Assembly (NCBI GenBank): GCA_040751795.1
Contig: JBFMHR010000001.1
Location: forward strand, 384,001 to 448,000
Direction: 5' to 3'
Origin: Thermoplasmatota archaeon
GTDB taxonomy: Archaea > Thermoplasmatota > Thermoplasmata > UBA10834
DNA: 64,000 nucleotides
In this document: in pieces, positions 1 through 64,000 of the stretch
Layout of the letters: each line of letters begins with the position of its first letter
How positions within the stretch are numbered: the stretch's first letter is position 1
Translations under genes and position numbers: made by a program
The notes under the pieces: generated by a model
What the model saw: only the letters and a program-made list of their open reading frames with translations
What the model was told of the DNA's origin: nothing
The model's database searches: none

Positions 1-151
1 CCTCCATCATCGGGCCGGAGGTCCTCGAGTCGGTGCCTATGACGACGTTCCTGGCGCCCGAGCCGACGGCCATGCCTATGCGGCATGCGAGCTCGGGGGT
101 CACACCGCTGTTCACGACCCCGCGGACCCCTGAAGAGCCGAAGAGCGACAT
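1..151 (-). CDS. glmM: Phosphoglucosamine/phosphomannomutase, N-terminal part (runs off the window edge)
   Basis: Manual translation from ATG at 151 gives MSLFGSSGVRGVVNSGVTPELACRIGMAVGSGARNVVIGTDSRTSGPMME. This carries the FGxxGVRG and GxDxRxSG signatures of alpha-D-phosphohexomutases. Confidence 0.85.
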   Translation of the reverse strand, partial: MSLFGSSGVRGVVNSGVTPELACRIGMAVGSGARNVVIGTDSRTSGPMME

Positions 152-174
152 CCGACGAGACCTCTCCTGTCTGA

Positions 175-1440
175 ATGACGCACCCTGATATATTACAGGT
201 ACGGGGACGGCTTCCCCCGGCAATGTTCATAACGGGCCTTGGCCATGCACGCACCCGCAGGCGGCGGGGCGGGGACTTGGGCGATCCGGGCAGTTGTCCT
301 GAGGGGTTCGTCGGCGCGTTCTACCAGGCGCTGAACAGGAGGCCCCTGCGGCACAGGGCGTCGACATACAGGAAGCTGATACTGATCGGGTACGCGTTCG
401 CGTGCCTCGAGCTCGCGCTCCTGGCGGTGATGTACCGGGAGCCCTGGGACGTCGCCTGGACCCTCTACGGCATGGCGGCCGGGGGCTCGGTGGGGGCGCT
501 GACCGTGCTCGTCGACGCCGCGCTCCTCCGCGACAGGCCGAAGCGGGAGTGGGCCGTGCGGCTGGGGTTCGGCGGCACCCTGTACCTCTGGCTGAAGCTC
601 TACGTCGAGCCCATGATGGACACCAGGGAAGGGGAGTTCATCCTGGTGGGGGTCCTGCTCGGCGTCACCCTCGGCCTGGCGCTGCCGGGGAACATCTACT
701 ACAGGTACAAGCTCGCGGTCGAGAGGGCGGACGAGGGCAGGCCTGCGCCTGAGCGCGACGAGTGGGCCGAGAGGATGGAGGCTCTGGCGGAGGCCGTGTG
801 CCAGGAGGAGAGGAGGGTGCTCATCCGGGGGAACCTTCTCAAGGCCTCCGCCGTCGCCATCGGGGCGTCGGCGGGCATAATGATCTGGGCAGCGACAGAC
901 ATGGCGGTGGACCCTGAGTTCGACACCCTTACCGGCATCGCCGTCTGGTACCCCCTGATGGGGGCGGCGCTCGTCGCGCTGCTCCTCGGGCTGGTGAGGG
1001 GCGAGTGCAGGCTCATGCTCATCGCCGGCACCCTCGCAGGGTTCAGCTTCCTCGGGCCTCTGGCGGTGGCCGGACAGCTCCTGCTCTGGGCGGACCACAG
1101 GAGGTTCGGGCTCCCCTGGAAGGCCGGCGACGGGGACGATGCGGCCCGGAGGCTCGAGGAGCGGTGGACCGCCGAGATGAGGGCCTTCAGGGAGGCAACG
1201 GCCGGCAGGTTCAGGGACCTCGGGGTCATGCTGGAGGTCTGGGGCCCGCGGCCCAATATCATCCAGAAGGAGGCGTCGCTGATGAGGAGAGACTTGGAGC
1301 GGGTGGAGGTGCTCCTGCTGGCCCTGCCGAAGGAGGACCCCCGGGGGGAGGCCGGACGCCTCGAGCGGGTCGCGGGGCTCATCGAGGTCGCGAAGAGGAT
1401 CGAGTCGTCCGACTTGTTCCGGAACGACTCTCTCCTCTAG
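175..1440 (+). CDS. Multi-pass membrane protein of unknown function (true start probably downstream)
   Basis: 421-aa ORF with two clusters of hydrophobic helices and host-like GC3; the N-terminal ~40 aa look non-coding. Confidence 0.6.
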   Translation: MTHPDILQVRGRLPPAMFITGLGHARTRRRRGGDLGDPGSCPEGFVGAFYQALNRRPLRHRASTYRKLILIGYAFACLELALLAVMYREPWDVAWTLYGMAAGGSVGALTVLVDAALLRDRPKREWAVRLGFGGTLYLWLKLYVEPMMDTREGEFILVGVLLGVTLGLALPGNIYYRYKLAVERADEGRPAPERDEWAERMEALAEAVCQEERRVLIRGNLLKASAVAIGASAGIMIWAATDMAVDPEFDTLTGIAVWYPLMGAALVALLLGLVRGECRLMLIAGTLAGFSFLGPLAVAGQLLLWADHRRFGLPWKAGDGDDAARRLEERWTAEMRAFREATAGRFRDLGVMLEVWGPRPNIIQKEASLMRRDLERVEVLLLALPKEDPRGEAGRLERVAGLIEVAKRIESSDLFRNDSLL

Positions 1441-1526
1441 GGCCATCCGACCTCGTTCGACTCGTCCTATTCTGCATGGTCCGCCGAACGGCTGAGACGG
1501 CGAGGAGGGCCTACGGAGGGCGGAGG

Positions 1527-3632
1527 TCAGCCCGCCTTGTCATCGCCCTTGCCCCTGAGCCGCATGTACATGAGGGCCATCACGGCCGCCACGGCCAGCG
1601 TCCCCACGAGGCCCGCGATGAGCAGGACATTCATCGTGTCGGAGGCGTCGAGGTCGTCCTCTGCCGCCGCGAGCTGCTCCTCGACCTCGGCGAGCTCCTG
1701 CTCGGCCCCGGCCAGGTCAGCCTCGGCCGAGGTCATGTTAGCCACGGCCGCGGCGAGGTCGAACTGCAGCGAGAGGATGTCCGCCTCCGAGTCGTCGAGC
1801 TGCGCCTCGACTTCGGCCAGGTCCGCGAGGGCGTCGGCGAGCTCGTCCTCCGCCGCCAGCAGGGCCGCCTCGGCAGCCGCCAGCTGGGCCTCGAGGGACG
1901 CGACGTCGTCCTCCGCCGCGTCCAGCTGCGCCTGCAGGTCGGCCAGGTCGGCCAGCGCCGCGTCCAGGTCCGCCTGGAGCGCATCGATCTGCGCCAGGGC
2001 GTCGGCGAGCTCCGCCTCGACCGCCGCCAGGGGGTCGACGTAGGTTACGGTGACGGAGGCGTTCGCGGAGTTGCTCCAGAGGTCGACCGCCGTCGCGGTG
2101 ACGGTGTTCTCCCCCTCCTCCAGGAGGACAACGCACGAGAAGGAGCCGTCGGCCTCGACCACCGCAGACATCCCGTTGACCGTGAGGGACGCGCCCGGCT
2201 CGGCCGTGCCCGAGACCGTGATCGCCGGGACATCGACAGTCGTCCCGTCGGCCGGGCTCGATATGGACACATGGGGCGGGGTCGTGTCAGGGACGGTGTA
2301 CATGTTCGCCCAGACGTTGTACCTGAGGCCGTCGAACTGCAGCCACGCAGCGAAGACGTTCCCGGACCCGTCGAGCGCCGCGTCCACGCCGACCGACGAC
2401 TGGTTGCCGGTGGTGGAGGCCAGTTCCATGGGCATCCAGCCCTCGCCCGCCAGGTACCGGCCCGAGCAGATGTTCCTGCGCTCGCCGTCCCACTGCTCCC
2501 ACAGGGCGGTGCCGTTGCCCGTCCCGTCGAAGACGACCCTGGGGAGCGTCGCGAAGTCGTCGCTGTCCTCGACCGTCCCCGCGGTCCCCCAGCCCTCTCC
2601 GTGGACGTACAGGTTCGACCATATGCTTGCGATGCCGGCGTCGGCCTGCTGCCATACGGCCAGGGCGTTCCCCGCGCCGTCGCAGGCCACGCGGACGCCG
2701 CTGGCGTCATAGGAGTCGTCGTCCTCGAGGATCTCGGCCTCCCCCCAGCCCTCGCCGACGGTGTACCGGTTGGACCAGATGCTGTAGAGGCCGTCTCCGA
2801 GGTCGTACTGGTACCAGACGGCGGTCGCGTCGCCCGAGGGACCGACGGCCACCTTGGGCTCCGACACGTCGCCGGTGGCGTTGCCGCCGATAGTCACGGC
2901 GGTGCCCCAGCCCTCCCCCGGGACGTACCTGTTGGCGGAGACGTTGACGGCGGAGACGCCGACCTGGCACCACACCGCGACGACGCAGCCCGCGCCGTCC
3001 ACGGCGACGTCCAGGGAGTACGCGCTCTCGACGTACTGCTCGGCCTCCTCCTCGACCCCCCACCCGTCGCCGGCCACGTACCTGTTGGACCAGATGTGGC
3101 CGTAGCCGTCCTTGAACTGGGACCATACGGCGGTGGCGTTGCCCGACCCGTCGACCACCACCTGCGCGAGGCCCGCCTCGTCCGCCTGGCCCTCTATGAG
3201 CTCGGCGGCCCCCCAGCCCTCGCCGGGGACGTAGCGGCTCGCCCACACGCTGCTGACCGATGAGGTGTACCTCTGCCAGACGGCGATGGCGTTGCCGGAC
3301 GCGTCGAATGCCACCCTGGGGTTGTAGCAGTTGTCGGTCCCGACGGAGTCGATCGACGCGGCCCCGGTCCAGCCCGCGCCGGCGACGTACCTGTTGGCGA
3401 ACACGTTGTTCCTGTACCCGTCGTGCTGGTCCCAGACGGCGAACGCGTTCCCCGAGGCGTCAGCCGCTATGAACGGGTAATCGGCCTCCGCCGAGTCCAG
3501 GGACTCGATCATGACGGAGTCGCCCCAGCCCGGGACCGGGGCGGCGGCCTGGGCCTCCTGGGGGACGCTGCCCACGGACAACAGACATGCGAACACTGAC
3601 ACACAGTACAGGGCTGTAAGGGACCTCCTCAT
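1527..3632 (-). CDS. Secreted, membrane-anchored surface protein: beta-propeller-like repeats, Ig-like domain, acidic coiled-coil stalk, C-terminal TM
   Basis: Signal-peptide-like start MRRSLTALY at 3632. About eight ~48-aa repeats (DxxGNAxAVWxQ...WSNRYxxGxGWG) are followed by a DTTPP...LEEGENTVTATAVD Ig domain, A/D/E/L heptads, and a terminal TM with a basic tail. Confidence 0.8.
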   Translation of the reverse strand: MRRSLTALYCVSVFACLLSVGSVPQEAQAAAPVPGWGDSVMIESLDSAEADYPFIAADASGNAFAVWDQHDGYRNNVFANRYVAGAGWTGAASIDSVGTDNCYNPRVAFDASGNAIAVWQRYTSSVSSVWASRYVPGEGWGAAELIEGQADEAGLAQVVVDGSGNATAVWSQFKDGYGHIWSNRYVAGDGWGVEEEAEQYVESAYSLDVAVDGAGCVVAVWCQVGVSAVNVSANRYVPGEGWGTAVTIGGNATGDVSEPKVAVGPSGDATAVWYQYDLGDGLYSIWSNRYTVGEGWGEAEILEDDDSYDASGVRVACDGAGNALAVWQQADAGIASIWSNLYVHGEGWGTAGTVEDSDDFATLPRVVFDGTGNGTALWEQWDGERRNICSGRYLAGEGWMPMELASTTGNQSSVGVDAALDGSGNVFAAWLQFDGLRYNVWANMYTVPDTTPPHVSISSPADGTTVDVPAITVSGTAEPGASLTVNGMSAVVEADGSFSCVVLLEEGENTVTATAVDLWSNSANASVTVTYVDPLAAVEAELADALAQIDALQADLDAALADLADLQAQLDAAEDDVASLEAQLAAAEAALLAAEDELADALADLAEVEAQLDDSEADILSLQFDLAAAVANMTSAEADLAGAEQELAEVEEQLAAAEDDLDASDTMNVLLIAGLVGTLAVAAVMALMYMRLRGKGDDKAG

Positions 3633-3946
3633 CAGAACCACTCCGGGCACGGTCGGCGGGCCAACGGGACCCGATGACAATCTGGCCTGATGAACCTTTT
3701 CGCCTCGGTCCGCGTCGCGCGGGAGGGAGGGGGAGCATGGGGGACCCCGCATCCAGGCCCTCTGGGCGCACCCTGGCCAGGAGCCAGCTATGCTGGCTCC
3801 CGCGCATGCGGCCCCGACGCGCGCTGAGCCAGATACCGCTCCCCGGAGAGCCAGCATTAGCAAACGCTTATATATCGTAAATCATGATACATATCTGGGT
3901 CATGCCTGGACGGTGTGGCCAGAAGGACACACGGAGGGATGAACGA

Positions 3947-4180
3947 ATGGTAATGGAGCCCATAAGCGTAGAGAAGGCCATGGAGATTGCCAAGAAGAAG
4001 GGAATCAAGCCCGGCCGCGTAAAGGGCACGAAGGGTGTGCAGTTCACCAAGGGAAGGAACCCGAGACTCGAGACCATCGACTGGGAGGAGTTCAAGGGGA
4101 CCCTCGCCAAGAGGAAGCTGTCGGTCTTCGAGAGCGGCGGCTGGATGAAGATAATGAAGGCCAAGAAGGGCAAGAAGTAG
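3947..4180 (+). CDS. Small Lys-rich protein (77 aa); homologue of island gene 9820-10068
   Basis: GGAGGG RBS before ATG 3947, TATA-like CTTATATAT at ~3867, and a T-rich tract downstream. Motif PGRVKGT-x-GVQF...IDWEEF...L-VF...GWMKIM is shared with 9820-10068. Confidence 0.8.
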   Translation: MVMEPISVEKAMEIAKKKGIKPGRVKGTKGVQFTKGRNPRLETIDWEEFKGTLAKRKLSVFESGGWMKIMKAKKGKK

Positions 4181-4295
4181 GACAACCTGCTCCAGGCCGA
4201 TCTTCCCAAACCCCTTCGCAAACTCCACTTTTGATTCTAAACGGATGGGCGGGCCACGTCCGAAGGCGGACGGGCCGCGCGGATGATCAGGTCCC

Positions 4296-5624
4296 TCAAG
4301 GTTTGAGGCGGAAGCCGCAGCCCCTGCAGAACAGGTAGTCGCCAGAGACGGCGCTGCCGCACTTGGGGCAGTTCGCGGACTGCCAGCCCTCCGGGGGAGG
4401 GGGGAGGTCCTCGGCCTGCGCCGGGGCAGCGGGGGCCTGCCACGCGGGCGCCTGCGGCACGGAGGGGGCCTGGGCGGTCATGAGGTTCTGCGGGAACCCG
4501 GGCGCGCCCCTGAGCTCCATCGGCTTCCTAAGCGGCGTCCCGTTCACCGCCAGGACGCGCTTGGCCTCGGGGACCAGCGTCACGGTCGCGGGGACGCCCT
4601 CTGCCACGAGGCCCTTCGCCTCGCCGGCCCTGTTGAAGTGGAACGCGCCGAAGTCCCAGGCGCCGGACCTGAGGGACGGGACGTGGCGCCACTCGACCGC
4701 GGCGCCCCTGTCGAGGGCGCGCGCGAGCGAGGACGATAAGCTCCTCGCCTGGAAGGCTACCCCGAGGCTCATGGCCCCGAAGAAGAGGGGCATGATCAGC
4801 GCCACGGGCTCCTCCACGAAGTTGATCATGACCGCCATGGCCATGGACATGACGGCGAGGCCGACGGCGTTAACCTTCGGTGACCGGGTGATGCCCTTGA
4901 GGGCCTCGCGCTCGGCGGCGCTCAGGGGCCTCTCGTTGGGGTAGTGCAGCCCGACCCCGCCGACAGGGGTGCCCACGCCCGGGCCCGGGGGCTGCGGGTA
5001 CGGGCCCGTGGTCCACTGCTGGGACGGCACGGGCTGCTGGGCGTAGGGGGCGCTCGTGGTGCCCGTCTGGAACCCCTTCGGCACCTTCGGGGGCGAGACG
5101 GCAACGACTATCGCGACGATGGCGAGGGTGATGCCTATGGCAGATACGATCGGGTTGATGCCCCCGACGGCGAAGAGGCCGCCCCTCTGGAGGTCGAAGT
5201 AGCCGTTGATCGTGACGCCGACGTTGAGGTACGAGCCGCTGCCGTACATGAGGTCGCCGTCGACGGTGAGGGCGTAGGTGGCCTGGCAGTAGCTGACGCC
5301 GTCCCAGCCCCACTGGAGCGTCATCATGAAGGTGGAGCCGTCGAAGGCCCCCCAGACGGCGTAGCTCTGGGAGCCGACCGTCAGGGTGCCGGAGACGTCG
5401 GTGCCCGAGGAGGAGACGTCGAGGTCCGCGTCGAATGAGTCGGTGATCGTGCCCCCGTACGGGCCGAGGTAGGTCTGGGTGTAGCCCTCGCCGGAGATCC
5501 TGGAGGTCCAGCTGCCGTCGACCGATGCGGCGGAGGCGTTCTCGCTAGCTGCCGATATCGTGAATGCCGTGGTCCCTGTCACCAGGAGTGAGAGGACCAG
5601 GGCCCGTGCCCATGTTGCCTTCAT
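4296..5624 (-). CDS. Membrane protein: secreted beta-rich N-domain, TM, Pro-rich linker, 2-TM domain, C-terminal zinc ribbon
   Basis: Signal peptide, three TM segments and CPKCG...FCRGCG at the C-terminus. Its two halves are homologous to 50179-51090 and 49470-50174. Confidence 0.75.
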   Translation of the reverse strand: MKATWARALVLSLLVTGTTAFTISAASENASAASVDGSWTSRISGEGYTQTYLGPYGGTITDSFDADLDVSSSGTDVSGTLTVGSQSYAVWGAFDGSTFMMTLQWGWDGVSYCQATYALTVDGDLMYGSGSYLNVGVTINGYFDLQRGGLFAVGGINPIVSAIGITLAIVAIVVAVSPPKVPKGFQTGTTSAPYAQQPVPSQQWTTGPYPQPPGPGVGTPVGGVGLHYPNERPLSAAEREALKGITRSPKVNAVGLAVMSMAMAVMINFVEEPVALIMPLFFGAMSLGVAFQARSLSSSLARALDRGAAVEWRHVPSLRSGAWDFGAFHFNRAGEAKGLVAEGVPATVTLVPEAKRVLAVNGTPLRKPMELRGAPGFPQNLMTAQAPSVPQAPAWQAPAAPAQAEDLPPPPEGWQSANCPKCGSAVSGDYLFCRGCGFRLKP

Positions 5625-5768
5625 CTCTTCACCTTGCCCTTGCCAACGCCCCGGGGGAGGGGCGCCGCCAGTGCGTTCAGGCGCTGTGTGAGTAGTGAGA
5701 CATGGGCAGGCCCTATTTAGTCCTCGTAACGTACAATGACACGCGGCGCTCCCGGACGCAGCGTGGCC

Positions 5769-6428
5769 CTAGACCCGCTCGCCCCTATGGTACCCGCACC
5801 GCGGGCACATGAGGGAGCCGCGGGGCCATATCATGCCGCACCTGGGACAGGCCACGCCGAAGCCGCAGCCCTCGCAGAAGCACGTCCCCCGGGCCATCGT
5901 CCTGCCGCAGTTGGGGCACTTCTCCGCCGCGGGCGCCCTCGGCTGCGGATCACCCTCGACGTAGCCCCTCCCTCCGCAGCCGGGGCACACCATGGAGCCC
6001 GAGGGGCCGGGGAGGACGCCGAGGCCGCGGCAGGCGGGGCACTTCTCGGTGCCCAGGCACCTGGGGCACTTGCCGGTGCCCCCGCAGAAGGGGCAGGCGC
6101 TCAAGGAGCCCCCTTTGCCCTTCCCCTTGCAGGCGTAGCAGTAGCCGTTGACGCAGTAGGAGACGGAGCCGTAGGCGAGGATGGATGTGAAGTCGTTGTG
6201 GCCGTGTGCGTTTGAGGAGACGCTCCATGTGCACTTTCCCGAGCCGCCGCAGGCTTTGCAGACGTCGATCCTCCCGAAGCCGTCGCAGACCTTGCACTCG
6301 GTCCTGCCGCGGCCTATTATGACCTGGGTGCCGCAGTACATGCAGTGGGCCTTGTCGAGGTCGGCGGGGAACCTGAGGCTGGAGCCGCACTTGGGGCAGA
6401 CGGCTGCTATGAGCTCGACCTCGGCCAT
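5769..6428 (-). CDS. Multi-zinc-finger protein: N-terminal zinc ribbon, DnaJ-type CxxCxGxG repeats, C-terminal double zinc ribbon
   Basis: Start MAEVELIAAVCPKC at 6428; repeated CxxCxGxG motifs; CPNCG/CEGCG/CPRCG/CPRCG at the end; no J-domain. Confidence 0.75.
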   Translation of the reverse strand: MAEVELIAAVCPKCGSSLRFPADLDKAHCMYCGTQVIIGRGRTECKVCDGFGRIDVCKACGGSGKCTWSVSSNAHGHNDFTSILAYGSVSYCVNGYCYACKGKGKGGSLSACPFCGGTGKCPRCLGTEKCPACRGLGVLPGPSGSMVCPGCGGRGYVEGDPQPRAPAAEKCPNCGRTMARGTCFCEGCGFGVACPRCGMIWPRGSLMCPRCGYHRGERV

Positions 6429-6540
6429 CCCCTTCACCCTCAGTTGGGGCGGGATTGGCGGGACGGTATTATATGGTTTCACGGGGGAGTCCACCCTGCC
6501 CTGACGGGAGGGGTGAGGAGAAGGAGGCCGGACGGAAGGG

Positions 6541-6549
6541 TTATTTATA
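6541..6549 (+). promoter_or_regulatory. Archaeal TATA box of tRNA-Leu
   Basis: TTATTTATA preceded by purine-rich GGAAGGG, about 35-40 bp upstream of the tRNA in a GC-rich context. Confidence 0.65.
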
Positions 6550-6581
6550 CGGCGACAATCATGGGCCCTCGCAACCATCGG

Positions 6582-6666
6582 GCAGGGATAGCCAAGCCTG
6601 GCCAACGGCGATAGATTCAGGGTCTATTCGCGAAGGCGTCCGCCGGTTCAAATCCGGCTCCCTGCA
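6582..6666 (+). tRNA. trnL: tRNA-Leu(CAG), CCA not encoded
   Basis: Acceptor stem GCAGGGA/TCCCTGC with discriminator A; anticodon arm ATAGA-TTCAGGG-TCTAT; long variable arm; T-arm GCCGG-TTCAAAT-CCGGC. Confidence 0.95.
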
Positions 6667-6702
6667 CATCGCGACATCTGGCTATTTTCAAATCAGAGGG
6701 TT
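6652..6702. repeat. attL: 13-bp core plus left inverted arm
   Basis: Core at 6652-6664. Arm TGCACATCGCGACATCTGGCTATTTTCAAATCAGAGGGTT (6663-6702) matches the reverse complement of 32353-32392 at 34/40 positions (manual count). Confidence 0.9.
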
Positions 6703-6726
6703 TTTGTCTGCTGGCACCCCCCCTGG

Positions 6727-7926
6727 CTACGGCTTTTCCGCGAACGCTTCCTCGAGCTCCCGGAAGGCGTCTTCGGACCGTATCCGCGCGTAGTAGAGTT
6801 CGGTCGTTCTCGTCGTTCTGTGCCTCAGCGCCTTGGACACAGACTCGATCGACGCGCCCCGGTCCTTGCACATCTGCCCGAAGGTCGCTCGCAGATATTG
6901 CACCCGGAAGGGTATCCCCGCGTGCTTCTGCGCATCATCCTTCATGCTGCCCCACATGCCGTCGGTCCAATAATCTACTCGGCCGTCCCTGTAGATCCGG
7001 GGCACAAGGGGCTCACATTCGCCCACGCCGTTCTCAGTCAGGTACTTCGTCCTCGCCTTGAGGAAGTCGAGCACCGTCTGTCGGGCGGGCTGCAGGATCG
7101 GCGCTGTGCCTGCGGAGGCATAGCGCGTCTCTCCCTTCGGGTGGCTCACGAGGACTCTCCACTTGGAGATGTCTATGTCCTGCAGTCGGGCCTTGCGCAG
7201 CTCAGACCGTCTGAGCCCTGTGTACGCGTACATCGCGACGGCGAAGCGGGCCACCTCGCCGTCCCAGCCGGGCATGTTCGCCAACTTGGCCCGTAGTTCC
7301 TCCACAGTGGTCTGCTCCAGGGTCCTGATCTCCGGGGAGACCTTCTGAGGGAACCGGACGTAGTGTAGCGCTCGCATCCGGTTCATGACCGGGTTCTCGC
7401 ATATCAACAGCATCTCGGCCAGGAATGCAAGGTAGTTCGCCTGCGTTGCTGGCCTCAAGCCGATTCCGGTCTTGGTCTTGCGGTCCTTCATCCACTGGAG
7501 GAATGCTTCGATGTCGGCCTGAGTCATCTTCCTCGGGTTGATGGTCGACACCTTGCCCTTCTTCCTGAGCGCCTTGAACGCGTCTCCGATGACCTTCAGG
7601 CCCCTCGTGATGGTCCTGTGGGTCGATGCCGCGTAATAGGGCCGTACGGCCTCTAGGAAGGCGTTGGCGCAGGGGTTGAACGGGTTGCGCCCACCCACAG
7701 ACCTCGCCCTCCTCGGACGGCCTCTTCTCGTTCTGCGCGGGGGGTTTTGCTCCGAGCGGTTATTGGTTCGGCTGCTCTTGCTGTTGGCATCCGGCACCGC
7801 TCCGGAGGCGAGTTGTCTACCACCATGTGGTAGTATCCTCTCCTCAAGAACGGTATTCCTCTCCGGAGCCGTTAATGCTTCGCCCCGGGCGACTCCCATG
7901 TGGGAGTCGGACACCTTCTCCTCCAT
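6727..7926 (-). CDS. Tyrosine recombinase/integrase
   Basis: Catalytic motifs YTGLRRSEL (R), HPKG (K), QYLR (HxxR with His->Gln), LRH and TELYY (Y). It sits directly next to the tRNA 3' end. The start codon is uncertain because of a disordered N-terminal ~75 aa. Confidence 0.93.
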   Translation of the reverse strand: MEEKVSDSHMGVARGEALTAPERNTVLEERILPHGGRQLASGAVPDANSKSSRTNNRSEQNPPRRTRRGRPRRARSVGGRNPFNPCANAFLEAVRPYYAASTHRTITRGLKVIGDAFKALRKKGKVSTINPRKMTQADIEAFLQWMKDRKTKTGIGLRPATQANYLAFLAEMLLICENPVMNRMRALHYVRFPQKVSPEIRTLEQTTVEELRAKLANMPGWDGEVARFAVAMYAYTGLRRSELRKARLQDIDISKWRVLVSHPKGETRYASAGTAPILQPARQTVLDFLKARTKYLTENGVGECEPLVPRIYRDGRVDYWTDGMWGSMKDDAQKHAGIPFRVQYLRATFGQMCKDRGASIESVSKALRHRTTRTTELYYARIRSEDAFRELEEAFAEKP

Positions 7927-7940
7927 CTCTCAACCCCCCC

Positions 7941-7992
7941 GCCGCAAAGTGGGGCCGACCTCGGTCGGCCCGGTTTTCTATGGTTTTGCGGC
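7941..7992. other. Nested inverted repeat (stem-loop) between the RHH-like gene and the integrase
   Basis: Outer pair GCCGCAAA(7941-48)/TTTGCGGC(7985-92) encloses GGGCCGAC-ctcg-GTCGGCCC (7952-7971). Confidence 0.6.
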
Positions 7993-8172
7993 TTACTCTT
8001 CGTCCTCTTCCTCCCGATCGTCGCTCTCAGACTCGTCCGAGGAGTAGTACTCCTCGAGGTAGTCCAGCAGGATGTGCATCGCCAATTCCTGCGTCGTGAG
8101 CCCTTGCTCTTTGGCGATGGCGTTCAGCTGTCGAGCCGTCTCCCCTCTTGCCTCAATCACCTGGGCATCCAC
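7993..8172 (-). CDS. 59-aa ribbon-helix-helix-like protein with acidic tail (absent from the ORF track)
   Basis: GGAGGTGA RBS then GTG at 8172; translation MDAQVIEARGETARQLNAIAKEQGLTTQELAMHILLDYLEEYYSSDESESDDREEEDEE. The LxxxAxxxGxTxxEL pattern is typical of CopG/RHH proteins. Confidence 0.75.
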   Translation of the reverse strand: MDAQVIEARGETARQLNAIAKEQGLTTQELAMHILLDYLEEYYSSDESESDDREEEDEE

Positions 8173-8326
8173 TTCTTCACCTCCGCATCAGGTCGGCCGG
8201 GAGACCCCCCCCCCAGCCGCCTAATGTCTACCATTGTATACATTATACTGACTCATAAATCTTTTCATGCCATGCATATAGGCCACAACATTGATATCCG
8301 GCTGTAGACATTCAACCACGATACCC

Positions 8327-9028
8327 ATGGCGAAGAAGAATCCCCCCGCGTCCACTGGCAGCCTTGAGAAGTCCAAGGAGTTGCTCGTCCTGGCATACTT
8401 CCTATTCACCGGCAACAAACCCGCATCTGCCGACAGGGTGGTCGAGTACTGGTCCCCTGAGGGAACCGGGGTGAAGGAGGAGGTGCTTCCCGAAGGCGTC
8501 GGACCAGACGAACGGAGTCTCTCGAGAGCAGGTGCGGCCAAGATCTGCAAGCGCCTAGTCAGTGAAGGACTTCTATTCAAGAGGGAGCGACTGGGATACA
8601 GGAACAAGATGGTCAACGAGTACTACCTCCCATCTGGTTCGGAATTCCTGATGGTCGGCGAGAGGATCATGAAGACCTACCCGATGCTGGCACTCAGAAG
8701 CGACTACGGGAAGGAATGGCTCCGAACCAGTGCCATTCCCAGACTGTGCAGAACCCTCAGAATCGACCTGAAACCCTGGCTAGGTGACATTGAATGGGTG
8801 GCGGGGAGATCACCGACTGTGTTCACCATGATGACTGACGATACGATTAAACATGGCTCCGCTGCACGCCTCGAATCCGAGAAAGAGAGGATCTCCGCAT
8901 TTCTTGAATTCCTCATATGCGCGGTGAAGGTGGACATGATGTCGGGAGCAAAGGGGCTGCTGCTTGACGGAGAGACCTCGCGAGAAGTCACAGACCGGCT
9001 CAGAGATACAATCAAAGGATTCACCTGA
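8327..9028 (+). CDS. Winged-helix DNA-binding protein, divergent from the RHH/integrase genes
   Basis: LSRAGAAKICKRLVSEGLL...EYYL fits a wHTH recognition helix and wing; ATG at 8327. Confidence 0.65.
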   Translation: MAKKNPPASTGSLEKSKELLVLAYFLFTGNKPASADRVVEYWSPEGTGVKEEVLPEGVGPDERSLSRAGAAKICKRLVSEGLLFKRERLGYRNKMVNEYYLPSGSEFLMVGERIMKTYPMLALRSDYGKEWLRTSAIPRLCRTLRIDLKPWLGDIEWVAGRSPTVFTMMTDDTIKHGSAARLESEKERISAFLEFLICAVKVDMMSGAKGLLLDGETSREVTDRLRDTIKGFT

Positions 9029-9216
9029 TGTTGTTGACTGGGCGTGCCATCTGCTTCATCGAGACTGATACCGAGCAGGGCATGTTGATGAGACTCTCCT
9101 TGACGGAGACCCGCTTCCGAGGTGTATTCTTGGTGAGATGAGAATCATATTCTGACGTAGCCGTTTGAGTCCGATTCGCTGATATCTTCATGGTGACGCA
9201 CGCGAATGCGCGAATT

Positions 9217-9717
9217 ATGATTAACTGGAAATTCTACCCGTTGGCCGAGAGGATTCCTCCCCATCTCGTGAAGGTCATCGAGGTTCTCGAGGGCAAGTCG
9301 GATCACATCTCTTCATCCGATCATGAGCTGAACAGCAACGATGTACTCGCGACGTTGAGAGAAGATCTCGAACACCTGGGATACATAGTCGAGAGAGGAT
9401 CCAAAGACAGGATCAGAATGCCCGTCCTATACGGAGAGAACGGAAAGGTGGAGAAATCCTTCGACGTCGATGCCTACGATGAGTCGACCGGAACAGTCAT
9501 CGAGGTAGAGGCCGGAAGGGGAGTGACGAATCATCAGTTCCTGAAGGATTTCTTCGAAGCATGTACGATGCATGATGTGGAGTACTGCACGATTGCCGTT
9601 CGGAACACCTACCTACGGCGCTCGGATTTCAAAGCTGTCGCCTCGTTCATGGATGCCCTGTACGCGAGCGGCAGAATCTCACTGCCGCTGAAGGGTCTAC
9701 TCGTGATCGGATATTGA
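9217..9717 (+). CDS. Restriction-endonuclease-fold (PD-(D/E)xK-like, BglII/BstYI-type) nuclease
   Basis: FDVDAY...VIEVEAG...FLKDF pattern of acidic catalytic residues; ATG 9217 (MINWKFYP). Confidence 0.6.
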   Translation: MINWKFYPLAERIPPHLVKVIEVLEGKSDHISSSDHELNSNDVLATLREDLEHLGYIVERGSKDRIRMPVLYGENGKVEKSFDVDAYDESTGTVIEVEAGRGVTNHQFLKDFFEACTMHDVEYCTIAVRNTYLRRSDFKAVASFMDALYASGRISLPLKGLLVIGY

Positions 9718-9819
9718 ACATGTTCTAAGACAGGTCCACCGTCGTCGAGAATATCTGCTATTTTCACGCTGCCCGGGCAACCCTCATATAAGTGAATAGC
9801 CGATTCTCGAGATGGTGAA

Positions 9820-10068
9820 ATGATGACCGTGGGACGAGATCTTCGGATGTACTCATCGGACGAAGTCAGGAAGTGGGCAAAGAAGAAGAAACTGAGCCCC
9901 GGAAAGGTAAGAGGCACAAAGGATGGAATCCAATTCGTTGCGATCGGTGGCAGCGACAAGATCGAGGAAATTGAGTGGGAACTCTTCGATGCGGTGCTCA
10001 AGAAGAAGCGACTCGCTGTCTATGGCACGAGAGAGGGTTGGATGCGCATAATGAGGAGAAAGACCTAG
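9820..10068 (+). CDS. Small basic protein, homologue of host gene 3947-4180
   Basis: KWAKKKKLSPGKVRGTKDGIQF...IEWELF...LAVY...GWMRIM aligns end to end with the host copy; GGTGA RBS. Confidence 0.8.
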   Translation: MMTVGRDLRMYSSDEVRKWAKKKKLSPGKVRGTKDGIQFVAIGGSDKIEEIEWELFDAVLKKKRLAVYGTREGWMRIMRRKT

Positions 10069-10111
10069 AATCGTGGACTGAAGAAGTCTAATATGCCCTC
10101 ATTGCATTGGG

Positions 10112-12268
10112 ATGTGCAGAATGCCTGTGCCAGCAAGTTCGACAGAGGCGGTCGTTCAGCAGTCGTTTCCGACAGAGCATGGATCTGTGGAAGGACTTCG
10201 TTGTGAGTCTAGGTGCAAGACGCACAAGCACGACCCCTGGGGCAAGTGGCCATCCACCACGAAGATCGTGATCCCCATTCTTGCAGAGCACCCCTGTTAT
10301 GACCGCACCTGGGGCCTGGAACCCAGAGACGGACGCTGGAAGACCAGGCTTGCCGACTCCATCGAGCGTCGTAGGAGACGCATCCCGTCTGGAACAAGGG
10401 ATCGTCAGGAGATCCTCGATGCTATCGACAGAGTGACCCTCAGGACGTATCATGCAGCTAGAGTACTGCAGACCCATTTCAACAACCCGTCGCATGAGAA
10501 CTACCGGGATCCATTTCTCGAGACAATGTACATAATGCTCACTTGGAGGACCAGGATCCCCGACGCCAGAGCCCGTTTGAGGGACATAATGGACTCCTTC
10601 AAGGGCCCGCGTGCGCTCCTCAGCGAAGATGGACTCCTGCTCCTCAGGAACATCATCAAGAGGTCAGGTTTCTCTGGAAAGAGACCTGAGATGATTACGG
10701 AACTGACGAGACGATTCATCGAAGAGTTCCCTGACGGCGACACGCAGGTGATGAGAGCCTGGAAGGACGACGAGATCATCCGGTTCCTGACAAGCATGCC
10801 AGGGATCGGTTTGAAGTCTGCCCTTTGCGTGATGATGTACTCCCTAGATAGAGATCGATTTCCGATAGACACCCACGTTGGACGTGTGCTCAAGAGAACT
10901 CAGATGCTCAGAGAGCTTGTCACGGTGGGACAGGACACGGATCACAAGACCGTCCAGGCAACGGCAGAATTCGCGGCGCCTCCGAGCGCGAGGATGGCGA
11001 TTCATGCAGGATTGGTGTCACTCGGTCAGACGATATGCAGAGTCGGTACACCGTCTTGCGGCAAGTGCCCGATCAGACATGTCTGTGAGTATTACAGAAT
11101 GATGACCATTGAGAACACTGAGGGTGCGCTCTACAGTCACGTCGACCTATTCTGCGGGGCCGGAGGCTTCTCTGAGGGGTTCTCGAAGGAGAGGTTCAGG
11201 ACGGTTCTCGCTGTTGACTTCGACCAAGACGCGTGCGAGACGTTCAGAATGAACCATCCGGGGATTCCCGAAGAGAACGTTGTGTGCGAGGATCTGGCCC
11301 GACGCCAAGTGAAGACATTCATCAAGAATCACATCAGAGGACGCGAACAACTCAGACCGGGAGCTGTCGACGTTCTCACAGCAGGAATTCCTTGTCAGGG
11401 ATTCAGCAAGGCTGGCTACAGGTCACGACCCGGTCTGAGATATGAACCACTCAAAGATCCAAGGAATCTACTCTACAGGCGCGTGCTTCTCTGGATTCGG
11501 GATCTCAAACCGAGATACATCGTTCTGGAGAACGTCCCCGAGATCAGATCAGCAGGTGGCAAAGAGGCTAGCATTCTCGACACGATCTGCCGTTCCCTGG
11601 GCAAGCTTGGGTACCGGGTAGACAGCGGCGTCGTCAATGCTCGAGACCATCGGGTCCCGCAGACGAGGTACCGCATGATTGTCATTGCATCCCATCAGTC
11701 GGTTCCCGAGGTGAAGATAGAGGATCTAGGAGGACACGGAAAGAAGGGATCGACCCTCGGAAGAGCGATAGGAGATCTCCCTCCGCTGACCGACAGTGGG
11801 AACCCATACTATCTCAACTGGTCTGGCTCAGTCCTGACAGGTCATGTTTCCAGATCCAACAATGATGATGACCTAGAGATATTCGAGGCCCTTGAACCGG
11901 GGGAGAAGTACCAAGACTTCGCGAAGAGAAGAAAGGATATACTGCAGGCCAGGCGAAGACGCGGGAAGCATGCAGTCTACGGTACCAGGAGCTTCGAAGA
12001 CAAGTACTACAAGCTCGATCCAGATAGTCCATCAAGAACCATCGTCGCCCATCTGCACAAGGATGGAAACGGCTACATCCACCCATTCCAAACACGGTCG
12101 ATCTCAATCCGTGAGGCAATGCGCCTCCAAGGATTCCCCGATGACTACATATTCTGTGGAAGCGCCACCAGACAGTATATCCAGATCGGAAATGCTGTCC
12201 CCCCGCCTCTGGCAAGAGATATCGCGCGCCTCCTAGCCCAGAATCTCAACTCCGCATGGAGAGTGTGA
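10112..12268 (+). CDS. Fusion of HhH-GPD (EndoIII-like) DNA glycosylase/lyase with [4Fe-4S] and C5-cytosine DNA methyltransferase
   Basis: N-terminal part has HhH PGIGLKSA...FPIDTHV (K and D 18 aa apart) and CRVGTPSCGKCPIRHVC (Cx6Cx2Cx5C). It continues in frame into MTase motifs DLFCGAGG, GIPCQGFS, ENV, QTRYR, REAMRLQGFPDDY and QIGNAVPP. Confidence 0.92.
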   Translation: MCRMPVPASSTEAVVQQSFPTEHGSVEGLRCESRCKTHKHDPWGKWPSTTKIVIPILAEHPCYDRTWGLEPRDGRWKTRLADSIERRRRRIPSGTRDRQEILDAIDRVTLRTYHAARVLQTHFNNPSHENYRDPFLETMYIMLTWRTRIPDARARLRDIMDSFKGPRALLSEDGLLLLRNIIKRSGFSGKRPEMITELTRRFIEEFPDGDTQVMRAWKDDEIIRFLTSMPGIGLKSALCVMMYSLDRDRFPIDTHVGRVLKRTQMLRELVTVGQDTDHKTVQATAEFAAPPSARMAIHAGLVSLGQTICRVGTPSCGKCPIRHVCEYYRMMTIENTEGALYSHVDLFCGAGGFSEGFSKERFRTVLAVDFDQDACETFRMNHPGIPEENVVCEDLARRQVKTFIKNHIRGREQLRPGAVDVLTAGIPCQGFSKAGYRSRPGLRYEPLKDPRNLLYRRVLLWIRDLKPRYIVLENVPEIRSAGGKEASILDTICRSLGKLGYRVDSGVVNARDHRVPQTRYRMIVIASHQSVPEVKIEDLGGHGKKGSTLGRAIGDLPPLTDSGNPYYLNWSGSVLTGHVSRSNNDDDLEIFEALEPGEKYQDFAKRRKDILQARRRRGKHAVYGTRSFEDKYYKLDPDSPSRTIVAHLHKDGNGYIHPFQTRSISIREAMRLQGFPDDYIFCGSATRQYIQIGNAVPPPLARDIARLLAQNLNSAWRV

Positions 12269-12447
12269 CCGTCAAGCGATGATGGATTGACTGCATGATT
12301 CGTTCTCCGTCATAACACTGTTGTTTTACTCACTGAAATCAATATATCAGACTAGGCGATACGGGAGATGGTCGAACATGAAGACCGGCGGAGTGGTCTG
12401 GTCACCATACCTGCTACGCGGTCCGTGGGAGCCAATGAAGGGGGAAT

Positions 12448-13959
12448 ATGGCAGAGTACGAGGAGATACCTCCGAGAGCAGATGCGATGGTCGCGTCAAT
12501 GCGAGCTATCGGATACGACCTCTCAATGGCCATCGCAGATATCATAGACAATAGCATCTTCGCCGGAGCCAAGAACATACAAGTCGATTTTGACTGGGCA
12601 GATGGGAGCCCCTGGATACGAATCACAGATGACGGAAGGGGCATGAGTGACGAAGAGCTGCGCGAGGCCATGCGCCTTGGAGGCAAGGGCCCGAATGACA
12701 TCAGAGATCCTGAGGATCTTGGAAGGTTCGGTCTCGGACTCAAGACTGCCTCATTCTCACAGTGCCGGATCCTCACCGTCAGCACCAAGGTAGCAGGCGG
12801 GAGAACATCGACAAGGTGCTGGGACCTTGACGTTATAGAACACACAAAGAAGTGGCAGCTCAGGCTCCTGCCACCAGAAGACGCGGAGCCACTGCTAGAC
12901 GACCTGCTCGAAGTGGATAGCGGTACCGTTGTCCTCTGGCAGAGGCTCGACAGGGTCATCGATGGGCCCGACGATATCACCGATGGTGAGACAATCTTCC
13001 GGAAGAAGTTCATCGATGTTGGCAGACATCTCGAGATGGTCTTCCATAGATACCTGAGCGGGCCTGGTAAAATGGATATCTCGATAGGGAGGACCCCTCT
13101 GAGGCCATGGGATCCGTACCTTCTCACCAACCAATTCACACAGGAACTCTCGACCGAGAAGTACGAAGATGGCTCCATAAGGATCATTCCATACGTCCTT
13201 CCGCATGTGTCTAAACGGACTGCAACCGAGACGGCAGCCGGGGCCGGAGTGAAGGGTTGGAACGCACAGCAGGGATTCTACGTATACAGGAATCGTCGGA
13301 TGATAATCTCAGGAGGCTACCTCGACTTCGACATAAAGCCCGAGGAACACTACAAACTTGCCAGAATCATGGTAGACCTGAAGAATAACATGGATAGCGA
13401 ATGGAGGATCGACGTGCGCAAGGCAGTGGCCATCCCTCCAGACCGGCTCAGATCACAGCTCGAGAAGGTAGCCAGAGCAGCAAGAGAAGAGGCGGTCAAG
13501 GTCTACAGGGCAAGAACTGGCCGAGGTAGGAAAGCTGCGCGAACGAACACGCAGGAAGTATGGATCAAAAGGCGAAGAGGTGACAAAATCATCTACGAGA
13601 TCAACCGTGAGAACGAGGCAACCAAGAGGATCCTTGCGGAGATCTCTCCGCCGGAGCGTTGGGTGAAGAAACTCTTCGGGACAATCGAACGAACAGTACC
13701 ACACAGGGAAATCATCATAGACTCGTGTGACAACGAGGACTGTCATGTGGATCTGCCTCCCGAGACAAGCCCACCAGATCGAGGTCTCATCGACATGTGC
13801 ATCGAGATCTACGAAGAGATGAAAGCGAACGGGAGATCTCATGAGGAAGCGTCGGAATATGTTCTTTCTATAGAGCCATTCAATACACATCCATCATTCA
13901 GAGCGACTCTGGACAGTCTCGCAGAGGAGGCAAGCTTACGAACACAAAGAACGAGATGA
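12448..13959 (+). CDS. GHKL/MORC-like ATPase (HATPase_c_3)
   Basis: ADIIDNS, DDGRGM and GRFGLGLKTAS motifs; S5-like second domain with GFYVYRNRR. Confidence 0.9.
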   Translation: MAEYEEIPPRADAMVASMRAIGYDLSMAIADIIDNSIFAGAKNIQVDFDWADGSPWIRITDDGRGMSDEELREAMRLGGKGPNDIRDPEDLGRFGLGLKTASFSQCRILTVSTKVAGGRTSTRCWDLDVIEHTKKWQLRLLPPEDAEPLLDDLLEVDSGTVVLWQRLDRVIDGPDDITDGETIFRKKFIDVGRHLEMVFHRYLSGPGKMDISIGRTPLRPWDPYLLTNQFTQELSTEKYEDGSIRIIPYVLPHVSKRTATETAAGAGVKGWNAQQGFYVYRNRRMIISGGYLDFDIKPEEHYKLARIMVDLKNNMDSEWRIDVRKAVAIPPDRLRSQLEKVARAAREEAVKVYRARTGRGRKAARTNTQEVWIKRRRGDKIIYEINRENEATKRILAEISPPERWVKKLFGTIERTVPHREIIIDSCDNEDCHVDLPPETSPPDRGLIDMCIEIYEEMKANGRSHEEASEYVLSIEPFNTHPSFRATLDSLAEEASLRTQRTR

Positions 13960-16760
13960 TCATTGGCATGTCCCATGCCTGGTTCAGGGACAAGAATGTC
14001 GGACAGCAGGAGATCAGGGACTTCATCGTTAAGATGAGGGGTCTCTTCCCAGATCATGACTTGGACGAGGAATCACTTTTCAGGCAACTCGAGTCGATCC
14101 ACTCCGTCAGGATTGGACGAGAGACCACACTTGACGACAAGAGGGACCACGTTGAATGGTTGAACCCGTCGACGGGAGAGGGACTGAAACGAGAGATTGA
14201 CTGGCACTTCTGGGGCCATTACAGTGACTACCTCTCGGTTGCCAAGGGATGGCCAAGAAACATGGTTCACAGTATCGATAGTCTATCTAGCCAGGTCTTG
14301 TCTAGACTTGAGGATCCTCAGAGACCCGGCCCATGGGACCGCCGAGGGATGGTCATGGGGAGTGTCCAATCCGGGAAGACCGCCAATTACACTGCACTCA
14401 TCACGAAGGCCGCCGACGCAGGCTACAAGTTCATCGTAGTCCTCGCAGGCGTGCACGACAGTCTGAGAAGTCAGACCCAGACGAGACTGAACGAGGAATT
14501 CCTCGGCTACGACATTGACAGAGTGAGGAAGCTCACGGGAGGCGAACGACGGATCGGCGTCCGCGAGATGTTCCCGAATCACAATCCAGTCTACACGCTT
14601 ACGAGCAGTGACCAGAAGGGCGACTTCAGCAAGGTGGTTGCGTCACAGAGCGGCATCTTTCCGAGCGTTGATGGCCACCCGATAATTCTCGTCATAAAGA
14701 AGAACGTCAGCATCCTTCGCAATCTCTACACATGGATACCTTCGGTCATCAGCCAGACAGACACCACAGGGCGGAAACTCATAAGGGACATCCCACTGCT
14801 ACTCATCGACGACGAATGTGATTTCGCGTCAATCAACACGAAGCAGCCGGAGAAGGACGAGAACGGGAAGATAATCGAAGAATGGGATCCCACTGCCATC
14901 AACCGGCTCATACGGCAGCTGCTGCGCCTCTTCGACAAGTGTTCATACGTAGGCTACACCGCAACACCCTATGCCAATGTCTTCATCCACATTGATGATA
15001 CTCACCCCCGCTATGGAGAAGACCTCTTCCCGAGAAGCTTCATCGTCAGCCTGCCGCAGCCAAGCAACTACATGGGCCCGGAGAAGGTATTCGGCTTCGA
15101 TGAGGCCGACCGGGCCGTGACTGCATCCGAACCACTGCCCCTTGTGCGCCTTGTCGACGATCAATCTGCGTGCATACCCGAGGGACACGACAAGGAGCTC
15201 ATCGTGGAGGATCTGCCTCACAGCCTCAAGCTCGCCATGAGATACTTCCTGCTCAGTTGTGCGGAGCGACGACTCCGCGCTGAGGGAGTGCCACACAATT
15301 CGATGCTGATCCATGTCACGAGATTCACAGCGGTTCAACAGCAGATCAAGGATCTTGTCGACAGAGAACTGAAAGAGCTGGCATCAAGAATAATGAGCAG
15401 AGACCCGCTCGCGGACTTCCGCGAGATATGGGATAATGACTTCATCCCGACCTCACGTGAGATGACAGATCGTGGATACAGAGACTCATCGACCCACGAC
15501 TGGGATGACATCGAGAAGAGCCTCGGAGTCATCGCGAGAGTCATGAATGTCAGATTGATAAACGGAACCGTGAGAGATGCGCTTGACTACAAGGACGCCG
15601 AGATCGCAGCCACCAGCCGTAGAAGAAGTGGCGAGGAGGTCCCATGGGAGGAGAGAGGCCTGAGCACCATCGTAATTGGAGGCGACAAACTCTCAAGAGG
15701 ACTGACACTCGAGGGACTCACGGTGAGCTACTACCTCAGAGCTTCAACCCTGTACGACACACTGATGCAGATGGGAAGGTGGTTTGGATACAGGAGAGGA
15801 TACTCCGATCTCTGCAGGATATTCACGACGGAGGAACTGGTGTCATCATACCAACACATCGCGCTAGCTACAAGGGAACTCAGGGAGGATATCGAGTACA
15901 TGTCGGAGCTCAGACTCACCCCGAGTGAGTTCGGCCTCAAGGTCAGGAGCCATCCTGGTCGACTAGCCGTGACATCATTGGGGAAGTCGAGGAACAAACA
16001 GAAAGTCTCCCTCTCCTACGAGGGACATATATCCGAGACGGTTGCTTTCAACCCGAGGAATTCACGAACCAACGTCCAGTCTCTCACCAGACTGATATCC
16101 GACATTGACAGGAAACCTGACTTCGAACATGACACGAAGAGGAGATACCACTGGACGGATGTTCCTCCCGAGAGAGTGCTTTCATTCCTCGGCAGGTACA
16201 AGAGTCACTCGGTGGGGACGAGACTCGTCGATCCCAGGGCTATTGCAGGGTACATCGAGAAGCAGAACCTCCAAGGTGAGCTCGTCACATGGAATGTCGT
16301 GGTCGTCTCGAAGGAAGTTGCCAGCGGACCCGATGACGAGGACGCGACGCACTTTCTCTCAGTCGGAGGCTATGACGTGACCTGCGTGACGAGGAAAGCA
16401 CTGAAGGTGAGTGCTGACAAGATATCGATCCGCAGGCTCGTCAGTCCAGCCGACGAGGCGCTCGATCTGTCCCGAGATGAAATCGAGAAGGCGAGGATCA
16501 TCGACGGGGCGAAGTCAGGGAAGCAGCCCTCCGAGATTGGCCTCCCATCTGGGCCGTCGATCAGACAGGCGAGACCAAAGGAACGAGGTCTGCTGCTAGT
16601 CTATGTCATCTCTGGAAGAGATGATGCGGGTACAATCTACGGCGACGAGGGGCACGAGGTTGTGGGTTTCGCCGTCAGTTTCCCCAAGAGCATGACCGCG
16701 GAGCCAATTGAGTACTGGGTCAACCCTGTATATCAGGAAGAGGACCAGCACTACACCTGA
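13956..16760 (+). CDS. Z1-domain protein (SF2 helicase-like nuclease subunit)
   Basis: GSVQSGKT, IDDECD, GYTATP, LSRGLTLEGL and DTLMQMGRWFGYR motifs; 4-bp overlap with the upstream gene. Confidence 0.92.
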   Translation: MIIGMSHAWFRDKNVGQQEIRDFIVKMRGLFPDHDLDEESLFRQLESIHSVRIGRETTLDDKRDHVEWLNPSTGEGLKREIDWHFWGHYSDYLSVAKGWPRNMVHSIDSLSSQVLSRLEDPQRPGPWDRRGMVMGSVQSGKTANYTALITKAADAGYKFIVVLAGVHDSLRSQTQTRLNEEFLGYDIDRVRKLTGGERRIGVREMFPNHNPVYTLTSSDQKGDFSKVVASQSGIFPSVDGHPIILVIKKNVSILRNLYTWIPSVISQTDTTGRKLIRDIPLLLIDDECDFASINTKQPEKDENGKIIEEWDPTAINRLIRQLLRLFDKCSYVGYTATPYANVFIHIDDTHPRYGEDLFPRSFIVSLPQPSNYMGPEKVFGFDEADRAVTASEPLPLVRLVDDQSACIPEGHDKELIVEDLPHSLKLAMRYFLLSCAERRLRAEGVPHNSMLIHVTRFTAVQQQIKDLVDRELKELASRIMSRDPLADFREIWDNDFIPTSREMTDRGYRDSSTHDWDDIEKSLGVIARVMNVRLINGTVRDALDYKDAEIAATSRRRSGEEVPWEERGLSTIVIGGDKLSRGLTLEGLTVSYYLRASTLYDTLMQMGRWFGYRRGYSDLCRIFTTEELVSSYQHIALATRELREDIEYMSELRLTPSEFGLKVRSHPGRLAVTSLGKSRNKQKVSLSYEGHISETVAFNPRNSRTNVQSLTRLISDIDRKPDFEHDTKRRYHWTDVPPERVLSFLGRYKSHSVGTRLVDPRAIAGYIEKQNLQGELVTWNVVVVSKEVASGPDDEDATHFLSVGGYDVTCVTRKALKVSADKISIRRLVSPADEALDLSRDEIEKARIIDGAKSGKQPSEIGLPSGPSIRQARPKERGLLLVYVISGRDDAGTIYGDEGHEVVGFAVSFPKSMTAEPIEYWVNPVYQEEDQHYT

Positions 16761-16764
16761 TGGG

Positions 16765-17772
16765 GTGGCGGAAACGTTGCGTGATCTCGAATCAATCTGG
16801 AAGGAACTTGAGGGTCGATATGCCGGGGAAGATGGGGTCTATCGAAGACTCGATCTCGCACACGAAACAGGAATAAGAATGGCGGTACTCCATCCTGGTC
16901 GGACGTGGGCCATCTTGGTCGAAGTATCTCCAGAGGATGTCACCTCACTGATTCCACCTCGATGGCGTGGCATGGGGGTGAGCGTGCTGCCACACACGGG
17001 CCCGGTGCCGTCCATGAAACACATCTGCCTCTATGTGGAGGCGTTGGAGCATAGGCCAGTATTCACCGCCTTGTGTACCGACATAATCAGGACCCTTGAA
17101 TCGTCTTCCGTCGCGCAACGCATGGAAAATCTCCAACAGTGTTTTCTCCGCTGGTCAAGATTCTTCGAGAGGTGGAACCAGGAGGGAATGACGCTTGAAA
17201 GACAACGTGGACTGCTGGGTGAGCTCGAATTTCTCGACATGCTTCTGAGGCGTCAGATACCGATCTTCACATCAGTGTCCTCGTGGAAAGGGTGCGATGG
17301 AGGCGTACACGATTTTGCGCTCGGAAGGAATGCTATCGAAGTCAAGACCACGGTGATGAAGGAACCTCGCAAGGTACGAATCAACAGCGAACGGCAGCTA
17401 GATGATGGACATCTCGAATCGCTGGTCCTATTCGTAGTGACTCTTCAAGAAACTGAGGCAAACGGCGTTACCCTACCGGACAAGATATCGGAACTGAGGA
17501 AGGTGCTCGAGAATGATATGAATGCAGCCAGCCTTTTCGAAACTCATCTGATATCTTCAGGTTATGTCGATTCCGACGCTGAGAAGTACACGAGTGGTTA
17601 CGTGATCAAGAAGAAGGAGTCGTTCGCCATCAAGAACGGTTTCCCTAGGATAGTATCTCTCCCATCGGGTCTTGGCGACCTTCAGTACACCTTGACGCTG
17701 TCGGCATGTGAACCCTACAGAATCGACATCGACGAGATGATGAACACATTCACCGAAGGTGCAGGCAGATGA
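16765..17772 (+). CDS. PD-(D/E)xK motif protein (DUF4420-type)
   Basis: GLLGEL...W.G....HDF...IEVKTT...INSERQLD motifs; probable GTG start at 16765. Confidence 0.88.
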   Translation: MAETLRDLESIWKELEGRYAGEDGVYRRLDLAHETGIRMAVLHPGRTWAILVEVSPEDVTSLIPPRWRGMGVSVLPHTGPVPSMKHICLYVEALEHRPVFTALCTDIIRTLESSSVAQRMENLQQCFLRWSRFFERWNQEGMTLERQRGLLGELEFLDMLLRRQIPIFTSVSSWKGCDGGVHDFALGRNAIEVKTTVMKEPRKVRINSERQLDDGHLESLVLFVVTLQETEANGVTLPDKISELRKVLENDMNAASLFETHLISSGYVDSDAEKYTSGYVIKKKESFAIKNGFPRIVSLPSGLGDLQYTLTLSACEPYRIDIDEMMNTFTEGAGR

Positions 17773-19781
17773 GCAGTTTCGAAGATGCGTCCAGACGGTT
17801 TCATTCTGAGATAAGCTCTAGATCACTCGGATTGAGTCTCCTGAAGGAACACCAGTTCGTGGAGGATGTCGGCGAGATCTTGGTCGACGCCGGAGAAATC
17901 GAGGACTGCACAAGGTGCTCATATCAGGCCAGAGGCATCAAGGTGGACGGATACTACTACGATGCGGAATTTGGCCAGCTGACCCTAGTCGTTGCTCTGT
18001 GGAAGGACGAGGTAGAAGAGGGAAAGTCCAAGGTGACGAAGACCGAGGTCGATGACACCTTCCATCGATGCCTGAACTTCATCCGGAGGAGTTTCACAAG
18101 CCTATCGGACAAGATTGACATCTCCAACGAGGCACACGACCTGGCAAGCCTAGTCCGGGAATGTCGAGACGAGATTGTTGACGTAACGATAATCATGATC
18201 ACCGATGGGATAACGGAGAGAAGACCTGCGGAGTACGAAACCATCGACGATCTAGATGTCAAGAAGATCATCTGGGACATGAAGAGGATCCTCGACTTCG
18301 TTGAGACAGGAGAAAGGGAGATCATTTCTGTTGATTTCGGAGACCAGGGGAAGATACCCTGCCTCTACGAGACAAACGGCGGTGGAGTCTACACCTCATA
18401 TCTCGCATTTCTACCCGGTGATCAGCTGGCGGATCTCTACTCGCGCTGGGGAACGAGACTCTTGGAAATGAATGTCCGGGTGTTCCTGTCGGCGAGGGGA
18501 AAAGTGAACAAAGGAATCCGTGAAACCATACTGACCAGCCCCAACATGTTCTGCGCGTACAACAATGGCATAACAGTGTTTGCCAGGGAAGTGCAATTTG
18601 TCAAAGAGAACGGTCACGCGGGACACATACTAAGAGCCACAGACTTCCAGATTGTCAATGGGGGTCAGACGGTTGCGTCCCTCTATCATGCCAAGAGGAA
18701 GCAGAAGGCCGACCTGTCCAAGATCCTTGTGCCGATGAAACTCATAAGCATAAGCCACGAGGAGGATATCAGCACACTCGTCCCGCGAATAAGCGAGTAC
18801 TCCAACACTCAGAACAAGGTCTCGCTCTCGGATCTCGCCGCGAATGATGAACCTCATCCCGAACTCCACGAACTCTCAAAGCGGCTGCAGGCACCGGACC
18901 CCACCGGCGGTTCGATCATTACGTATTGGTTCTACGAGAAGGCAAGAGGAAGCTACGAGGAAACGAGGCGACTTGACGCAAAGACATCCGCCAAGGAGAG
19001 GGCATTTGACGCCCTCTACCCCAAGAACCAGAGATTCGACAAGGGATTGTTTGGCAAGGTATGGAACACATATCTTCGAAAACCGTACATCGTATCACTC
19101 GGTGCGCAGAAGAACTTCGCTGAATTCAATTCCTGGCTGAAGGAACAGCAGCACGAACTCGAACCATTCTTCAGACAGACCGTCGCCCTCCTGATACTCT
19201 GGAGGGATGTCGAGAGACTGGTCAGGAAACAGGGATTCGACGGATACAGACACAATATCGTCACATACACACTAGCATGGCTCTTCGAGCTCACCCAATC
19301 CCGAATCGATCTTGAGAAGATATGGCGCGAGCAGAAGTCCGGAGAAGGTATACTATCAGCGACAGAGGAGATGTGTCAGATCGTGAACGCGCATATAAGA
19401 GACACCTCCCAGAACGTGACCGAATGGTGCAAGAAGGAGGAATGCTGGAAGACGCTTCTTGAGAAGGAATGTTCTCTGCCCCAGGACCTAGAATCGAGCC
19501 TACTGGGGCACGATGCCGCTGCTCCAAGGTATGATCCGAGAACCAGGGATGAACGCGAGGCAATCGAATTCTGCCAGGACAAAGGATCACAGGCGTGGTA
19601 TGACTTGGCGTCTTGGCTGAAGGATCACAATTTCCTGACAGGGAAGGCGAGAAGCCAATGCTTCAACATGGGTAGATTCCTCCAGCGAGAGAAGATTCCA
19701 TCACAGGCTCTCTCCTACGCATGCAGGAGAATCTGGCAGGATGCATCTCTTCGCGGATGGAAATGGACCGGCGACACTTGA
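17769..19781 (+). CDS. AIPR family protein
   Basis: LLEMNVRVFL...VNKGI...FCAYNNGIT...QIVNGGQT...NTQNKV motifs; ATGA overlap with the upstream gene. Confidence 0.92.
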   Translation: MSSFEDASRRFHSEISSRSLGLSLLKEHQFVEDVGEILVDAGEIEDCTRCSYQARGIKVDGYYYDAEFGQLTLVVALWKDEVEEGKSKVTKTEVDDTFHRCLNFIRRSFTSLSDKIDISNEAHDLASLVRECRDEIVDVTIIMITDGITERRPAEYETIDDLDVKKIIWDMKRILDFVETGEREIISVDFGDQGKIPCLYETNGGGVYTSYLAFLPGDQLADLYSRWGTRLLEMNVRVFLSARGKVNKGIRETILTSPNMFCAYNNGITVFAREVQFVKENGHAGHILRATDFQIVNGGQTVASLYHAKRKQKADLSKILVPMKLISISHEEDISTLVPRISEYSNTQNKVSLSDLAANDEPHPELHELSKRLQAPDPTGGSIITYWFYEKARGSYEETRRLDAKTSAKERAFDALYPKNQRFDKGLFGKVWNTYLRKPYIVSLGAQKNFAEFNSWLKEQQHELEPFFRQTVALLILWRDVERLVRKQGFDGYRHNIVTYTLAWLFELTQSRIDLEKIWREQKSGEGILSATEEMCQIVNAHIRDTSQNVTEWCKKEECWKTLLEKECSLPQDLESSLLGHDAAAPRYDPRTRDEREAIEFCQDKGSQAWYDLASWLKDHNFLTGKARSQCFNMGRFLQREKIPSQALSYACRRIWQDASLRGWKWTGDT

Positions 19782-20105
19782 CCCGCGAGAGACTCAGTCT
19801 GTGCAGCAATTGCGCCATCATCCCATGTGCTGTGGGAGATACAGCATCGTATGACATCACCACCTCCCAGTCTGACTGCAGAATCCAGCCAAAATCTTGG
19901 TACAGTCAATGGCAAAGGCAGAGCAGACCCTGTCCTGATCCGATAACGGATCCAAGGGATGAATGGGTTCTCAGACTTGCATCAGAACTCTCCACTGCTA
20001 CATTGCCATCAGCCACCAACAAGATATCCACATACACATGACTGAAGCCTGCATGTAATCGGATGGGAATATCAATCAGTCCGCGTGTAAGGTATCTGTG
20101 TGAGA

Positions 20106-20306
20106 ATGCCCCGATACGTAAGTATCTTGGTCAACAATGGTACCGTAGAAGACGTGTCCATGTTCGAACACTCGAGGGATGCATATGCATGGATGACCAC
20201 TTTGAGGGAGCTGTTTGGCCTGAACAACACCTCATCCTCGTTGATATGGGATACTATGCATCAGATCCCAGTTCAAGCGCTGAAGAACAGCAATGAAGAA
20301 TGCTAG
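20106..20306 (+). CDS. Small hypothetical protein
   Basis: MPRYVSILVNNGTVEDVSMF...; plausible beta-beta-alpha-beta pattern, no family recognised. Confidence 0.4.
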   Translation: MPRYVSILVNNGTVEDVSMFEHSRDAYAWMTTLRELFGLNNTSSSLIWDTMHQIPVQALKNSNEEC

Positions 20307-20380
20307 GCGATGGACAATAATCATCAAGTGCGTCCATTAGAGCACGGATTCAATCTCGACTTGGACAGGTTCAGTTGGTC

Positions 20381-20535
20381 ACATCCATCGATTCTGGATC
20401 ATGCAAGTCGTCCTCTGTGTCTATCCACGAGGTGGACATTACCGCCTTCATACACTAGTCAGAAGCACCCGATATGTATCCTTGACAAGATCAACGAACT
20501 CGTCCTTCGACCTCTTCGCCGCGGAATCATAAGAA
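20381..20535 (-). pseudogene. Degenerate copy of the 3' end of the DUF2075 gene
   Basis: The minus strand reads KRSKDEFVDLVKDTYRVLLTS../MK../..VDR....*SRIDGC with frameshifts and a stop, versus KRSRERFTDLVKNTYRVLLTRGMKGCYVCFLDRDTERFVKSRIDGC in the intact gene. ACATCCATCGATTC is identical at 20381 and 25666. Confidence 0.85.
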
Positions 20536-20623
20536 CAGAAGATGCAGCTCGCATCCGAACACGCTAGTAAGATTGCTGCCTGATGAATCCCTTAAATGAG
20601 CTGAACACCACGCGATCTAGCAC

Positions 20624-21325
20624 CTAGATTAGGCTGAATGCTCTCTCGAACAGTTCCTCTCCGTAGTTGCGAATATTCGCACACGAAGGGAATATGCTAT
20701 ATACGATCCGATATTCGCGCGCACTGGCCTTGATTCTCTCTTGAGTGCCCGCCAAGTCGACCACAGACTTGCCACCTCCGATATTTCTGAATCCTTCGGC
20801 TTGCCTCAGCCCCGCTAGTGCCAGCCTTCCAAGGAGGATTATCGTTCGCGGGGACAACGCATTCACTTCTTCACCCAACAGCTCCCGGCCACTGAAGAGT
20901 GCCAACGACTTTGGAGCTCTCACGCTTGCCCTCTTCCTACACTTGATTACATCAGTAAGGAATCGATTCTCTCTCTTGAATGCCGTTAGCTTGCTGCTCT
21001 TAGGCATTCGTACATCGATAGAGAGCAGTTTGAAGATGTTGTCGCTAACTCTTCCAGTGCCGGGGAAATCCACGTCGTAGAAGTAGCCGTTCTCGGGTGG
21101 TGATTCCGCGATGAATAGCTCATCAACTCTGTCTGGCATCCATTCATCGTATACCTTGAACTCCTCGAATGGAAAGTTGTCTGTAATCATCCTTACTTCG
21201 GCTCTTGGATGCTTCGCAAAGAAATCCTGATATAAGCCGCGAATTCTCACAGAATCGACAGACCGCTTGACATCTGAGCCGCACATACCTACTGCTCCGA
21301 ATAATCTGGGTTGCACGAATTTCAA
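20624..21325 (-). CDS. Uracil-DNA-glycosylase-superfamily protein, non-canonical
   Basis: LFIAESPP (motif A-like), FLTDVIKC, IILLGRLA, and IFPS where HPS is usual; TTG start overlaps the GmrSD stop codon. Confidence 0.7.
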   Translation of the reverse strand: MKFVQPRLFGAVGMCGSDVKRSVDSVRIRGLYQDFFAKHPRAEVRMITDNFPFEEFKVYDEWMPDRVDELFIAESPPENGYFYDVDFPGTGRVSDNIFKLLSIDVRMPKSSKLTAFKRENRFLTDVIKCRKRASVRAPKSLALFSGRELLGEEVNALSPRTIILLGRLALAGLRQAEGFRNIGGGKSVVDLAGTQERIKASAREYRIVYSIFPSCANIRNYGEELFERAFSLI

Positions 21326-23127
21326 GCACCAAGGGATGACTGGACTATGATTGGCTCATGACCGAAGACAACGAAGTCCGCAAGCACCCGCATTCTTGCA
21401 GCTCTAGCAATTACAGAGTGTGCATCCCACGCAACACCTTCTGGCATCGATGCATAGTTCAGTACTCTAATAGCTTTGTCGAACCGAGTGTTCAGTGTAC
21501 CAGTTTCCGCAATGTCTGCAGCAATTGACTTCGTTAATCGACAACTGCAGTTCTTGTAGATGCTTCGTTTCGCATCAAACTCTTGTGTCCCAGCAGACGT
21601 ATTCTCGGAGTTCGACAGAAGGGCTAGATTGCCAAATGAAGCAGCGAGATCATCATACTCATTCTCAGGAATGTGATTCCATCCTGATACACGTTCCTGA
21701 GGGGCTATATGCTCGAGTGTGTATCTTGAATAGTCATTGCCATCGAGGGCATGTGCCATCTTCTGAAGAATATGGGCAATCTTCCGCTCGTCACTCTTGG
21801 TCTCGCAGATGAATGACTCAAGCGCGTTGAGGGTAAGCTCCCTACGTTTCTCAACTTCATCATTCAGCTCCTCAACTATTCTCTTGAGGTCATCCACACT
21901 ATCTCTGCCACTGGAAATCCTCCCCGCAACTCGGGTGAAGAGATCCTCGAATTCGTTGGTACGAAGTTTGAGAATGGCTTGTTCAATGGCCAGTCGAGCC
22001 ATGTTCTCACTTATCTGATCGGAGATCTCCTTCTCAGTTCTCCTAATGTCCTCGCTAATCCTACCAGATGCCATCAAGACAACGTATGCCTGTCTGAAAT
22101 TCATGGCGTTTATTGTCTCTAGGTGGGAGAGTTTGGCCTCGTTGGCATACAGTCGGGCGTAGAGGTCCGATGCTTCCTGCAACTCCGTCATGCACAGTCC
22201 GACCTTCTCCTCGTCGGCACTCTCGTACTTCTCTTCGAACCAATCGTAGATCTCGTCCTTTGACTTGTACACACCGATAGACATCAGGTAGTGTTTCAGG
22301 AAGGTGGGGATTGCGACTATGTACTTCCTACGGGAGATAAGTCGGTCTATGATCTTGTTCCACTCGTCTTCATAGGATACCACCCGTTCTTCGACGACTC
22401 TGCTAAGGAGAAGTGCCTTAATTAGATCCTCTGGCTCTAGAGCGACTCCTCTTGAATTCAACGTCATGAAAACCCTGAAGGCGGACCTCTTGTCATTGGC
22501 CTCAGTGAATGCTGTGTATACGCAGTTGTACACGTACTCCATGTATTGATCCAACTTTCCTTCGCCATCGAGTCGGGCAACAAACCTATCGGCCCAGATC
22601 TTTGCATCAAGCATACTCTTCTCGAAAGGGTTCTCAGGCTTCATATCAGACCCGTCAGTGCCTCGGAGTATTGCCTCAAAGAACTTCTTGTCCTTGTCGT
22701 TTGATTCCAGAAAGAACTCGTCAACATACTGGACCGCAGCCTGAGATTGTCGGGCCTTCTTTGTCGAGAGCCGCCCTTGATGGTAACGCTCTCGAGTGTC
22801 ATCTCCCTTTATTCTGTACAGATCTCTCACAGCGGTGATTAGGAGAACGAACGTGGTCAATCTCTGCTGACCGTCAATCACAAGGAGTCTTCTTCTGTCC
22901 TTATCCTTCGCAAAGACCATTGCGCCGATGAAGTAGTTCGATGATGCGTCCTTCGCGAAATTCTCCTCAATATCCTCGAATAGAGAATTGACATCGTCCT
23001 CTTCCCATACGTACCTCCTCTGGAGAATGGGTATCTTGTAGAGCTTTTGACTCGTGGCGAATATTGTGCCAACATTTGTGGCACTCGACTCAAACTGCCT
23101 GACGTCCTCTGTCCGATACTCTGGCAT
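21322..23127 (-). CDS. GmrSD/SspE-like nuclease (DUF262 + DUF1524 HNH)
   Basis: IPILQRRYVW, VIDGQQRLTT and FMTLNSRG in the DUF262 part; LEHIAPQ...FGNLALL...N in the HNH part. Confidence 0.9.
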   Translation of the reverse strand: MPEYRTEDVRQFESSATNVGTIFATSQKLYKIPILQRRYVWEEDDVNSLFEDIEENFAKDASSNYFIGAMVFAKDKDRRRLLVIDGQQRLTTFVLLITAVRDLYRIKGDDTRERYHQGRLSTKKARQSQAAVQYVDEFFLESNDKDKKFFEAILRGTDGSDMKPENPFEKSMLDAKIWADRFVARLDGEGKLDQYMEYVYNCVYTAFTEANDKRSAFRVFMTLNSRGVALEPEDLIKALLLSRVVEERVVSYEDEWNKIIDRLISRRKYIVAIPTFLKHYLMSIGVYKSKDEIYDWFEEKYESADEEKVGLCMTELQEASDLYARLYANEAKLSHLETINAMNFRQAYVVLMASGRISEDIRRTEKEISDQISENMARLAIEQAILKLRTNEFEDLFTRVAGRISSGRDSVDDLKRIVEELNDEVEKRRELTLNALESFICETKSDERKIAHILQKMAHALDGNDYSRYTLEHIAPQERVSGWNHIPENEYDDLAASFGNLALLSNSENTSAGTQEFDAKRSIYKNCSCRLTKSIAADIAETGTLNTRFDKAIRVLNYASMPEGVAWDAHSVIARAARMRVLADFVVFGHEPIIVQSSLGA

Positions 23128-23435
23128 AGATTCCCCTCTGTTGACCCTCGCTCGAGATCAGTGGACTGCGACATACCTCACAATTGCAGATCCTCAACAA
23201 TTGAGAACGGCGAATCCACCAGCAGGAGGATTATCAGGATTCCCCGATCTATACCTTTCGATCAGTTACTCGTCTGAGGAGAAGGACGAAGAATCGGGCG
23301 AGATCGAATCACCACCCATTGATTGTGCTGACGATCCAGCCAAGAGCGAGATCATCAGACCTTCTACACCTATGGGCCTAACAGAAAGGATTGTGTACAA
23401 CCAGGAATATGAGGTGACGCACAGATCGAGGGGGA

Positions 23436-24443
23436 ATGTGGGTGACCCTTGAGTTCTATAACGAAGACATCGGACTGACACCAAACGAGAGAAAGCAGCT
23501 TCGGCGAATTAAGGCGAAGCTCACAGAGTCACTCGGAGACGCTCAGGAAAGATACTGTCTCATCGTAGATCTGATAATAGGACCGATCCAATACGACCTT
23601 GTCATGGTGAAGGGCAACGCCATCGCATCGATTGAGCTCAAGGGGTATCGTGGGAACGTGAGGGGAAGAGAGAACGGACGATGGAAGGTCGAGGGACCCG
23701 ACGGAGCCATCGTTGAACTCAACCAAGACAAGAACCCGTTCGCACAGGCGAGAGATCAGAGATACCGTCTGATGGGATATCTAAACGAGAGACTGCCAAG
23801 ACTGTCGAAACGATTTGATGGCACCCCTATACGGAATCTGTCTGCAATAGTGTGCTTCGAAGAGGGCAGCGTCTTCGACCCGTCCCAAATTGAACACAGA
23901 CTCTATCCGTGGTTCGAGGTGACTGACGAAGGAAACCTGGTGGATGCTCTCAGAGCGGTCTCGTCGCGGGAATTCGCCCTGAGGGATTCTGAGATTGATG
24001 CGTTGCTTGAAGAGTTGGGTGTTCTCCAACTGGATCAGGAAGATGTCAATCAGAGTCTAGTGGATGATAGCCCGCAACTCTGGAAGCCTCCCGCCGACGA
24101 CACCGTCATCACTCTAGATGAAGACGAGGACAGAGATGGGGCGACCGGAGACGGAAGATCAGACATAGGCATCAGCAACCTAGATCACCTCACGAGCAGG
24201 CATATCGAATCTGCTCTGGCGACGATCGACCGAACGGCCTGGCCATCCAAGCATGATTCGAAAACCTGGGATCTCGTCGCGCAGGGGAAGAGATATCCGC
24301 CAAAGTATGTCCTGTTCATCTCTAATCAGATTGCGGGTGGCCCGCCCATCAAATTCACAGCTCATAAGGCGAACAGGCATCTGACTAGACTTGGATACAC
24401 AATCGTACGCAAGCATACTGGAGAACCCTGGGCCAGGCGGTGA
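23436..24443 (+). CDS. NERD-domain nuclease with C-terminal ScoMcrA-head-like domain
   Basis: QYDLVMV...IELKGYRG...W...NPFAQA (NERD); C-terminal LTSRHIESAL...WDLVAQGKRYPPKYV...L.RLGYTIV. Confidence 0.75.
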   Translation: MWVTLEFYNEDIGLTPNERKQLRRIKAKLTESLGDAQERYCLIVDLIIGPIQYDLVMVKGNAIASIELKGYRGNVRGRENGRWKVEGPDGAIVELNQDKNPFAQARDQRYRLMGYLNERLPRLSKRFDGTPIRNLSAIVCFEEGSVFDPSQIEHRLYPWFEVTDEGNLVDALRAVSSREFALRDSEIDALLEELGVLQLDQEDVNQSLVDDSPQLWKPPADDTVITLDEDEDRDGATGDGRSDIGISNLDHLTSRHIESALATIDRTAWPSKHDSKTWDLVAQGKRYPPKYVLFISNQIAGGPPIKFTAHKANRHLTRLGYTIVRKHTGEPWARR

Positions 24444-25573
24444 CAGTCGGAGGGACAATGGCGCGAAGCAACGAAGACCACGTCATAATAGGCGAGGATC
24501 ATCGGGTATTGCTGGATATACTGAAGGCTGGCCCGACTTTCGACTTCGAGCTATATACGAGATTCGGAGATGAGCTGGTTTCCCTCTTGAGAGATCTCAG
24601 GACGAATGAACATCCAATTCATTCCCTGGGCGCATGCGACAAATCGCATCCCTGCGCAAGAATTCACTACTTTGACAAGCCCGGAGCCGAGCTTGCCATG
24701 TGTATCACGTGCAAGAGCAGTGAGAAGGAAAGGGGGCCATTCTGCTCCGAGAGCTGCCAGCTTCGATGGGAAGAAGAACGGCTCTCGGAACTGTCTTCAG
24801 GAGACATTCTAACACGGATCGAACGGGAGAGGAGACTTGCCAAAGCTCCCGAGAGATACCGGGTAGCATCCAGCGATGCCCAGGAATCTGTGCCCTATTC
24901 TCACCGACCTCGGGGCATCGGTTCGGAACGCCTCTCGACAACAATTCCGCCGCACCTGATCGGTCATCTTGCCAAGAAAGCGGCAATAAGGGGTTCGATT
25001 CCAAGACGCCAGATATCAGTGATGGTAAGAGTAGCAGAACAGCTCTACAATGGCGTGTGGGTGTCCGAGGGTGAACTGAGAGATCTTGACCTTGCACTGG
25101 CGCAATGCCTAGACACGAACACCGTCGAAGCGGAATGTCACGACCGCAATTGTGGGATGTGTAGACTACTCGTGAGTGATCTTGACCATCTAAACCGCTT
25201 GAGGAATCGCATGATTAGTGTCCCTCCGGTTGGCATTAAAAGCGCAAAGACTTCTGAGCCTCCGCAGACTGAATCTAGACCCCTAGAAGGTTCATCACTC
25301 TTTCCTCCGCTGCCGATTCAAGAGAAGAATGCGGATCCAGATGGTCATTGGACAGAACGTGATAAGGGACTAACGATGAGTCGCGACGAATCTATTCTTG
25401 AGCATGATATAGGTCACGCAACATCAACTATCACTGAGGGAATGGCCCGCAACAGCGGCGTCGAGGGTGACTTCTCGGGAGGATGCGATTCCAGTCTCAG
25501 AGTGAAGAGGTCTATCCCATCGCGTATCCGGGCATTCCTAGAGAGAACCTACCGTTGGGCGAAATCGCTGTAA
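24440..25573 (+). CDS. Hypothetical protein with several Cys/His zinc-binding motifs
   Basis: CDKSHPC, CITC...FCSESC and CHDRNCGMC motifs; GTGA overlap with the NERD gene. Confidence 0.55.
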   Translation: MTVGGTMARSNEDHVIIGEDHRVLLDILKAGPTFDFELYTRFGDELVSLLRDLRTNEHPIHSLGACDKSHPCARIHYFDKPGAELAMCITCKSSEKERGPFCSESCQLRWEEERLSELSSGDILTRIERERRLAKAPERYRVASSDAQESVPYSHRPRGIGSERLSTTIPPHLIGHLAKKAAIRGSIPRRQISVMVRVAEQLYNGVWVSEGELRDLDLALAQCLDTNTVEAECHDRNCGMCRLLVSDLDHLNRLRNRMISVPPVGIKSAKTSEPPQTESRPLEGSSLFPPLPIQEKNADPDGHWTERDKGLTMSRDESILEHDIGHATSTITEGMARNSGVEGDFSGGCDSSLRVKRSIPSRIRAFLERTYRWAKSL

Positions 25574-25602
25574 TCTCCAATTGATGCTACCTGCACTCTT
25601 CC

Positions 25603-27537
25603 TCACTCGCCCCACTCATGATGTTGGTCTCCATGTTCGATTCTAGGATCGTCGATTCTAAGGGGACATCCATCGATTCGCGACTTCACGAACCGTTCCG
25701 TATCTCGGTCAAGGAAGCAGACATAGCACCCTTTCATGCCTCTAGTTAGAAGGACGCGATACGTGTTCTTCACAAGGTCAGTGAACCGCTCTCTCGACCG
25801 CTTCACCACCTTATCGTGACTGTACTCGCTCTGGCCGCGCCACCCCTGCGCATCCAGGTCGTACACGAGGTCCTCCCCGAATATGACACCCCCATAGTCG
25901 AACTCGAACCCCTGGGCGGTGTAGACGCACCCGACCTGACGAATCCCGTTGGGGTCGTACGCCCAAGTCATAGCCTTCGGAATACCCTTGGCGAGCCTCC
26001 TCGCCTCTGGTCTGGCGTTCCAGGGGCGCCTGTAGTCCCCGACCACTACGTCGTCGACGAGAGTCCCGTCCGGCCTGGGGTCAGACCAAGGCCAGCAAAA
26101 ACCCGCCACCATCCTGCCCGTGTGTCCTTCGGCCACCCTCTCTAGGACCGCCCGCTCGACCTCCTCGGGGCCCTTCATTATCCTGAAGTCGAACTCCTCC
26201 CTCGGGTTCCAGAGCGCGTTCGCCGTCCTCTGCACCCCGAGGGTATTGTTGACCCATCCGACGAACGCCTCCGACCCAGCGCACCTGAACTGCGTCTCGA
26301 GCTCGTACTCGAACACGCTGCACCCCAGCCTGCCCGCGCAGTTCCTGATGTACTCGGTCGAGCCGATCTCACCCGGCCTCACGACCTGGTGGTCGTCTAT
26401 GAAGAACACGCTGACCTTCGCCGCGCGCAGGAGCTCGTCGATCTGCGGGGCAGTCGACCGCTTCGCCCTCGCCGTGAACCTGCTGCTGCTGTTCTCCCTG
26501 ATCCTGTGCGCCTCGTCCGCCAGCAGGACGTCGATCGAGTTGTAGTCGGCCTCCGTGTAGCTGTTGAAGTACTTGAACTGGACCCCTCCCCTCGGCCCGA
26601 TGACCTTCCTGAGGGTCTCCGTGAACGCCCTCGAACCCGTGGCGTACTGCGCGTTGAACCCCTTCAGCAGGAGGTCGGCCATCAGGTTGATGGCGATGAC
26701 GGATTTCCCGGTGCCGGGGCCACCCCTCACTATCATGACTGACTTCTTCCGGTCGTGGAAACCGCCCTTCGCGCAGGCCAGGACCTTGTCGTAAACCACG
26801 AGCTGGTCGTCGAGGAGTATGTACTCAGGCTTGCCCTTGATGACGCTCCCGACGTGGTCCATCAGCTTCTTGCTGGGACGGCACTTGCTCTCCTCAACCC
26901 GCCGGAGGGTCTCGAGGCCGTGGCCTCCGCTCAACCATGACGTCAGGTAACCCTCAAGGCTGTCGACGTCGCTCATGGTGTACAGCGGGTTCCTCTCGAT
27001 GACGGCACTGAACTTCTCGGCGAGGATCGCATCATCCTCGACGGGGCTGTAGTTATGGAGGTACGTGCAGGCGTTGAGTCGGATGGGACTGCTGCCGTCG
27101 TAGAACGCCGTGTGGGTGTCCTCGAGGTAGTTCCTGTACTGGCCCACCTGCACCGAGGGGTGGAGCACCTCCCTCTCGGACCCGCCCACCCACGTGAGGA
27201 CCTCGTTCGCGCCGTCAGCGGGGGAACACCGGTCCCACTGCTTCAGTTCGACTATGACGGCGTTGTCACGGCCCGTCCCATCATGGCCGCATATCAGGCA
27301 GTCGAGCCTCCGGGAGGTGAGGGGAAGCTGGTACTCGACCATCACGCCGTGGTCCAAGAGGTCGGCGTGCTGGAAAACCATCGATATAGACCTGAGCGAG
27401 TTCCTCCACGAGTTGACCTCGCCGCCGGACGGGTTGTGACCGTACTGCTCGAAGAAAGACAGTCTGAGCTTCTCCGCTATCTGGTTCTGGTAGGTGTCCT
27501 CGATGAACTGCTCCGACGAGCCCGAGTAGAGCCTCAA
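25603..27537 (-). CDS. DUF2075 / Schlafen group-3-like nuclease-helicase
   Basis: N-terminal EYQLP..RRLD...ELKQW nuclease motif; GGPGTGKS, DEAHR, QFRCAGS, VYTAQGFEFDY and YRVLLTRG helicase motifs. Confidence 0.9.
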   Translation of the reverse strand: MRLYSGSSEQFIEDTYQNQIAEKLRLSFFEQYGHNPSGGEVNSWRNSLRSISMVFQHADLLDHGVMVEYQLPLTSRRLDCLICGHDGTGRDNAVIVELKQWDRCSPADGANEVLTWVGGSEREVLHPSVQVGQYRNYLEDTHTAFYDGSSPIRLNACTYLHNYSPVEDDAILAEKFSAVIERNPLYTMSDVDSLEGYLTSWLSGGHGLETLRRVEESKCRPSKKLMDHVGSVIKGKPEYILLDDQLVVYDKVLACAKGGFHDRKKSVMIVRGGPGTGKSVIAINLMADLLLKGFNAQYATGSRAFTETLRKVIGPRGGVQFKYFNSYTEADYNSIDVLLADEAHRIRENSSSRFTARAKRSTAPQIDELLRAAKVSVFFIDDHQVVRPGEIGSTEYIRNCAGRLGCSVFEYELETQFRCAGSEAFVGWVNNTLGVQRTANALWNPREEFDFRIMKGPEEVERAVLERVAEGHTGRMVAGFCWPWSDPRPDGTLVDDVVVGDYRRPWNARPEARRLAKGIPKAMTWAYDPNGIRQVGCVYTAQGFEFDYGGVIFGEDLVYDLDAQGWRGQSEYSHDKVVKRSRERFTDLVKNTYRVLLTRGMKGCYVCFLDRDTERFVKSRIDGCPLRIDDPRIEHGDQHHEWGE

Positions 27538-28002
27538 CTAATCGTCTCCGTTCATGTCAGACGGTTTCGCGCGGGCCGAACGTACTTCGTCCCAGTCCTT
27601 TGCCCTGGCGACCTTCGCGACGGGATACTTGCTCTTGTTCTTGTGAATCTTATCGAGAAGCGCTTCCGACAAGTCAATGTCGAGGGCGTTGGCCATACAT
27701 GCACTGTAGATAACCACATCCGCGAGTTCCTCACCGATGCGTGCTCTGATTTCCTCACCCAGTTCTCCGCATTCTGGCGGATCGGGTTTCCATTGGAAGA
27801 GTTCGAGGAGCTCAGCGGACTCAATAGCTATCGAGATGGCAAGGTCCTTGGGCTTATGGTACCTCCTCCAATTCCTTTCGGACACATAACCGTCAACAAG
27901 CCGCTGGAAATCCGCAATGCCGAGTTCCTTCTCCATATCCATGGCCCCCGATGTGCCCACTCGTGCGGAATCACCTTGCATCAGATTAAACTTTACAGGC
28001 AA
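27538..28002 (-). CDS. MazG-like / dCTP pyrophosphatase family nucleotide pyrophosphohydrolase
   Basis: ERNWRRYHKPKDLAISIAIESAELLELFQW...EELADVVIY...KIHKNKSKYP; abuts DUF2075. The true start is probably the ATG at ~27942. Confidence 0.9.
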   Translation of the reverse strand: MPVKFNLMQGDSARVGTSGAMDMEKELGIADFQRLVDGYVSERNWRRYHKPKDLAISIAIESAELLELFQWKPDPPECGELGEEIRARIGEELADVVIYSACMANALDIDLSEALLDKIHKNKSKYPVAKVARAKDWDEVRSARAKPSDMNGDD

Positions 28003-28148
28003 TAGGATGCATAGACTCTACTGATTGACCGTTGCTGCCACATCCAGAGATATGATTCCTAGGTACTTCCGTCGAAGCGTCCTGACACTCTCTCTTGCCT
28101 CGTCTCCCCCCGTTCGAAACACGTACAAGCAGGTGAGTCTCTATACTC

Positions 28149-29156
28149 TCACGATCTTGTACTGTGGATATGACCTGTTTGAATGTATTTGACGAGAGCA
28201 TTCCCACGAGCTATCATGTCGTCGTAAGTGATTATGTCAATCCGAGAGAGGTGACCTGTCAATAACCTCCTCTGCAACGGATTGTCAGTGGCTTTCTTTC
28301 CAATGACAATCAATGCCCTAGGTCTGAAGACTTTGTAGGAAGGTCTCTTGTCACAGACATCCATATAGGTGAGGACCTGTCCAATAGCAGTTGATAGAGC
28401 CACGTTCAGCTTTGATCTTGTTCGCGTCTTCCGGTCGAAGATCGATTCATTCGGGCCTTTCAACTCAACCAAGTCGAGGAACGAATCATGCCTACGCAAC
28501 ATGAGGTCAAAAATGTGCTGCTTCTTTCCTTTCGGTGGGAAAGCGACATGGCCCTCTATGGACGCATAGTCAAGTCCAAACATCCATGCTGGTTTCTCGA
28601 TTTCGATAAACCTGTGGACCTCGGTTTCCGTAACATCATCCTCACTAACAAGTCTCGAAAACGCATTCAGTGTCCTTCTGTAGTGCATGATATGCTTCTT
28701 ATGTTCGGACAATTTGCCTCTTGCTTCACGACTCTGCTTTCGATAGTGCGCCTTTGCCGCATTCGCCTCTGCCAATTCGGCGCTCATCGCCTCAAATGCT
28801 TCCTCTTGATCATCAACACTGACGGGGCACTCGATGCTGGAGTATGTCCCATCACTGACTGATACTGTGTCAAAGAGGTCATCAACTACATTCCTAGCGC
28901 TTATCCACTGTTCAATCGAGCGAATATTGTAGGTTCTCCATCGTTGCCAGATCTTTGTCTTGGGTCCAGTCCGGTCAATCCTAGCTCTCCACCGCACGAC
29001 CTGCACAACCCTTCTTCCGGTCTCGACTTCGATTGCAGTGTCAACAGTGTAGGCCCATGATTTGTTCGAAGTATGACCTGTGACAATCCTACTCTGGCAA
29101 TCGTATGTGCCGCTGTCCCGAAAGACTCTCCCCAGGAATATCCCCAATGGGGACAC
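28149..29156 (-). CDS. sduA: Shedu anti-phage nuclease (DUF4263) with variant N-terminal domain
   Basis: E.EVHRFI...WMFG...FDLML...VELKGP...LSTAIGQVLTY...ALIVIG...IITYDD in the C-terminal half, after a coiled-coil linker. Confidence 0.85.
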   Translation of the reverse strand: MSPLGIFLGRVFRDSGTYDCQSRIVTGHTSNKSWAYTVDTAIEVETGRRVVQVVRWRARIDRTGPKTKIWQRWRTYNIRSIEQWISARNVVDDLFDTVSVSDGTYSSIECPVSVDDQEEAFEAMSAELAEANAAKAHYRKQSREARGKLSEHKKHIMHYRRTLNAFSRLVSEDDVTETEVHRFIEIEKPAWMFGLDYASIEGHVAFPPKGKKQHIFDLMLRRHDSFLDLVELKGPNESIFDRKTRTRSKLNVALSTAIGQVLTYMDVCDKRPSYKVFRPRALIVIGKKATDNPLQRRLLTGHLSRIDIITYDDMIARGNALVKYIQTGHIHSTRS

Positions 29157-29523
29157 TGAACCACCTCATATACACAAAATGGCGATGCCAAATAAGTAGG
29201 TATGCGTTTCTTAGTCGTATGGAGGTGCTTCGGCCTATGCTGAGCGTGCCGAAAGGACGGATTACGAAATACATTGAATTGGCGGCAACTTTCCCTCGCA
29301 ACTCTGCAGAGGCAAAGCAGTTGAGTCCCCATTCCAACATCCCGAGAAATGGCATTAACCCTCATGGCAAGTCAACATGATCTCTGCGAGCAAAACCACA
29401 GGAATCCTGATGTACACATTTGTGCACCATTGCTGTAGCTGGGTGGCGATAGTTATATCTCAGAAGATGATAATAGTAGTAATAGCAGTACTGCGTTCAG
29501 TGACTGCATCTGGGATGAAACCA

Positions 29524-29685
29524 ATGGCTACGTCGTCCTTTGACAGACCTGTTGAAATCAACGACAATCGGGCCGCTGCCAGATTGCTCGAAGCTACAAA
29601 GAGCCGTAAGGCTATAAAGAAGTTAGACGTTTCCAAGGAGCTAGAGCGTGGTTCCTCATTCCTGAAAGAGCACTTGTCTCGCTAA
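29524..29685 (+). CDS. Putative small antitoxin (53 aa) upstream of the GNAT toxin
   Basis: MATSSFDRPVEINDNRAAARLLEA...; lies immediately upstream of the GNAT gene. Confidence 0.6.
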   Translation: MATSSFDRPVEINDNRAAARLLEATKSRKAIKKLDVSKELERGSSFLKEHLSR

Positions 29686-29693
29686 CGACATCT

Positions 29694-30209
29694 TTGCGTG
29701 AAGCTAAGAAGTCGTCAATTTCCCAGATTCTCAAGGAATTCAAGTGTGAGCGAGACTTAGATGTACAGAAATTTCTGAGGAAGAACGCTATCAAGTATGA
29801 AGAGAGCAATCGCACCCGTACATACTTGTTGATTGAGAAGGAAGATCCAAAGGGACTGAGAGTTGTAGGATACTTCTCCCTCGCACTGGGAACACTCAGA
29901 TTCGGTGAAAACATCGATGGAACTACAAGGAAGCAGCTTACTGGCAGCTCGTCACGCGAGAACGCCCCTTGCTACCTGCTGGGGCAACTCGGCAAAGATG
30001 ATTCCTGTGGGAACGAAACCCTAGGACCGATGCTCATCCAAAGAGCTCTGAATATCATTCAACTGGCACAAGACCACATAGGCGGTTGCTTTGTAATGGT
30101 CGACTGCAGAGATGAAGACCGCCTATGCGCCTTCTATTATAGAAATGGGTTCTCAAGAATCCAGAAAGATGAAAGGGGACAGTACCTCCAGCTAGTTCGG
30201 TCTCTCTGA
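29694..30209 (+). CDS. GNAT acetyltransferase, TA-toxin type
   Basis: FKCERDLDVQKFL..NAI...RTYLL...VVGYFSL...PCYLLGQLGKD...AFYYRNGF pattern of TacT/AtaT-like GNATs. Confidence 0.8.
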   Translation: MREAKKSSISQILKEFKCERDLDVQKFLRKNAIKYEESNRTRTYLLIEKEDPKGLRVVGYFSLALGTLRFGENIDGTTRKQLTGSSSRENAPCYLLGQLGKDDSCGNETLGPMLIQRALNIIQLAQDHIGGCFVMVDCRDEDRLCAFYYRNGFSRIQKDERGQYLQLVRSL

Positions 30210-30477
30210 CATTGTTTTATTTAAATGCACTTGCAGATTAAGTAGATGGCCCGAGAGTGCTCGTACTAGCGCTGGATTCGACTGCAATCGCCCTGGAGGT
30301 GGCCGACCTTGTCGCGCAACAAGTGATGCAAATAAAAACCAGCTCCGAACTCGCAGCTGAGAGCACTTTCTGGGACCCCGCCACAACTGTTATATCGTCA
30401 AACTCACGATTGTAACTCGGGATGCGCTCTACTGAGCGTTTCCCAACCCTGATTCTTTCAGGGGGGAGAGTAACGAG

Positions 30478-30588
30478 ATGATAGACACAATAGCGGAATG
30501 GATGGTGAGCCATGCCATCGAAAGCACGCTCTTTGCCATGATCTTTGGATTACTTGCCAAGATGTTTGACGGAGTGAAGAGGAGATGA
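30478..30588 (+). CDS. 36-aa putative membrane peptide
   Basis: MIDTIAEWMVSHAIESTLFAMIFGLLAKMFDGVKRR; purine-rich RBS; below the ORF-track length cut-off. Confidence 0.45.
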   Translation: MIDTIAEWMVSHAIESTLFAMIFGLLAKMFDGVKRR

Positions 30589-30592
30589 ACCA

Positions 30593-30745
30593 ATGAGTCT
30601 ATTGGTCCTGGGGCTTCTGATTCTGTTCGGGGGTTCTGCAACAGTCGTATTCACACTCAGAATCGGGAACCTGAAATACACTCTGTCGATAGGCAGTCTC
30701 ATCACCATACTGTCAGTCATTTATCCGGACATCAACATCCTGTAG
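30593..30745 (+). CDS. 50-aa putative 2-TM peptide
   Basis: MSLLVLGLLILFGGSATVVFTLRIGNLKYTLSIGSLITILSVIYPDINIL; starts 4 nt after the previous stop, with GAGGAG upstream. Confidence 0.45.
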   Translation: MSLLVLGLLILFGGSATVVFTLRIGNLKYTLSIGSLITILSVIYPDINIL

Positions 30746-30801
30746 CAGCCCCACGGCACGACAGCCACCAAGCCGTACACGCATCACAGGATAGTGACAA
30801 C

Positions 30802-31035
30802 ATGGGACAGATAATCAATGCAATAATCGTGGCAATCATGATTGCACTCGTTATCCTCGGAATCATACTAATAGCGATTCCGTTGAGCATGAGTTTATCC
30901 GACAACATAGTCACGAAGATTGAGGGGATTCTGAGTGCTCCTCTCCTCATAGCGGCTGGACTCGCAGTTCTATCAGCTGCCTATGGAATAGCCATTGCGT
31001 TGCTGGGAAGGCATCGAAAATCAAGGCTAGGCTGA
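30802..31035 (+). CDS. 77-aa helical-hairpin membrane protein
   Basis: Two long hydrophobic helices, a short polar loop and a basic C-terminal tail (RHRKSR). Confidence 0.65.
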   Translation: MGQIINAIIVAIMIALVILGIILIAIPLSMSLSDNIVTKIEGILSAPLLIAAGLAVLSAAYGIAIALLGRHRKSRLG

Positions 31036-31041
31036 AGGAAG

Positions 31042-32082
31042 ATGATACGAATGAACGCGCCCAAGACATGGAATCTTGACAAACTTGCTCAAATCTACGG
31101 GCTGAAGAGACACCTCGCCCCGGGAGACTACGATGCTATTGTCAGGAAGATAGCAAAGCCGGATGAACTCATCAAGCTGAAGGAACTGGAGCACTCATTG
31201 GATGCAGAAGATGAATTCATGCTTATATCTCAGCTACTCGGAAAATGTGATTCAATCAACAAGATTGACCAGCGCAAGTTCAGATCGACGAAACGATCCA
31301 TCGCGCCAGATCTAATCGCAACATATGCCAAGGATTCAACAACGGCCGACGATTCCGAAGATCGAATCACAATATTCGTAGAAATAAAAACATGCCGTTC
31401 CGAAGTATGGAAGATCAGTCAGTCGGATTTCGACAACAGACGCAGATATGCATCAATCAACAATCTTCCACTGTGGTTCGCCATCAGATTCGAGCTCTAC
31501 AACATGGAAGCCTGGTGTCTTCTTCCAGCGGACTATATTGCAGGCAATAATCGAAGAGTACACTTGGCCAGAATATGGAACAGCCCATTCGACCTTATTC
31601 TCGGCAACATGAACATCAATCTCATGGATTTGACCTCTGTGACTGTCTGGGAAAAATCTACTGAAGAGACTTCAATTGTCAACAGAGACTGGGGAAATCT
31701 TGTTAAGACAACAATCGAGTTCGGAGGCAAGGAATACGAGTTTCTGGGGAACGACCCTAGAGCTTGGATGTTCAGACACTTCATGTCAGAAAAGGTGTCT
31801 GTGGAGACGAATGGAACTCGAACCATTGTGAGAGAACGATATCAGCGTCAATTCAAATGCCTCTACAAATTGATGATGGAATTTGCACAGAGGACTCAAT
31901 CTAGCCCTCAGGAAAGAACAGCATCATCAGTGTATGACAAGATTGTGACCGACAATGCTCTGTCCATTGCAAAGCCTGAATTCTTCATGATTGTGCTGAC
32001 CGAGCTTGAGAAACTTGGATTCATACTGACTTTCATATGGGACCCGGAGCCTAGAACCGACGAACCGACTATGTCTCGATAA
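31042..32082 (+). CDS. PD-(D/E)xK nuclease (Hjc-like core) with C-terminal extension
   Basis: AEDEF...APDLIA...IFVEIKT motif. Confidence 0.65.
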   Translation: MIRMNAPKTWNLDKLAQIYGLKRHLAPGDYDAIVRKIAKPDELIKLKELEHSLDAEDEFMLISQLLGKCDSINKIDQRKFRSTKRSIAPDLIATYAKDSTTADDSEDRITIFVEIKTCRSEVWKISQSDFDNRRRYASINNLPLWFAIRFELYNMEAWCLLPADYIAGNNRRVHLARIWNSPFDLILGNMNINLMDLTSVTVWEKSTEETSIVNRDWGNLVKTTIEFGGKEYEFLGNDPRAWMFRHFMSEKVSVETNGTRTIVRERYQRQFKCLYKLMMEFAQRTQSSPQERTASSVYDKIVTDNALSIAKPEFFMIVLTELEKLGFILTFIWDPEPRTDEPTMSR

Positions 32083-32352
32083 CCCTACATACACGGAGTT
32101 CTTTAAATCGGAGTCGATAACCACAGCACGAGAGGCATCGAGAGGGAAAAAGACGGATCAGGGAGGCATCCCGAGATCCTCGATTGTCGCTCGAAGACGA
32201 TCCCTCTCGAGTCCGTCCCGGATGCGTCTCGCCGTCGAGACGGATCGGAGAGGCAAGAGACGCATCGCGTTGCGGGGCGACTAATCGGCCGTTCTCGAGT
32301 GAAATCCTGGTTTGTGAATAAAAAATGAGTAAGGAGTTTAGCTCGGAGCTAT

Positions 32353-32404
32353 AAACCTCTGATTCGAAATTAGCCAGATGTGTCGATATGCATCCGGCTC
32401 CCTG
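32353..32404. repeat. attR: right inverted arm plus 13-bp core
   Basis: AAACCTCTGATTCGAAATTAGCCAGATGTGTCGATATGCA overlaps the core ATCCGGCTCCCTG (32392-32404). Confidence 0.9.
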
Positions 32405-32737
32405 TGTAGTCATAGCCCCGTGCCGACACGCAATCCCTCATTGACACACTAATATGAGCGCTGAATTGAACAGGAATACAGCGACAACAGTGGTTATAAT
32501 GCACGATGTGGCGATGCAACGGACTACGCTGTTGGCGAGGATCATTGGCCGACAAAGTATATGTGCTAGATATACAATCCGTGGCTGCACTTCGGCTAAG
32601 GTCGAGGTGAATCGTGGGGTCGAGGAACTGGCTGAGAACAATCGCCGGGTGAGGCTCCGCTGCAATCATGCGTACGTCTGCGGCGGCATCCGTCCCAGCT
32701 AGATATCGCATCGACACCCCCCTGCTGAAGCTGGGGT

Positions 32738-35700
32738 GTGGGTACAGTGAAGGAGTCGACGGTTCGAGGTTCGGGGGCAGGCACGAGCGGAATGCCTGAG
32801 ATCGATAGAGGGACAAGCGCAAGGACGCTTTCACGGAGGGTCCATACATTCGCATTAGCGTTCGCAATCATCGCGACCGTGTTGCTGATCTTTGTGGCAT
32901 TTGCGCCAGCCGCGCAAGCATCTTGCGAGGATGCACTGAACAGTTACGCCTATGATCTCCCTTCGAACTCCGACCAGCTTGCCACCAGTGAGGAAGAAAG
33001 CACCTGGGCAGACGACGGTGAGACATCAAGTCCTGAGCCTCCGTCCATTGACGAACTGTCTGACCTCGGACACGGTTTCGAGACGCGTTCATTCTACTCT
33101 CAAATCGACCCCAATGTCGTGAATGTGCTTGGCAGTGAGGACTCAAGCGATGCGCCCCATTCCTCCTACCAGGAAACCGACACGCTTGGCAGCAACGACT
33201 CATACGGTTTCCCGAGCTTGGAGAATGAGACTTCTTCAGACTATTGGAACTCTAATGCCTTTGGCCGATATAGATTGAGTGCCGATGATTACTCGAAAAT
33301 GGTTCTTTACGACAGTGGTTCCATGCAAGTTGCATCCGCATGGTTCGACGTCGAATCAGACATCGGAGCGACACTTGGCACTGCCACCATTGTCTCGAGA
33401 ACGTCCTCCCACATACTGACAAGTCAGCCGTTAGTCCTCGGCGAAGACGACATCGGCGAGCTGCTGATACTCACTGAATTCCGATTCGCCGAGAAGCCGA
33501 AAGTCACTGCGGAACTATCGTCTGCGTGGATTGACGAATTGAGCGTGTCATGGAACATCCAGCTCATGTTCGATGCGATTCAAACACCCGATGACTTGTT
33601 CAATGTCACTGATCTGGTAGACGGACCATCGATGAGCATAGCAGGCCACTCTGTAGAAGTGGGGACGATGTCTGACGAAGGAAGATGGCAAAGTCGACTT
33701 GGATTAGACTGGTCGGATGCTGGCTGCGGAGATTTCAGCGTGCGCAATATGGGTCTTGATAACATAGCCAAGATTGTCTTTCCAAAGGGAATGGGCTTAG
33801 TGGACCCCACGATTGTCTGCACGTCGTACTATCAGAACTCCCTCCCTGGCGCCCCGTTCAGGAACACTGTCTACAGCGGCGGGTCCTATTGGCTATTCGT
33901 AGCGGGCCACAATTGGATTCAGTATCACCGAAGCGATGACCAGGGTGTCACATGGTCAGAACCCACTTACTTCGCAGAAATCTACTGTCCACAGCGCCCA
34001 GGTACTTTCGATGTCGCAGTACAGAACAATCAAGTGGCCGTGGCTTGGATGGACCTTTGGAACACGGAACAATATGAAGTGCGATACATCGATGGGTACA
34101 TCACTGGCTCTTCGATATCATGGAACACGGCAATCTATGTCGACTCAGTCATGTCCGGCCACTATGGATGGTTCGGCGGAGTCACTCTCGGCGTCGATGG
34201 TACAGCATATGTGTGCTATGCGGAGAAGAAGCTTGACGATTCAGGGGTTTATCTCTTGGGACTGACCACCATGAAGAAACCGTTTGATTCCAATTCATTC
34301 TCAGAGTTCGCCAATACCTTCCCAGAGTACCCAATCCTGCCTGGGAGCGTCCCATTTATACGGCCGATGTCCGTCACAACGGGAGCCGACAGCGTCGCTT
34401 TCACTGCCCTCGTAGGAGTCGACACTGTTGACCCGGAGCCAATCTCTTACGTGATCACTGTTGTCTCGCCGAACGGAGGAGAAGAGTGGATGCGGGAGAC
34501 ATACTATGATATTCTGTGGACCACAGAACCAGGTATCGGTTACGTCAAGATTGAGCTATATCAGAATGGGAATCCATTCTACGTAATTGACTATAGCGAT
34601 TACAATGACGGGCATTATGAATGGAGAGTTCCATCTACGCTTCCCACGGGACAGTACTACCTGAGGGTGTCCGATACTGGCGACCCAGACGTTTGGGATG
34701 AGAGTGATGATCCGTTCTCAATAGTCTTGGTTCCGTTGTGCGTGATATCACCGAACGGAGGAGAAGAGTGGGCGCGGGATACATACCATGATATTCTGTG
34801 GACCATAGCATCAGGTATAGGTTATGTCAAGATCGCGCTCTATCAGAATGGTAATCTTTTCTACTCAATTGACTCTAGCGATCCCAATGACGGATATTAT
34901 GAATGGAGAGTCCCAGCATTGTTCACCGTGGGACAGTACTACCTGAGGGTGTCCGATGCCAGCCACCCAGACGTATGGGATGAGAGTGACAACGCGTTCT
35001 CAATAGTGCTTTCAGCCACCACATTGCGCGTTACATCGCCAAATGGCGGAGAGGAATGGTGGCAAGGGAGTACACACCTAATCACATGGACTACATCTCT
35101 AACCTTGCCCGGCGTCATTGAGTTGTGGAATGTCGCAAGCAACCAGGGAACACAACTGGCTCCTGTTGAGTTGAGTCTTGGCCAATTCTCTTGGGTCATT
35201 TCGAGCAGCCAGGCAATTGGCGACAACTACAAGATCAGAATAAGATCGGCATTTGGCGGTTACGAAGACTGGAGCGACAGTGTCTTCCGCATTGTCCCAG
35301 TCCCACCAAGTTCGATTTCGGTCTTGTGTCCGAACGGGGGTGAAACTCTCTACTACGGGCGTTCATTCTACGTCAATTGGACCTCTGAGGGGACAGTCGC
35401 AACGGGACCTGTCAAGATCGCATTGTATTCTGAGGGGTGGCAGAGGCTACTGATTACTGACGAAACGGAGAACGACGGGTCGTACAGGTGTTCGTGGTCT
35501 CCAGACTGGTGGCTTGATCATGGCGCCAAATACCAAGTGAGAGTGTCGAGCCTGGTTGACACAGGCATCTATGACTATTCGGATGCCTTCTTCTCGATGT
35601 CGTTCTTCATTCCCAAGGAGGGCATAGACCACTCAAGCATACTAGTCAACGTGTACAGACCAAATGCAAACACATGGGCCCTCTCTGCTTGGGACATCAT

Positions 35701-38700
35701 AGACGTCGACTGTCTTGGGTCCGTCGATCTCCAATCCGTATGTCCTGGAGAGAAAGATGAGTTGCACATGATATACATCGATAGGACGGATCGACTCACG
35801 TACCAACGATACCAGCTAGATGATTGCCCTGAACCAGTAAGCCTTGATGTGAGCGACGGGAGTCTCCCTTCGATGTCGATTGATATGAACGGGGACATGC
35901 ATGTGCAATATGCTTCAGACGGGAAGGTGTGGGAAATGCACACGTCGCCCGGAGACGGTGTATGGAGTGACGTCGTGGAATTTGGAGAAGGTGACGTATA
36001 TGAAATCACGGGCCTCTCCAGCGGAGAGAAGCTGGAGTCGAAGAATTTCATATCCTTCATGGACCTATCCACATATCCTTACCAGTACGAAATATTCTTT
36101 GGAACTCTGCCGCTGCCGGCCGACGTCATTGGCCCGTACGGCGACCCGTGGAGTGCAGGCGGCATCAATCAGGACCAACCTTTCAACATGGGAGTGACGG
36201 ACATCATCTCCCCGGGCAATGGTCTGTTGTATCTCTTCCAGAACGATTTTGTGGTACCGGAACGCGGAACTGACATAGTGGTCTCCCACTTCTACAGCGC
36301 CCCGCAGTACTTTGTGGCAAACTCCGTCGGCGTCCTAGTCCCATATCTGCAGTATTCGTTCCCTTACTGCAAGATGGGCGATGGGTGGCAGTTGAACTTG
36401 CCGTGGATAGATGACACCTATGTCCATCTCTGGAGCGGCACGAGAGTGAAGATCGATTGGGATGGCGACCACTTCAACAACACTCGGGGACAGCCCTTCT
36501 TCCTGAAGAGACTGTCCGTTGGATACCAGCTGGACCTCCAGGATGGCATGCGCATACTATTCGACTCCGATGGTGCTCCTAGCTATGTCATATCCGACAG
36601 AGCGGTGAACCCTTCGCTTCATGACTACAAGTTAGAATACGCTGTAAATGGGGAGGAGAAGCGTCTGAGCTTGATAAGGGATACAGTGGATCGATATGTT
36701 GCGTTCCTGTACAATGTAGATGGAAGGCTCTCAGGAATAAGATACGACACCAGCACAGTATCGTTCACTTACTCAGGAGGCCTACTGACAGGCGTGACTG
36801 ACCCCATAGGAAGAGCCACGAGCTTCTCGTATTGTGACATCGCTGGTTTCCCTTCGATGTTGATAGACTCCGTGATTCTCCCTTCGTCGTCTGCAGGAAG
36901 TGGACGGATAGACTACCTCTATGTACCGATTGACGTCGGCAGCGACGCCCGCGCTTACGTGGTGAGTTGCCGGTATATCCCCAACGAGAACTACAGAATG
37001 TACTCCTATACAGTCGTGGATGGTGTCATCACTTGCACGACGGTCAACGACTACAGCATCCACGAGGCTACGGAAGTCGACTGGGTCGGCGCGACTGTGT
37101 ACAACTTCGATTCTGACGCCAAAGCTAGCACCACAACCTACTTCGGACATGACTCGTATGAGTACCCCTACGGCACAGATACCGTCCCGTTGAAGAGGAC
37201 GGTCTCGAGGTACTCCCCGGACGGACGGGCGGTGACCTCGGAGACCTACTACGACTTCATGTCTGAACCGGATGTGTTCACTTCGTACTCGGACAGCCGG
37301 GGAAACACGATATACTCCAAGGATGCGAGAGGCCACGAAACCTTCGCATCATACTCTAACACAACGACCAGGAACGCCTTCTACAGACCTCCTCAGCTTG
37401 AGAAGACGACAAGCGGGAAGATCATGTTCGACGATTTCAACGACTGGCATGATGATGGATGGTCGAAATCGTCAGGAGGATACTGTACGATAGGCAACTA
37501 CCTACTCAACGACACTTATGACCCAAGCTGCAAATTGCGGGCCACGAGTAGCGCCTTTGTATTGTCCAAGGATTTGACACCCGGGGAGTCCGGCCTCGCC
37601 AAACTCATCATCGACTGCATGCTTGAGATAGAGACCACAGATAGCGATATGGCAATAATGCTTACCAGCGAGTCTGGTACCCTCCTCACGGGGATACGGT
37701 TCTGCTACAGCACGTGGTGGAACGACTACTACATATTCTATCTAAGAAGTGACGGAATCTGGGACAAGACCGGAGTCAAGTACTCATCAGACACCCCTTT
37801 CAGGGTGACTCTCTCAGTCCAGATATCTTCAGGAAATGTCAGCACGGAATTCTACATTGACGGAGCATGGAAGTTCACGTGCCCGCAAAGGTATGTTGGC
37901 ACAAACGTCGTGAAGTATCTGAAGGTAAGCCAAGACTACAGAGGATCAGTACCTGAATGCGTGATTGACAACGTGAAGGTCTTCGCAAACTGGGACGTCA
38001 CTGTCACTGGTCTCTCAAGCGGCATGTTTGTGGAGATCTACGACAGCAGAGGGAACTTCGTCGAAAGGAAGAAGGCCGGCGGCCCCTCCGTTACATTCAC
38101 GTTTACTCCTTCAAAATCATTCATGCCACACGGTAACATCATAGTCAGGAACGACACGAGCGTCATAAACCTCGTTGACTCATACAGAGAGATATGGGGC
38201 GGTGACACTTACCGGTACAGCGATAGCTCTCTGATGAAATCCGCAGTATCCAGAACTTACAGCGGCATAGATTTCGCGACCACCACAATCTTGGATGAGT
38301 CGGTTGACTCGACTAAGTATGACCTGATTGGGGCCTTCAATTTCGTCTCCGACGCGAACCTGGTACTGAGCCAGAGCAACTACCACCACGACGAATTCTC
38401 AGCTGGTGTGGGCTATCACGGATACAAGCCTAAGGTTGGCGTGAATCCCACGAACTTCTACGTATCTAGCACGTCCTATATCGTCCAGTTCGTGTACCTA
38501 GAGGCAAGCGCGATGCCTATTGAAATCGGAATGCGATACTACTCCACGGCCAACGGATGGTCGAACATGGCGTTCTGGGGAACCGATGCCATCACTCTCG
38601 ATGACGGAAAGACCGAGTATCGAAGAGGGGACATGCCGACATCAGGTCAGTGGGTCATGTTGGTCACCAAGGCTTCTGACATCGGATGGAGCTCGTACTA

Positions 38701-41700
38701 CCTAAGTGGAATGAACTTCACGCACCTCGGAGGCGATCCGCGTTACGACAAGACCGCATTCACGTCCGACACGAGCTTCGGCAAGATCCGAGTCACGGGT
38801 CTGACGGCTGGACAGAGAGTTGACATCCGGCATCCGAACGGGACAATGATAACCTCAGGGATTGCGACGTCGACATACCTTGACCTGGACCTCTACGCAG
38901 CAGGCATACATGCGTTTCCGTTGAGCGGCTATTTCGTATTCTATGACACTGCTGGCCAGGTTGCCTATGAGAGCTCCGTCTTCAGGGGCATCTATCCGAA
39001 GGATTCCTATGCGTACAATCTTGCGAACAGCCCGTTCTACACGAACTCACACGTCCCGGAAGGATACACTGGGCTTGCCACGGGGACGATGCAGTATACG
39101 GATGCGGCTCGCACGACCTCCATGGAGACCTACATGAAATTTGGACGGCTCTCTGGATCGACGTGGGTGGAGAACTCTCTGGTAAGTGAGACGAAGACGA
39201 AGGACGGGACCGTCTGGCGCGCGACTCAGTATGAATACGACCAGTATGGAAACACTGTCAAGGTGACTGATCCGAGAGGGGTGGTGATGAACTACTGCTA
39301 CGAACGATCGGGTACGTTCCTTGATTCGAGCTGGATGATACTCGCAAGTACTCCAATTGGCCAGCAGAACCTCTCGGCAAGATTCGATTACTACAGCAAT
39401 GGCCTCCTAAGAAGCGAGACCGACGCCAAGGGCTATGTCACCAACTATGAGTATGACAGCGTCGGCAGAGTGACAAAGGTGACATACCCATCTCTCGACG
39501 GCGTTTTGGTGAGCATCGACTACATCTACGACAATGTCAACCAGATCGTGACTTACCGTGATGCCATTGACACGATGAGCAAGACTTACTACGATTCATT
39601 TGGCAGAGTCTGGAAGGAGCAAAGGTACACATCCGGCGGAACGTCGTATTCGTACCGCACCTACACGTACGGCTGGAACGGCAGGGTGTGCGAGATCACT
39701 GACGCTCTAGGGAGGGGCACGCACGTCGACTACGACTACTTTGGCAGAATAGTCAAGGCGTACAACTCAGACGAGACGGCTGTAAGAACATATTACGATG
39801 ACAGGAACAGGACGGTCTCACAGTTCGATGAACTAGGCCACAGGAAAGACATAGTGTATGACTCCATCGGACGGACGATCCGCTCGGTACAATATCTGGG
39901 AGAAGAGCAAATAGTCAATAGCATGACGTATGACGACATTGGGAACTTGCTCACCGTCACAGACAATGCAGGATTGATGACGGCCTATACATACGACAAT
40001 ATGGCCAGACTGAAATCCGTCACATATCCCTATGGCGTCAACGAGGTTTTGTACTATGATGCTGCGAGCAGGCTCGAGAGGATTGACCGGTCAGGGACGA
40101 CCTATGACTTGCTCTATCAGTACGATGATGCTGGAAGGCTCCTGAAGAAGTACTACACGAACGGCGATTGCTCGAATTACACCTACGACCCGAATGGCAA
40201 CATAGTGTATGCATCCTGCACAAGCTGCTTCACTACAACGGTGACGACAAGGAGCTACGACGAGTGGGACAGGCTCGAAGAGGAGGTCACCACCCTGGAC
40301 AAGTCGTCCTACTCTGTCAAGTTCACGTACGATACAAGGAGCAACTTGATGACAATCGACGCGATTGACAGCTCGTACGTCGTATCCTACACCTATGATG
40401 AATTCAACCGGATGAAGACCGCGAGCCTGAAGGCAGGCCGCACCACATTGTCACTGGCCAGCATGAACTACAACACCCGTGACCAGATGACATCGATTTC
40501 CTATGGAAACGGTGTGACGACATCCTTCACACTGGACCCGACTCGTGGGTGGATTGACAGGATACTCGTGTCCAAGTCGTCGACGTCTCTTCTTGATTTG
40601 AATTATCAACGAGATGCGACAGGCCGAACCACTCAAGTGAACGCCTATCGGACATATGTCTACGACGACCTAGGGCGCCTGACCTATGCGAACGACACCT
40701 CGGCATATGGTCACATCGCATATACATATGACTCATACGGCAACCGCAAGACCATGACAAGGGAATCGACCACTACGACTTACAGCTACGACGAGTACAT
40801 GCGCCTCAGGCAAGCAGTCACTGGAACCTCTGTCAAGACCTTCACATATGATAGCGTGAGGGGGAACCTTGCCACAAAGGCAGACACGTCTGCGAGTTAT
40901 GAGTTCCATTACGACGCCGACGACAGAATGTACCTGCTACTGCAGAATGGTGGAGTCGCAGGGTACTATACGTACGACGCCTTCGGACGCAGGGCGAAGG
41001 TCATTGAAGGAGATGTGACTGAGACCACCATCTACGCCGGGTCGGCACCCCTCGTCACGATAAGCGGAAGCGGCAATAAGATCACGAAGACCCTCCACGC
41101 ATACGCCAATGGAATCCATATAGCCAAGTATGTGTCAAAATACGTCTACTACTATCACCAGGATGAAGTAGGCAGTGTACGGCTTGTGACAGACAAGTTC
41201 GGTGCGGTCGTATTCGATACGGATTACCTGCCGTTCGGTGAGTTATTCATGCCGGATGGGCAGGAGGACTTCCTGTTCGTGGACGGCCGAGCCTCCAAGT
41301 ATGCGGGGCTGATAAGTCTAGGTGCCAGATACTACGACCCCGACGCAGGCAGGTTTACGACACCTGACAAGGTCGTCGGCGCCCTGCCTACTCCCATCAC
41401 CATGAACAGATGGGTATACTGTCACAATGACCCGATAAACAAGGTGGACGCGTCTGGGATGTGGCCGTGGGACAATATAGTGAACACCATAGTTGATGGA
41501 GCCATTGACTTACTCGACGCCGGGGCGAACCTCGTGGGTGATGCAATTGAGTTCGTTGCGGACGTCGTCGTGGAGACGGTGGAGACGGCCATTGAAGTGA
41601 TCGAGACAGCTGTCGATGTCGCCGTTGCATTGGTGGTCGAAGTCGTAGAGGCGGTCAAAACGGTCGCTGAGATCGTCGTCGCGGGCTGCGAGGCGATCAA

Positions 41701-42238
41701 GGTTGCCTGGGACAACCTTGACCCAGGGCTGAAGCAATGGATTGTCATGGGCTTGTCCATAGCGGCTTCAATCGCCCTTCCAGGGATAGGAGGCGTCCTT
41801 GTCAGCTGCCTGATTGACGGTACGTTCATCGACATGGTAACGGCAATAAGCACTGGGGATTGGGCCATGCTCGGCATGTGCGCATTGGCGTTCATACCGG
41901 GTGGGAAGGCGCTGAAGGGATTGAAGGGTCTTGGTGGGCTTGGAGACGTCGCGAAGGTTGGCAAGAAAGCGCCGAAGCGAGTCGCGGTCATTGGTGAGAC
42001 TCAGGCACGAGTCGACGCAGCTGCCGCGAAATATGGTGGTGAAACCATGCCGAAACTACCTCCGGGGAATAGAATGGCAGAAAACCGTGCCTGGATAAAC
42101 TCCAAGATGGATGAAGGATATATCATTGTGGACATTGGGCTGGACCCGAATAAGGCTCGACGTGGGTCTTACTATGCAATGGAATTGCATGAGATACTCG
42201 TATCGAGGAATTATCAACGATACTATCCGGTCCCCTAG
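32738..42238 (+). CDS. Giant secreted Rhs/YD-repeat polymorphic toxin (3166 aa)
   Basis: N-terminal hydrophobic signal; four SPNGGE Ig-like repeats; many YD repeats; core YYHQDEVGSVR...ARYYDPDAGRF...DPINKVDASG; then an amphipathic linker, TM, GDW...IPGGK pre-toxin motif and ~90-aa C-terminal domain. The start may be ATG ~32792. Confidence 0.92.
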   Translation: MGTVKESTVRGSGAGTSGMPEIDRGTSARTLSRRVHTFALAFAIIATVLLIFVAFAPAAQASCEDALNSYAYDLPSNSDQLATSEEESTWADDGETSSPEPPSIDELSDLGHGFETRSFYSQIDPNVVNVLGSEDSSDAPHSSYQETDTLGSNDSYGFPSLENETSSDYWNSNAFGRYRLSADDYSKMVLYDSGSMQVASAWFDVESDIGATLGTATIVSRTSSHILTSQPLVLGEDDIGELLILTEFRFAEKPKVTAELSSAWIDELSVSWNIQLMFDAIQTPDDLFNVTDLVDGPSMSIAGHSVEVGTMSDEGRWQSRLGLDWSDAGCGDFSVRNMGLDNIAKIVFPKGMGLVDPTIVCTSYYQNSLPGAPFRNTVYSGGSYWLFVAGHNWIQYHRSDDQGVTWSEPTYFAEIYCPQRPGTFDVAVQNNQVAVAWMDLWNTEQYEVRYIDGYITGSSISWNTAIYVDSVMSGHYGWFGGVTLGVDGTAYVCYAEKKLDDSGVYLLGLTTMKKPFDSNSFSEFANTFPEYPILPGSVPFIRPMSVTTGADSVAFTALVGVDTVDPEPISYVITVVSPNGGEEWMRETYYDILWTTEPGIGYVKIELYQNGNPFYVIDYSDYNDGHYEWRVPSTLPTGQYYLRVSDTGDPDVWDESDDPFSIVLVPLCVISPNGGEEWARDTYHDILWTIASGIGYVKIALYQNGNLFYSIDSSDPNDGYYEWRVPALFTVGQYYLRVSDASHPDVWDESDNAFSIVLSATTLRVTSPNGGEEWWQGSTHLITWTTSLTLPGVIELWNVASNQGTQLAPVELSLGQFSWVISSSQAIGDNYKIRIRSAFGGYEDWSDSVFRIVPVPPSSISVLCPNGGETLYYGRSFYVNWTSEGTVATGPVKIALYSEGWQRLLITDETENDGSYRCSWSPDWWLDHGAKYQVRVSSLVDTGIYDYSDAFFSMSFFIPKEGIDHSSILVNVYRPNANTWALSAWDIIDVDCLGSVDLQSVCPGEKDELHMIYIDRTDRLTYQRYQLDDCPEPVSLDVSDGSLPSMSIDMNGDMHVQYASDGKVWEMHTSPGDGVWSDVVEFGEGDVYEITGLSSGEKLESKNFISFMDLSTYPYQYEIFFGTLPLPADVIGPYGDPWSAGGINQDQPFNMGVTDIISPGNGLLYLFQNDFVVPERGTDIVVSHFYSAPQYFVANSVGVLVPYLQYSFPYCKMGDGWQLNLPWIDDTYVHLWSGTRVKIDWDGDHFNNTRGQPFFLKRLSVGYQLDLQDGMRILFDSDGAPSYVISDRAVNPSLHDYKLEYAVNGEEKRLSLIRDTVDRYVAFLYNVDGRLSGIRYDTSTVSFTYSGGLLTGVTDPIGRATSFSYCDIAGFPSMLIDSVILPSSSAGSGRIDYLYVPIDVGSDARAYVVSCRYIPNENYRMYSYTVVDGVITCTTVNDYSIHEATEVDWVGATVYNFDSDAKASTTTYFGHDSYEYPYGTDTVPLKRTVSRYSPDGRAVTSETYYDFMSEPDVFTSYSDSRGNTIYSKDARGHETFASYSNTTTRNAFYRPPQLEKTTSGKIMFDDFNDWHDDGWSKSSGGYCTIGNYLLNDTYDPSCKLRATSSAFVLSKDLTPGESGLAKLIIDCMLEIETTDSDMAIMLTSESGTLLTGIRFCYSTWWNDYYIFYLRSDGIWDKTGVKYSSDTPFRVTLSVQISSGNVSTEFYIDGAWKFTCPQRYVGTNVVKYLKVSQDYRGSVPECVIDNVKVFANWDVTVTGLSSGMFVEIYDSRGNFVERKKAGGPSVTFTFTPSKSFMPHGNIIVRNDTSVINLVDSYREIWGGDTYRYSDSSLMKSAVSRTYSGIDFATTTILDESVDSTKYDLIGAFNFVSDANLVLSQSNYHHDEFSAGVGYHGYKPKVGVNPTNFYVSSTSYIVQFVYLEASAMPIEIGMRYYSTANGWSNMAFWGTDAITLDDGKTEYRRGDMPTSGQWVMLVTKASDIGWSSYYLSGMNFTHLGGDPRYDKTAFTSDTSFGKIRVTGLTAGQRVDIRHPNGTMITSGIATSTYLDLDLYAAGIHAFPLSGYFVFYDTAGQVAYESSVFRGIYPKDSYAYNLANSPFYTNSHVPEGYTGLATGTMQYTDAARTTSMETYMKFGRLSGSTWVENSLVSETKTKDGTVWRATQYEYDQYGNTVKVTDPRGVVMNYCYERSGTFLDSSWMILASTPIGQQNLSARFDYYSNGLLRSETDAKGYVTNYEYDSVGRVTKVTYPSLDGVLVSIDYIYDNVNQIVTYRDAIDTMSKTYYDSFGRVWKEQRYTSGGTSYSYRTYTYGWNGRVCEITDALGRGTHVDYDYFGRIVKAYNSDETAVRTYYDDRNRTVSQFDELGHRKDIVYDSIGRTIRSVQYLGEEQIVNSMTYDDIGNLLTVTDNAGLMTAYTYDNMARLKSVTYPYGVNEVLYYDAASRLERIDRSGTTYDLLYQYDDAGRLLKKYYTNGDCSNYTYDPNGNIVYASCTSCFTTTVTTRSYDEWDRLEEEVTTLDKSSYSVKFTYDTRSNLMTIDAIDSSYVVSYTYDEFNRMKTASLKAGRTTLSLASMNYNTRDQMTSISYGNGVTTSFTLDPTRGWIDRILVSKSSTSLLDLNYQRDATGRTTQVNAYRTYVYDDLGRLTYANDTSAYGHIAYTYDSYGNRKTMTRESTTTTYSYDEYMRLRQAVTGTSVKTFTYDSVRGNLATKADTSASYEFHYDADDRMYLLLQNGGVAGYYTYDAFGRRAKVIEGDVTETTIYAGSAPLVTISGSGNKITKTLHAYANGIHIAKYVSKYVYYYHQDEVGSVRLVTDKFGAVVFDTDYLPFGELFMPDGQEDFLFVDGRASKYAGLISLGARYYDPDAGRFTTPDKVVGALPTPITMNRWVYCHNDPINKVDASGMWPWDNIVNTIVDGAIDLLDAGANLVGDAIEFVADVVVETVETAIEVIETAVDVAVALVVEVVEAVKTVAEIVVAGCEAIKVAWDNLDPGLKQWIVMGLSIAASIALPGIGGVLVSCLIDGTFIDMVTAISTGDWAMLGMCALAFIPGGKALKGLKGLGGLGDVAKVGKKAPKRVAVIGETQARVDAAAAKYGGETMPKLPPGNRMAENRAWINSKMDEGYIIVDIGLDPNKARRGSYYAMELHEILVSRNYQRYYPVP
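34465..35007 (+). repeat. Recent tandem duplication of an SPNGGE Ig-like domain within the Rhs gene
   Basis: Two ~280-bp units share long identical runs (CCGAACGGAGGAGAAGAGTGG, GGACAGTACTACCTGAGGGTGTCCGAT, GGGATGAGAGTGA). Confidence 0.85.
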
Positions 42239-42265
42239 CCCAAGTTCCCTGGAGGTCTTTGGCAA

Positions 42266-42829
42266 ATGCCCATTAAACTCAGACAGGAAGGCAGGCTCTG
42301 GATGGCTGAGGTCACCCCACCCCATGGCTGTTGGCAATCGCCCAGACCGATGATGGTTGGCGACTTGACTGAAGCATTGGCAGCTATTGGATGCCGACGA
42401 GAAGACATTGACCTTGCGCTACGAGAGACATACATGATTAAGCGAGAACAGGACGAGGATGATCGGATTCTGCCAAAACTGCGGCAGGCTCTCGATGGAA
42501 CATACGCGGTGCCCCCCCAGGAGCCAGGCGAAGAGGGCATCATAGCTTACATCCTGTTCGAACGAGAGTCTCCGCTGACTCTCTGGGAGATTTCCGACGC
42601 TTACGACTACTTGAACCGTGTGGGCTTAACCGCAGATGTTCTGGCTTGGGCGTTCGTGCGATTGAATGCGAGAGGATGGCTTGCTGAGCACGGCACTCTT
42701 TTCGGACTCACGACGGATGGTCGAAAGACCGTCACGCAGATTGTGGGCGAAGGTCGTATAGAGGACAAAATAGGCCGTCTGGTGGAATGGACCCAAGCCA
42801 ACCACCTCGCCATAGATACGAGGGCATGA
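42266..42829 (+). CDS. Putative immunity protein of the Rhs toxin (C-terminal wHTH-like region)
   Basis: Begins 27 bp after the Rhs stop with a GGAGGT RBS; the immunity role is inferred from position only. Confidence 0.55.
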   Translation: MPIKLRQEGRLWMAEVTPPHGCWQSPRPMMVGDLTEALAAIGCRREDIDLALRETYMIKREQDEDDRILPKLRQALDGTYAVPPQEPGEEGIIAYILFERESPLTLWEISDAYDYLNRVGLTADVLAWAFVRLNARGWLAEHGTLFGLTTDGRKTVTQIVGEGRIEDKIGRLVEWTQANHLAIDTRA

Positions 42830-43174
42830 CTCAATCCACCGTGAGAAGGAGCCATGGGGACGGAGAGAAGAGACAAGGAGCTGACTGAGGTGGAGTCACC
42901 TCCTCCTTCCCTTCATCCTAATTGAAACACCCACTCAGACTATCCCCACTGCCAAAGAACTCCACTTCGAGTAACCGAGCTCTCGCCCTTGATCACCAGC
43001 GAATTCTGACTCGATTTCAGGGTCCTTGCGCATTTTAATTCCGGGAAGACAATTTATGCTCAAGGGGGAACACACTCTCCCTCGGAGAAGAGGCTGTATG
43101 GGCGGACCAAGAACGAGCCGGCATCCCCACGAGAAGAGAGCGATGAAGAAGCTCATATCCTGGCACAACAGACT

Positions 43175-43225
43175 TCTGATTGAGATTCTGCCAGTCAATG
43201 CACTCCAGAGTCCGCTCCCTGCACA
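43175..43225. repeat. Degenerate second attR-like site
   Basis: TCTGATT-N8-GCCAG-N20-CTCCCTG has the same spacing as attR. GCTCCCTGCACA (43214-43225) is identical to 6657-6668. It lies near the return to host GC. Confidence 0.55.
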
Positions 43226-43304
43226 CTGCATAGATGCGCTCACTCGGAAGAGTAGCTTTTTAGCCGTCGAAGAGGATAGAGAGCCCGGAGAAAGACGCGC
43301 ACGC

Positions 43305-43526
43305 GTGCTCCCGGTGGTTCAGTTGGACGAACGATCATCTAGATTCGCCTTCAAGCTGGTGCCCTTCGTGGCCCTCCTCGTCGCAGGGGTCATACTGCTG
43401 GTGTTCGCCTCGACGACCATCTGGGCGGAAGGAGAGACCGTATTCTACCTTCCCCTAGGTATCCCGGGAATCGTGGCGGTCCTGGCAGGAGCCATAGGCA
43501 TATCCCTGGTCGCGCTCGCGAGATGA
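43305..43526 (+). CDS. Small 2-TM membrane protein (start uncertain)
   Basis: The C-terminal part of ORF 43026-43526 has two clear TM helices. Confidence 0.45.
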   Translation: MLPVVQLDERSSRFAFKLVPFVALLVAGVILLVFASTTIWAEGETVFYLPLGIPGIVAVLAGAIGISLVALAR

Positions 43527-43619
43527 GCATCTCCCAAAGAGACCTCCGTGCCGGAGGGCCTCCTTCCGCCGCAGAAAATCTATCTGTCAAGAACCGCATC
43601 GTCAGGCGGGTGCAGCCCG

Positions 43620-43880
43620 ATGACACATGCGGACAAGAAGGTAGTACCGAGGAAGAGGCTGATGCGCTTCACGGAGTTCTTCATCGTCGGCCTGATGATG
43701 GGCATCTCGGAGGACCTGATGGCGATATACTTCGCCACGGGGGAGACGATCACCATCCAAATCGTCGTCATAGCGTCCGCCGTATCGCTGCCGTTCGCGT
43801 TCTTCAGCGAGATGGTCGTGGACCACCCCGACTTCTGGCCCCACGTCCTGGGGAAGCTGAGGGCAAGGGCGGACCACTGA
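43620..43880 (+). CDS. Small membrane protein
   Basis: MTHADKK...RFTEFFIVGLMMGISEDLMAI...PFAFFSEMVVD; host-like codon usage. Confidence 0.65.
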   Translation: MTHADKKVVPRKRLMRFTEFFIVGLMMGISEDLMAIYFATGETITIQIVVIASAVSLPFAFFSEMVVDHPDFWPHVLGKLRARADH

Positions 43881-43938
43881 CCGCCTGGGAGCGGAGAATA
43901 CCCCAAGGCGGGCGGGGCTTGCGCATCCCATATGATGC

Positions 43939-44337
43939 ATGCTAGCCGGGCTGTGTGAGAAGTCTTTAACCCGTCGGGTGCGATTCGGTGATGGAGGAAC
44001 TGGAGGTTTGGATTTGCGAACCAAGGCGGACCGCACACGAGACGCGAATGTCTTTCTCCTCGTGGGTCTGCTAGTCATGGGACTAGGGGCCATGCCCCTC
44101 ATCAACGGCCTCTACGGATACTGTGTCATCGTGCCAGCGATCGAAGAATCGGGCGACGCCGTCAGTGATGCTGCGGCAGAGATGGGGATAGACGAGGTCC
44201 CGGCCCTCTCGGCCGACAGGCCTGCCCTGCTCTTCGCGGTCATGATCCTGACAGGCATCTGCATGGTCGCCAGCGGGGCGGCGCTGCTGTCCGTCGGACT
44301 GCTGAGGAGAAGGAGATGCGCTGAGGAAAGGCCTTAG
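43939..44337 (+). CDS. 2-TM membrane protein (true start probably ~44008)
   Basis: Two hydrophobic helices and a basic tail. Confidence 0.5.
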   Translation: MLAGLCEKSLTRRVRFGDGGTGGLDLRTKADRTRDANVFLLVGLLVMGLGAMPLINGLYGYCVIVPAIEESGDAVSDAAAEMGIDEVPALSADRPALLFAVMILTGICMVASGAALLSVGLLRRRRCAEERP

Positions 44338-44376
44338 AGCCAGAAGGACGATAGGGGTCCTCCGAGGTTCGGCTCC

Positions 44377-44583
44377 ATGGCAGGGATGAAAGGGATCGTC
44401 ATAATGGTCCTCATCTTCTTCTCGGTGATCGCACTCATGCAGTCCCTGCTGACGCTGCTGTCGAGCATCTACCCAGTCGGTGCACGCGAATCGGCCAACA
44501 GCGTCGCCCTGTTCGCCATGGGCGCAGGCTTCCTCGCCACCAGCATATTCGTGTGGAAGAAGTGGGAGGAGGACGGGGCCTAG
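44377..44583 (+). CDS. Small 2-TM membrane protein
   Basis: 68 aa with two TM helices; GAGGT RBS. Confidence 0.55.
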   Translation: MAGMKGIVIMVLIFFSVIALMQSLLTLLSSIYPVGARESANSVALFAMGAGFLATSIFVWKKWEEDGA

Positions 44584-44606
44584 GCCATGGACCGAGGAGC
44601 CGGGAC

Positions 44607-45854
44607 CTACCATCTCCGCTGACGGTGTCTCTCGCCCTGCCGGGGGTGGGCCGGCCGCCTCTGGCCCCTCGGCTGCTTCGGCGCAGGCCTCGCTGCGGCG
44701 CCCACCGCGTCCCGCGCCGCGTCGGAGTGGAACTTGTGGGGCATCACCTCGATCCTCATCCTTATGAGCGCCTCGATCTCCCTCAGCGCGTCCCGCTCGT
44801 GGGCCGCGCACAGGGAGTAGGCGGTGCCCTCCGCCCCCGCCCTCGCCGTCCGGCCGATCCTGTGGACGTAGTTGTCGACCTGGTCCACGGGCAGGTCGTA
44901 GTTTATCACATGGGATATGTCGTCGACGTCGATGCCCCTCGCGGCGATGTCCGTCGCGACAAGCACCCTCGCGTGCCCCGACTTGAAGTCCTCCAGCGCC
45001 CTCGTCCTCTGCCCCTGGGACTTGTTCCCGTGTATGGCGTCGGCCCGGATGCGGTGGTAGGACAGCATGTCGGCGACCTTGTTGGCCCTCCTCTTCGTCC
45101 TCGTGAACACCAGCACGCACCTCAGGTCCTGCCGCCTCAGAAACTCCAGCAGGACCGCGTCCTTGTTCCTGTCGTCCACGAAGAGGACCTTCTGCTGCAC
45201 AAGCTTCACCGTGGTCGCCTGCGGGGCGACCTCCACCCGCACGGGGTGGCGGAGCAGCGTCTTGGCGAGCTCGCTTATCTTCGGAGGCATCGTCGCCGAG
45301 AAGAACACCGAGTGCCTGTGCGCCGGCAGCCTCGCGATGACCTTCTTGACGTCGTTTATGAAGCCCATGTCGAGCATCCTGTCGACCTCGTCCAGGACCA
45401 GGAACTCCAGGTCGTTCAGCTTCACGTGGCCCTGGTTCATCAGGTCCAGCAACCTGCCGGGCGTGGCGACGAGGACTTCGACGCCTCCGGAGAGCGCCCT
45501 GACCTGGGGGCCCTGGCCGACGCCGCCGAATATCACGGTGTGCCTGAACCTCATGAACGAGCCGTAGGTGGCGAAGCTCTCGTCTATCTGCGCGGCGAGC
45601 TCCCTCGTCGGCGCGAGGACCAGGGTCCTCGGGGACTTGGGGGATATGCGCTTGGGCGCCTGCGACATCAGCTGCAGCAGGGGCAGGACGAACGCGGCGG
45701 TCTTCCCCGTGCCCGTCTGCGCGATCCCGACCACGTCCTTGCCCTGCAGGATATGGGGGATGGCCTGCTCCTGTATCGGTGTCGGTGCCGTATAGCCCTG
45801 CTTCGCGACCGCCTCTAGCAGAGGCGGTATGAGCTTGAGATCCTTGAACTCCAT
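44607..45854 (-). CDS. DEAD-box RNA helicase (RhlE-like)
   Basis: Q motif PTPIQ, AQTGTGKT, PTRELA, TPGR, DEVD, SAT, ARGID and HRIGRTAR. Confidence 0.95.
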   Translation of the reverse strand: MEFKDLKLIPPLLEAVAKQGYTAPTPIQEQAIPHILQGKDVVGIAQTGTGKTAAFVLPLLQLMSQAPKRISPKSPRTLVLAPTRELAAQIDESFATYGSFMRFRHTVIFGGVGQGPQVRALSGGVEVLVATPGRLLDLMNQGHVKLNDLEFLVLDEVDRMLDMGFINDVKKVIARLPAHRHSVFFSATMPPKISELAKTLLRHPVRVEVAPQATTVKLVQQKVLFVDDRNKDAVLLEFLRRQDLRCVLVFTRTKRRANKVADMLSYHRIRADAIHGNKSQGQRTRALEDFKSGHARVLVATDIAARGIDVDDISHVINYDLPVDQVDNYVHRIGRTARAGAEGTAYSLCAAHERDALREIEALIRMRIEVMPHKFHSDAARDAVGAAARPAPKQPRGQRRPAHPRQGERHRQRRW

Positions 45855-46048
45855 CTGTCCATCTCTCCGGCGGCCATCCCCGAAGGGGATGATAAAGGGT
45901 TGGCCCTGACAAGATGAGCGGGTGCCCGCTGATGGGGTGCGCCGTGATCATACCCCTTCCGCGGACGCCCGCCGGCGGCCAGGGCCCGGCCTGAGCGCAT
46001 CGCTCCCGAATGGCCTTACGGGAGTCGGCGGGGCCTTCGTCCCGGCGA

Positions 46049-46831
46049 CTATGCCGGCGCGAGCTCGAAGCTCTTCAGGACGAACGTCGCCTCTCCCTGC
46101 GACAAGGCGACCCCGCTCGTGACGCTGTCCGTGCGGCCGAACGACAGGCCGATTTCGTGGATGTCCGCGAGGGCGGCCTCGAACACGCTTGGGTCATAGG
46201 TCCCGCTGTGGGGGACCCAGTCCTCCATGACGAGTACCGCCTTGAGCGTGATTTCATCGTTGAGCGCTATCGAGTCTGTGACGTCCACAAACGACGTCAG
46301 GATCACGTGCGCCTCGGAGAACCAGAGGTCCGAGAACTCATAGGATCCACCGGTCGTCGTGAAGTGCAGGCAGACCTGAGTCCAATCATCGGTCCGCCTC
46401 GCCTCGAACACAGGCGCGTCGTTGGGGTCGCCCCTGATCTCGAACACGACCTCGATCGTCGCACCGACGGACAGGCTGCCCTCCCACACGTTGTCCAGGT
46501 ACACGGTGAACCATTCGTCATCCGCGTCGTTGAACTCGAACTCGATGTACCCCTCATCGTTGAGGGACGGGAACCTGTAGTCCCAGTAGTAGACCGGATA
46601 CAGCGTGTTCGGGTTCATCGGGTTGAAGTCCAAGGACACGTCCTTGACCTTCCAGTTCACCGCGTTCTCCTCCACCAGGTCCGAGAACGTCTGTCCGCTC
46701 GCGAACATCGCGACTCCCATGACGGAGCCGCTCAGCAGCAGCGCCATCACGCACACTCCCACGAAGACCCCGTAGGCTCCGGCCCTCCTCTCTGGGGCCG
46801 GCGGGCTCTTCAGCTTCCTGTACTTTGTCAT
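46049..46831 (-). CDS. Membrane-anchored/secreted beta-sandwich protein, unknown function
   Basis: ATG 46831; basic N-terminus and TM followed by an acidic beta-rich domain. Confidence 0.6.
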   Translation of the reverse strand: MTKYRKLKSPPAPERRAGAYGVFVGVCVMALLLSGSVMGVAMFASGQTFSDLVEENAVNWKVKDVSLDFNPMNPNTLYPVYYWDYRFPSLNDEGYIEFEFNDADDEWFTVYLDNVWEGSLSVGATIEVVFEIRGDPNDAPVFEARRTDDWTQVCLHFTTTGGSYEFSDLWFSEAHVILTSFVDVTDSIALNDEITLKAVLVMEDWVPHSGTYDPSVFEAALADIHEIGLSFGRTDSVTSGVALSQGEATFVLKSFELAPA

Positions 46832-47096
46832 GCCTGCTTCACACTCCTCCGGACGCCCCTGGGGCCCTTCCCCCGGGGATCCGAGTGGGACGCGGCGGCC
46901 TGGAGAGAGGCCTCTGAGAAGCATGCAACTCGCTCAGCGACCCCGACTCGCCGGCTGCCAATTCCCCCGCCCACTGACCTGGCGCGCTCGCCAGGACCGT
47001 CATCGAATCCACTCCCCCCTATTTAGCGTCTGCGTGGTATCGTCGGGTGGGAGACGGTCTAGGGGAGCCCTCCCGCTGAGAAGGGGATGAAAATCC

Positions 47097-47132
47097 ACCG
47101 GCGGGGGGGACTCGCCGTCCCCCCCCGCCGGT
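47097..47132 (-). terminator. GC-rich hairpin downstream of the clostripain gene
   Basis: ACCGGCGGGGGGGA/TCCCCCCCCGCCGGT stem, followed on the minus strand by GGATTTT. Confidence 0.55.
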
Positions 47133-47145
47133 TGAGGTTTGCCCG

Positions 47146-48303
47146 TCAGGCGTGGTACGCGTCGATGAAGTCCGCCCAGCCGGTGTCGGCCCCGAACGCC
47201 ATCAGCCTGTACGCGCCCTCGTCGTAGTACCAGTCGTTGTACGTCGCCCAGTAGAAGGAGACGCCCCTGCAGTCCGCCATCTTGGGCCCTCCCCAGCACT
47301 TGACGACGTAGGAGAGGAGCGAGGACTGCATGTCCGCCGTGGCGGTCCTGAGCTGCGTGTCCGTCACGCCCTTCGTGGCCAGCAGGTGGTACCCGAGGTC
47401 GTAGAGGTCCAGGAAGGCGGGCACGGCGGTCATGTAGTGCGTCGCCTTCACCGCCGCCGCGTAGTATGCCTCGTACGTCGGCAGCAGGTACGTCATCCTT
47501 GCGGACCAGGCCGTGAACGTCCCTATGGTCGCCTTCAGCTGGGGGATGTCGATCGAGGCCATGGTCATCTTGCCGCCGTTGGTGTTGGTGTAGTGGGCTG
47601 CGTACGCGTCCACCATCACGATCGAGAGGTCCCTCGGCAGCATCGTCGGATTGTTCACGAGGGGGGTGAGCACCGTCGTCAGCGGGATGCCGTCCCCCGC
47701 CTCGTACTCCTCCGACGCGACCATGTACTGGACCAGGTCCGTCTTCGAGACCTGGTACCCGACCTCGATCATGTTCATGTTGCAGGCGTCCATGGCCAGG
47801 ACGTCTATCGTGTCACCCGCGTTGGCTATGGCGCTCTGGAGCTCGGGCATGTCTATCGAGCTGGCCGAGGTGTCGTCCGAGCAGATGTAGTGCCACCCGA
47901 AGCCGTGGTCCCACAGCATCAGGGCGAAGTACGTCGACGGCCACAGCGTCGTCGCCCGGTCGATCCACCAGGTCAGGGCCGCGGCGCTGCCCGAGTCCAT
48001 CTCCGGGTGCGTCTCCACAACGGTCACGGTGCTCCCCGAGACCTTGACTATCTCGATCGTCGAGGTCGTCTTCAGGTCCTTGAAGGCGACCAGGTTGACC
48101 TGGTCGCTCGGCGGCACGGCCTGGAGGAACGGCAGCGTCGTCGAAGCCCAGTAGTTCTCCAGGGAGTTGTCCCCCGCGACATAGATCGCGTAGGTCCAAG
48201 ATGCGGTCGTCTCGGCACTTCCGGCCGGCGCCATCAGCAGAATGCCAGGCACCAGCAGGATGGCCGCCATCGCCATGCTCAAAACATACTTTCTCATGTC
48301 CAT
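47146..48303 (-). CDS. Clostripain-family (C11) secreted cysteine peptidase
   Basis: WTYAIYVAGDNSLE, LWDHGFGW (His), MDACNM (Cys) and ASEE motifs; signal peptide. Confidence 0.9.
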   Translation of the reverse strand: MDMRKYVLSMAMAAILLVPGILLMAPAGSAETTASWTYAIYVAGDNSLENYWASTTLPFLQAVPPSDQVNLVAFKDLKTTSTIEIVKVSGSTVTVVETHPEMDSGSAAALTWWIDRATTLWPSTYFALMLWDHGFGWHYICSDDTSASSIDMPELQSAIANAGDTIDVLAMDACNMNMIEVGYQVSKTDLVQYMVASEEYEAGDGIPLTTVLTPLVNNPTMLPRDLSIVMVDAYAAHYTNTNGGKMTMASIDIPQLKATIGTFTAWSARMTYLLPTYEAYYAAAVKATHYMTAVPAFLDLYDLGYHLLATKGVTDTQLRTATADMQSSLLSYVVKCWGGPKMADCRGVSFYWATYNDWYYDEGAYRLMAFGADTGWADFIDAYHA

Positions 48304-48456
48304 TATGCCCCACTGTCCCGTAGAAACCCACCTGCGCGGGTCCCCACCGATGGGCGCATCGTTCTAGGCGCATAAGAACCCGACGGACGCCCCCGCGCCG
48401 CGATAGTGTAATATCGGCCGTCGGGAATCCCGGCCTGGAGCAGGGAGGGACCTGGC

Positions 48457-48936
48457 ATGACGCGCGTGACGGTGATATACGATTCGAGGACCGGGAACAC
48501 GGAGAAGATGGCGAAGGCGGTCGCCAAGGGCGCCGGGAAGGCCAGGGGCACGGAGGTCGTGCTGCTGAAGGTCGACAAGGCGAAGCTCAGCGACCTCACC
48601 GCCTCGGACGGCATCGTGATGGGCTCCCCGACGTACTACGGGAACATGTCGGGGAAGATGAAGGAGTTCATAGACCGGTCCAACGCCGTGCACGGGAAGC
48701 TGGCCGGGAAGGCCGGCGGCGCGTTCACGAGCTCCGGGGACACGGCCTGCGGGGCGGAGACGACCCTCCTCTCGATCCTCGAGGCGATGATGATCCACGG
48801 GATGGTCGTCCAGGGCAGGTGCGAGAACAAGCACTACGGCCCGACCGCGGTCGAGGCGCCGAACAAGGACGAGCTGGCGCTCTGCGAGGACCTCGGGGAG
48901 AGGGTCGCGAGGCTCGCCTCGGCCCTCCGGGGATGA
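48457..48936 (+). CDS. Flavodoxin / WrbA-like NAD(P)H-dependent oxidoreductase
   Basis: YDSRTGNTEKMA, GSPTYYG and GKAGGAFTS motifs. Confidence 0.9.
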   Translation: MTRVTVIYDSRTGNTEKMAKAVAKGAGKARGTEVVLLKVDKAKLSDLTASDGIVMGSPTYYGNMSGKMKEFIDRSNAVHGKLAGKAGGAFTSSGDTACGAETTLLSILEAMMIHGMVVQGRCENKHYGPTAVEAPNKDELALCEDLGERVARLASALRG

Positions 48937-48952
48937 TGCGGAGGAGACCACC

Positions 48953-49450
48953 ATGAAGCCGGTGCTGCTCGTGATAGACGTCCAGAACTTCGTCCTGGAC
49001 ATGTACCCCGGATACTCCGACTCGGTGAAGAAGCACGCGAAGACGATGAACGACGCGATAGCGCTGTTCAGGGCGAAGGGGCTGCCCCTCGTGGTCGTGT
49101 ACCACGAGGACAGGGAGCTAGGCCCCAGGCCCGGGACTAGGGCGTTCGCGTTCCACGAGTCCATCGACGTGAGGGACTCGGACCCCAGGGTGGTCAAGAA
49201 CTACCCCAACGGGTTCAACAAGACATCTTTGGCCGATACGCTGAAGGGGATGGGCTGCGACACGGTGTTCATCGTGGGGCTGAGCGCGGTGGGGTGCGCC
49301 ATGGCGACCTACCACGGCGCGATAGACCTCGACCTGGAGCCCTACTTCGTGCAGGACGGGGTCGCCGCCGACACCGAGGAGCACGTCCGGATGGCGGAGG
49401 AGATCTGCAGGACCATAAATATGGACGAGCTGGGCCGGAAGCTGGGCTGA
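48953..49450 (+). CDS. Isochorismatase-family cysteine hydrolase
   Basis: LLVIDVQ, K..PNGF..T.L and GLSAVGC (D-K-C triad). Confidence 0.88.
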   Translation: MKPVLLVIDVQNFVLDMYPGYSDSVKKHAKTMNDAIALFRAKGLPLVVVYHEDRELGPRPGTRAFAFHESIDVRDSDPRVVKNYPNGFNKTSLADTLKGMGCDTVFIVGLSAVGCAMATYHGAIDLDLEPYFVQDGVAADTEEHVRMAEEICRTINMDELGRKLG

Positions 49451-49469
49451 GGCGCTGGGCCGGGCCGGC

Positions 49470-50174
49470 TCAGTCCGGCGGAGGCGGCGGAGGCTCCTCT
49501 TCCGCGACCGCACTCGGCGCCTGCTGCGGCGGCGCAGCATAGGCGGGGTACGCGGGACCCGGCGCCGGGCCGCTCGCGGGGACCGGCCCCGCTGGCACCG
49601 CCATCATCTCGAGGTTCGGAGGGCACATTATCCTCATGCCCGCCTTCAGGCCGCGGTTGTTCACAGCGATGGCGGCCTTCATCCTCGGGACGCAGACCAC
49701 GCTCGTCGGCTGGCCCTCGGCGATCAGGCCCTCGAGGCCCCTCATCTGGATGATGGATACCGGCCCGACGGTCCAGGTCAGGCCCTTGCCCCTCGTCATG
49801 CTCCTGTACGCCGGGGCGAGGACCTCCACCACGGTGCCGTCCGCCAGGGTCTGCGCGAGCTTCCTCCTGAGCACGACGGCGTTCACGGACATCCCGACGG
49901 CCACGAGCCCGAAGACGATCATGAACACCGAGAGCACCGTCGACAGGGTGTCGTAGGTGATCGCATCGGTGATGAGCGACGGGAGCACGTAGGTGCTCAG
50001 TATGAACATCAGGAGGCACCCCACGGCTATCGCCCTGAGCCCGTTCTGCAGGACCCTGTAGAACCTGCCGGGGAGCGCCCTCTCCGCGTCCGTCAGCGGC
50101 CTCCTGACGATCTGCATGTTGAATGCCGGCGCCTGGTAGCCGGGGTACTGCTGCGGGTAGTTCATCGAGTTCAT
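49470..50174 (-). CDS. 2-TM membrane protein; homologue of the C-terminal half of 4296-5624
   Basis: RPLTDAER..., EGLIAEGQPTSVVCVP...AVN and a Pro-rich tail. Confidence 0.7.
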   Translation of the reverse strand: MNSMNYPQQYPGYQAPAFNMQIVRRPLTDAERALPGRFYRVLQNGLRAIAVGCLLMFILSTYVLPSLITDAITYDTLSTVLSVFMIVFGLVAVGMSVNAVVLRRKLAQTLADGTVVEVLAPAYRSMTRGKGLTWTVGPVSIIQMRGLEGLIAEGQPTSVVCVPRMKAAIAVNNRGLKAGMRIMCPPNLEMMAVPAGPVPASGPAPGPAYPAYAAPPQQAPSAVAEEEPPPPPPD

Positions 50175-50178
50175 CCCC

Positions 50179-51090
50179 TCAGCCCCCCGGCGGCGCCCTG
50201 TTGCACCCTGGGCAGGACCATCCCGCCGCCGTGAATATGAGCGTCGAGCCGCAGCTGGGGCATGTGCGCTTGGACAGGGTGTCGGTGCTGTGCACGTCCG
50301 TCGGGCGAACCTGGGTCTGGGCGCCCATCTGGACGTTGGGGAACTGGATCGGGTCGAACTGCATGGGCATCCTGGCGACCTCGGGCAGAGGCCTGGTGAC
50401 CCCGCCCCTCTGGTCCGCCATGGAGCTCAGACGGTGGTCCACGACCACGGACTGCGACGGTGCGTACGGCGTGCCTAGGACGGTCTGGTTCCTTGGCAGT
50501 ATGGACCCGCCCATGTCCCTCGGCGGGGGCAGGAGCGAGACCGCGAAGCCGACCAGGAAGCCGCCGATCGCAGCGGCGCCGGCGATCCCCGCGATGCCGG
50601 GGACGCCGAACGTCGAGGTGCCGCCGCCGGTCTTGATGACGTCCATCTCCCAGCTGTTCGTCACATATGAGATGTCGACGTAGCTGCCGCTTCCGAAGAT
50701 CCTGTTGCCGTCCAGGGTCACGGGCAGGTTGTAGACGCCGCCGTAGTTGTCGTAGATGGTGATGGTGATTGATGTCCCGGAGATCCCCCAGTCGAGGTCG
50801 ACCGTCTGCGAGTCACCAATGACATCCGCCGGGTTTATCCAGCCGTCCATGTGGACGACCACGTCGGTGCACTGCAGCCAGAGGTAGCCGCTGCCGTCGG
50901 GGTTGAGCGTGAGCTCGGCGTCGTAGGTGAAGTCCGCGGGGTAGGTGCTGTCGAAGTAGCCCTCGTCGGGCACGGTCGACGTGTATACGCCGGGCGCGTC
51001 CGCGGCGACCCCTTCGGAAAGGGCCACGAGCGAGAGGATGGAGAACACGGTCGCCGAGAGCACGAGACCAAGGCACCTATTCTTAGACAT
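50179..51090 (-). CDS. Secreted-domain + TM + zinc-ribbon protein; homologue of the N-terminal half of 4296-5624
   Basis: Signal peptide; G.YTS....EGY and LDGNRIFGSGSY motifs; C-terminal CPSCG...CPGC. Confidence 0.7.
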   Translation of the reverse strand: MSKNRCLGLVLSATVFSILSLVALSEGVAADAPGVYTSTVPDEGYFDSTYPADFTYDAELTLNPDGSGYLWLQCTDVVVHMDGWINPADVIGDSQTVDLDWGISGTSITITIYDNYGGVYNLPVTLDGNRIFGSGSYVDISYVTNSWEMDVIKTGGGTSTFGVPGIAGIAGAAAIGGFLVGFAVSLLPPPRDMGGSILPRNQTVLGTPYAPSQSVVVDHRLSSMADQRGGVTRPLPEVARMPMQFDPIQFPNVQMGAQTQVRPTDVHSTDTLSKRTCPSCGSTLIFTAAGWSCPGCNRAPPGG

Positions 51091-51210
51091 GGAATACCTC
51101 CATGGATCTTGTCCCTTCTGGTTGGCCCGTCATAGACTCGAGGCCGTATATACGGGGTGACTCGCCCATATCAGGGGTGATAACGACTCCCGATGAAGCG
51201 GCTGGCAGGG

Positions 51211-52344
51211 TCAGTTCCCCGTCCACACCGGTGCGGTCCACGCCGTGAGCCCTTCGACGATTCCGTTCAGCGGCGAGGCGGTCGTCACGCGCACGAAGAA
51301 GTACCTCGGCGCGCCCTCCCCGCTCAGCTCTATCTCCATGTCGGAGAAGCTGTTGCCGTCCGGCTCGCAGCTCCAGACCGTCACGTTGTGGTCCGACACT
51401 ATCTCGATGAGCGTGATATCGTCGCCCAGGACGTCGGGGTCGGACACCTGCAGGGACGCCGTGTAGCCCGCAGCGCCCGGGTCGGTCAGGTTCGAGCCCA
51501 TGACCGCGCCGTCCACCTCGAACCGTATCTCGAGGTTCGAGTCCAGGGTCGCATAGCCCCTCCCGGCCCTCATCGCGTCGTAGAGGTCGTCGCGCGTGAG
51601 GCTCGGCGCCAGCAGGACGGTCCTGATCCCCAGCGTGGATATCCAGGTCCCGTAGTGGTCGTCCTCGGTCGCTGTGGGCATCATGTGCCATCCCGCATCG
51701 AGCGCTTTGACGTAGCTCTCGTCGCGGTAGCCCCAGTTGTAGCACTCGAGCATGCCCATGCCCGCGTCCCTCTCCTCGGTGCAGAAGTCGAACTGGAAGT
51801 AGTCCCAGGCCACGGGGCACCCGTACGACAGGGGGTGGTTCCACTGGCCGATGGCGCCCGGTTCCTGGGCGATCCAGTCGTAGAGCCACGGGAGGAAGGA
51901 CCCGCCTGTCATCCTCGTGCCCTCGTAGTAGGCGTTGGGGGCGAGGCCCGGCGGCGGGGCCATCGTCCTCGTGCCGTAGATGTTGAGCTCGTTGATCCCG
52001 GTCAGGTAGTACTCGTAGCCCGCCATGGCGACGAACTCCCCGTCGATGTTGTTCCCGTCCGCGGACTCCAGTAGCGCCTCCCACTCGGCGTCGTTGAGCT
52101 GGAAGTAGTGGTCCGTGACGGCGAGGAAGTCGGCCCTCTCGCGCGCGTACGCGTACGCGTCGTCCGGGAGGGCGGTGCCGTCCGAGTACGACGTGTGCGA
52201 GTGCAGGTCGCCGAAGTAGAGGTTGTAGACGACCTCGTCCGTCCGCGCCTCGTCCCCGATGACTGCTCCGCAGAAGAGGCAGGGCCCCACCATGGCGATC
52301 ACGACTGCAAGCGAGAAGGCTGAGTATCCCTTCCTGAGCATCAT
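51211..52344 (-). CDS. PHP-fold metallohydrolase (CehA/McbA-like), secreted
   Basis: GDLHSHTSYSDG, VTDH, GYE, NHP and EDDH motifs; C-terminal WTAPVW. Confidence 0.85.
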   Translation of the reverse strand: MMLRKGYSAFSLAVVIAMVGPCLFCGAVIGDEARTDEVVYNLYFGDLHSHTSYSDGTALPDDAYAYARERADFLAVTDHYFQLNDAEWEALLESADGNNIDGEFVAMAGYEYYLTGINELNIYGTRTMAPPPGLAPNAYYEGTRMTGGSFLPWLYDWIAQEPGAIGQWNHPLSYGCPVAWDYFQFDFCTEERDAGMGMLECYNWGYRDESYVKALDAGWHMMPTATEDDHYGTWISTLGIRTVLLAPSLTRDDLYDAMRAGRGYATLDSNLEIRFEVDGAVMGSNLTDPGAAGYTASLQVSDPDVLGDDITLIEIVSDHNVTVWSCEPDGNSFSDMEIELSGEGAPRYFFVRVTTASPLNGIVEGLTAWTAPVWTGN

Positions 52345-52426
52345 GCCCTTTCGTCCCCCCGATTACGCCCGGAGGGGTATCCCTGACAGCTCTATTTATG
52401 GATACTGACTCCCCCTCCTCAGGGGG

Positions 52427-53074
52427 TCACGCGCGCTTCCGACGCCTCCAGAACCCGAGGCCGCTGTCCACAGTGTAAGGGGGCGTGTCGTTGTCGGTCC
52501 TGAGCTCGTCCTTCGCCGCGACCTTCGCCCTCCCCGGACCCATCGGTCCGTCCCCCTGGCCTCGGGCCCCGCCGGGCCACCCGCGGGGCGGCTCGCCGAA
52601 CTGGATCTCCAGGCAGCCGCCGGCGCAGTCGGACAGGCCCAGCGCCGAGATGTCATCGTCGCTCAGCTCGACCTCGAAGGACCTGATGTCCGGCGACATG
52701 CGGACGATCATCGGACGGGTCCGGCTCCCGCACCTGACGACGACCTCCTTCCCCGGGCGGGCGTTCACCTTCTCCATCATGAAGGGCGAGACGCCGACGA
52801 CGCCCTTCGGGATCGCGCCCGACGCGACGACGTCGGCCGTCCTGAAGGACCAGAAGTCCGCGGCGTTCCCGAAGGCACCCTCCGTGACGTGCGTGTTCGA
52901 CTGCACCATGGCGCCCCCGATGGCGGCGCGCGAGCGCAGTTCCTGCACGAGCCCCTCCGCCGCCTCCCGGCCGCCCCACTCCCGCCTGTGGGCCGTGTCG
53001 CCCTGCCCGTCGCGCACGGCGACGTCGAAGCTGTCGACCTTCCCGCGCCTCCTCCTGCCGAACAACGGGGCCAT
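52427..53074 (-). CDS. Hypothetical protein
   Basis: 215-aa ORF with host-like codon bias; no family recognised. Confidence 0.5.
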   Translation of the reverse strand: MAPLFGRRRRGKVDSFDVAVRDGQGDTAHRREWGGREAAEGLVQELRSRAAIGGAMVQSNTHVTEGAFGNAADFWSFRTADVVASGAIPKGVVGVSPFMMEKVNARPGKEVVVRCGSRTRPMIVRMSPDIRSFEVELSDDDISALGLSDCAGGCLEIQFGEPPRGWPGGARGQGDGPMGPGRAKVAAKDELRTDNDTPPYTVDSGLGFWRRRKRA

Positions 53075-53224
53075 CCCCTGACCATCCTCCCCGGGGACAG
53101 ATATCGCTGCCCCGACATAAGACGCTGCCTAGAGGACGCGCGGCGGAAGCCTGGGGGCCACGGACACGCTTAAGCCGCGGCACGCGCCTTCCGGTCTCGT
53201 GGGTGGTCGGGCCTGAGGGGAGGC

Positions 53225-53458
53225 GTGGACAGCGACACGGCAGACCTGCTGAGGGGCGCGCGGGCGGACGCGAGGGAGTCGTTCTACCGTCCGTCGGGCG
53301 TGAGGACCTGCGTCATCGCCCTGCTGGCGGCGCTGTCCATGGCCGTCTCGGTCGTGGGGCTGCTCGCGGAGGACCCGCTGAGGCTCGTGCTGGTCCTCGG
53401 CGGGGCCTTCGGGATGGTGACGGCCGCGGCCTGGTTCACCTGGCGCAGCGCGGTGTGA
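53225..53458 (+). CDS. Small 2-TM membrane protein
   Basis: GGGGAGG RBS with GTG start; two TM helices. Confidence 0.55.
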   Translation: MDSDTADLLRGARADARESFYRPSGVRTCVIALLAALSMAVSVVGLLAEDPLRLVLVLGGAFGMVTAAAWFTWRSAV

Positions 53459-53476
53459 CACGGGAGGGGGGTCGAC

Positions 53477-53983
53477 ATGAAGTGCGGATTCTGCGGGGCC
53501 GAGAACCCCGACGGTGCGAGGAACTGCTCGGTGTGCCAGATGGGCATGGGATACACCGCCAAGAGCCCTCAGGAGTCGTTCAGGCGCAAGCCGGAGTTCC
53601 ACCCGCGCTCAACGCGCATGGTCCCCGACTCCAGGACCATGCTGCCCGTCGGGGCGGGCGGGATACTCATACTGAACGCGGTCTTCGCCCTCAGCGGCCT
53701 CATGGTCGGGAACGTGGCCGTCCTGGACGAACACCCGGAACTCTCGGAGCAGCTCCTGGTCGCCGACCTCATTTTCGGCGGGCTGGCTGTGCTGGTTCTC
53801 CTGGCCGGGGCGCTGGTCATCATGAGGAGGGCGTGGGGGCTCGGGGTCGTCGCCTCGATCGTCTCGTTCTTCATGGCGCTGATGTTCGGCCTGTTCTGCG
53901 GGATCACCCAGGCCTTCGTCGCGGTCGCGGCGATGGTCCTGCTGTTCCTCTCGAGGGACGAGTTCCGCAGGCAGAGGGCCTAG
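53477..53983 (+). CDS. N-terminal zinc ribbon plus 4-TM membrane protein
   Basis: MKCGFCGAENPDGARNCSVC followed by hydrophobic helices. Confidence 0.75.
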   Translation: MKCGFCGAENPDGARNCSVCQMGMGYTAKSPQESFRRKPEFHPRSTRMVPDSRTMLPVGAGGILILNAVFALSGLMVGNVAVLDEHPELSEQLLVADLIFGGLAVLVLLAGALVIMRRAWGLGVVASIVSFFMALMFGLFCGITQAFVAVAAMVLLFLSRDEFRRQRA

Positions 53984-54082
53984 AGGGCTGAAGTCGCCTG
54001 CCACCCTTAAGTAAGCCCGGGACAATCCAGGGGCGTCCAGGAGTGGCCCATGAGCCCTCTCCGGGACCGACAGGTGGGGAAC

Positions 54083-55291
54083 ATGAAGGCAGTCATAGTG
54101 GGAGTGGGAGCGGTGGGCTCGGTGGTCGCCGACCTCCTTACGAGGTCGGAGGAGTACGACGAGGTCGTCGTCGGGGACATAGACCTCGAGAGGGCCAAGG
54201 CCATGGAGAGGCGGCTGTCGAGCGACAAGGCCTCCGCGGCGAGGATAGACGCGTCGGACACCGAGGGCATGGCCAGGGCGTTCAAGGGGGCGGACCTCGT
54301 CGTCAACGGCGTCATACCGAAGTTCAACTTCAACATCATGGACGCGTGCCTCGCGGCGAAGGCGAACTACGCCGACATGGCGAGCGACATATTCCTCTCG
54401 AAGGAGAGGCCGGGGGAGGTCGTCAAGGAGCCGCCGATCCAGTGGGAGATAGCGAAGTACACGGCGGCGTACGAGAAGGCGGGCATCATTGGCATGCTCG
54501 GCCTCGGCTGCGAGCCCGGGATCGCCAACGTCTTCGCGCGCCTGGCCGCGGACAAGATGGACACGGTCAAGGACATACTCATCAGGGACGGCGACACCGG
54601 CCAGATAGAGGGGTACGAGTTCGCGCCGCTCTGGTCGCCCCAGACGCTCATAGAGGAGGTCCTCATGCCCGCGATGGTCTACAAGGACGGGGCGTACAGG
54701 AAGGTCAAGCCCTTCAGCGGGAAGGAGCAGTTCGAGTTCCCGTCGCCCGTCGGGACCCTCCCGATCTACAACGTCGACCACGAGGAGCAGGAGACCCTCC
54801 CGACGTACATCGGGGAGGTCCTCGGCAAGGGGTGCGAGTACTGCGACTTCAAGCTCGCCCTCGGGGACGAGTACGTGGAGACCATACGGACGGTCGGCAG
54901 GCTGGGGATGCACAGCTCCGAGAAGATCGACGTCAAGGGGGCCAAGGTGGCGCCGATAGACGTCGTCTCGGCCTGCATACCCGACCCGGCCGCGATCGGG
55001 GACAGGGCGACCGGGGAGTTCACCGCTGTGAACGTGACCACCGGCACCAAGGACGGCAAGGACGTCGGGTACAGGATCCACACATACATGAACCACAAGG
55101 ACTGCTGGAACACGCATGGCCACAGCGCGACCGCGTACACCGTCGGGGCGCCGATGGCGATAGGTGCCATCCTGATGGCCCGCGGGCAGATATCCCAGAA
55201 GGGCGTGTTCCCACCGGAGATGCTCGACGCCAAGCCGATCGTCGACATGCTCCCCGAGTTCGGCATGAACTGCATCGTCACGAAGCTCTGA
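54083..55291 (+). CDS. Saccharopine dehydrogenase / carboxy(nor)spermidine dehydrogenase-like NAD(P)-dependent oxidoreductase
   Basis: GVGAVG Rossmann motif; MDACL....NYAD, GLGCEPG, WSP, DHEE and GVFPPE. Confidence 0.85.
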   Translation: MKAVIVGVGAVGSVVADLLTRSEEYDEVVVGDIDLERAKAMERRLSSDKASAARIDASDTEGMARAFKGADLVVNGVIPKFNFNIMDACLAAKANYADMASDIFLSKERPGEVVKEPPIQWEIAKYTAAYEKAGIIGMLGLGCEPGIANVFARLAADKMDTVKDILIRDGDTGQIEGYEFAPLWSPQTLIEEVLMPAMVYKDGAYRKVKPFSGKEQFEFPSPVGTLPIYNVDHEEQETLPTYIGEVLGKGCEYCDFKLALGDEYVETIRTVGRLGMHSSEKIDVKGAKVAPIDVVSACIPDPAAIGDRATGEFTAVNVTTGTKDGKDVGYRIHTYMNHKDCWNTHGHSATAYTVGAPMAIGAILMARGQISQKGVFPPEMLDAKPIVDMLPEFGMNCIVTKL

Positions 55292-55374
55292 GCGGGTCCG
55301 CGCCGAACATGTCTGCCGCGAACTGCTAATATTGCGGAGACCCCTGCACCACGTCGGTTCAGGAGGAGTTCGGA

Positions 55375-56892
55375 ATGGCCGCAGCAAAGGGACGGAGGAA
55401 GGGCCTCACCACAGCCTTCGGGAGGCCCGTGGGAGACGACCAGAACAGCGAGACCGCGGGCCCCAGGGGCCCGGTGCTCGTGCAGGACACGCACCTGCTC
55501 GAGAAGCTGGGGCACTTCGACCGCGAGCGCATACCCGAGCGCGTCGTGCACGCGAAGGGCGCGGGCGCGCACGGGTACTTCGAGGTCACGGCGGACGTGA
55601 CGAGGTACACGAAGGCGAAGTTCCTCTCGAAGGTCGGCAAGAGGACCGACGTGTTCGTGAGGTTCTCCACCGTCGGCGGTGAGAGGGGCTCCGCGGACGC
55701 GGAACGGGACCCGAGGGGTTTCGCCGTCAAGTTCTACACCGAGGAGGGCAACTACGACCTCGTCGGGAACAACACCCCCGTGTTCTTCATCAGGGACCCG
55801 CTCAAGTTCCCCGACTTCATACACACTCAGAAGCGCAACCCGAGGACCAACCTCAAGGACCCCGACATGTTCTGGGACTTCCTGTCCCTGACGCCCGAGT
55901 CGGTCCACCAGGTCACCATCCTCTTCTCCGACAGGGGCACCCCCGCGACCTTCAGGAACATGAACGGCTACAGCAGCCACACCTACCTGTGGTACAACGG
56001 GAAGGGGGAGCGGTTCTGGGTGCAGTACCACCTCAAGACGGACCAGGGGATCAGGAACCTCACGAGGCAGGAGGCGGACGCCATGAGGTCGAAGGACCCC
56101 GACCACGCGACGAGGGACCTGCACGACGCCATCGAGCGGGGGGATCATCCATCGTGGACCCTCGAGATGCAGATAATGCCGGCCGACGAGGCCGAGGACT
56201 ACAGGTGGGACGTGCTCGACATCACCAAGGTGTGGCCCCACGGCGACTACCCGACCATGAAGGTCGGGAAGCTGGTCCTGAACAGGAACCCGGTGAACTA
56301 CTTCGCCGAGGTGGAGCAGGCCGCGTTCGCGCCCAGCAACCTCGTCCCCGGGATAGCGCCGTCGCCCGACAAGCTGCTGCAGGGGAGGCTCTTCTCGTAC
56401 CACGACACGCACCTGCACAGGCTGGGCCCGAACTACCACCTCATCCCCGTGAACGCGCCGAAGAACGCGCCGGAGGCGAGCTACCAGAGGGACGGCCCGA
56501 TGAGGGTCGACTCCGGGGGAGGTCCGGGCCCGAACTACTGGCCCAACAGCATGGGCGGACCCGGGCCTGACGCGGCCGCCATGGACCCTGCCTCCGACCT
56601 GTCGGGGAAAGCGGCCAGGCAGCCCTACTCCCACCCCAACGACGACTTCGTCCAGCCTGGGGCGCTGTACAGGAAGGTCATGACGGAGACCGACAGGGAG
56701 CACCTGGTGGGGAACATCGTCGCCCACCTGGGCGGCGCGCAGAAGCGCATCCAGCTGAGGCAGGCGGCCCTGTTCTTCAAGGTGGACCCGGACTACGGCC
56801 GCAGGGTGGCAAAGGGGCTAGGCCTCAGCGTCAAGGAGGTCGAGGGGCTCGCGAAGATGTCGCAGGAGGACCGCGTCAAGGCGACGAGCTGA
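55375..56892 (+). CDS. katA: Monofunctional heme catalase (small subunit)
   Basis: [15 protein letters not shown] (active-site His), [17 protein letters not shown] and RLFSYHDT (proximal Tyr). Confidence 0.97.
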
Positions 56893-56931
56893 CGCTGCGC
56901 GACCGCCCGGCCCTCAGGGACCTCGCCCGCT

Positions 56932-58455
56932 CTACGACGACAGTCCGAGTATGAACCCGTACGCCTCCAGCCCGAGGGCCGTGTCGGAGTCGAACAGCGC
57001 GGAGACGGCTCCTTCCATGTCTCCGGACGCGAGCGCATCCTCGGCCAAGTCCTCCGCCTCCGCATTCGCCTCGAAGGCCCCGGCCTCCCACCCGCCCAGC
57101 ACCGGCGCGAGCTCTATCCATGCGGCGAAGGTGCCCTCCCTGAGCAGGCTCGCGGCCTTCCACACGGTGCCGTCGGCGTAGGCCGAGAGCGCATCCGCGA
57201 GCTCCTCTGGCCGCTGCATCAGCCCGTTGTGCAGCGGGAAGTAGGGCGTGTAGCCCGGACAGTTGATTGAAGTCCACATGACGGACATGGTCTCCGGGTG
57301 CACGGGGTCTATCTCGAAGACGCCCGCCGCCACCGTCCTTATGTTGCAGATCGAGAAGCCGGGCCACCCGAAGCCCCATGTGCCCCACGGCATCTCGGGG
57401 TGGGCGTCTATGACCTCCTGCGGCTGCGAGCATCCCCAGTCGTCCACGTCCCTGGTGAAGGTGGTGAGCTCCTGCGCGCTGACGACGTCCCCGCTGCCGT
57501 GAAGCAGCTCGTAGGCCCGGTCCATCCTCGAGACCGATGGCACCCAGAAGTACCCGAAGTCGTCGTTCACGACCCAGTCGAAGAACGGGTCGAGGATGTA
57601 GTGGTTCGTGTGCACCGCGACGCCGTCTGTGATCCTCGCCCACGTGGTGTCCTCGCCGTCGCCGAAGGAGTAGCATGACGACACGGCCTCTATGAACGCG
57701 GCCTCGTCCCTGTCCGCGACCATCACGCTCGTGCCTCCGTACTTGTCGACGGCGCTAACGAGTTCGATGGACTCGTCCACGTCCGCGCACATCTCGAGCA
57801 CGTGCCTGTTGAGCGGGTTCTCGTCCCAGCCGCCCTCGAAGTACTCCGGCACCGGCACCCAGTTGTTGCCGTCCGCGAGTCCTTCATCGTTGATGCCGAA
57901 CGATATCCCCCAGTCGCCCGCTCCCGCGACGGCGATGAAGCCGTGCTTGCCGTCGATCGGCTCCACGATGAGCAGGACGTTGGGCGCGTTGGCGTCCCTG
58001 GTCTTGGACGCCAGGGTGTTCCCGCTCTCCGAGCCGGAGCCCACCGCGACGACGATCGTGCAGCCGTCGTGCGACCTGACGGACGAGCCGAACATGTTCA
58101 TGGCCATGAGCTCGCCGAAGTCCACGCCCGCGGCCTCGGCCATGGCGCGTATCTCCGTGACCATGTGCTCGGGCATCGACGGTGAGAGCTCAACGGCCCT
58201 CGCGGCCATGGCGCCCCTGTCCATGCCCTTCGACCTCGCCTCGGCCCAGAACGCTCCGAGGTTGTCCCTGATCATCGGGCCGACCGCCTCTCCGTAGGCG
58301 GTCCCCCGCTCCTCGTGCGTCCCCGAAAGGACCACGACGGGCATCCCGTCAACCGTCGGGAGGGCGTCATCGCCCTCCGCGCCGGCCGGCACGAAAACCG
58401 TCAGGCTCAACGCGATCGCAATGCATGCAACCAGAGAAGTGACTGACCCCCTCAT
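56932..58455 (-). CDS. Ntn-hydrolase, peptidase C45/C69-like, secreted
   Basis: Signal peptide; GT..ERG.AYG prodomain; DG|CT autoprocessing site; GINDEGL and HTNHY. Confidence 0.8.
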   Translation of the reverse strand: MRGSVTSLVACIAIALSLTVFVPAGAEGDDALPTVDGMPVVVLSGTHEERGTAYGEAVGPMIRDNLGAFWAEARSKGMDRGAMAARAVELSPSMPEHMVTEIRAMAEAAGVDFGELMAMNMFGSSVRSHDGCTIVVAVGSGSESGNTLASKTRDANAPNVLLIVEPIDGKHGFIAVAGAGDWGISFGINDEGLADGNNWVPVPEYFEGGWDENPLNRHVLEMCADVDESIELVSAVDKYGGTSVMVADRDEAAFIEAVSSCYSFGDGEDTTWARITDGVAVHTNHYILDPFFDWVVNDDFGYFWVPSVSRMDRAYELLHGSGDVVSAQELTTFTRDVDDWGCSQPQEVIDAHPEMPWGTWGFGWPGFSICNIRTVAAGVFEIDPVHPETMSVMWTSINCPGYTPYFPLHNGLMQRPEELADALSAYADGTVWKAASLLREGTFAAWIELAPVLGGWEAGAFEANAEAEDLAEDALASGDMEGAVSALFDSDTALGLEAYGFILGLSS

Positions 58456-58649
58456 CCCGACGTCCCCCCGTCGCGGGAGGCACCGACCCGTCCGGCCGGG
58501 CCGCCCGCGCTCGGCACCCCGACCGCGTTACAGCCTAGAAATCGGTTGCGGTCAGGATCTCGAGGCCACCTGTCCGCGGCGAGGGGATGGCGCTCGGACG
58601 CAGAGAAGCCCTTAAGCCGCCGGGAGCGGTTCGGAGTACGGATACGGCC

Positions 58650-58850
58650 ATGAAGTGCGCGAACTGCGGCTCGGAGAACCCCGAGGGGAAGAAGTTCTGC
58701 GGCGACTGCGGCAAGGAGCTTGCGGAGGCCCCCGCGGCGCCCGAGGGGGACGCGGGGAGGAAGTGCAGCTCCTGCGGCCGAGCCCTCGAGATGGAGACCA
58801 ACGTCTGCCCCTACTGCGGACGATGGGTGAAACGGTCCATGTTCGGGTAA
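58650..58850 (+). CDS. Double zinc-ribbon protein (66 aa)
   Basis: CANCG..N....FCGDCG and CSSCG...CPYCG. Confidence 0.8.
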   Translation: MKCANCGSENPEGKKFCGDCGKELAEAPAAPEGDAGRKCSSCGRALEMETNVCPYCGRWVKRSMFG

Positions 58851-58899
58851 TGGCAGCGCCGCAGGCCGGAAATCGGTTGCGGTTTGCATCGGACGGCCC

Positions 58900-59355
58900 T
58901 CAGCCGAACATCGGGTCCCTGGTGCGACTCTTGTGCGGAGCTGCCCCCGAATCCGCCGGCTGCGGACCCTGGGGCTCCCCGCTGGGGCAAGGTCCGTCCG
59001 CGCAGGGCCCTTCGGGCCCCAGCAATGCGCGCGGCCTCCCCCCGTCGGCCGAGCGCTTCCTGTTGTACCTCTCGAGCTCGTCGAGGACCTGGTCCGCGCC
59101 CCAGAATCCGAATGTCCCCCTGGCCATAGAGAGCATGTCCAGCATGCCCGCGACGTACGAGTTGCTCGCGACCTCCTCGCTGGGGGACTCCTCGATTCCC
59201 TGCCTGTTCTCGCGGATGAAGCGCCTCGTGCTCACCGCAACCGCCGCCCGCGCCCTGAGCGCGTGCTCCTCCCAGGTGTCGGACTGCCTGGCCGCCCGCG
59301 AGGATCTCCTGGCCTTCCCCTTCCTCACCCCTGCCTTGCTCCTGCCCCCTGACAT
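58900..59355 (-). CDS. Hypothetical protein
   Basis: Helical core SYVAGMLDML...WGADQVLDEL; start uncertain. Confidence 0.4.
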   Translation of the reverse strand: MSGGRSKAGVRKGKARRSSRAARQSDTWEEHALRARAAVAVSTRRFIRENRQGIEESPSEEVASNSYVAGMLDMLSMARGTFGFWGADQVLDELERYNRKRSADGGRPRALLGPEGPCADGPCPSGEPQGPQPADSGAAPHKSRTRDPMFG

Positions 59356-59581
59356 GCGAAGGACTCCTGCACGTGGATGATGGCATGCGGAACGAAGGGC
59401 CTTCGCGGAGACGGTATCGCACGAGCTCCTACGATATCGGCGGAGGCCATCCATCAACGCTTGTCCTAGGCCGCCCGGGAAAGCGCGCAACCTTATTATA
59501 GCAAAGTCTCGGATTCGCGTGTCAGTACCGGGGCGATGGACGTCTTTGTCCATCGCGCGGGCACGGAATTGGGGGAAGAGA

Positions 59582-60994
59582 ATGAGAGTGACTCAGAAGC
59601 GCGTTTTGATGGTAGGGTTGCTGCTCTCCGCATCGATGGTCATGTCGGGCATGGTCGCTGCCGGCCCTGTCCTGCAGCCGCCTCCGACGGCCGAGGCCGA
59701 GGACGGGGGCACATGGACCGTATTCGTGTACCTTTGCGGCGACAACAACCTCGAGAGCTATGCGATCGAAGACCTGGTCGAGATGGAGAACGTCGGGTCC
59801 CAGAACGGCGTGACGATCATAGTCCTGCTGGACACGCTGACCTACACGGAGGACACTCACTGGCTCCTGATCGAGAAGGGCGTGACGCACTACGACGCCG
59901 AGACGGGCGAGCTTGACTGCGACTGCGACCTGTTCGAGGAGGAGGGTTGCCCCGGCGAGGTCGACATGGGCGATGGCGAGAGGCTCACATGGGCGGTCGT
60001 GACCGCGTTCTCGTACGCCCCCGCGGACCACTACATGCTGGTGCTGTGGGACCACGGCGGCGGATGGAGGGGCGTCTGCTACGACGACGGCTCCCTCGCG
60101 GACGTGCCGCAGGGCTGGGTCTCCAGGCTCACCACGCCGGAGACCGCAGCATCCCTCGCTGCCGCCCAGGAGCAGCTCAATGCGCTCGAGGGGACCGAGG
60201 ACTATAAGCTCACCATCCTCGGCTACGACGCCTGCCTGAACGCGATGATCGAGGTCGTGTACCAGAACAGGAACATCGCGGACTACATGTTCGCGTCCAT
60301 CAACCTGGTCCCCGGCCAGGGGATGGGCTACGAGGGCTTCCTGTCATTCATGGTCCAGGACCCGAGGCCGTCGGTCGAGGAGATTGGCATCGAGATAGTC
60401 GACTCGTACATCGAGTTCTACGAGAACCTGATATCGGAGACGGGCCAGGGCATCGAGTACTTCGGCGACACGACCCTGTCGTTCATCAAGCTCGGCGACC
60501 GCGTGACGCAGCTCGGCGAGGACATCGACGCGCTCGCGCACGAGCTGATCGACGGCGGCTACATGGACACGCACAGGGGCGCAATAGAGTCGGCGGAGTC
60601 GCAGACCCCGAGGATACCGACCTACATGGGGGAGCAGTTCCCCTTCATCGACCTCGGCCTGTTCGCCGAGAAGCTCGGCGAGAAGATCCCCGACCTCAAG
60701 CCCCTGACGGACAAGGTCGTCGAGGGCGTCGACGAGATCGTCGTCTACGAGAACCACGTCACCTCCGCCAGCGGGGCGGTCCTGAGGACGTCGGGCATAT
60801 CGGTGTACTTCACCTGCTCGTACCACTGGATCAACCCGGCCTACTGGTTCGAGGACATAGAGGACGCGGAGCTCTACGGGCTGAACACGCTGTACTACGG
60901 CATGGACTTCACCGTGAACACCTGGTGGGACGAGTTCGTCTTCACCTTCTGCCAGGCATACGACGAGAGCGTCCTCGACCTCGAAGAGGACTGA
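59582..60994 (+). CDS. Clostripain-family (C11) secreted cysteine peptidase, acidic paralogue
   Basis: WTVFVYLCGDNNLE, LWDHGGGW and YDACLN motifs; signal peptide. Confidence 0.9.
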   Translation: MRVTQKRVLMVGLLLSASMVMSGMVAAGPVLQPPPTAEAEDGGTWTVFVYLCGDNNLESYAIEDLVEMENVGSQNGVTIIVLLDTLTYTEDTHWLLIEKGVTHYDAETGELDCDCDLFEEEGCPGEVDMGDGERLTWAVVTAFSYAPADHYMLVLWDHGGGWRGVCYDDGSLADVPQGWVSRLTTPETAASLAAAQEQLNALEGTEDYKLTILGYDACLNAMIEVVYQNRNIADYMFASINLVPGQGMGYEGFLSFMVQDPRPSVEEIGIEIVDSYIEFYENLISETGQGIEYFGDTTLSFIKLGDRVTQLGEDIDALAHELIDGGYMDTHRGAIESAESQTPRIPTYMGEQFPFIDLGLFAEKLGEKIPDLKPLTDKVVEGVDEIVVYENHVTSASGAVLRTSGISVYFTCSYHWINPAYWFEDIEDAELYGLNTLYYGMDFTVNTWWDEFVFTFCQAYDESVLDLEED

Positions 60995-61008
60995 AACCGC
61001 AGCAAACC

Positions 61009-61040
61009 GTGCGGCCCGAGAGGGCCGCACACTCGATTTT
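61009..61040 (+). terminator. Hairpin with GAGA tetraloop and T-tract between convergent genes
   Basis: GTGCGGCCC-GAGA-GGGCCGCAC followed by GATTTT. Confidence 0.6.
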
Positions 61041-61068
61041 CATTCATCCGCGAGAGCGAGTCCGCCGT

Positions 61069-62580
61069 CTATCCCCATAGCGCCGAGTACTTCCTCTCGA
61101 GGTACCTGGTGAACGGCTCCGGGGAGAGCGGCCTCCCCGCGACCTTCTCGACCAGCTCGGCCGCGTCGTACAGCGAGCCCCAGCGGTGGACCTCCTCCCT
61201 CAGCCACCCGATGACCGCCTGCGGCCTCCCCTCGGCGACCTCCTGCTGCCACCCGGGCATGTCCTTGTCGAGCCTCTCGACGTACATCCCGTCGTAGACG
61301 TTGCCCATCGCGTAGCTCTGGAAGTACCCGAAGGAGCCGGAGCTCCAGTGGACGTCCTGCATGACGCCCTCGACGTCGTCCTCGACCTTCACGCCGAGGT
61401 ACCTGTCGTAGAGGTCGTTCCACACCCGGGGGAGCTCCTTCACCGCGACCTTCCCGCCGAAGAGCGCCCTCTCGATCTCGAACCTTATCGCGACGTGTAT
61501 GCAGTAGGTGACCTCGTCCGCCTTCACCCGTATCTTGGTCCTCGCGACCCTGTTGAGCGACCTCATCAGGCCGTCCAGCTGTAGGTCCGAGTAGGCCGGC
61601 GCCGTGAGCTCCTTGAACCTCGGGAGGTAGTGGGACCAGAACTGCCTCGAGGTCCCGACCATGTTCTCCACGAACCTGGAGCACGACTCGTGCACCCCCA
61701 TGCTCGCGGGGTGCGACACCGGCTGGTAGATCCACTCCCGGTTGATGTTCTGGTCGTACATGGCGTGGCCGGACTCGTGCATCGCGCCGAGGAGCGTGTC
61801 GAAGAGGCCGTCGTCCTTCAGCCTGATGGCGATCCTGACGTCGTCCACGTAGCCGGTGGTGAACGGGTGGATGGTCTCGTCTATGCGGCCCCTGGCCTTG
61901 TCGGAGACGGTGTCGAAGCCGAGGAGGTTGACGACGTCCTTGACGACCTCCCTCTGCGCATGCAGGGGCACCTTCCTCAGGAGGACGGACGGGCCTGCGG
62001 CCTCCGACGCGGGGGCGAACTTGTCCGTGAGCCTGACGAGGTCGCGCCTCAGGCCGGCGAGGATCTCCGCCGCCTGGTCCCCGGTCATGCCCCGCTCGTA
62101 GTCGTACATCAGGGAGTCGAAGACGGTCCTCGTCCCCCTGGCCTCCATGGCCGCCTCGGCCAGCTTGGCGCTGAGGTCGACCATCCTCTCCAGCTCCGGC
62201 TCGAAGACGCGCCAGTCCTTGGCGTTCCTCGCCCTGGCCCACGCGTCCCTCGCGGTCGCGGTCTGCTTCGTGTACTCGCCCAGGAGGTCCTCGGGGACGC
62301 TCATGGCGATGTCCCTCTCCCTCCTCAGGAGGTGGAGGTTCCTGGACTGGACCTCGTCGAGGGAGGCGCGCTCCCTCTCGCACTCGCGCAGGAGCGTGCC
62401 GAGCTCGTCGCTCGTGAGAAGCCTGTGCCCCAGGCGCCTGAGGAGGCCCAGCTGGTCCCCCCTCATGTCCGTCCCGCCCGGGGGCATGTAGGTCTCCATG
62501 TCCCACATCATCATCAGGGCGGTCGAGTCGATCAGCACTGTCTCGCGGTACCTGTCCATCAACTTCTGATAGGAGCTCAT
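61069..62580 (-). CDS. Carboxypeptidase M32 (Taq/Pfu type)
   Basis: HPF, HESGH, HES, IRVKADE, QDVHW and GYFQSY motifs. Confidence 0.95.
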   Translation of the reverse strand: MSSYQKLMDRYRETVLIDSTALMMMWDMETYMPPGGTDMRGDQLGLLRRLGHRLLTSDELGTLLRECERERASLDEVQSRNLHLLRRERDIAMSVPEDLLGEYTKQTATARDAWARARNAKDWRVFEPELERMVDLSAKLAEAAMEARGTRTVFDSLMYDYERGMTGDQAAEILAGLRRDLVRLTDKFAPASEAAGPSVLLRKVPLHAQREVVKDVVNLLGFDTVSDKARGRIDETIHPFTTGYVDDVRIAIRLKDDGLFDTLLGAMHESGHAMYDQNINREWIYQPVSHPASMGVHESCSRFVENMVGTSRQFWSHYLPRFKELTAPAYSDLQLDGLMRSLNRVARTKIRVKADEVTYCIHVAIRFEIERALFGGKVAVKELPRVWNDLYDRYLGVKVEDDVEGVMQDVHWSSGSFGYFQSYAMGNVYDGMYVERLDKDMPGWQQEVAEGRPQAVIGWLREEVHRWGSLYDAAELVEKVAGRPLSPEPFTRYLERKYSALWG

Positions 62581-62723
62581 GTGAACTGCCCTCGGGGGTG
62601 GCGGACTGGCCGGGTGATGACGGTCCATGGTGATTAGCCTTTGCGAGGCTACCGATTTGTGTGAGAAACGCGAGGGGCCGAGGCCCGGCCCCGTCGCCTA
62701 TCGGTTTGTCTCCTGGACCGGGC

Positions 62724-63065
62724 TCACTTCCCCTTCTTCTTCGGCGGGAGGACCATCCAGTCCCCCACCTCCCGGAGCACGGTCAAGTTGAACGATCCAG
62801 GGACGAAGAAATCGCTGTCGTCTATGCACAATCTGTCGAAGACCGGGTCGCTGTATTCCCGCAATACGTCGAAGTCGGAGAACTTCTTGCACTCCCAGAT
62901 CCATGTCACGTCGTAGCGGCCGATGTTCATGGTCGAGCCGTATACGCCCTTCAGCGTCCACCCGGGTGGGCTGTGTTTCCTGAACGCGTCGATGTTCTTC
63001 GTGATATGCTCCTTGTATTCGAGGTCCCTCCCCTTCTCAATGTTCGCACTCCATAGCACTAACAC
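62724..63065 (-). CDS. Small dimeric alpha+beta-barrel-like protein
   Basis: GGAGGTGA RBS with GTG 63065; LKGVY.....GRYDV.WIWE pattern. Confidence 0.55.
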   Translation of the reverse strand: MLVLWSANIEKGRDLEYKEHITKNIDAFRKHSPPGWTLKGVYGSTMNIGRYDVTWIWECKKFSDFDVLREYSDPVFDRLCIDDSDFFVPGSFNLTVLREVGDWMVLPPKKKGK

Positions 63066-63223
63066 CTTCTCACCTCCTCCTCGAACCACCCTCGAGGTTA
63101 CCTTTCAATGGGGCCCACCTGATACTAGTAAGTTCGCGGGGATCCGTTCGTCGGCCGCCGAAGTCGCCCTGAGCGGGGGAGGGCTGAGGCCTTGAAGTAC
63201 GGCCTCCCCGATTCGGAGGAACG

Positions 63224-63901
63224 ATGACGGAGTTGGCCCGTGCGGACGGAGGGGCGCCTCAGGCGTCGGCCGTCTCATTCCGGCCCTGCGCCCCCGGCGA
63301 CATACCCGCGTGTGCACGCCTCGCGCGCGACGCGTGGCCGGCAGGGCCTTCCGTCGCCTCGAAGGAGCTGGAGCTCGCCGGGATGGAGGGGTACATGCAG
63401 TACTCCCTCGACGCGTCCAACTGGAGCGAGGTCGCGTGCACCGACGAGGGGATGGTCGGGTTCCTGTTCGGGAGGATAGACGGCCTGCCGACGGGCCCGC
63501 CCCCGGAGCGGGGGCTCCTCGGTGAGCTGCCCTCGCTGCTCTCGTCCATACTGGACCACGACCGGAGGGAGCCGAGGATGCTCGCGTTCCTCTGGAGCCT
63601 CGCGATGACCGAGTTCAAGGTGAGGGTGAACACCCCGCAGTCGGACGCGGCAGTGGAGATGTTCATAGTCGACGCGGCCTGGAGGGGGAAGGGGGTCGGG
63701 ACGACGCTCCTCGACAGGTTCCTGAAGGCCGCGAAGGACGCCGGGGCCAGGCGGGTCACCGTGTACACGGACGAGCTCATGAGCAACTGGCGGTTCTACG
63801 AGGGCCGCGGTTTCACCCGCGTGGCCACCTTCCACGACGACATAACCTCGCACTACTCCGGGTCCCCGGCGCGGGGGATCATCTTCGCGATGGACCTGTA
63901 G
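63224..63901 (+). CDS. GNAT N-acetyltransferase
   Basis: FIVDAAWRGKGVGTTLL and N..FYEGRGF motifs. Confidence 0.88.
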   Translation: MTELARADGGAPQASAVSFRPCAPGDIPACARLARDAWPAGPSVASKELELAGMEGYMQYSLDASNWSEVACTDEGMVGFLFGRIDGLPTGPPPERGLLGELPSLLSSILDHDRREPRMLAFLWSLAMTEFKVRVNTPQSDAAVEMFIVDAAWRGKGVGTTLLDRFLKAAKDAGARRVTVYTDELMSNWRFYEGRGFTRVATFHDDITSHYSGSPARGIIFAMDL

Positions 63902-64000
63902 CCCAGGGGTATGCGGGGTCGCTCAGAACCTGCCCTTCGCCCCGCCGCCCCCGGACCTTCCACCGCCGAACCTGCCCCTCGTGAGTATGCCTCCGAGCCA

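Follow-up and report, generated by a model that had tools for sequence, protein, structure and literature searches.

A Mza-associated C5-cytosine methylase fused to an EndoIII-like glycosylase in a Thermoplasmatota archaeon: a candidate repair arm for deaminated cytosines

Methylation of cytosine at C5 promotes mutation, for which Vsr provides the textbook remedy. A gene from an uncultured Thermoplasmatota archaeon of environmental origin encodes a C5-cytosine methylase and a DNA glycosylase in one reading frame, which raises the question of what a glycosylase might do when it is tethered to the enzyme that writes the methyl mark. The window analyzed herein is the whole stretch of 64,000 nucleotides (contig JBFMHR010000001.1, positions 384,001 to 448,000), and all coordinates refer to it. 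Three alignments are referred to throughout: A1, with 14 close fusions; A2, with 34 fused proteins sharing 27–84% identity; and A3, with 30 stand-alone relatives of the glycosylase.

Architecture of the fused gene

The gene occupies positions 10112 to 12268 of the forward strand as one uninterrupted ORF of 718 amino acids, identified by ORF analysis of the window. Its product was modelled with AlphaFold2 from the 34-sequence alignment, reaching a pLDDT of 88.1 and a pTM of 0.86. Candidate start codons are found at codons 1, 4, 6 and 26, all 5' of the conserved part, and any of these may be the true start. They fall within residues 1–38 (10112–10225, +), a weakly conserved segment that is predicted to be disordered (pLDDT <50) and varies across A1. 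Residues 43–124 (10238–10483, +) form a helical N-terminal extension preceding the glycosylase core, conserved in the 14 close fusions and modelled with pLDDT 90–97, with helices at 71–85 and 98–122.

The HhH-GPD/EndoIII-type glycosylase core covers residues 125–333 (10484–11110, +). In a phmmer search against the PDB, its best solved match was EndoIII-1 of Deinococcus radiodurans (4unf; E 6e-20, residues 121–330), with weaker matches to ROS1 (7yhq; E 1.2e-10), Escherichia coli Nth (2abk; E 2.5e-9) and MIG (1kea; E 5.3e-7). The first of these matches secures, at the level of sequence homology, the membership of the N-terminal half in the HhH-GPD/EndoIII superfamily. A resemblance to the plant DEMETER/ROS1 enzymes, pointed out in the sequence-only reading, is real, although bacterial and archaeal EndoIII resemble the domain more closely. 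The Pfam HhH-GPD model (PF00730) scored 17.4 bits, below its gathering cut-off of 26.2, and the glycosylase half is therefore missed by annotation pipelines. Many relatives exceed this cut-off, for instance P0035 at 46.9 bits; many other members fall below it, which keeps the family hidden from current annotation. The more specific models NF053634 (DR2438 type; 74 bits against a cut-off of 400) and TIGR01083 (nth; 44.5 bits against 211.7) were not reached either. A separate housekeeping EndoIII-like gene is present in the same genome and scores 167 bits with the same family models, versus 74 for the fused domain.

Within this core, the motifs GIGLK235SA, FPID253TH and C309-x6-C316-x2-C319-x5-C325 were recognized, and the helix-hairpin-helix and GPD loop were aligned to 4unf. 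The codon of Lys235 (10814–10816, +), in the helix-hairpin-helix at the position of the EndoIII lyase lysine, specifies lysine in 34/34 fused and 30/30 stand-alone proteins (K167 of A3). No substitution was seen in A1, A2 or A3 at Asp253 (10868–10870, +), which is predicted to be the catalytic residue of the GPD loop, and the putative 4Fe-4S ligands Cys309, Cys316, Cys319 and Cys325 (11036–11086, +) are invariant in A1 and A2. Altogether, the lysine, the aspartate and the four cluster cysteines are retained across all 34 fused and 30 stand-alone glycosylases. Tyrosine at the lysine position, the hallmark of Mig.MthI-type enzymes, is absent from the window's protein, which has Lys235 instead.

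The C5-cytosine methyltransferase domain spans residues 342–706 (11135–12229, +), including the catalytic Cys428 of the PCQ motif (11393–11395) and ENV at residues 473–475. PF00145 (DNA_methylase) matched this region with an E-value of 1.9e-58 and 198.9 bits (cut-off 22), and TIGR00675 (dcm) was passed with 170.7 bits against 100.65. The methylase motifs FxGxG, PCQ, ENV, QxRxR and GNAV are invariant in A2. Foldseek and PDB searches of the domain retrieved DNMT1, M.HaeIII and M.HhaI; Foldseek of the full-length model returned methylase structures alone (DNMT1, MET1, M.HaeIII) and was uninformative on the glycosylase half. This gene is the single Dcm of its genome. The profile and structure searches thus bear out the view, taken from the sequence alone, of one polypeptide joining a 4Fe-4S HhH-GPD glycosylase to a complete Dcm-type methyltransferase, and the alignments indicate that both halves are intact, with their predicted catalytic residues conserved.

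The fusion does not stem from misassembly: fused relatives occur in other assemblies, single-ORF fusions occur in named genomes, and a sequencing contig spans the junction. Thirteen further fused proteins from other assemblies share 45–84% identity across the full-length alignment, and 14 single-ORF fusions are present in named genomes. The contigs from sequencing runs that were compared with the gene are pieces of 151–292 nt, of which record 12 of run X4 alone bridges the domain junction, gap-free, from 11079 to 11229; this run may be the source sample. A stop or frameshift between the domains, envisaged earlier as a way for the fusion to fail, was accordingly not encountered. None of the matching sequencing runs listed was an RNA record, and no run contained half or more of the gene's words. 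A 1-nt gap at 11638 comes from a contig that fits over only 32 nt and belongs to another organism.

Furthermore, the fusion is neither unique nor new. 'Nth-Dcm' two-domain proteins, with the same combination of an EndoIII (Nth) domain and a Dcm (COG0270) domain, were listed as uncharacterized by Lim et al. (FEMS Microbiol Rev 2019; PMC6300522), with Deinococcus swuensis and Planctomycetaceae AYO40_02595 as examples. That paper presents them as a novel two-domain protein in few genera and gives no function, genomic context, or link to Vsr or defence. The sequence-only statement that no characterized fusion of this kind was known was therefore overstated with respect to the existence of such proteins, for which this listing was the only report, and no biochemical study, retrieved by a literature search covering sources other than subscription journals and REBASE. 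The word glycosylase is absent from a survey of archaeal restriction-modification systems (PMC10609329).

The Mza-type cassette and its island

The fused gene is the methylase of a Mza-type defence cassette, a membership that the sequence-only reading had missed. Four genes follow directly 3' of it, in order and on the same strand: a MzaB-like GHKL/MORC-type ATPase (12448–13959, +; PADLOC MzaB E 5e-86, PF13589 E 2e-31), a MzaC-like Z1-domain protein (13956–16760, +; PADLOC MzaC E 6e-183, PF10593 E 2e-72), a MzaD-like PD-(D/E)XK protein with DUF4420 (16708–17772, +; PADLOC MzaD E 2e-28, PF14390 E 4e-65) and a MzaE-like AIPR protein (17769–19781, +; PADLOC MzaE E 3e-78, PF10592 E 1.5e-88). No PADLOC match to MzaA was obtained for any gene tested, and the methylase occupies the MzaA place. 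The validated mzaABCDE system, reported to protect E. coli from T4 (bioRxiv 10.1101/2022.06.16.496414), shares the MzaB, C, D and E homologues and differs at this first position, where mzaA is described as a sigma factor in PMC9523054. The window's cassette resembles the Dcm-Z1-DUF4420 systems predicted in the same source.

The cassette lies in a low-GC island, in which GC drops from ~0.68 to ~0.53 between 8 kb and 44 kb of the window. Its edge is marked by a tRNA-Leu(CAG) gene (6582–6667, +; ARAGORN) and a tyrosine integrase (6727–7926, −; PF00589), together spanning 6582–7926. A search for a second copy of the tRNA-Leu 3' end found none, so the far border of the island was not placed by it. 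Two upstream ORFs (8291–9028 and 9190–9717) were considered as members of the unit; neither matched any family, and tblastn did not retrieve either from the 80 genome loci, so both are regarded as lying outside it.

Genomic association with Dcm and with Vsr

Members of the glycosylase clade are tied to Dcm in their genomes, whatever the accompanying effector genes. Of the 80 Dcm loci taken from named genomes, the glycosylase is present in 17: in 14 it shares one ORF with Dcm, and in the other 3 (L002, L003 and L019) the two are neighbouring genes. Mza genes accompany 12 of these 17, DISARM-like effectors (helicase, MZB, PLD) were found in L009 and L019, and two-GHKL proteins at L005, L009, L013 and L014. 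A metagenome search using an alignment of six stand-alone glycosylases (A4) as query yielded 80 further loci, in which Dcm was fused in 28, on the same strand within 600 nt in 27, within 5 kb in 5, and not found in 20. As 16 of these 20 have less than 1 kb of sequence on one side, 64 loci are informative; the glycosylase is fused to, adjacent to or near Dcm in 60 of them and occurs without it in 4. Their neighbours differ widely (Mza, GHKL, SNF2, HNH, NucS-like, Mrr and PF20553), and some glycosylase-Dcm pairs are located among housekeeping genes (L137, L155). In a control set of 30 loci with relatives of the separate EndoIII-like gene of this genome, only 1 has a Dcm within 1.5 kb.

The clade extends over archaea and at least five bacterial phyla. 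Fusion relatives include Planctomycetota and Deinococcus, and the archaeal copy in the window shares ~33–39% identity with its bacterial counterparts. The two domains are found in either order and also in split form; D. marmoris and Deinococcus sp. SM5_A1, for instance, have glycosylase and Dcm as separate adjacent genes. In a tree of 147 glycosylase domains, the fused versus non-fused state requires at least 18 changes, and at least 6 are imposed by the starred branches, in addition to 3 C-terminal fusions. In one locus (L176), the glycosylase is fused to something other than Dcm.

The second association concerns Vsr, for which the sequence-only reading had recognized no gene in the island. 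In agreement, no match was found among the window's ORFs, nor to PF03852 in the genome as a whole (92.8% complete). Archaea in general rarely have Vsr, with 0.056 genes per Thermoplasmatota genome according to PMC10609329. A Vsr profile, built in this analysis for locus counts, matched 13 of the 63 Dcm loci lacking the glycosylase and none of the 17 carrying it, nor the window. Thus, the glycosylase does not share loci with Vsr. Among Mza loci, Vsr occurs in 0/13 with the glycosylase versus 9/13 without it (Fisher p = 0.0005, for relatives that are not independent); over all genome loci, the contrast is weak (0/18 versus 13/63, p = 0.06). In addition, 3 of 15 other genomes with a glycosylase-Dcm gene carry Vsr elsewhere, far from the locus. 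The same profile gave no match in the 80 metagenome loci, whose flanks are short. In beta/gamma-proteobacterial Mza loci, Vsr is a separate gene located after MzaD. The C-terminal tail of ~150 aa of the methylases in these loci was considered as a fused Vsr and rejected, having no Pfam, NCBIfam or PDB match.

Proposed function and competing explanations

We lean, with modest confidence, towards the gene encoding a self-marking C5-methylase of a Mza-type cassette with a predicted Vsr-like, methylase-tethered repair arm for T:G and U:G mispairs. Deamination of 5-methylcytosine at the methylase's sites would give T and hence a T:G mispair, and the methylase itself may deaminate C to U, giving U:G. 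The wrong pyrimidine would be removed by the glycosylase through Asp253 and Lys235, with its 4Fe-4S cluster, and the abasic site may be nicked. Base-excision repair would then restore C:G, and the tethered methylase would re-methylate the site, its target-recognition domain probably guiding the glycosylase to the right sequence. This corresponds to one of three options raised beforehand, that of a methylase carrying a built-in arm for T:G repair. Comparative genomics favours it, because the clade follows Dcm whatever the effectors and is not found with Vsr in the same loci; T:G/U:G as the substrate, a lyase step and a targeting role of the methylase are inferred. The other two options, a writer and eraser of 5-methylcytosine and a restriction glycosylase, gain no support.

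A precedent for the repair arm is provided by Mig.MthI, whose gene adjoins that of M.MthTI on the Methanothermobacter plasmid pFV1. Mig.MthI is described as a T/G- and U/G-directed HhH glycosylase that counteracts the deamination of 5-methylcytosine (PMC2714593), and it shares with the window's protein the HhH glycosylase domain, the Fe-S cluster and the working logic proposed here. It has a MutY-like pocket and differs in having Tyr126 at the lysine position (PMC2714593), in being monofunctional and in being encoded separately; it also belongs to another lineage. The proposed likeness to Vsr/Dcm very-short-patch repair is functional only: a repair enzyme is encoded with a C5-methylase, whereas Vsr has an unrelated fold (PF03852), nicks 5' of the T and removes no base. 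Besides this precedent, the conservation of the predicted catalytic residues and the presence of a single Dcm without Vsr in the genome speak for the repair arm. Several observations speak against it. The known T:G enzyme, MIG, is the more distant relative (E 5e-7 versus 6e-20) and has tyrosine where lysine is kept here. DrEndoIII1, the closest relative to have been characterized, has thymine glycol and single-stranded DNA, but not T:G, as substrates. Further counts against it are the weak overall Vsr contrast, the three genomes with a distant Vsr, the 4/64 loci without Dcm and L176, and the constant link to defence methylases is also compatible with a role in defence.

Taken with the clade analysis, the gene points to a second, widespread remedy for the mutagenicity of C5-methylation, in which an EndoIII-derived glycosylase is encoded with, or fused to, the methylases of defence islands. 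Confirmation of such a remedy would account for the ability of Mza-, DISARM- and GHKL-type systems to tolerate dense cytosine methylation in the absence of Vsr. The glycosylase would then join Vsr and Mig as a third enzyme type for the repair of 5-methylcytosine deamination, and the fusion would represent a compact writer-plus-proofreader protein.

A less probable alternative is that the arm acts on another lesion, either as an ordinary EndoIII on oxidized pyrimidines (thymine glycol, oxidized 5-methylcytosine) or on a by-product of the C5-methylase such as 3-methylcytosine. The best matches are indeed EndoIII enzymes and not MIG, a DTH motif following the catalytic Asp, together with the retained Lys, matches the EndoIII pattern, and linkage to Dcm is compatible with any lesion formed at methylated sites. 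D. radiodurans EndoIII-1 (DR2438; 4UNF) has the same Lys, Asp and cluster, matches over 210 residues and is assigned to an archaeal-type EndoIII group, with thymine glycol as a substrate (PMC10523315); unlike the fused domain, it is a housekeeping enzyme that stands alone, and its action on thymine glycol and single-stranded DNA is mostly monofunctional. Against this alternative, the genome already has a separate, higher-scoring EndoIII-like gene, and a generic enzyme would not be expected beside Dcm in 60/64 informative loci versus 1/30 for housekeeping relatives, nor to avoid Vsr loci.

Restriction glycosylases such as R.PabI exist, and the fused domain might likewise attack invading DNA at unmethylated sites or foreign modified bases, producing abasic sites or nicks as an effector or as a trigger for MzaBCDE, DISARM or GHKL partners. 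We consider this rather unlikely. The gene is found in defence contexts, and the retained Lys and Asp would permit nicking; the methylase, however, is its sole constant partner while the effectors change, some pairs lie among housekeeping genes, and no additional sequence-reading domain besides the methylase is present. Were the domain an effector, Vsr would be expected with its Dcm at the background of 13/63, yet it was never seen. EndoIII-like domains have been recruited for phage defence in END nucleases, but in those proteins (PMC12191111) the domain lacks the catalytic residues and is joined to a PLD or PD-DExK nuclease, with no methylase partner, whereas the window's domain keeps these residues intact. 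A more specific version, to which we give still less credence, is an immune glycosylase that senses, at the motif of its own methylase, either the methylation state or foreign modifications, with abasic sites or nicks in invading DNA serving as damage or as a signal for the MzaBCDE, DISARM and GHKL effectors; if true, it would be a glycosylase-based discriminator of self and non-self common to several defence systems.

That the domain is a non-catalytic DNA-binding or lesion-sensing module tethering or regulating the methylase is improbable: inactive EndoIII sensors are described in PMC12191111, but the Lys, Asp and four cluster Cys are invariant in the 34 fused and 30 stand-alone members. The DEMETER/ROS1 enzymes share the HhH-GPD fold, the Lys/Asp pair and the Fe-S cluster with the window's domain, though they are more distant from it than prokaryotic EndoIII. 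These plant enzymes also have inserted and C-terminal domains, with no counterpart in the window's protein. Excision of 5-methylcytosine by the glycosylase, as carried out by DEMETER/ROS1, is the least credible function, since, despite the detectable relationship to ROS1 and the same Lys/Asp arrangement, the bacterial and archaeal EndoIII enzymes are far closer relatives, the loci show no sign of regulated demethylation, and such an eraser would undo the self-mark that shields the host from its own MzaBCDE genes.

An EndoIII-like glycosylase and a Dcm methylase in one reading frame

The gene at 10112-12268 (+) is one unbroken ORF of 718 codons. A complete C5-cytosine methyltransferase occupies residues 342-706 (PF00145, E 1.9e-58; TIGR00675, cut-off 100.65, score 170.7 bits). 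A sequence search of the PDB aligns solved EndoIII enzymes to residues 121-330, with D. radiodurans EndoIII-1 as the best match (4unf, E 6e-20) and ROS1 (7yhq, 1.2e-10), E. coli Nth (2abk, 2.5e-9), MIG (1kea, 5.3e-7) and MutY (about 1e-5) as weaker ones. The Pfam HhH-GPD model scores 17.4 bits on the N half, below its threshold of 26.2, and for this reason database copies of the fused protein are labelled as methylase only. The expected positions are occupied by Lys235 (GIGLKSA), Asp253 (FPIDTH) and Cys309, 316, 319 and 325; neither the catalytic Lys and Asp nor the cluster cysteines vary among 34 fused proteins, nor among 30 stand-alone relatives apart from the fourth cysteine, whose conservation there is at least 90%. 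In an AlphaFold2 model based on a 34-sequence alignment (pLDDT 88.1, pTM 0.86), residues 1-38 are disordered and a confident helical extension (residues ~41-130) precedes the glycosylase core. The sequence-only reading of an intact glycosylase and a complete Dcm in one frame is thus borne out by the ORF, the domain matches, the catalytic residues and the model. The methylase half (11138-12268, +) is closer to eukaryotic DNMT1 (E 3e-31) than to bacterial M.HaeIII (7e-20) or M.HhaI (3e-17) in the PDB search.

The fusion is no assembly artefact. Thirteen more fused proteins of 583-730 aa occur in other assemblies, with 45-84% identity across the full-length alignment, and a 151-nt contig (11079-11229) from sequencing run X4, which may derive from the source sample of this genome, spans the domain junction without gaps. 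Among 80 Dcm loci of named genomes, 17 carry the glycosylase, 14 as a single ORF and three as adjacent separate genes (Deinococcus marmoris, Deinococcus sp. SM5_A1 and a Thorarchaeota MAG). In two Deinococcus genomes (L002:10925-12700 and its equivalent in L003), the Dcm beside the separate glycosylase gene has an extension of ~210 aa ahead of the methylase domain that matches no family.

The same reading knew of no characterised fusion of this kind, and its novelty is reduced by Lim et al., who list "Nth-Dcm" among novel two-domain proteins of Deinococcus swuensis and a few other genera in the part of their study consulted (PMC6300522). In the literature searched, the term appeared in no other paper and no functional study of such a fusion was found. 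The fused gene adds an archaeal, Mza-linked case to an architecture that is on record but functionally uncharacterised; the new findings are a bond to Dcm throughout the clade, the shifting effector context and the lack of Vsr at the same loci.

Constant methylase, changing effectors

Searched by HMMER with the N domain, 1.84 billion representatives yielded 3160 matches at E <= 0.001. Among the best 150 of these, 37 are at least 360 aa long, and 33 of the 37 contain PF00145; the methylase is usually C-terminal, with three N-terminal cases (P0049, P0059, P0079). A FastTree phylogeny of 147 glycosylase domains intermixes fused and unfused forms, with at least 18 changes between the two states, of which well-supported branches force at least six, plus three reversed fusions. 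Whether members of the clade truly stand alone was asked with an alignment of six "stand-alone" glycosylases as query, which yielded 80 metagenome loci. A one-ORF glycosylase and Dcm was found in 28, a same-strand Dcm within 600 nt in 27 and a Dcm within 5 kb in five; of the 20 loci lacking Dcm, 16 extend for under 1 kb on one side. The glycosylase is thus paired with Dcm in 60 of 64 informative loci, several of them near-duplicates from related samples, so that they do not represent 64 independent events.

The control consisted of relatives of the stand-alone EndoIII-like gene that this genome has on contig C34; this gene scores 167 bits against NF053634, versus 74 bits for the glycosylase of the fused protein. 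Only one of 30 Thermoplasmatota control loci has Dcm within 1.5 kb, and it scores among the highest against the profile of the Dcm-bound clade. In Thermoplasmatota, a 653-aa protein (L176:259-2217, -) has a glycosylase domain top-scoring against that profile, joined to ~400 aa with at most a weak TPR likeness, with no Dcm within 1.5 kb.

The constant partner of the glycosylase is the methylase, not an effector. In the window, the fused gene is the first of an Mza-type cassette (Pfam, PADLOC), followed on the same strand by MzaB (GHKL ATPase, 12448-13959), MzaC (Z1, 13956-16760), MzaD (DUF4420 PD-(D/E)XK, 16708-17772) and MzaE (AIPR, 17769-19781). Anti-phage activity of mzaABCDE has been reported experimentally (bioRxiv 10.1101/2022.06.16.496414); Miller et al. 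predicted Dcm-linked Z1/DUF4420 systems and describe mzaA of mzaABCDE as a sigma factor (PMC9523054, consulted in part). Mza genes lie within 10 kb in 12 of the 17 glycosylase-carrying genome loci. L009 and L019 instead carry a large helicase, an MZB (DUF1998-type) protein and a PLD nuclease, a set typical of class 2 DISARM; DrmMII models match the methylase half of the fused gene (PADLOC). A two-GHKL protein is present at L005, L009, L013 and L014. At 14 well-flanked metagenome loci, the neighbours include Mza, two-GHKL, a PF20553 methyltransferase paired with a GHKL ATPase, helicases of the SNF2 type, HNH, NucS-like or Mrr nucleases, or plain housekeeping genes.

In many bacteria, the two-GHKL protein (HATPase_c_3 plus HATPase_c, 690-870 aa) is encoded immediately behind the glycosylase-Dcm gene; such genes lie at L005:12170-14239, L009:11971-14148, L013:1195-3798, L096:7990-10056, L105:7920-10085 and L135:7742-10009. 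At L014 a HATPase_c protein lies ~0.8 kb downstream, at L156 a two-GHKL protein is the second gene downstream on the opposite strand, and P0117 (1401 aa) unites glycosylase, Dcm and two GHKL domains. Furthermore, a cassette recurring at L112:4939-9153, L129:4877-8931 and L150:4739-9087 has fused or adjacent Dcm and EndoIII-like glycosylase, followed by a PF20553 'putative O-methyltransferase' and a GHKL protein (HATPase_c_3) encoded on the opposite strand.

Vsr distribution and a candidate repair role

A Vsr profile seeded from the Vsr of one Dcm locus (L004; Pfam-confirmed, E 1.4e-22) detected Vsr in 13 of 63 Dcm loci of named genomes without the glycosylase, and in none of the 17 with it, in the window or in the 80 metagenome loci. 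Within Mza loci, the counts are 0/13 with the glycosylase versus 9/13 without it (Fisher p = 0.0005). In three of the four Vsr-free exceptions (L022, L023, L042) the contig ends short of the position that Vsr takes in their relatives; in L025, Vsr was not found in the ~830 nt past MzaD. Across all genome loci the contrast reaches only p = 0.06, and with the metagenome loci, whose flanks are shorter and whose rows are related, p = 1e-5. PF03852 was not found in the window's genome (92.8% complete), which has this single Dcm gene, nor in 12 of 15 other genomes carrying a glycosylase-Dcm gene; the remaining three have one away from that locus. The Mza-type Dcm proteins of beta/gamma-proteobacteria (L017:9977-11662, L020, L021, L022, L023, L025, L027) are 545-562 aa long, with a tail of ~150 aa lacking matches in Pfam, NCBIfam and PDB. 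At the loci whose contig extends to that point and in which Vsr was detected (L017, L020, L021, L027), Vsr has its own gene, located after MzaD.

Based on the clade-wide Dcm bond, the shifting effectors and the Vsr-free loci, excision of T or U by the EndoIII-like domain is proposed. Deamination of 5mC yields T:G, and methylase-promoted deamination of C yields U:G, as described for Dcm/Vsr and Mig.MthI (PMC2714593, consulted in part), and the genomic patterns fit a repair enzyme whose workload the methylase would create. The glycosylase domain would remove the mispaired pyrimidine, possibly guided to its sites by the methylase's recognition domain, and base-excision repair and re-methylation would follow. 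The kept lysine might permit a lyase step; it is not diagnostic of one, because DrEndoIII1 has the lysine and is reported to be mostly monofunctional (PMC10523315). The earlier suggestion of a methylase with its own T:G repair arm is therefore favoured by these three patterns and, as a sequence-based proposal, stays unproven. If correct, it would offer an alternative to Vsr that is testable and probably widespread; Mig.MthI foreshadows it, and its architecture was noticed before.

Against T:G as the substrate, the nearest characterised relatives work on thymine glycol, and MIG is distant and chemically unlike at the lysine position. The main rival, repair of another methylation-linked lesion such as oxidised 5mC or 3-methylcytosine, is considered rather unlikely. 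A restriction or immune glycosylase has a smaller chance still: the defence setting is constant, and END nucleases are reported to sense modified phage DNA via an EndoIII-like domain, but that domain is described as inactive and without a methylase (PMC12191111, consulted in part), and an effector role leaves the constant absence of Vsr unexplained. A glycosylase half serving as a dead tether is highly improbable, being at odds with the invariant catalytic residues, and a 5mC eraser, which would cost the host its own protective mark, is the least credible.

Other genes of the island

Around the cassette, from ~8 to 44 kb, GC is low (~0.53 versus 0.68); this stretch starts with tRNA-Leu(CAG) and a tyrosine integrase (6582-7926). 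A second copy of the tRNA-Leu 3' end, which would mark the right border, was not found within the window at up to three mismatches. The same island encodes NERD (23436-24443), Schlafen group 3 helicase (25603-27537, -), Shedu SduA-like (28149-29156, -) and GmrSD type IV restriction (21322-23127, -) proteins; a 3166-aa ORF in it (32738-42238, +) combines RHS repeats with a Kre9/KNH-like Ig domain. Directly downstream of GmrSD, with overlapping ends, lies a gene for a UDG-superfamily protein (20624-21325, -; PF03167, E 1e-6), and the two may form a glycosylase-linked restriction pair.
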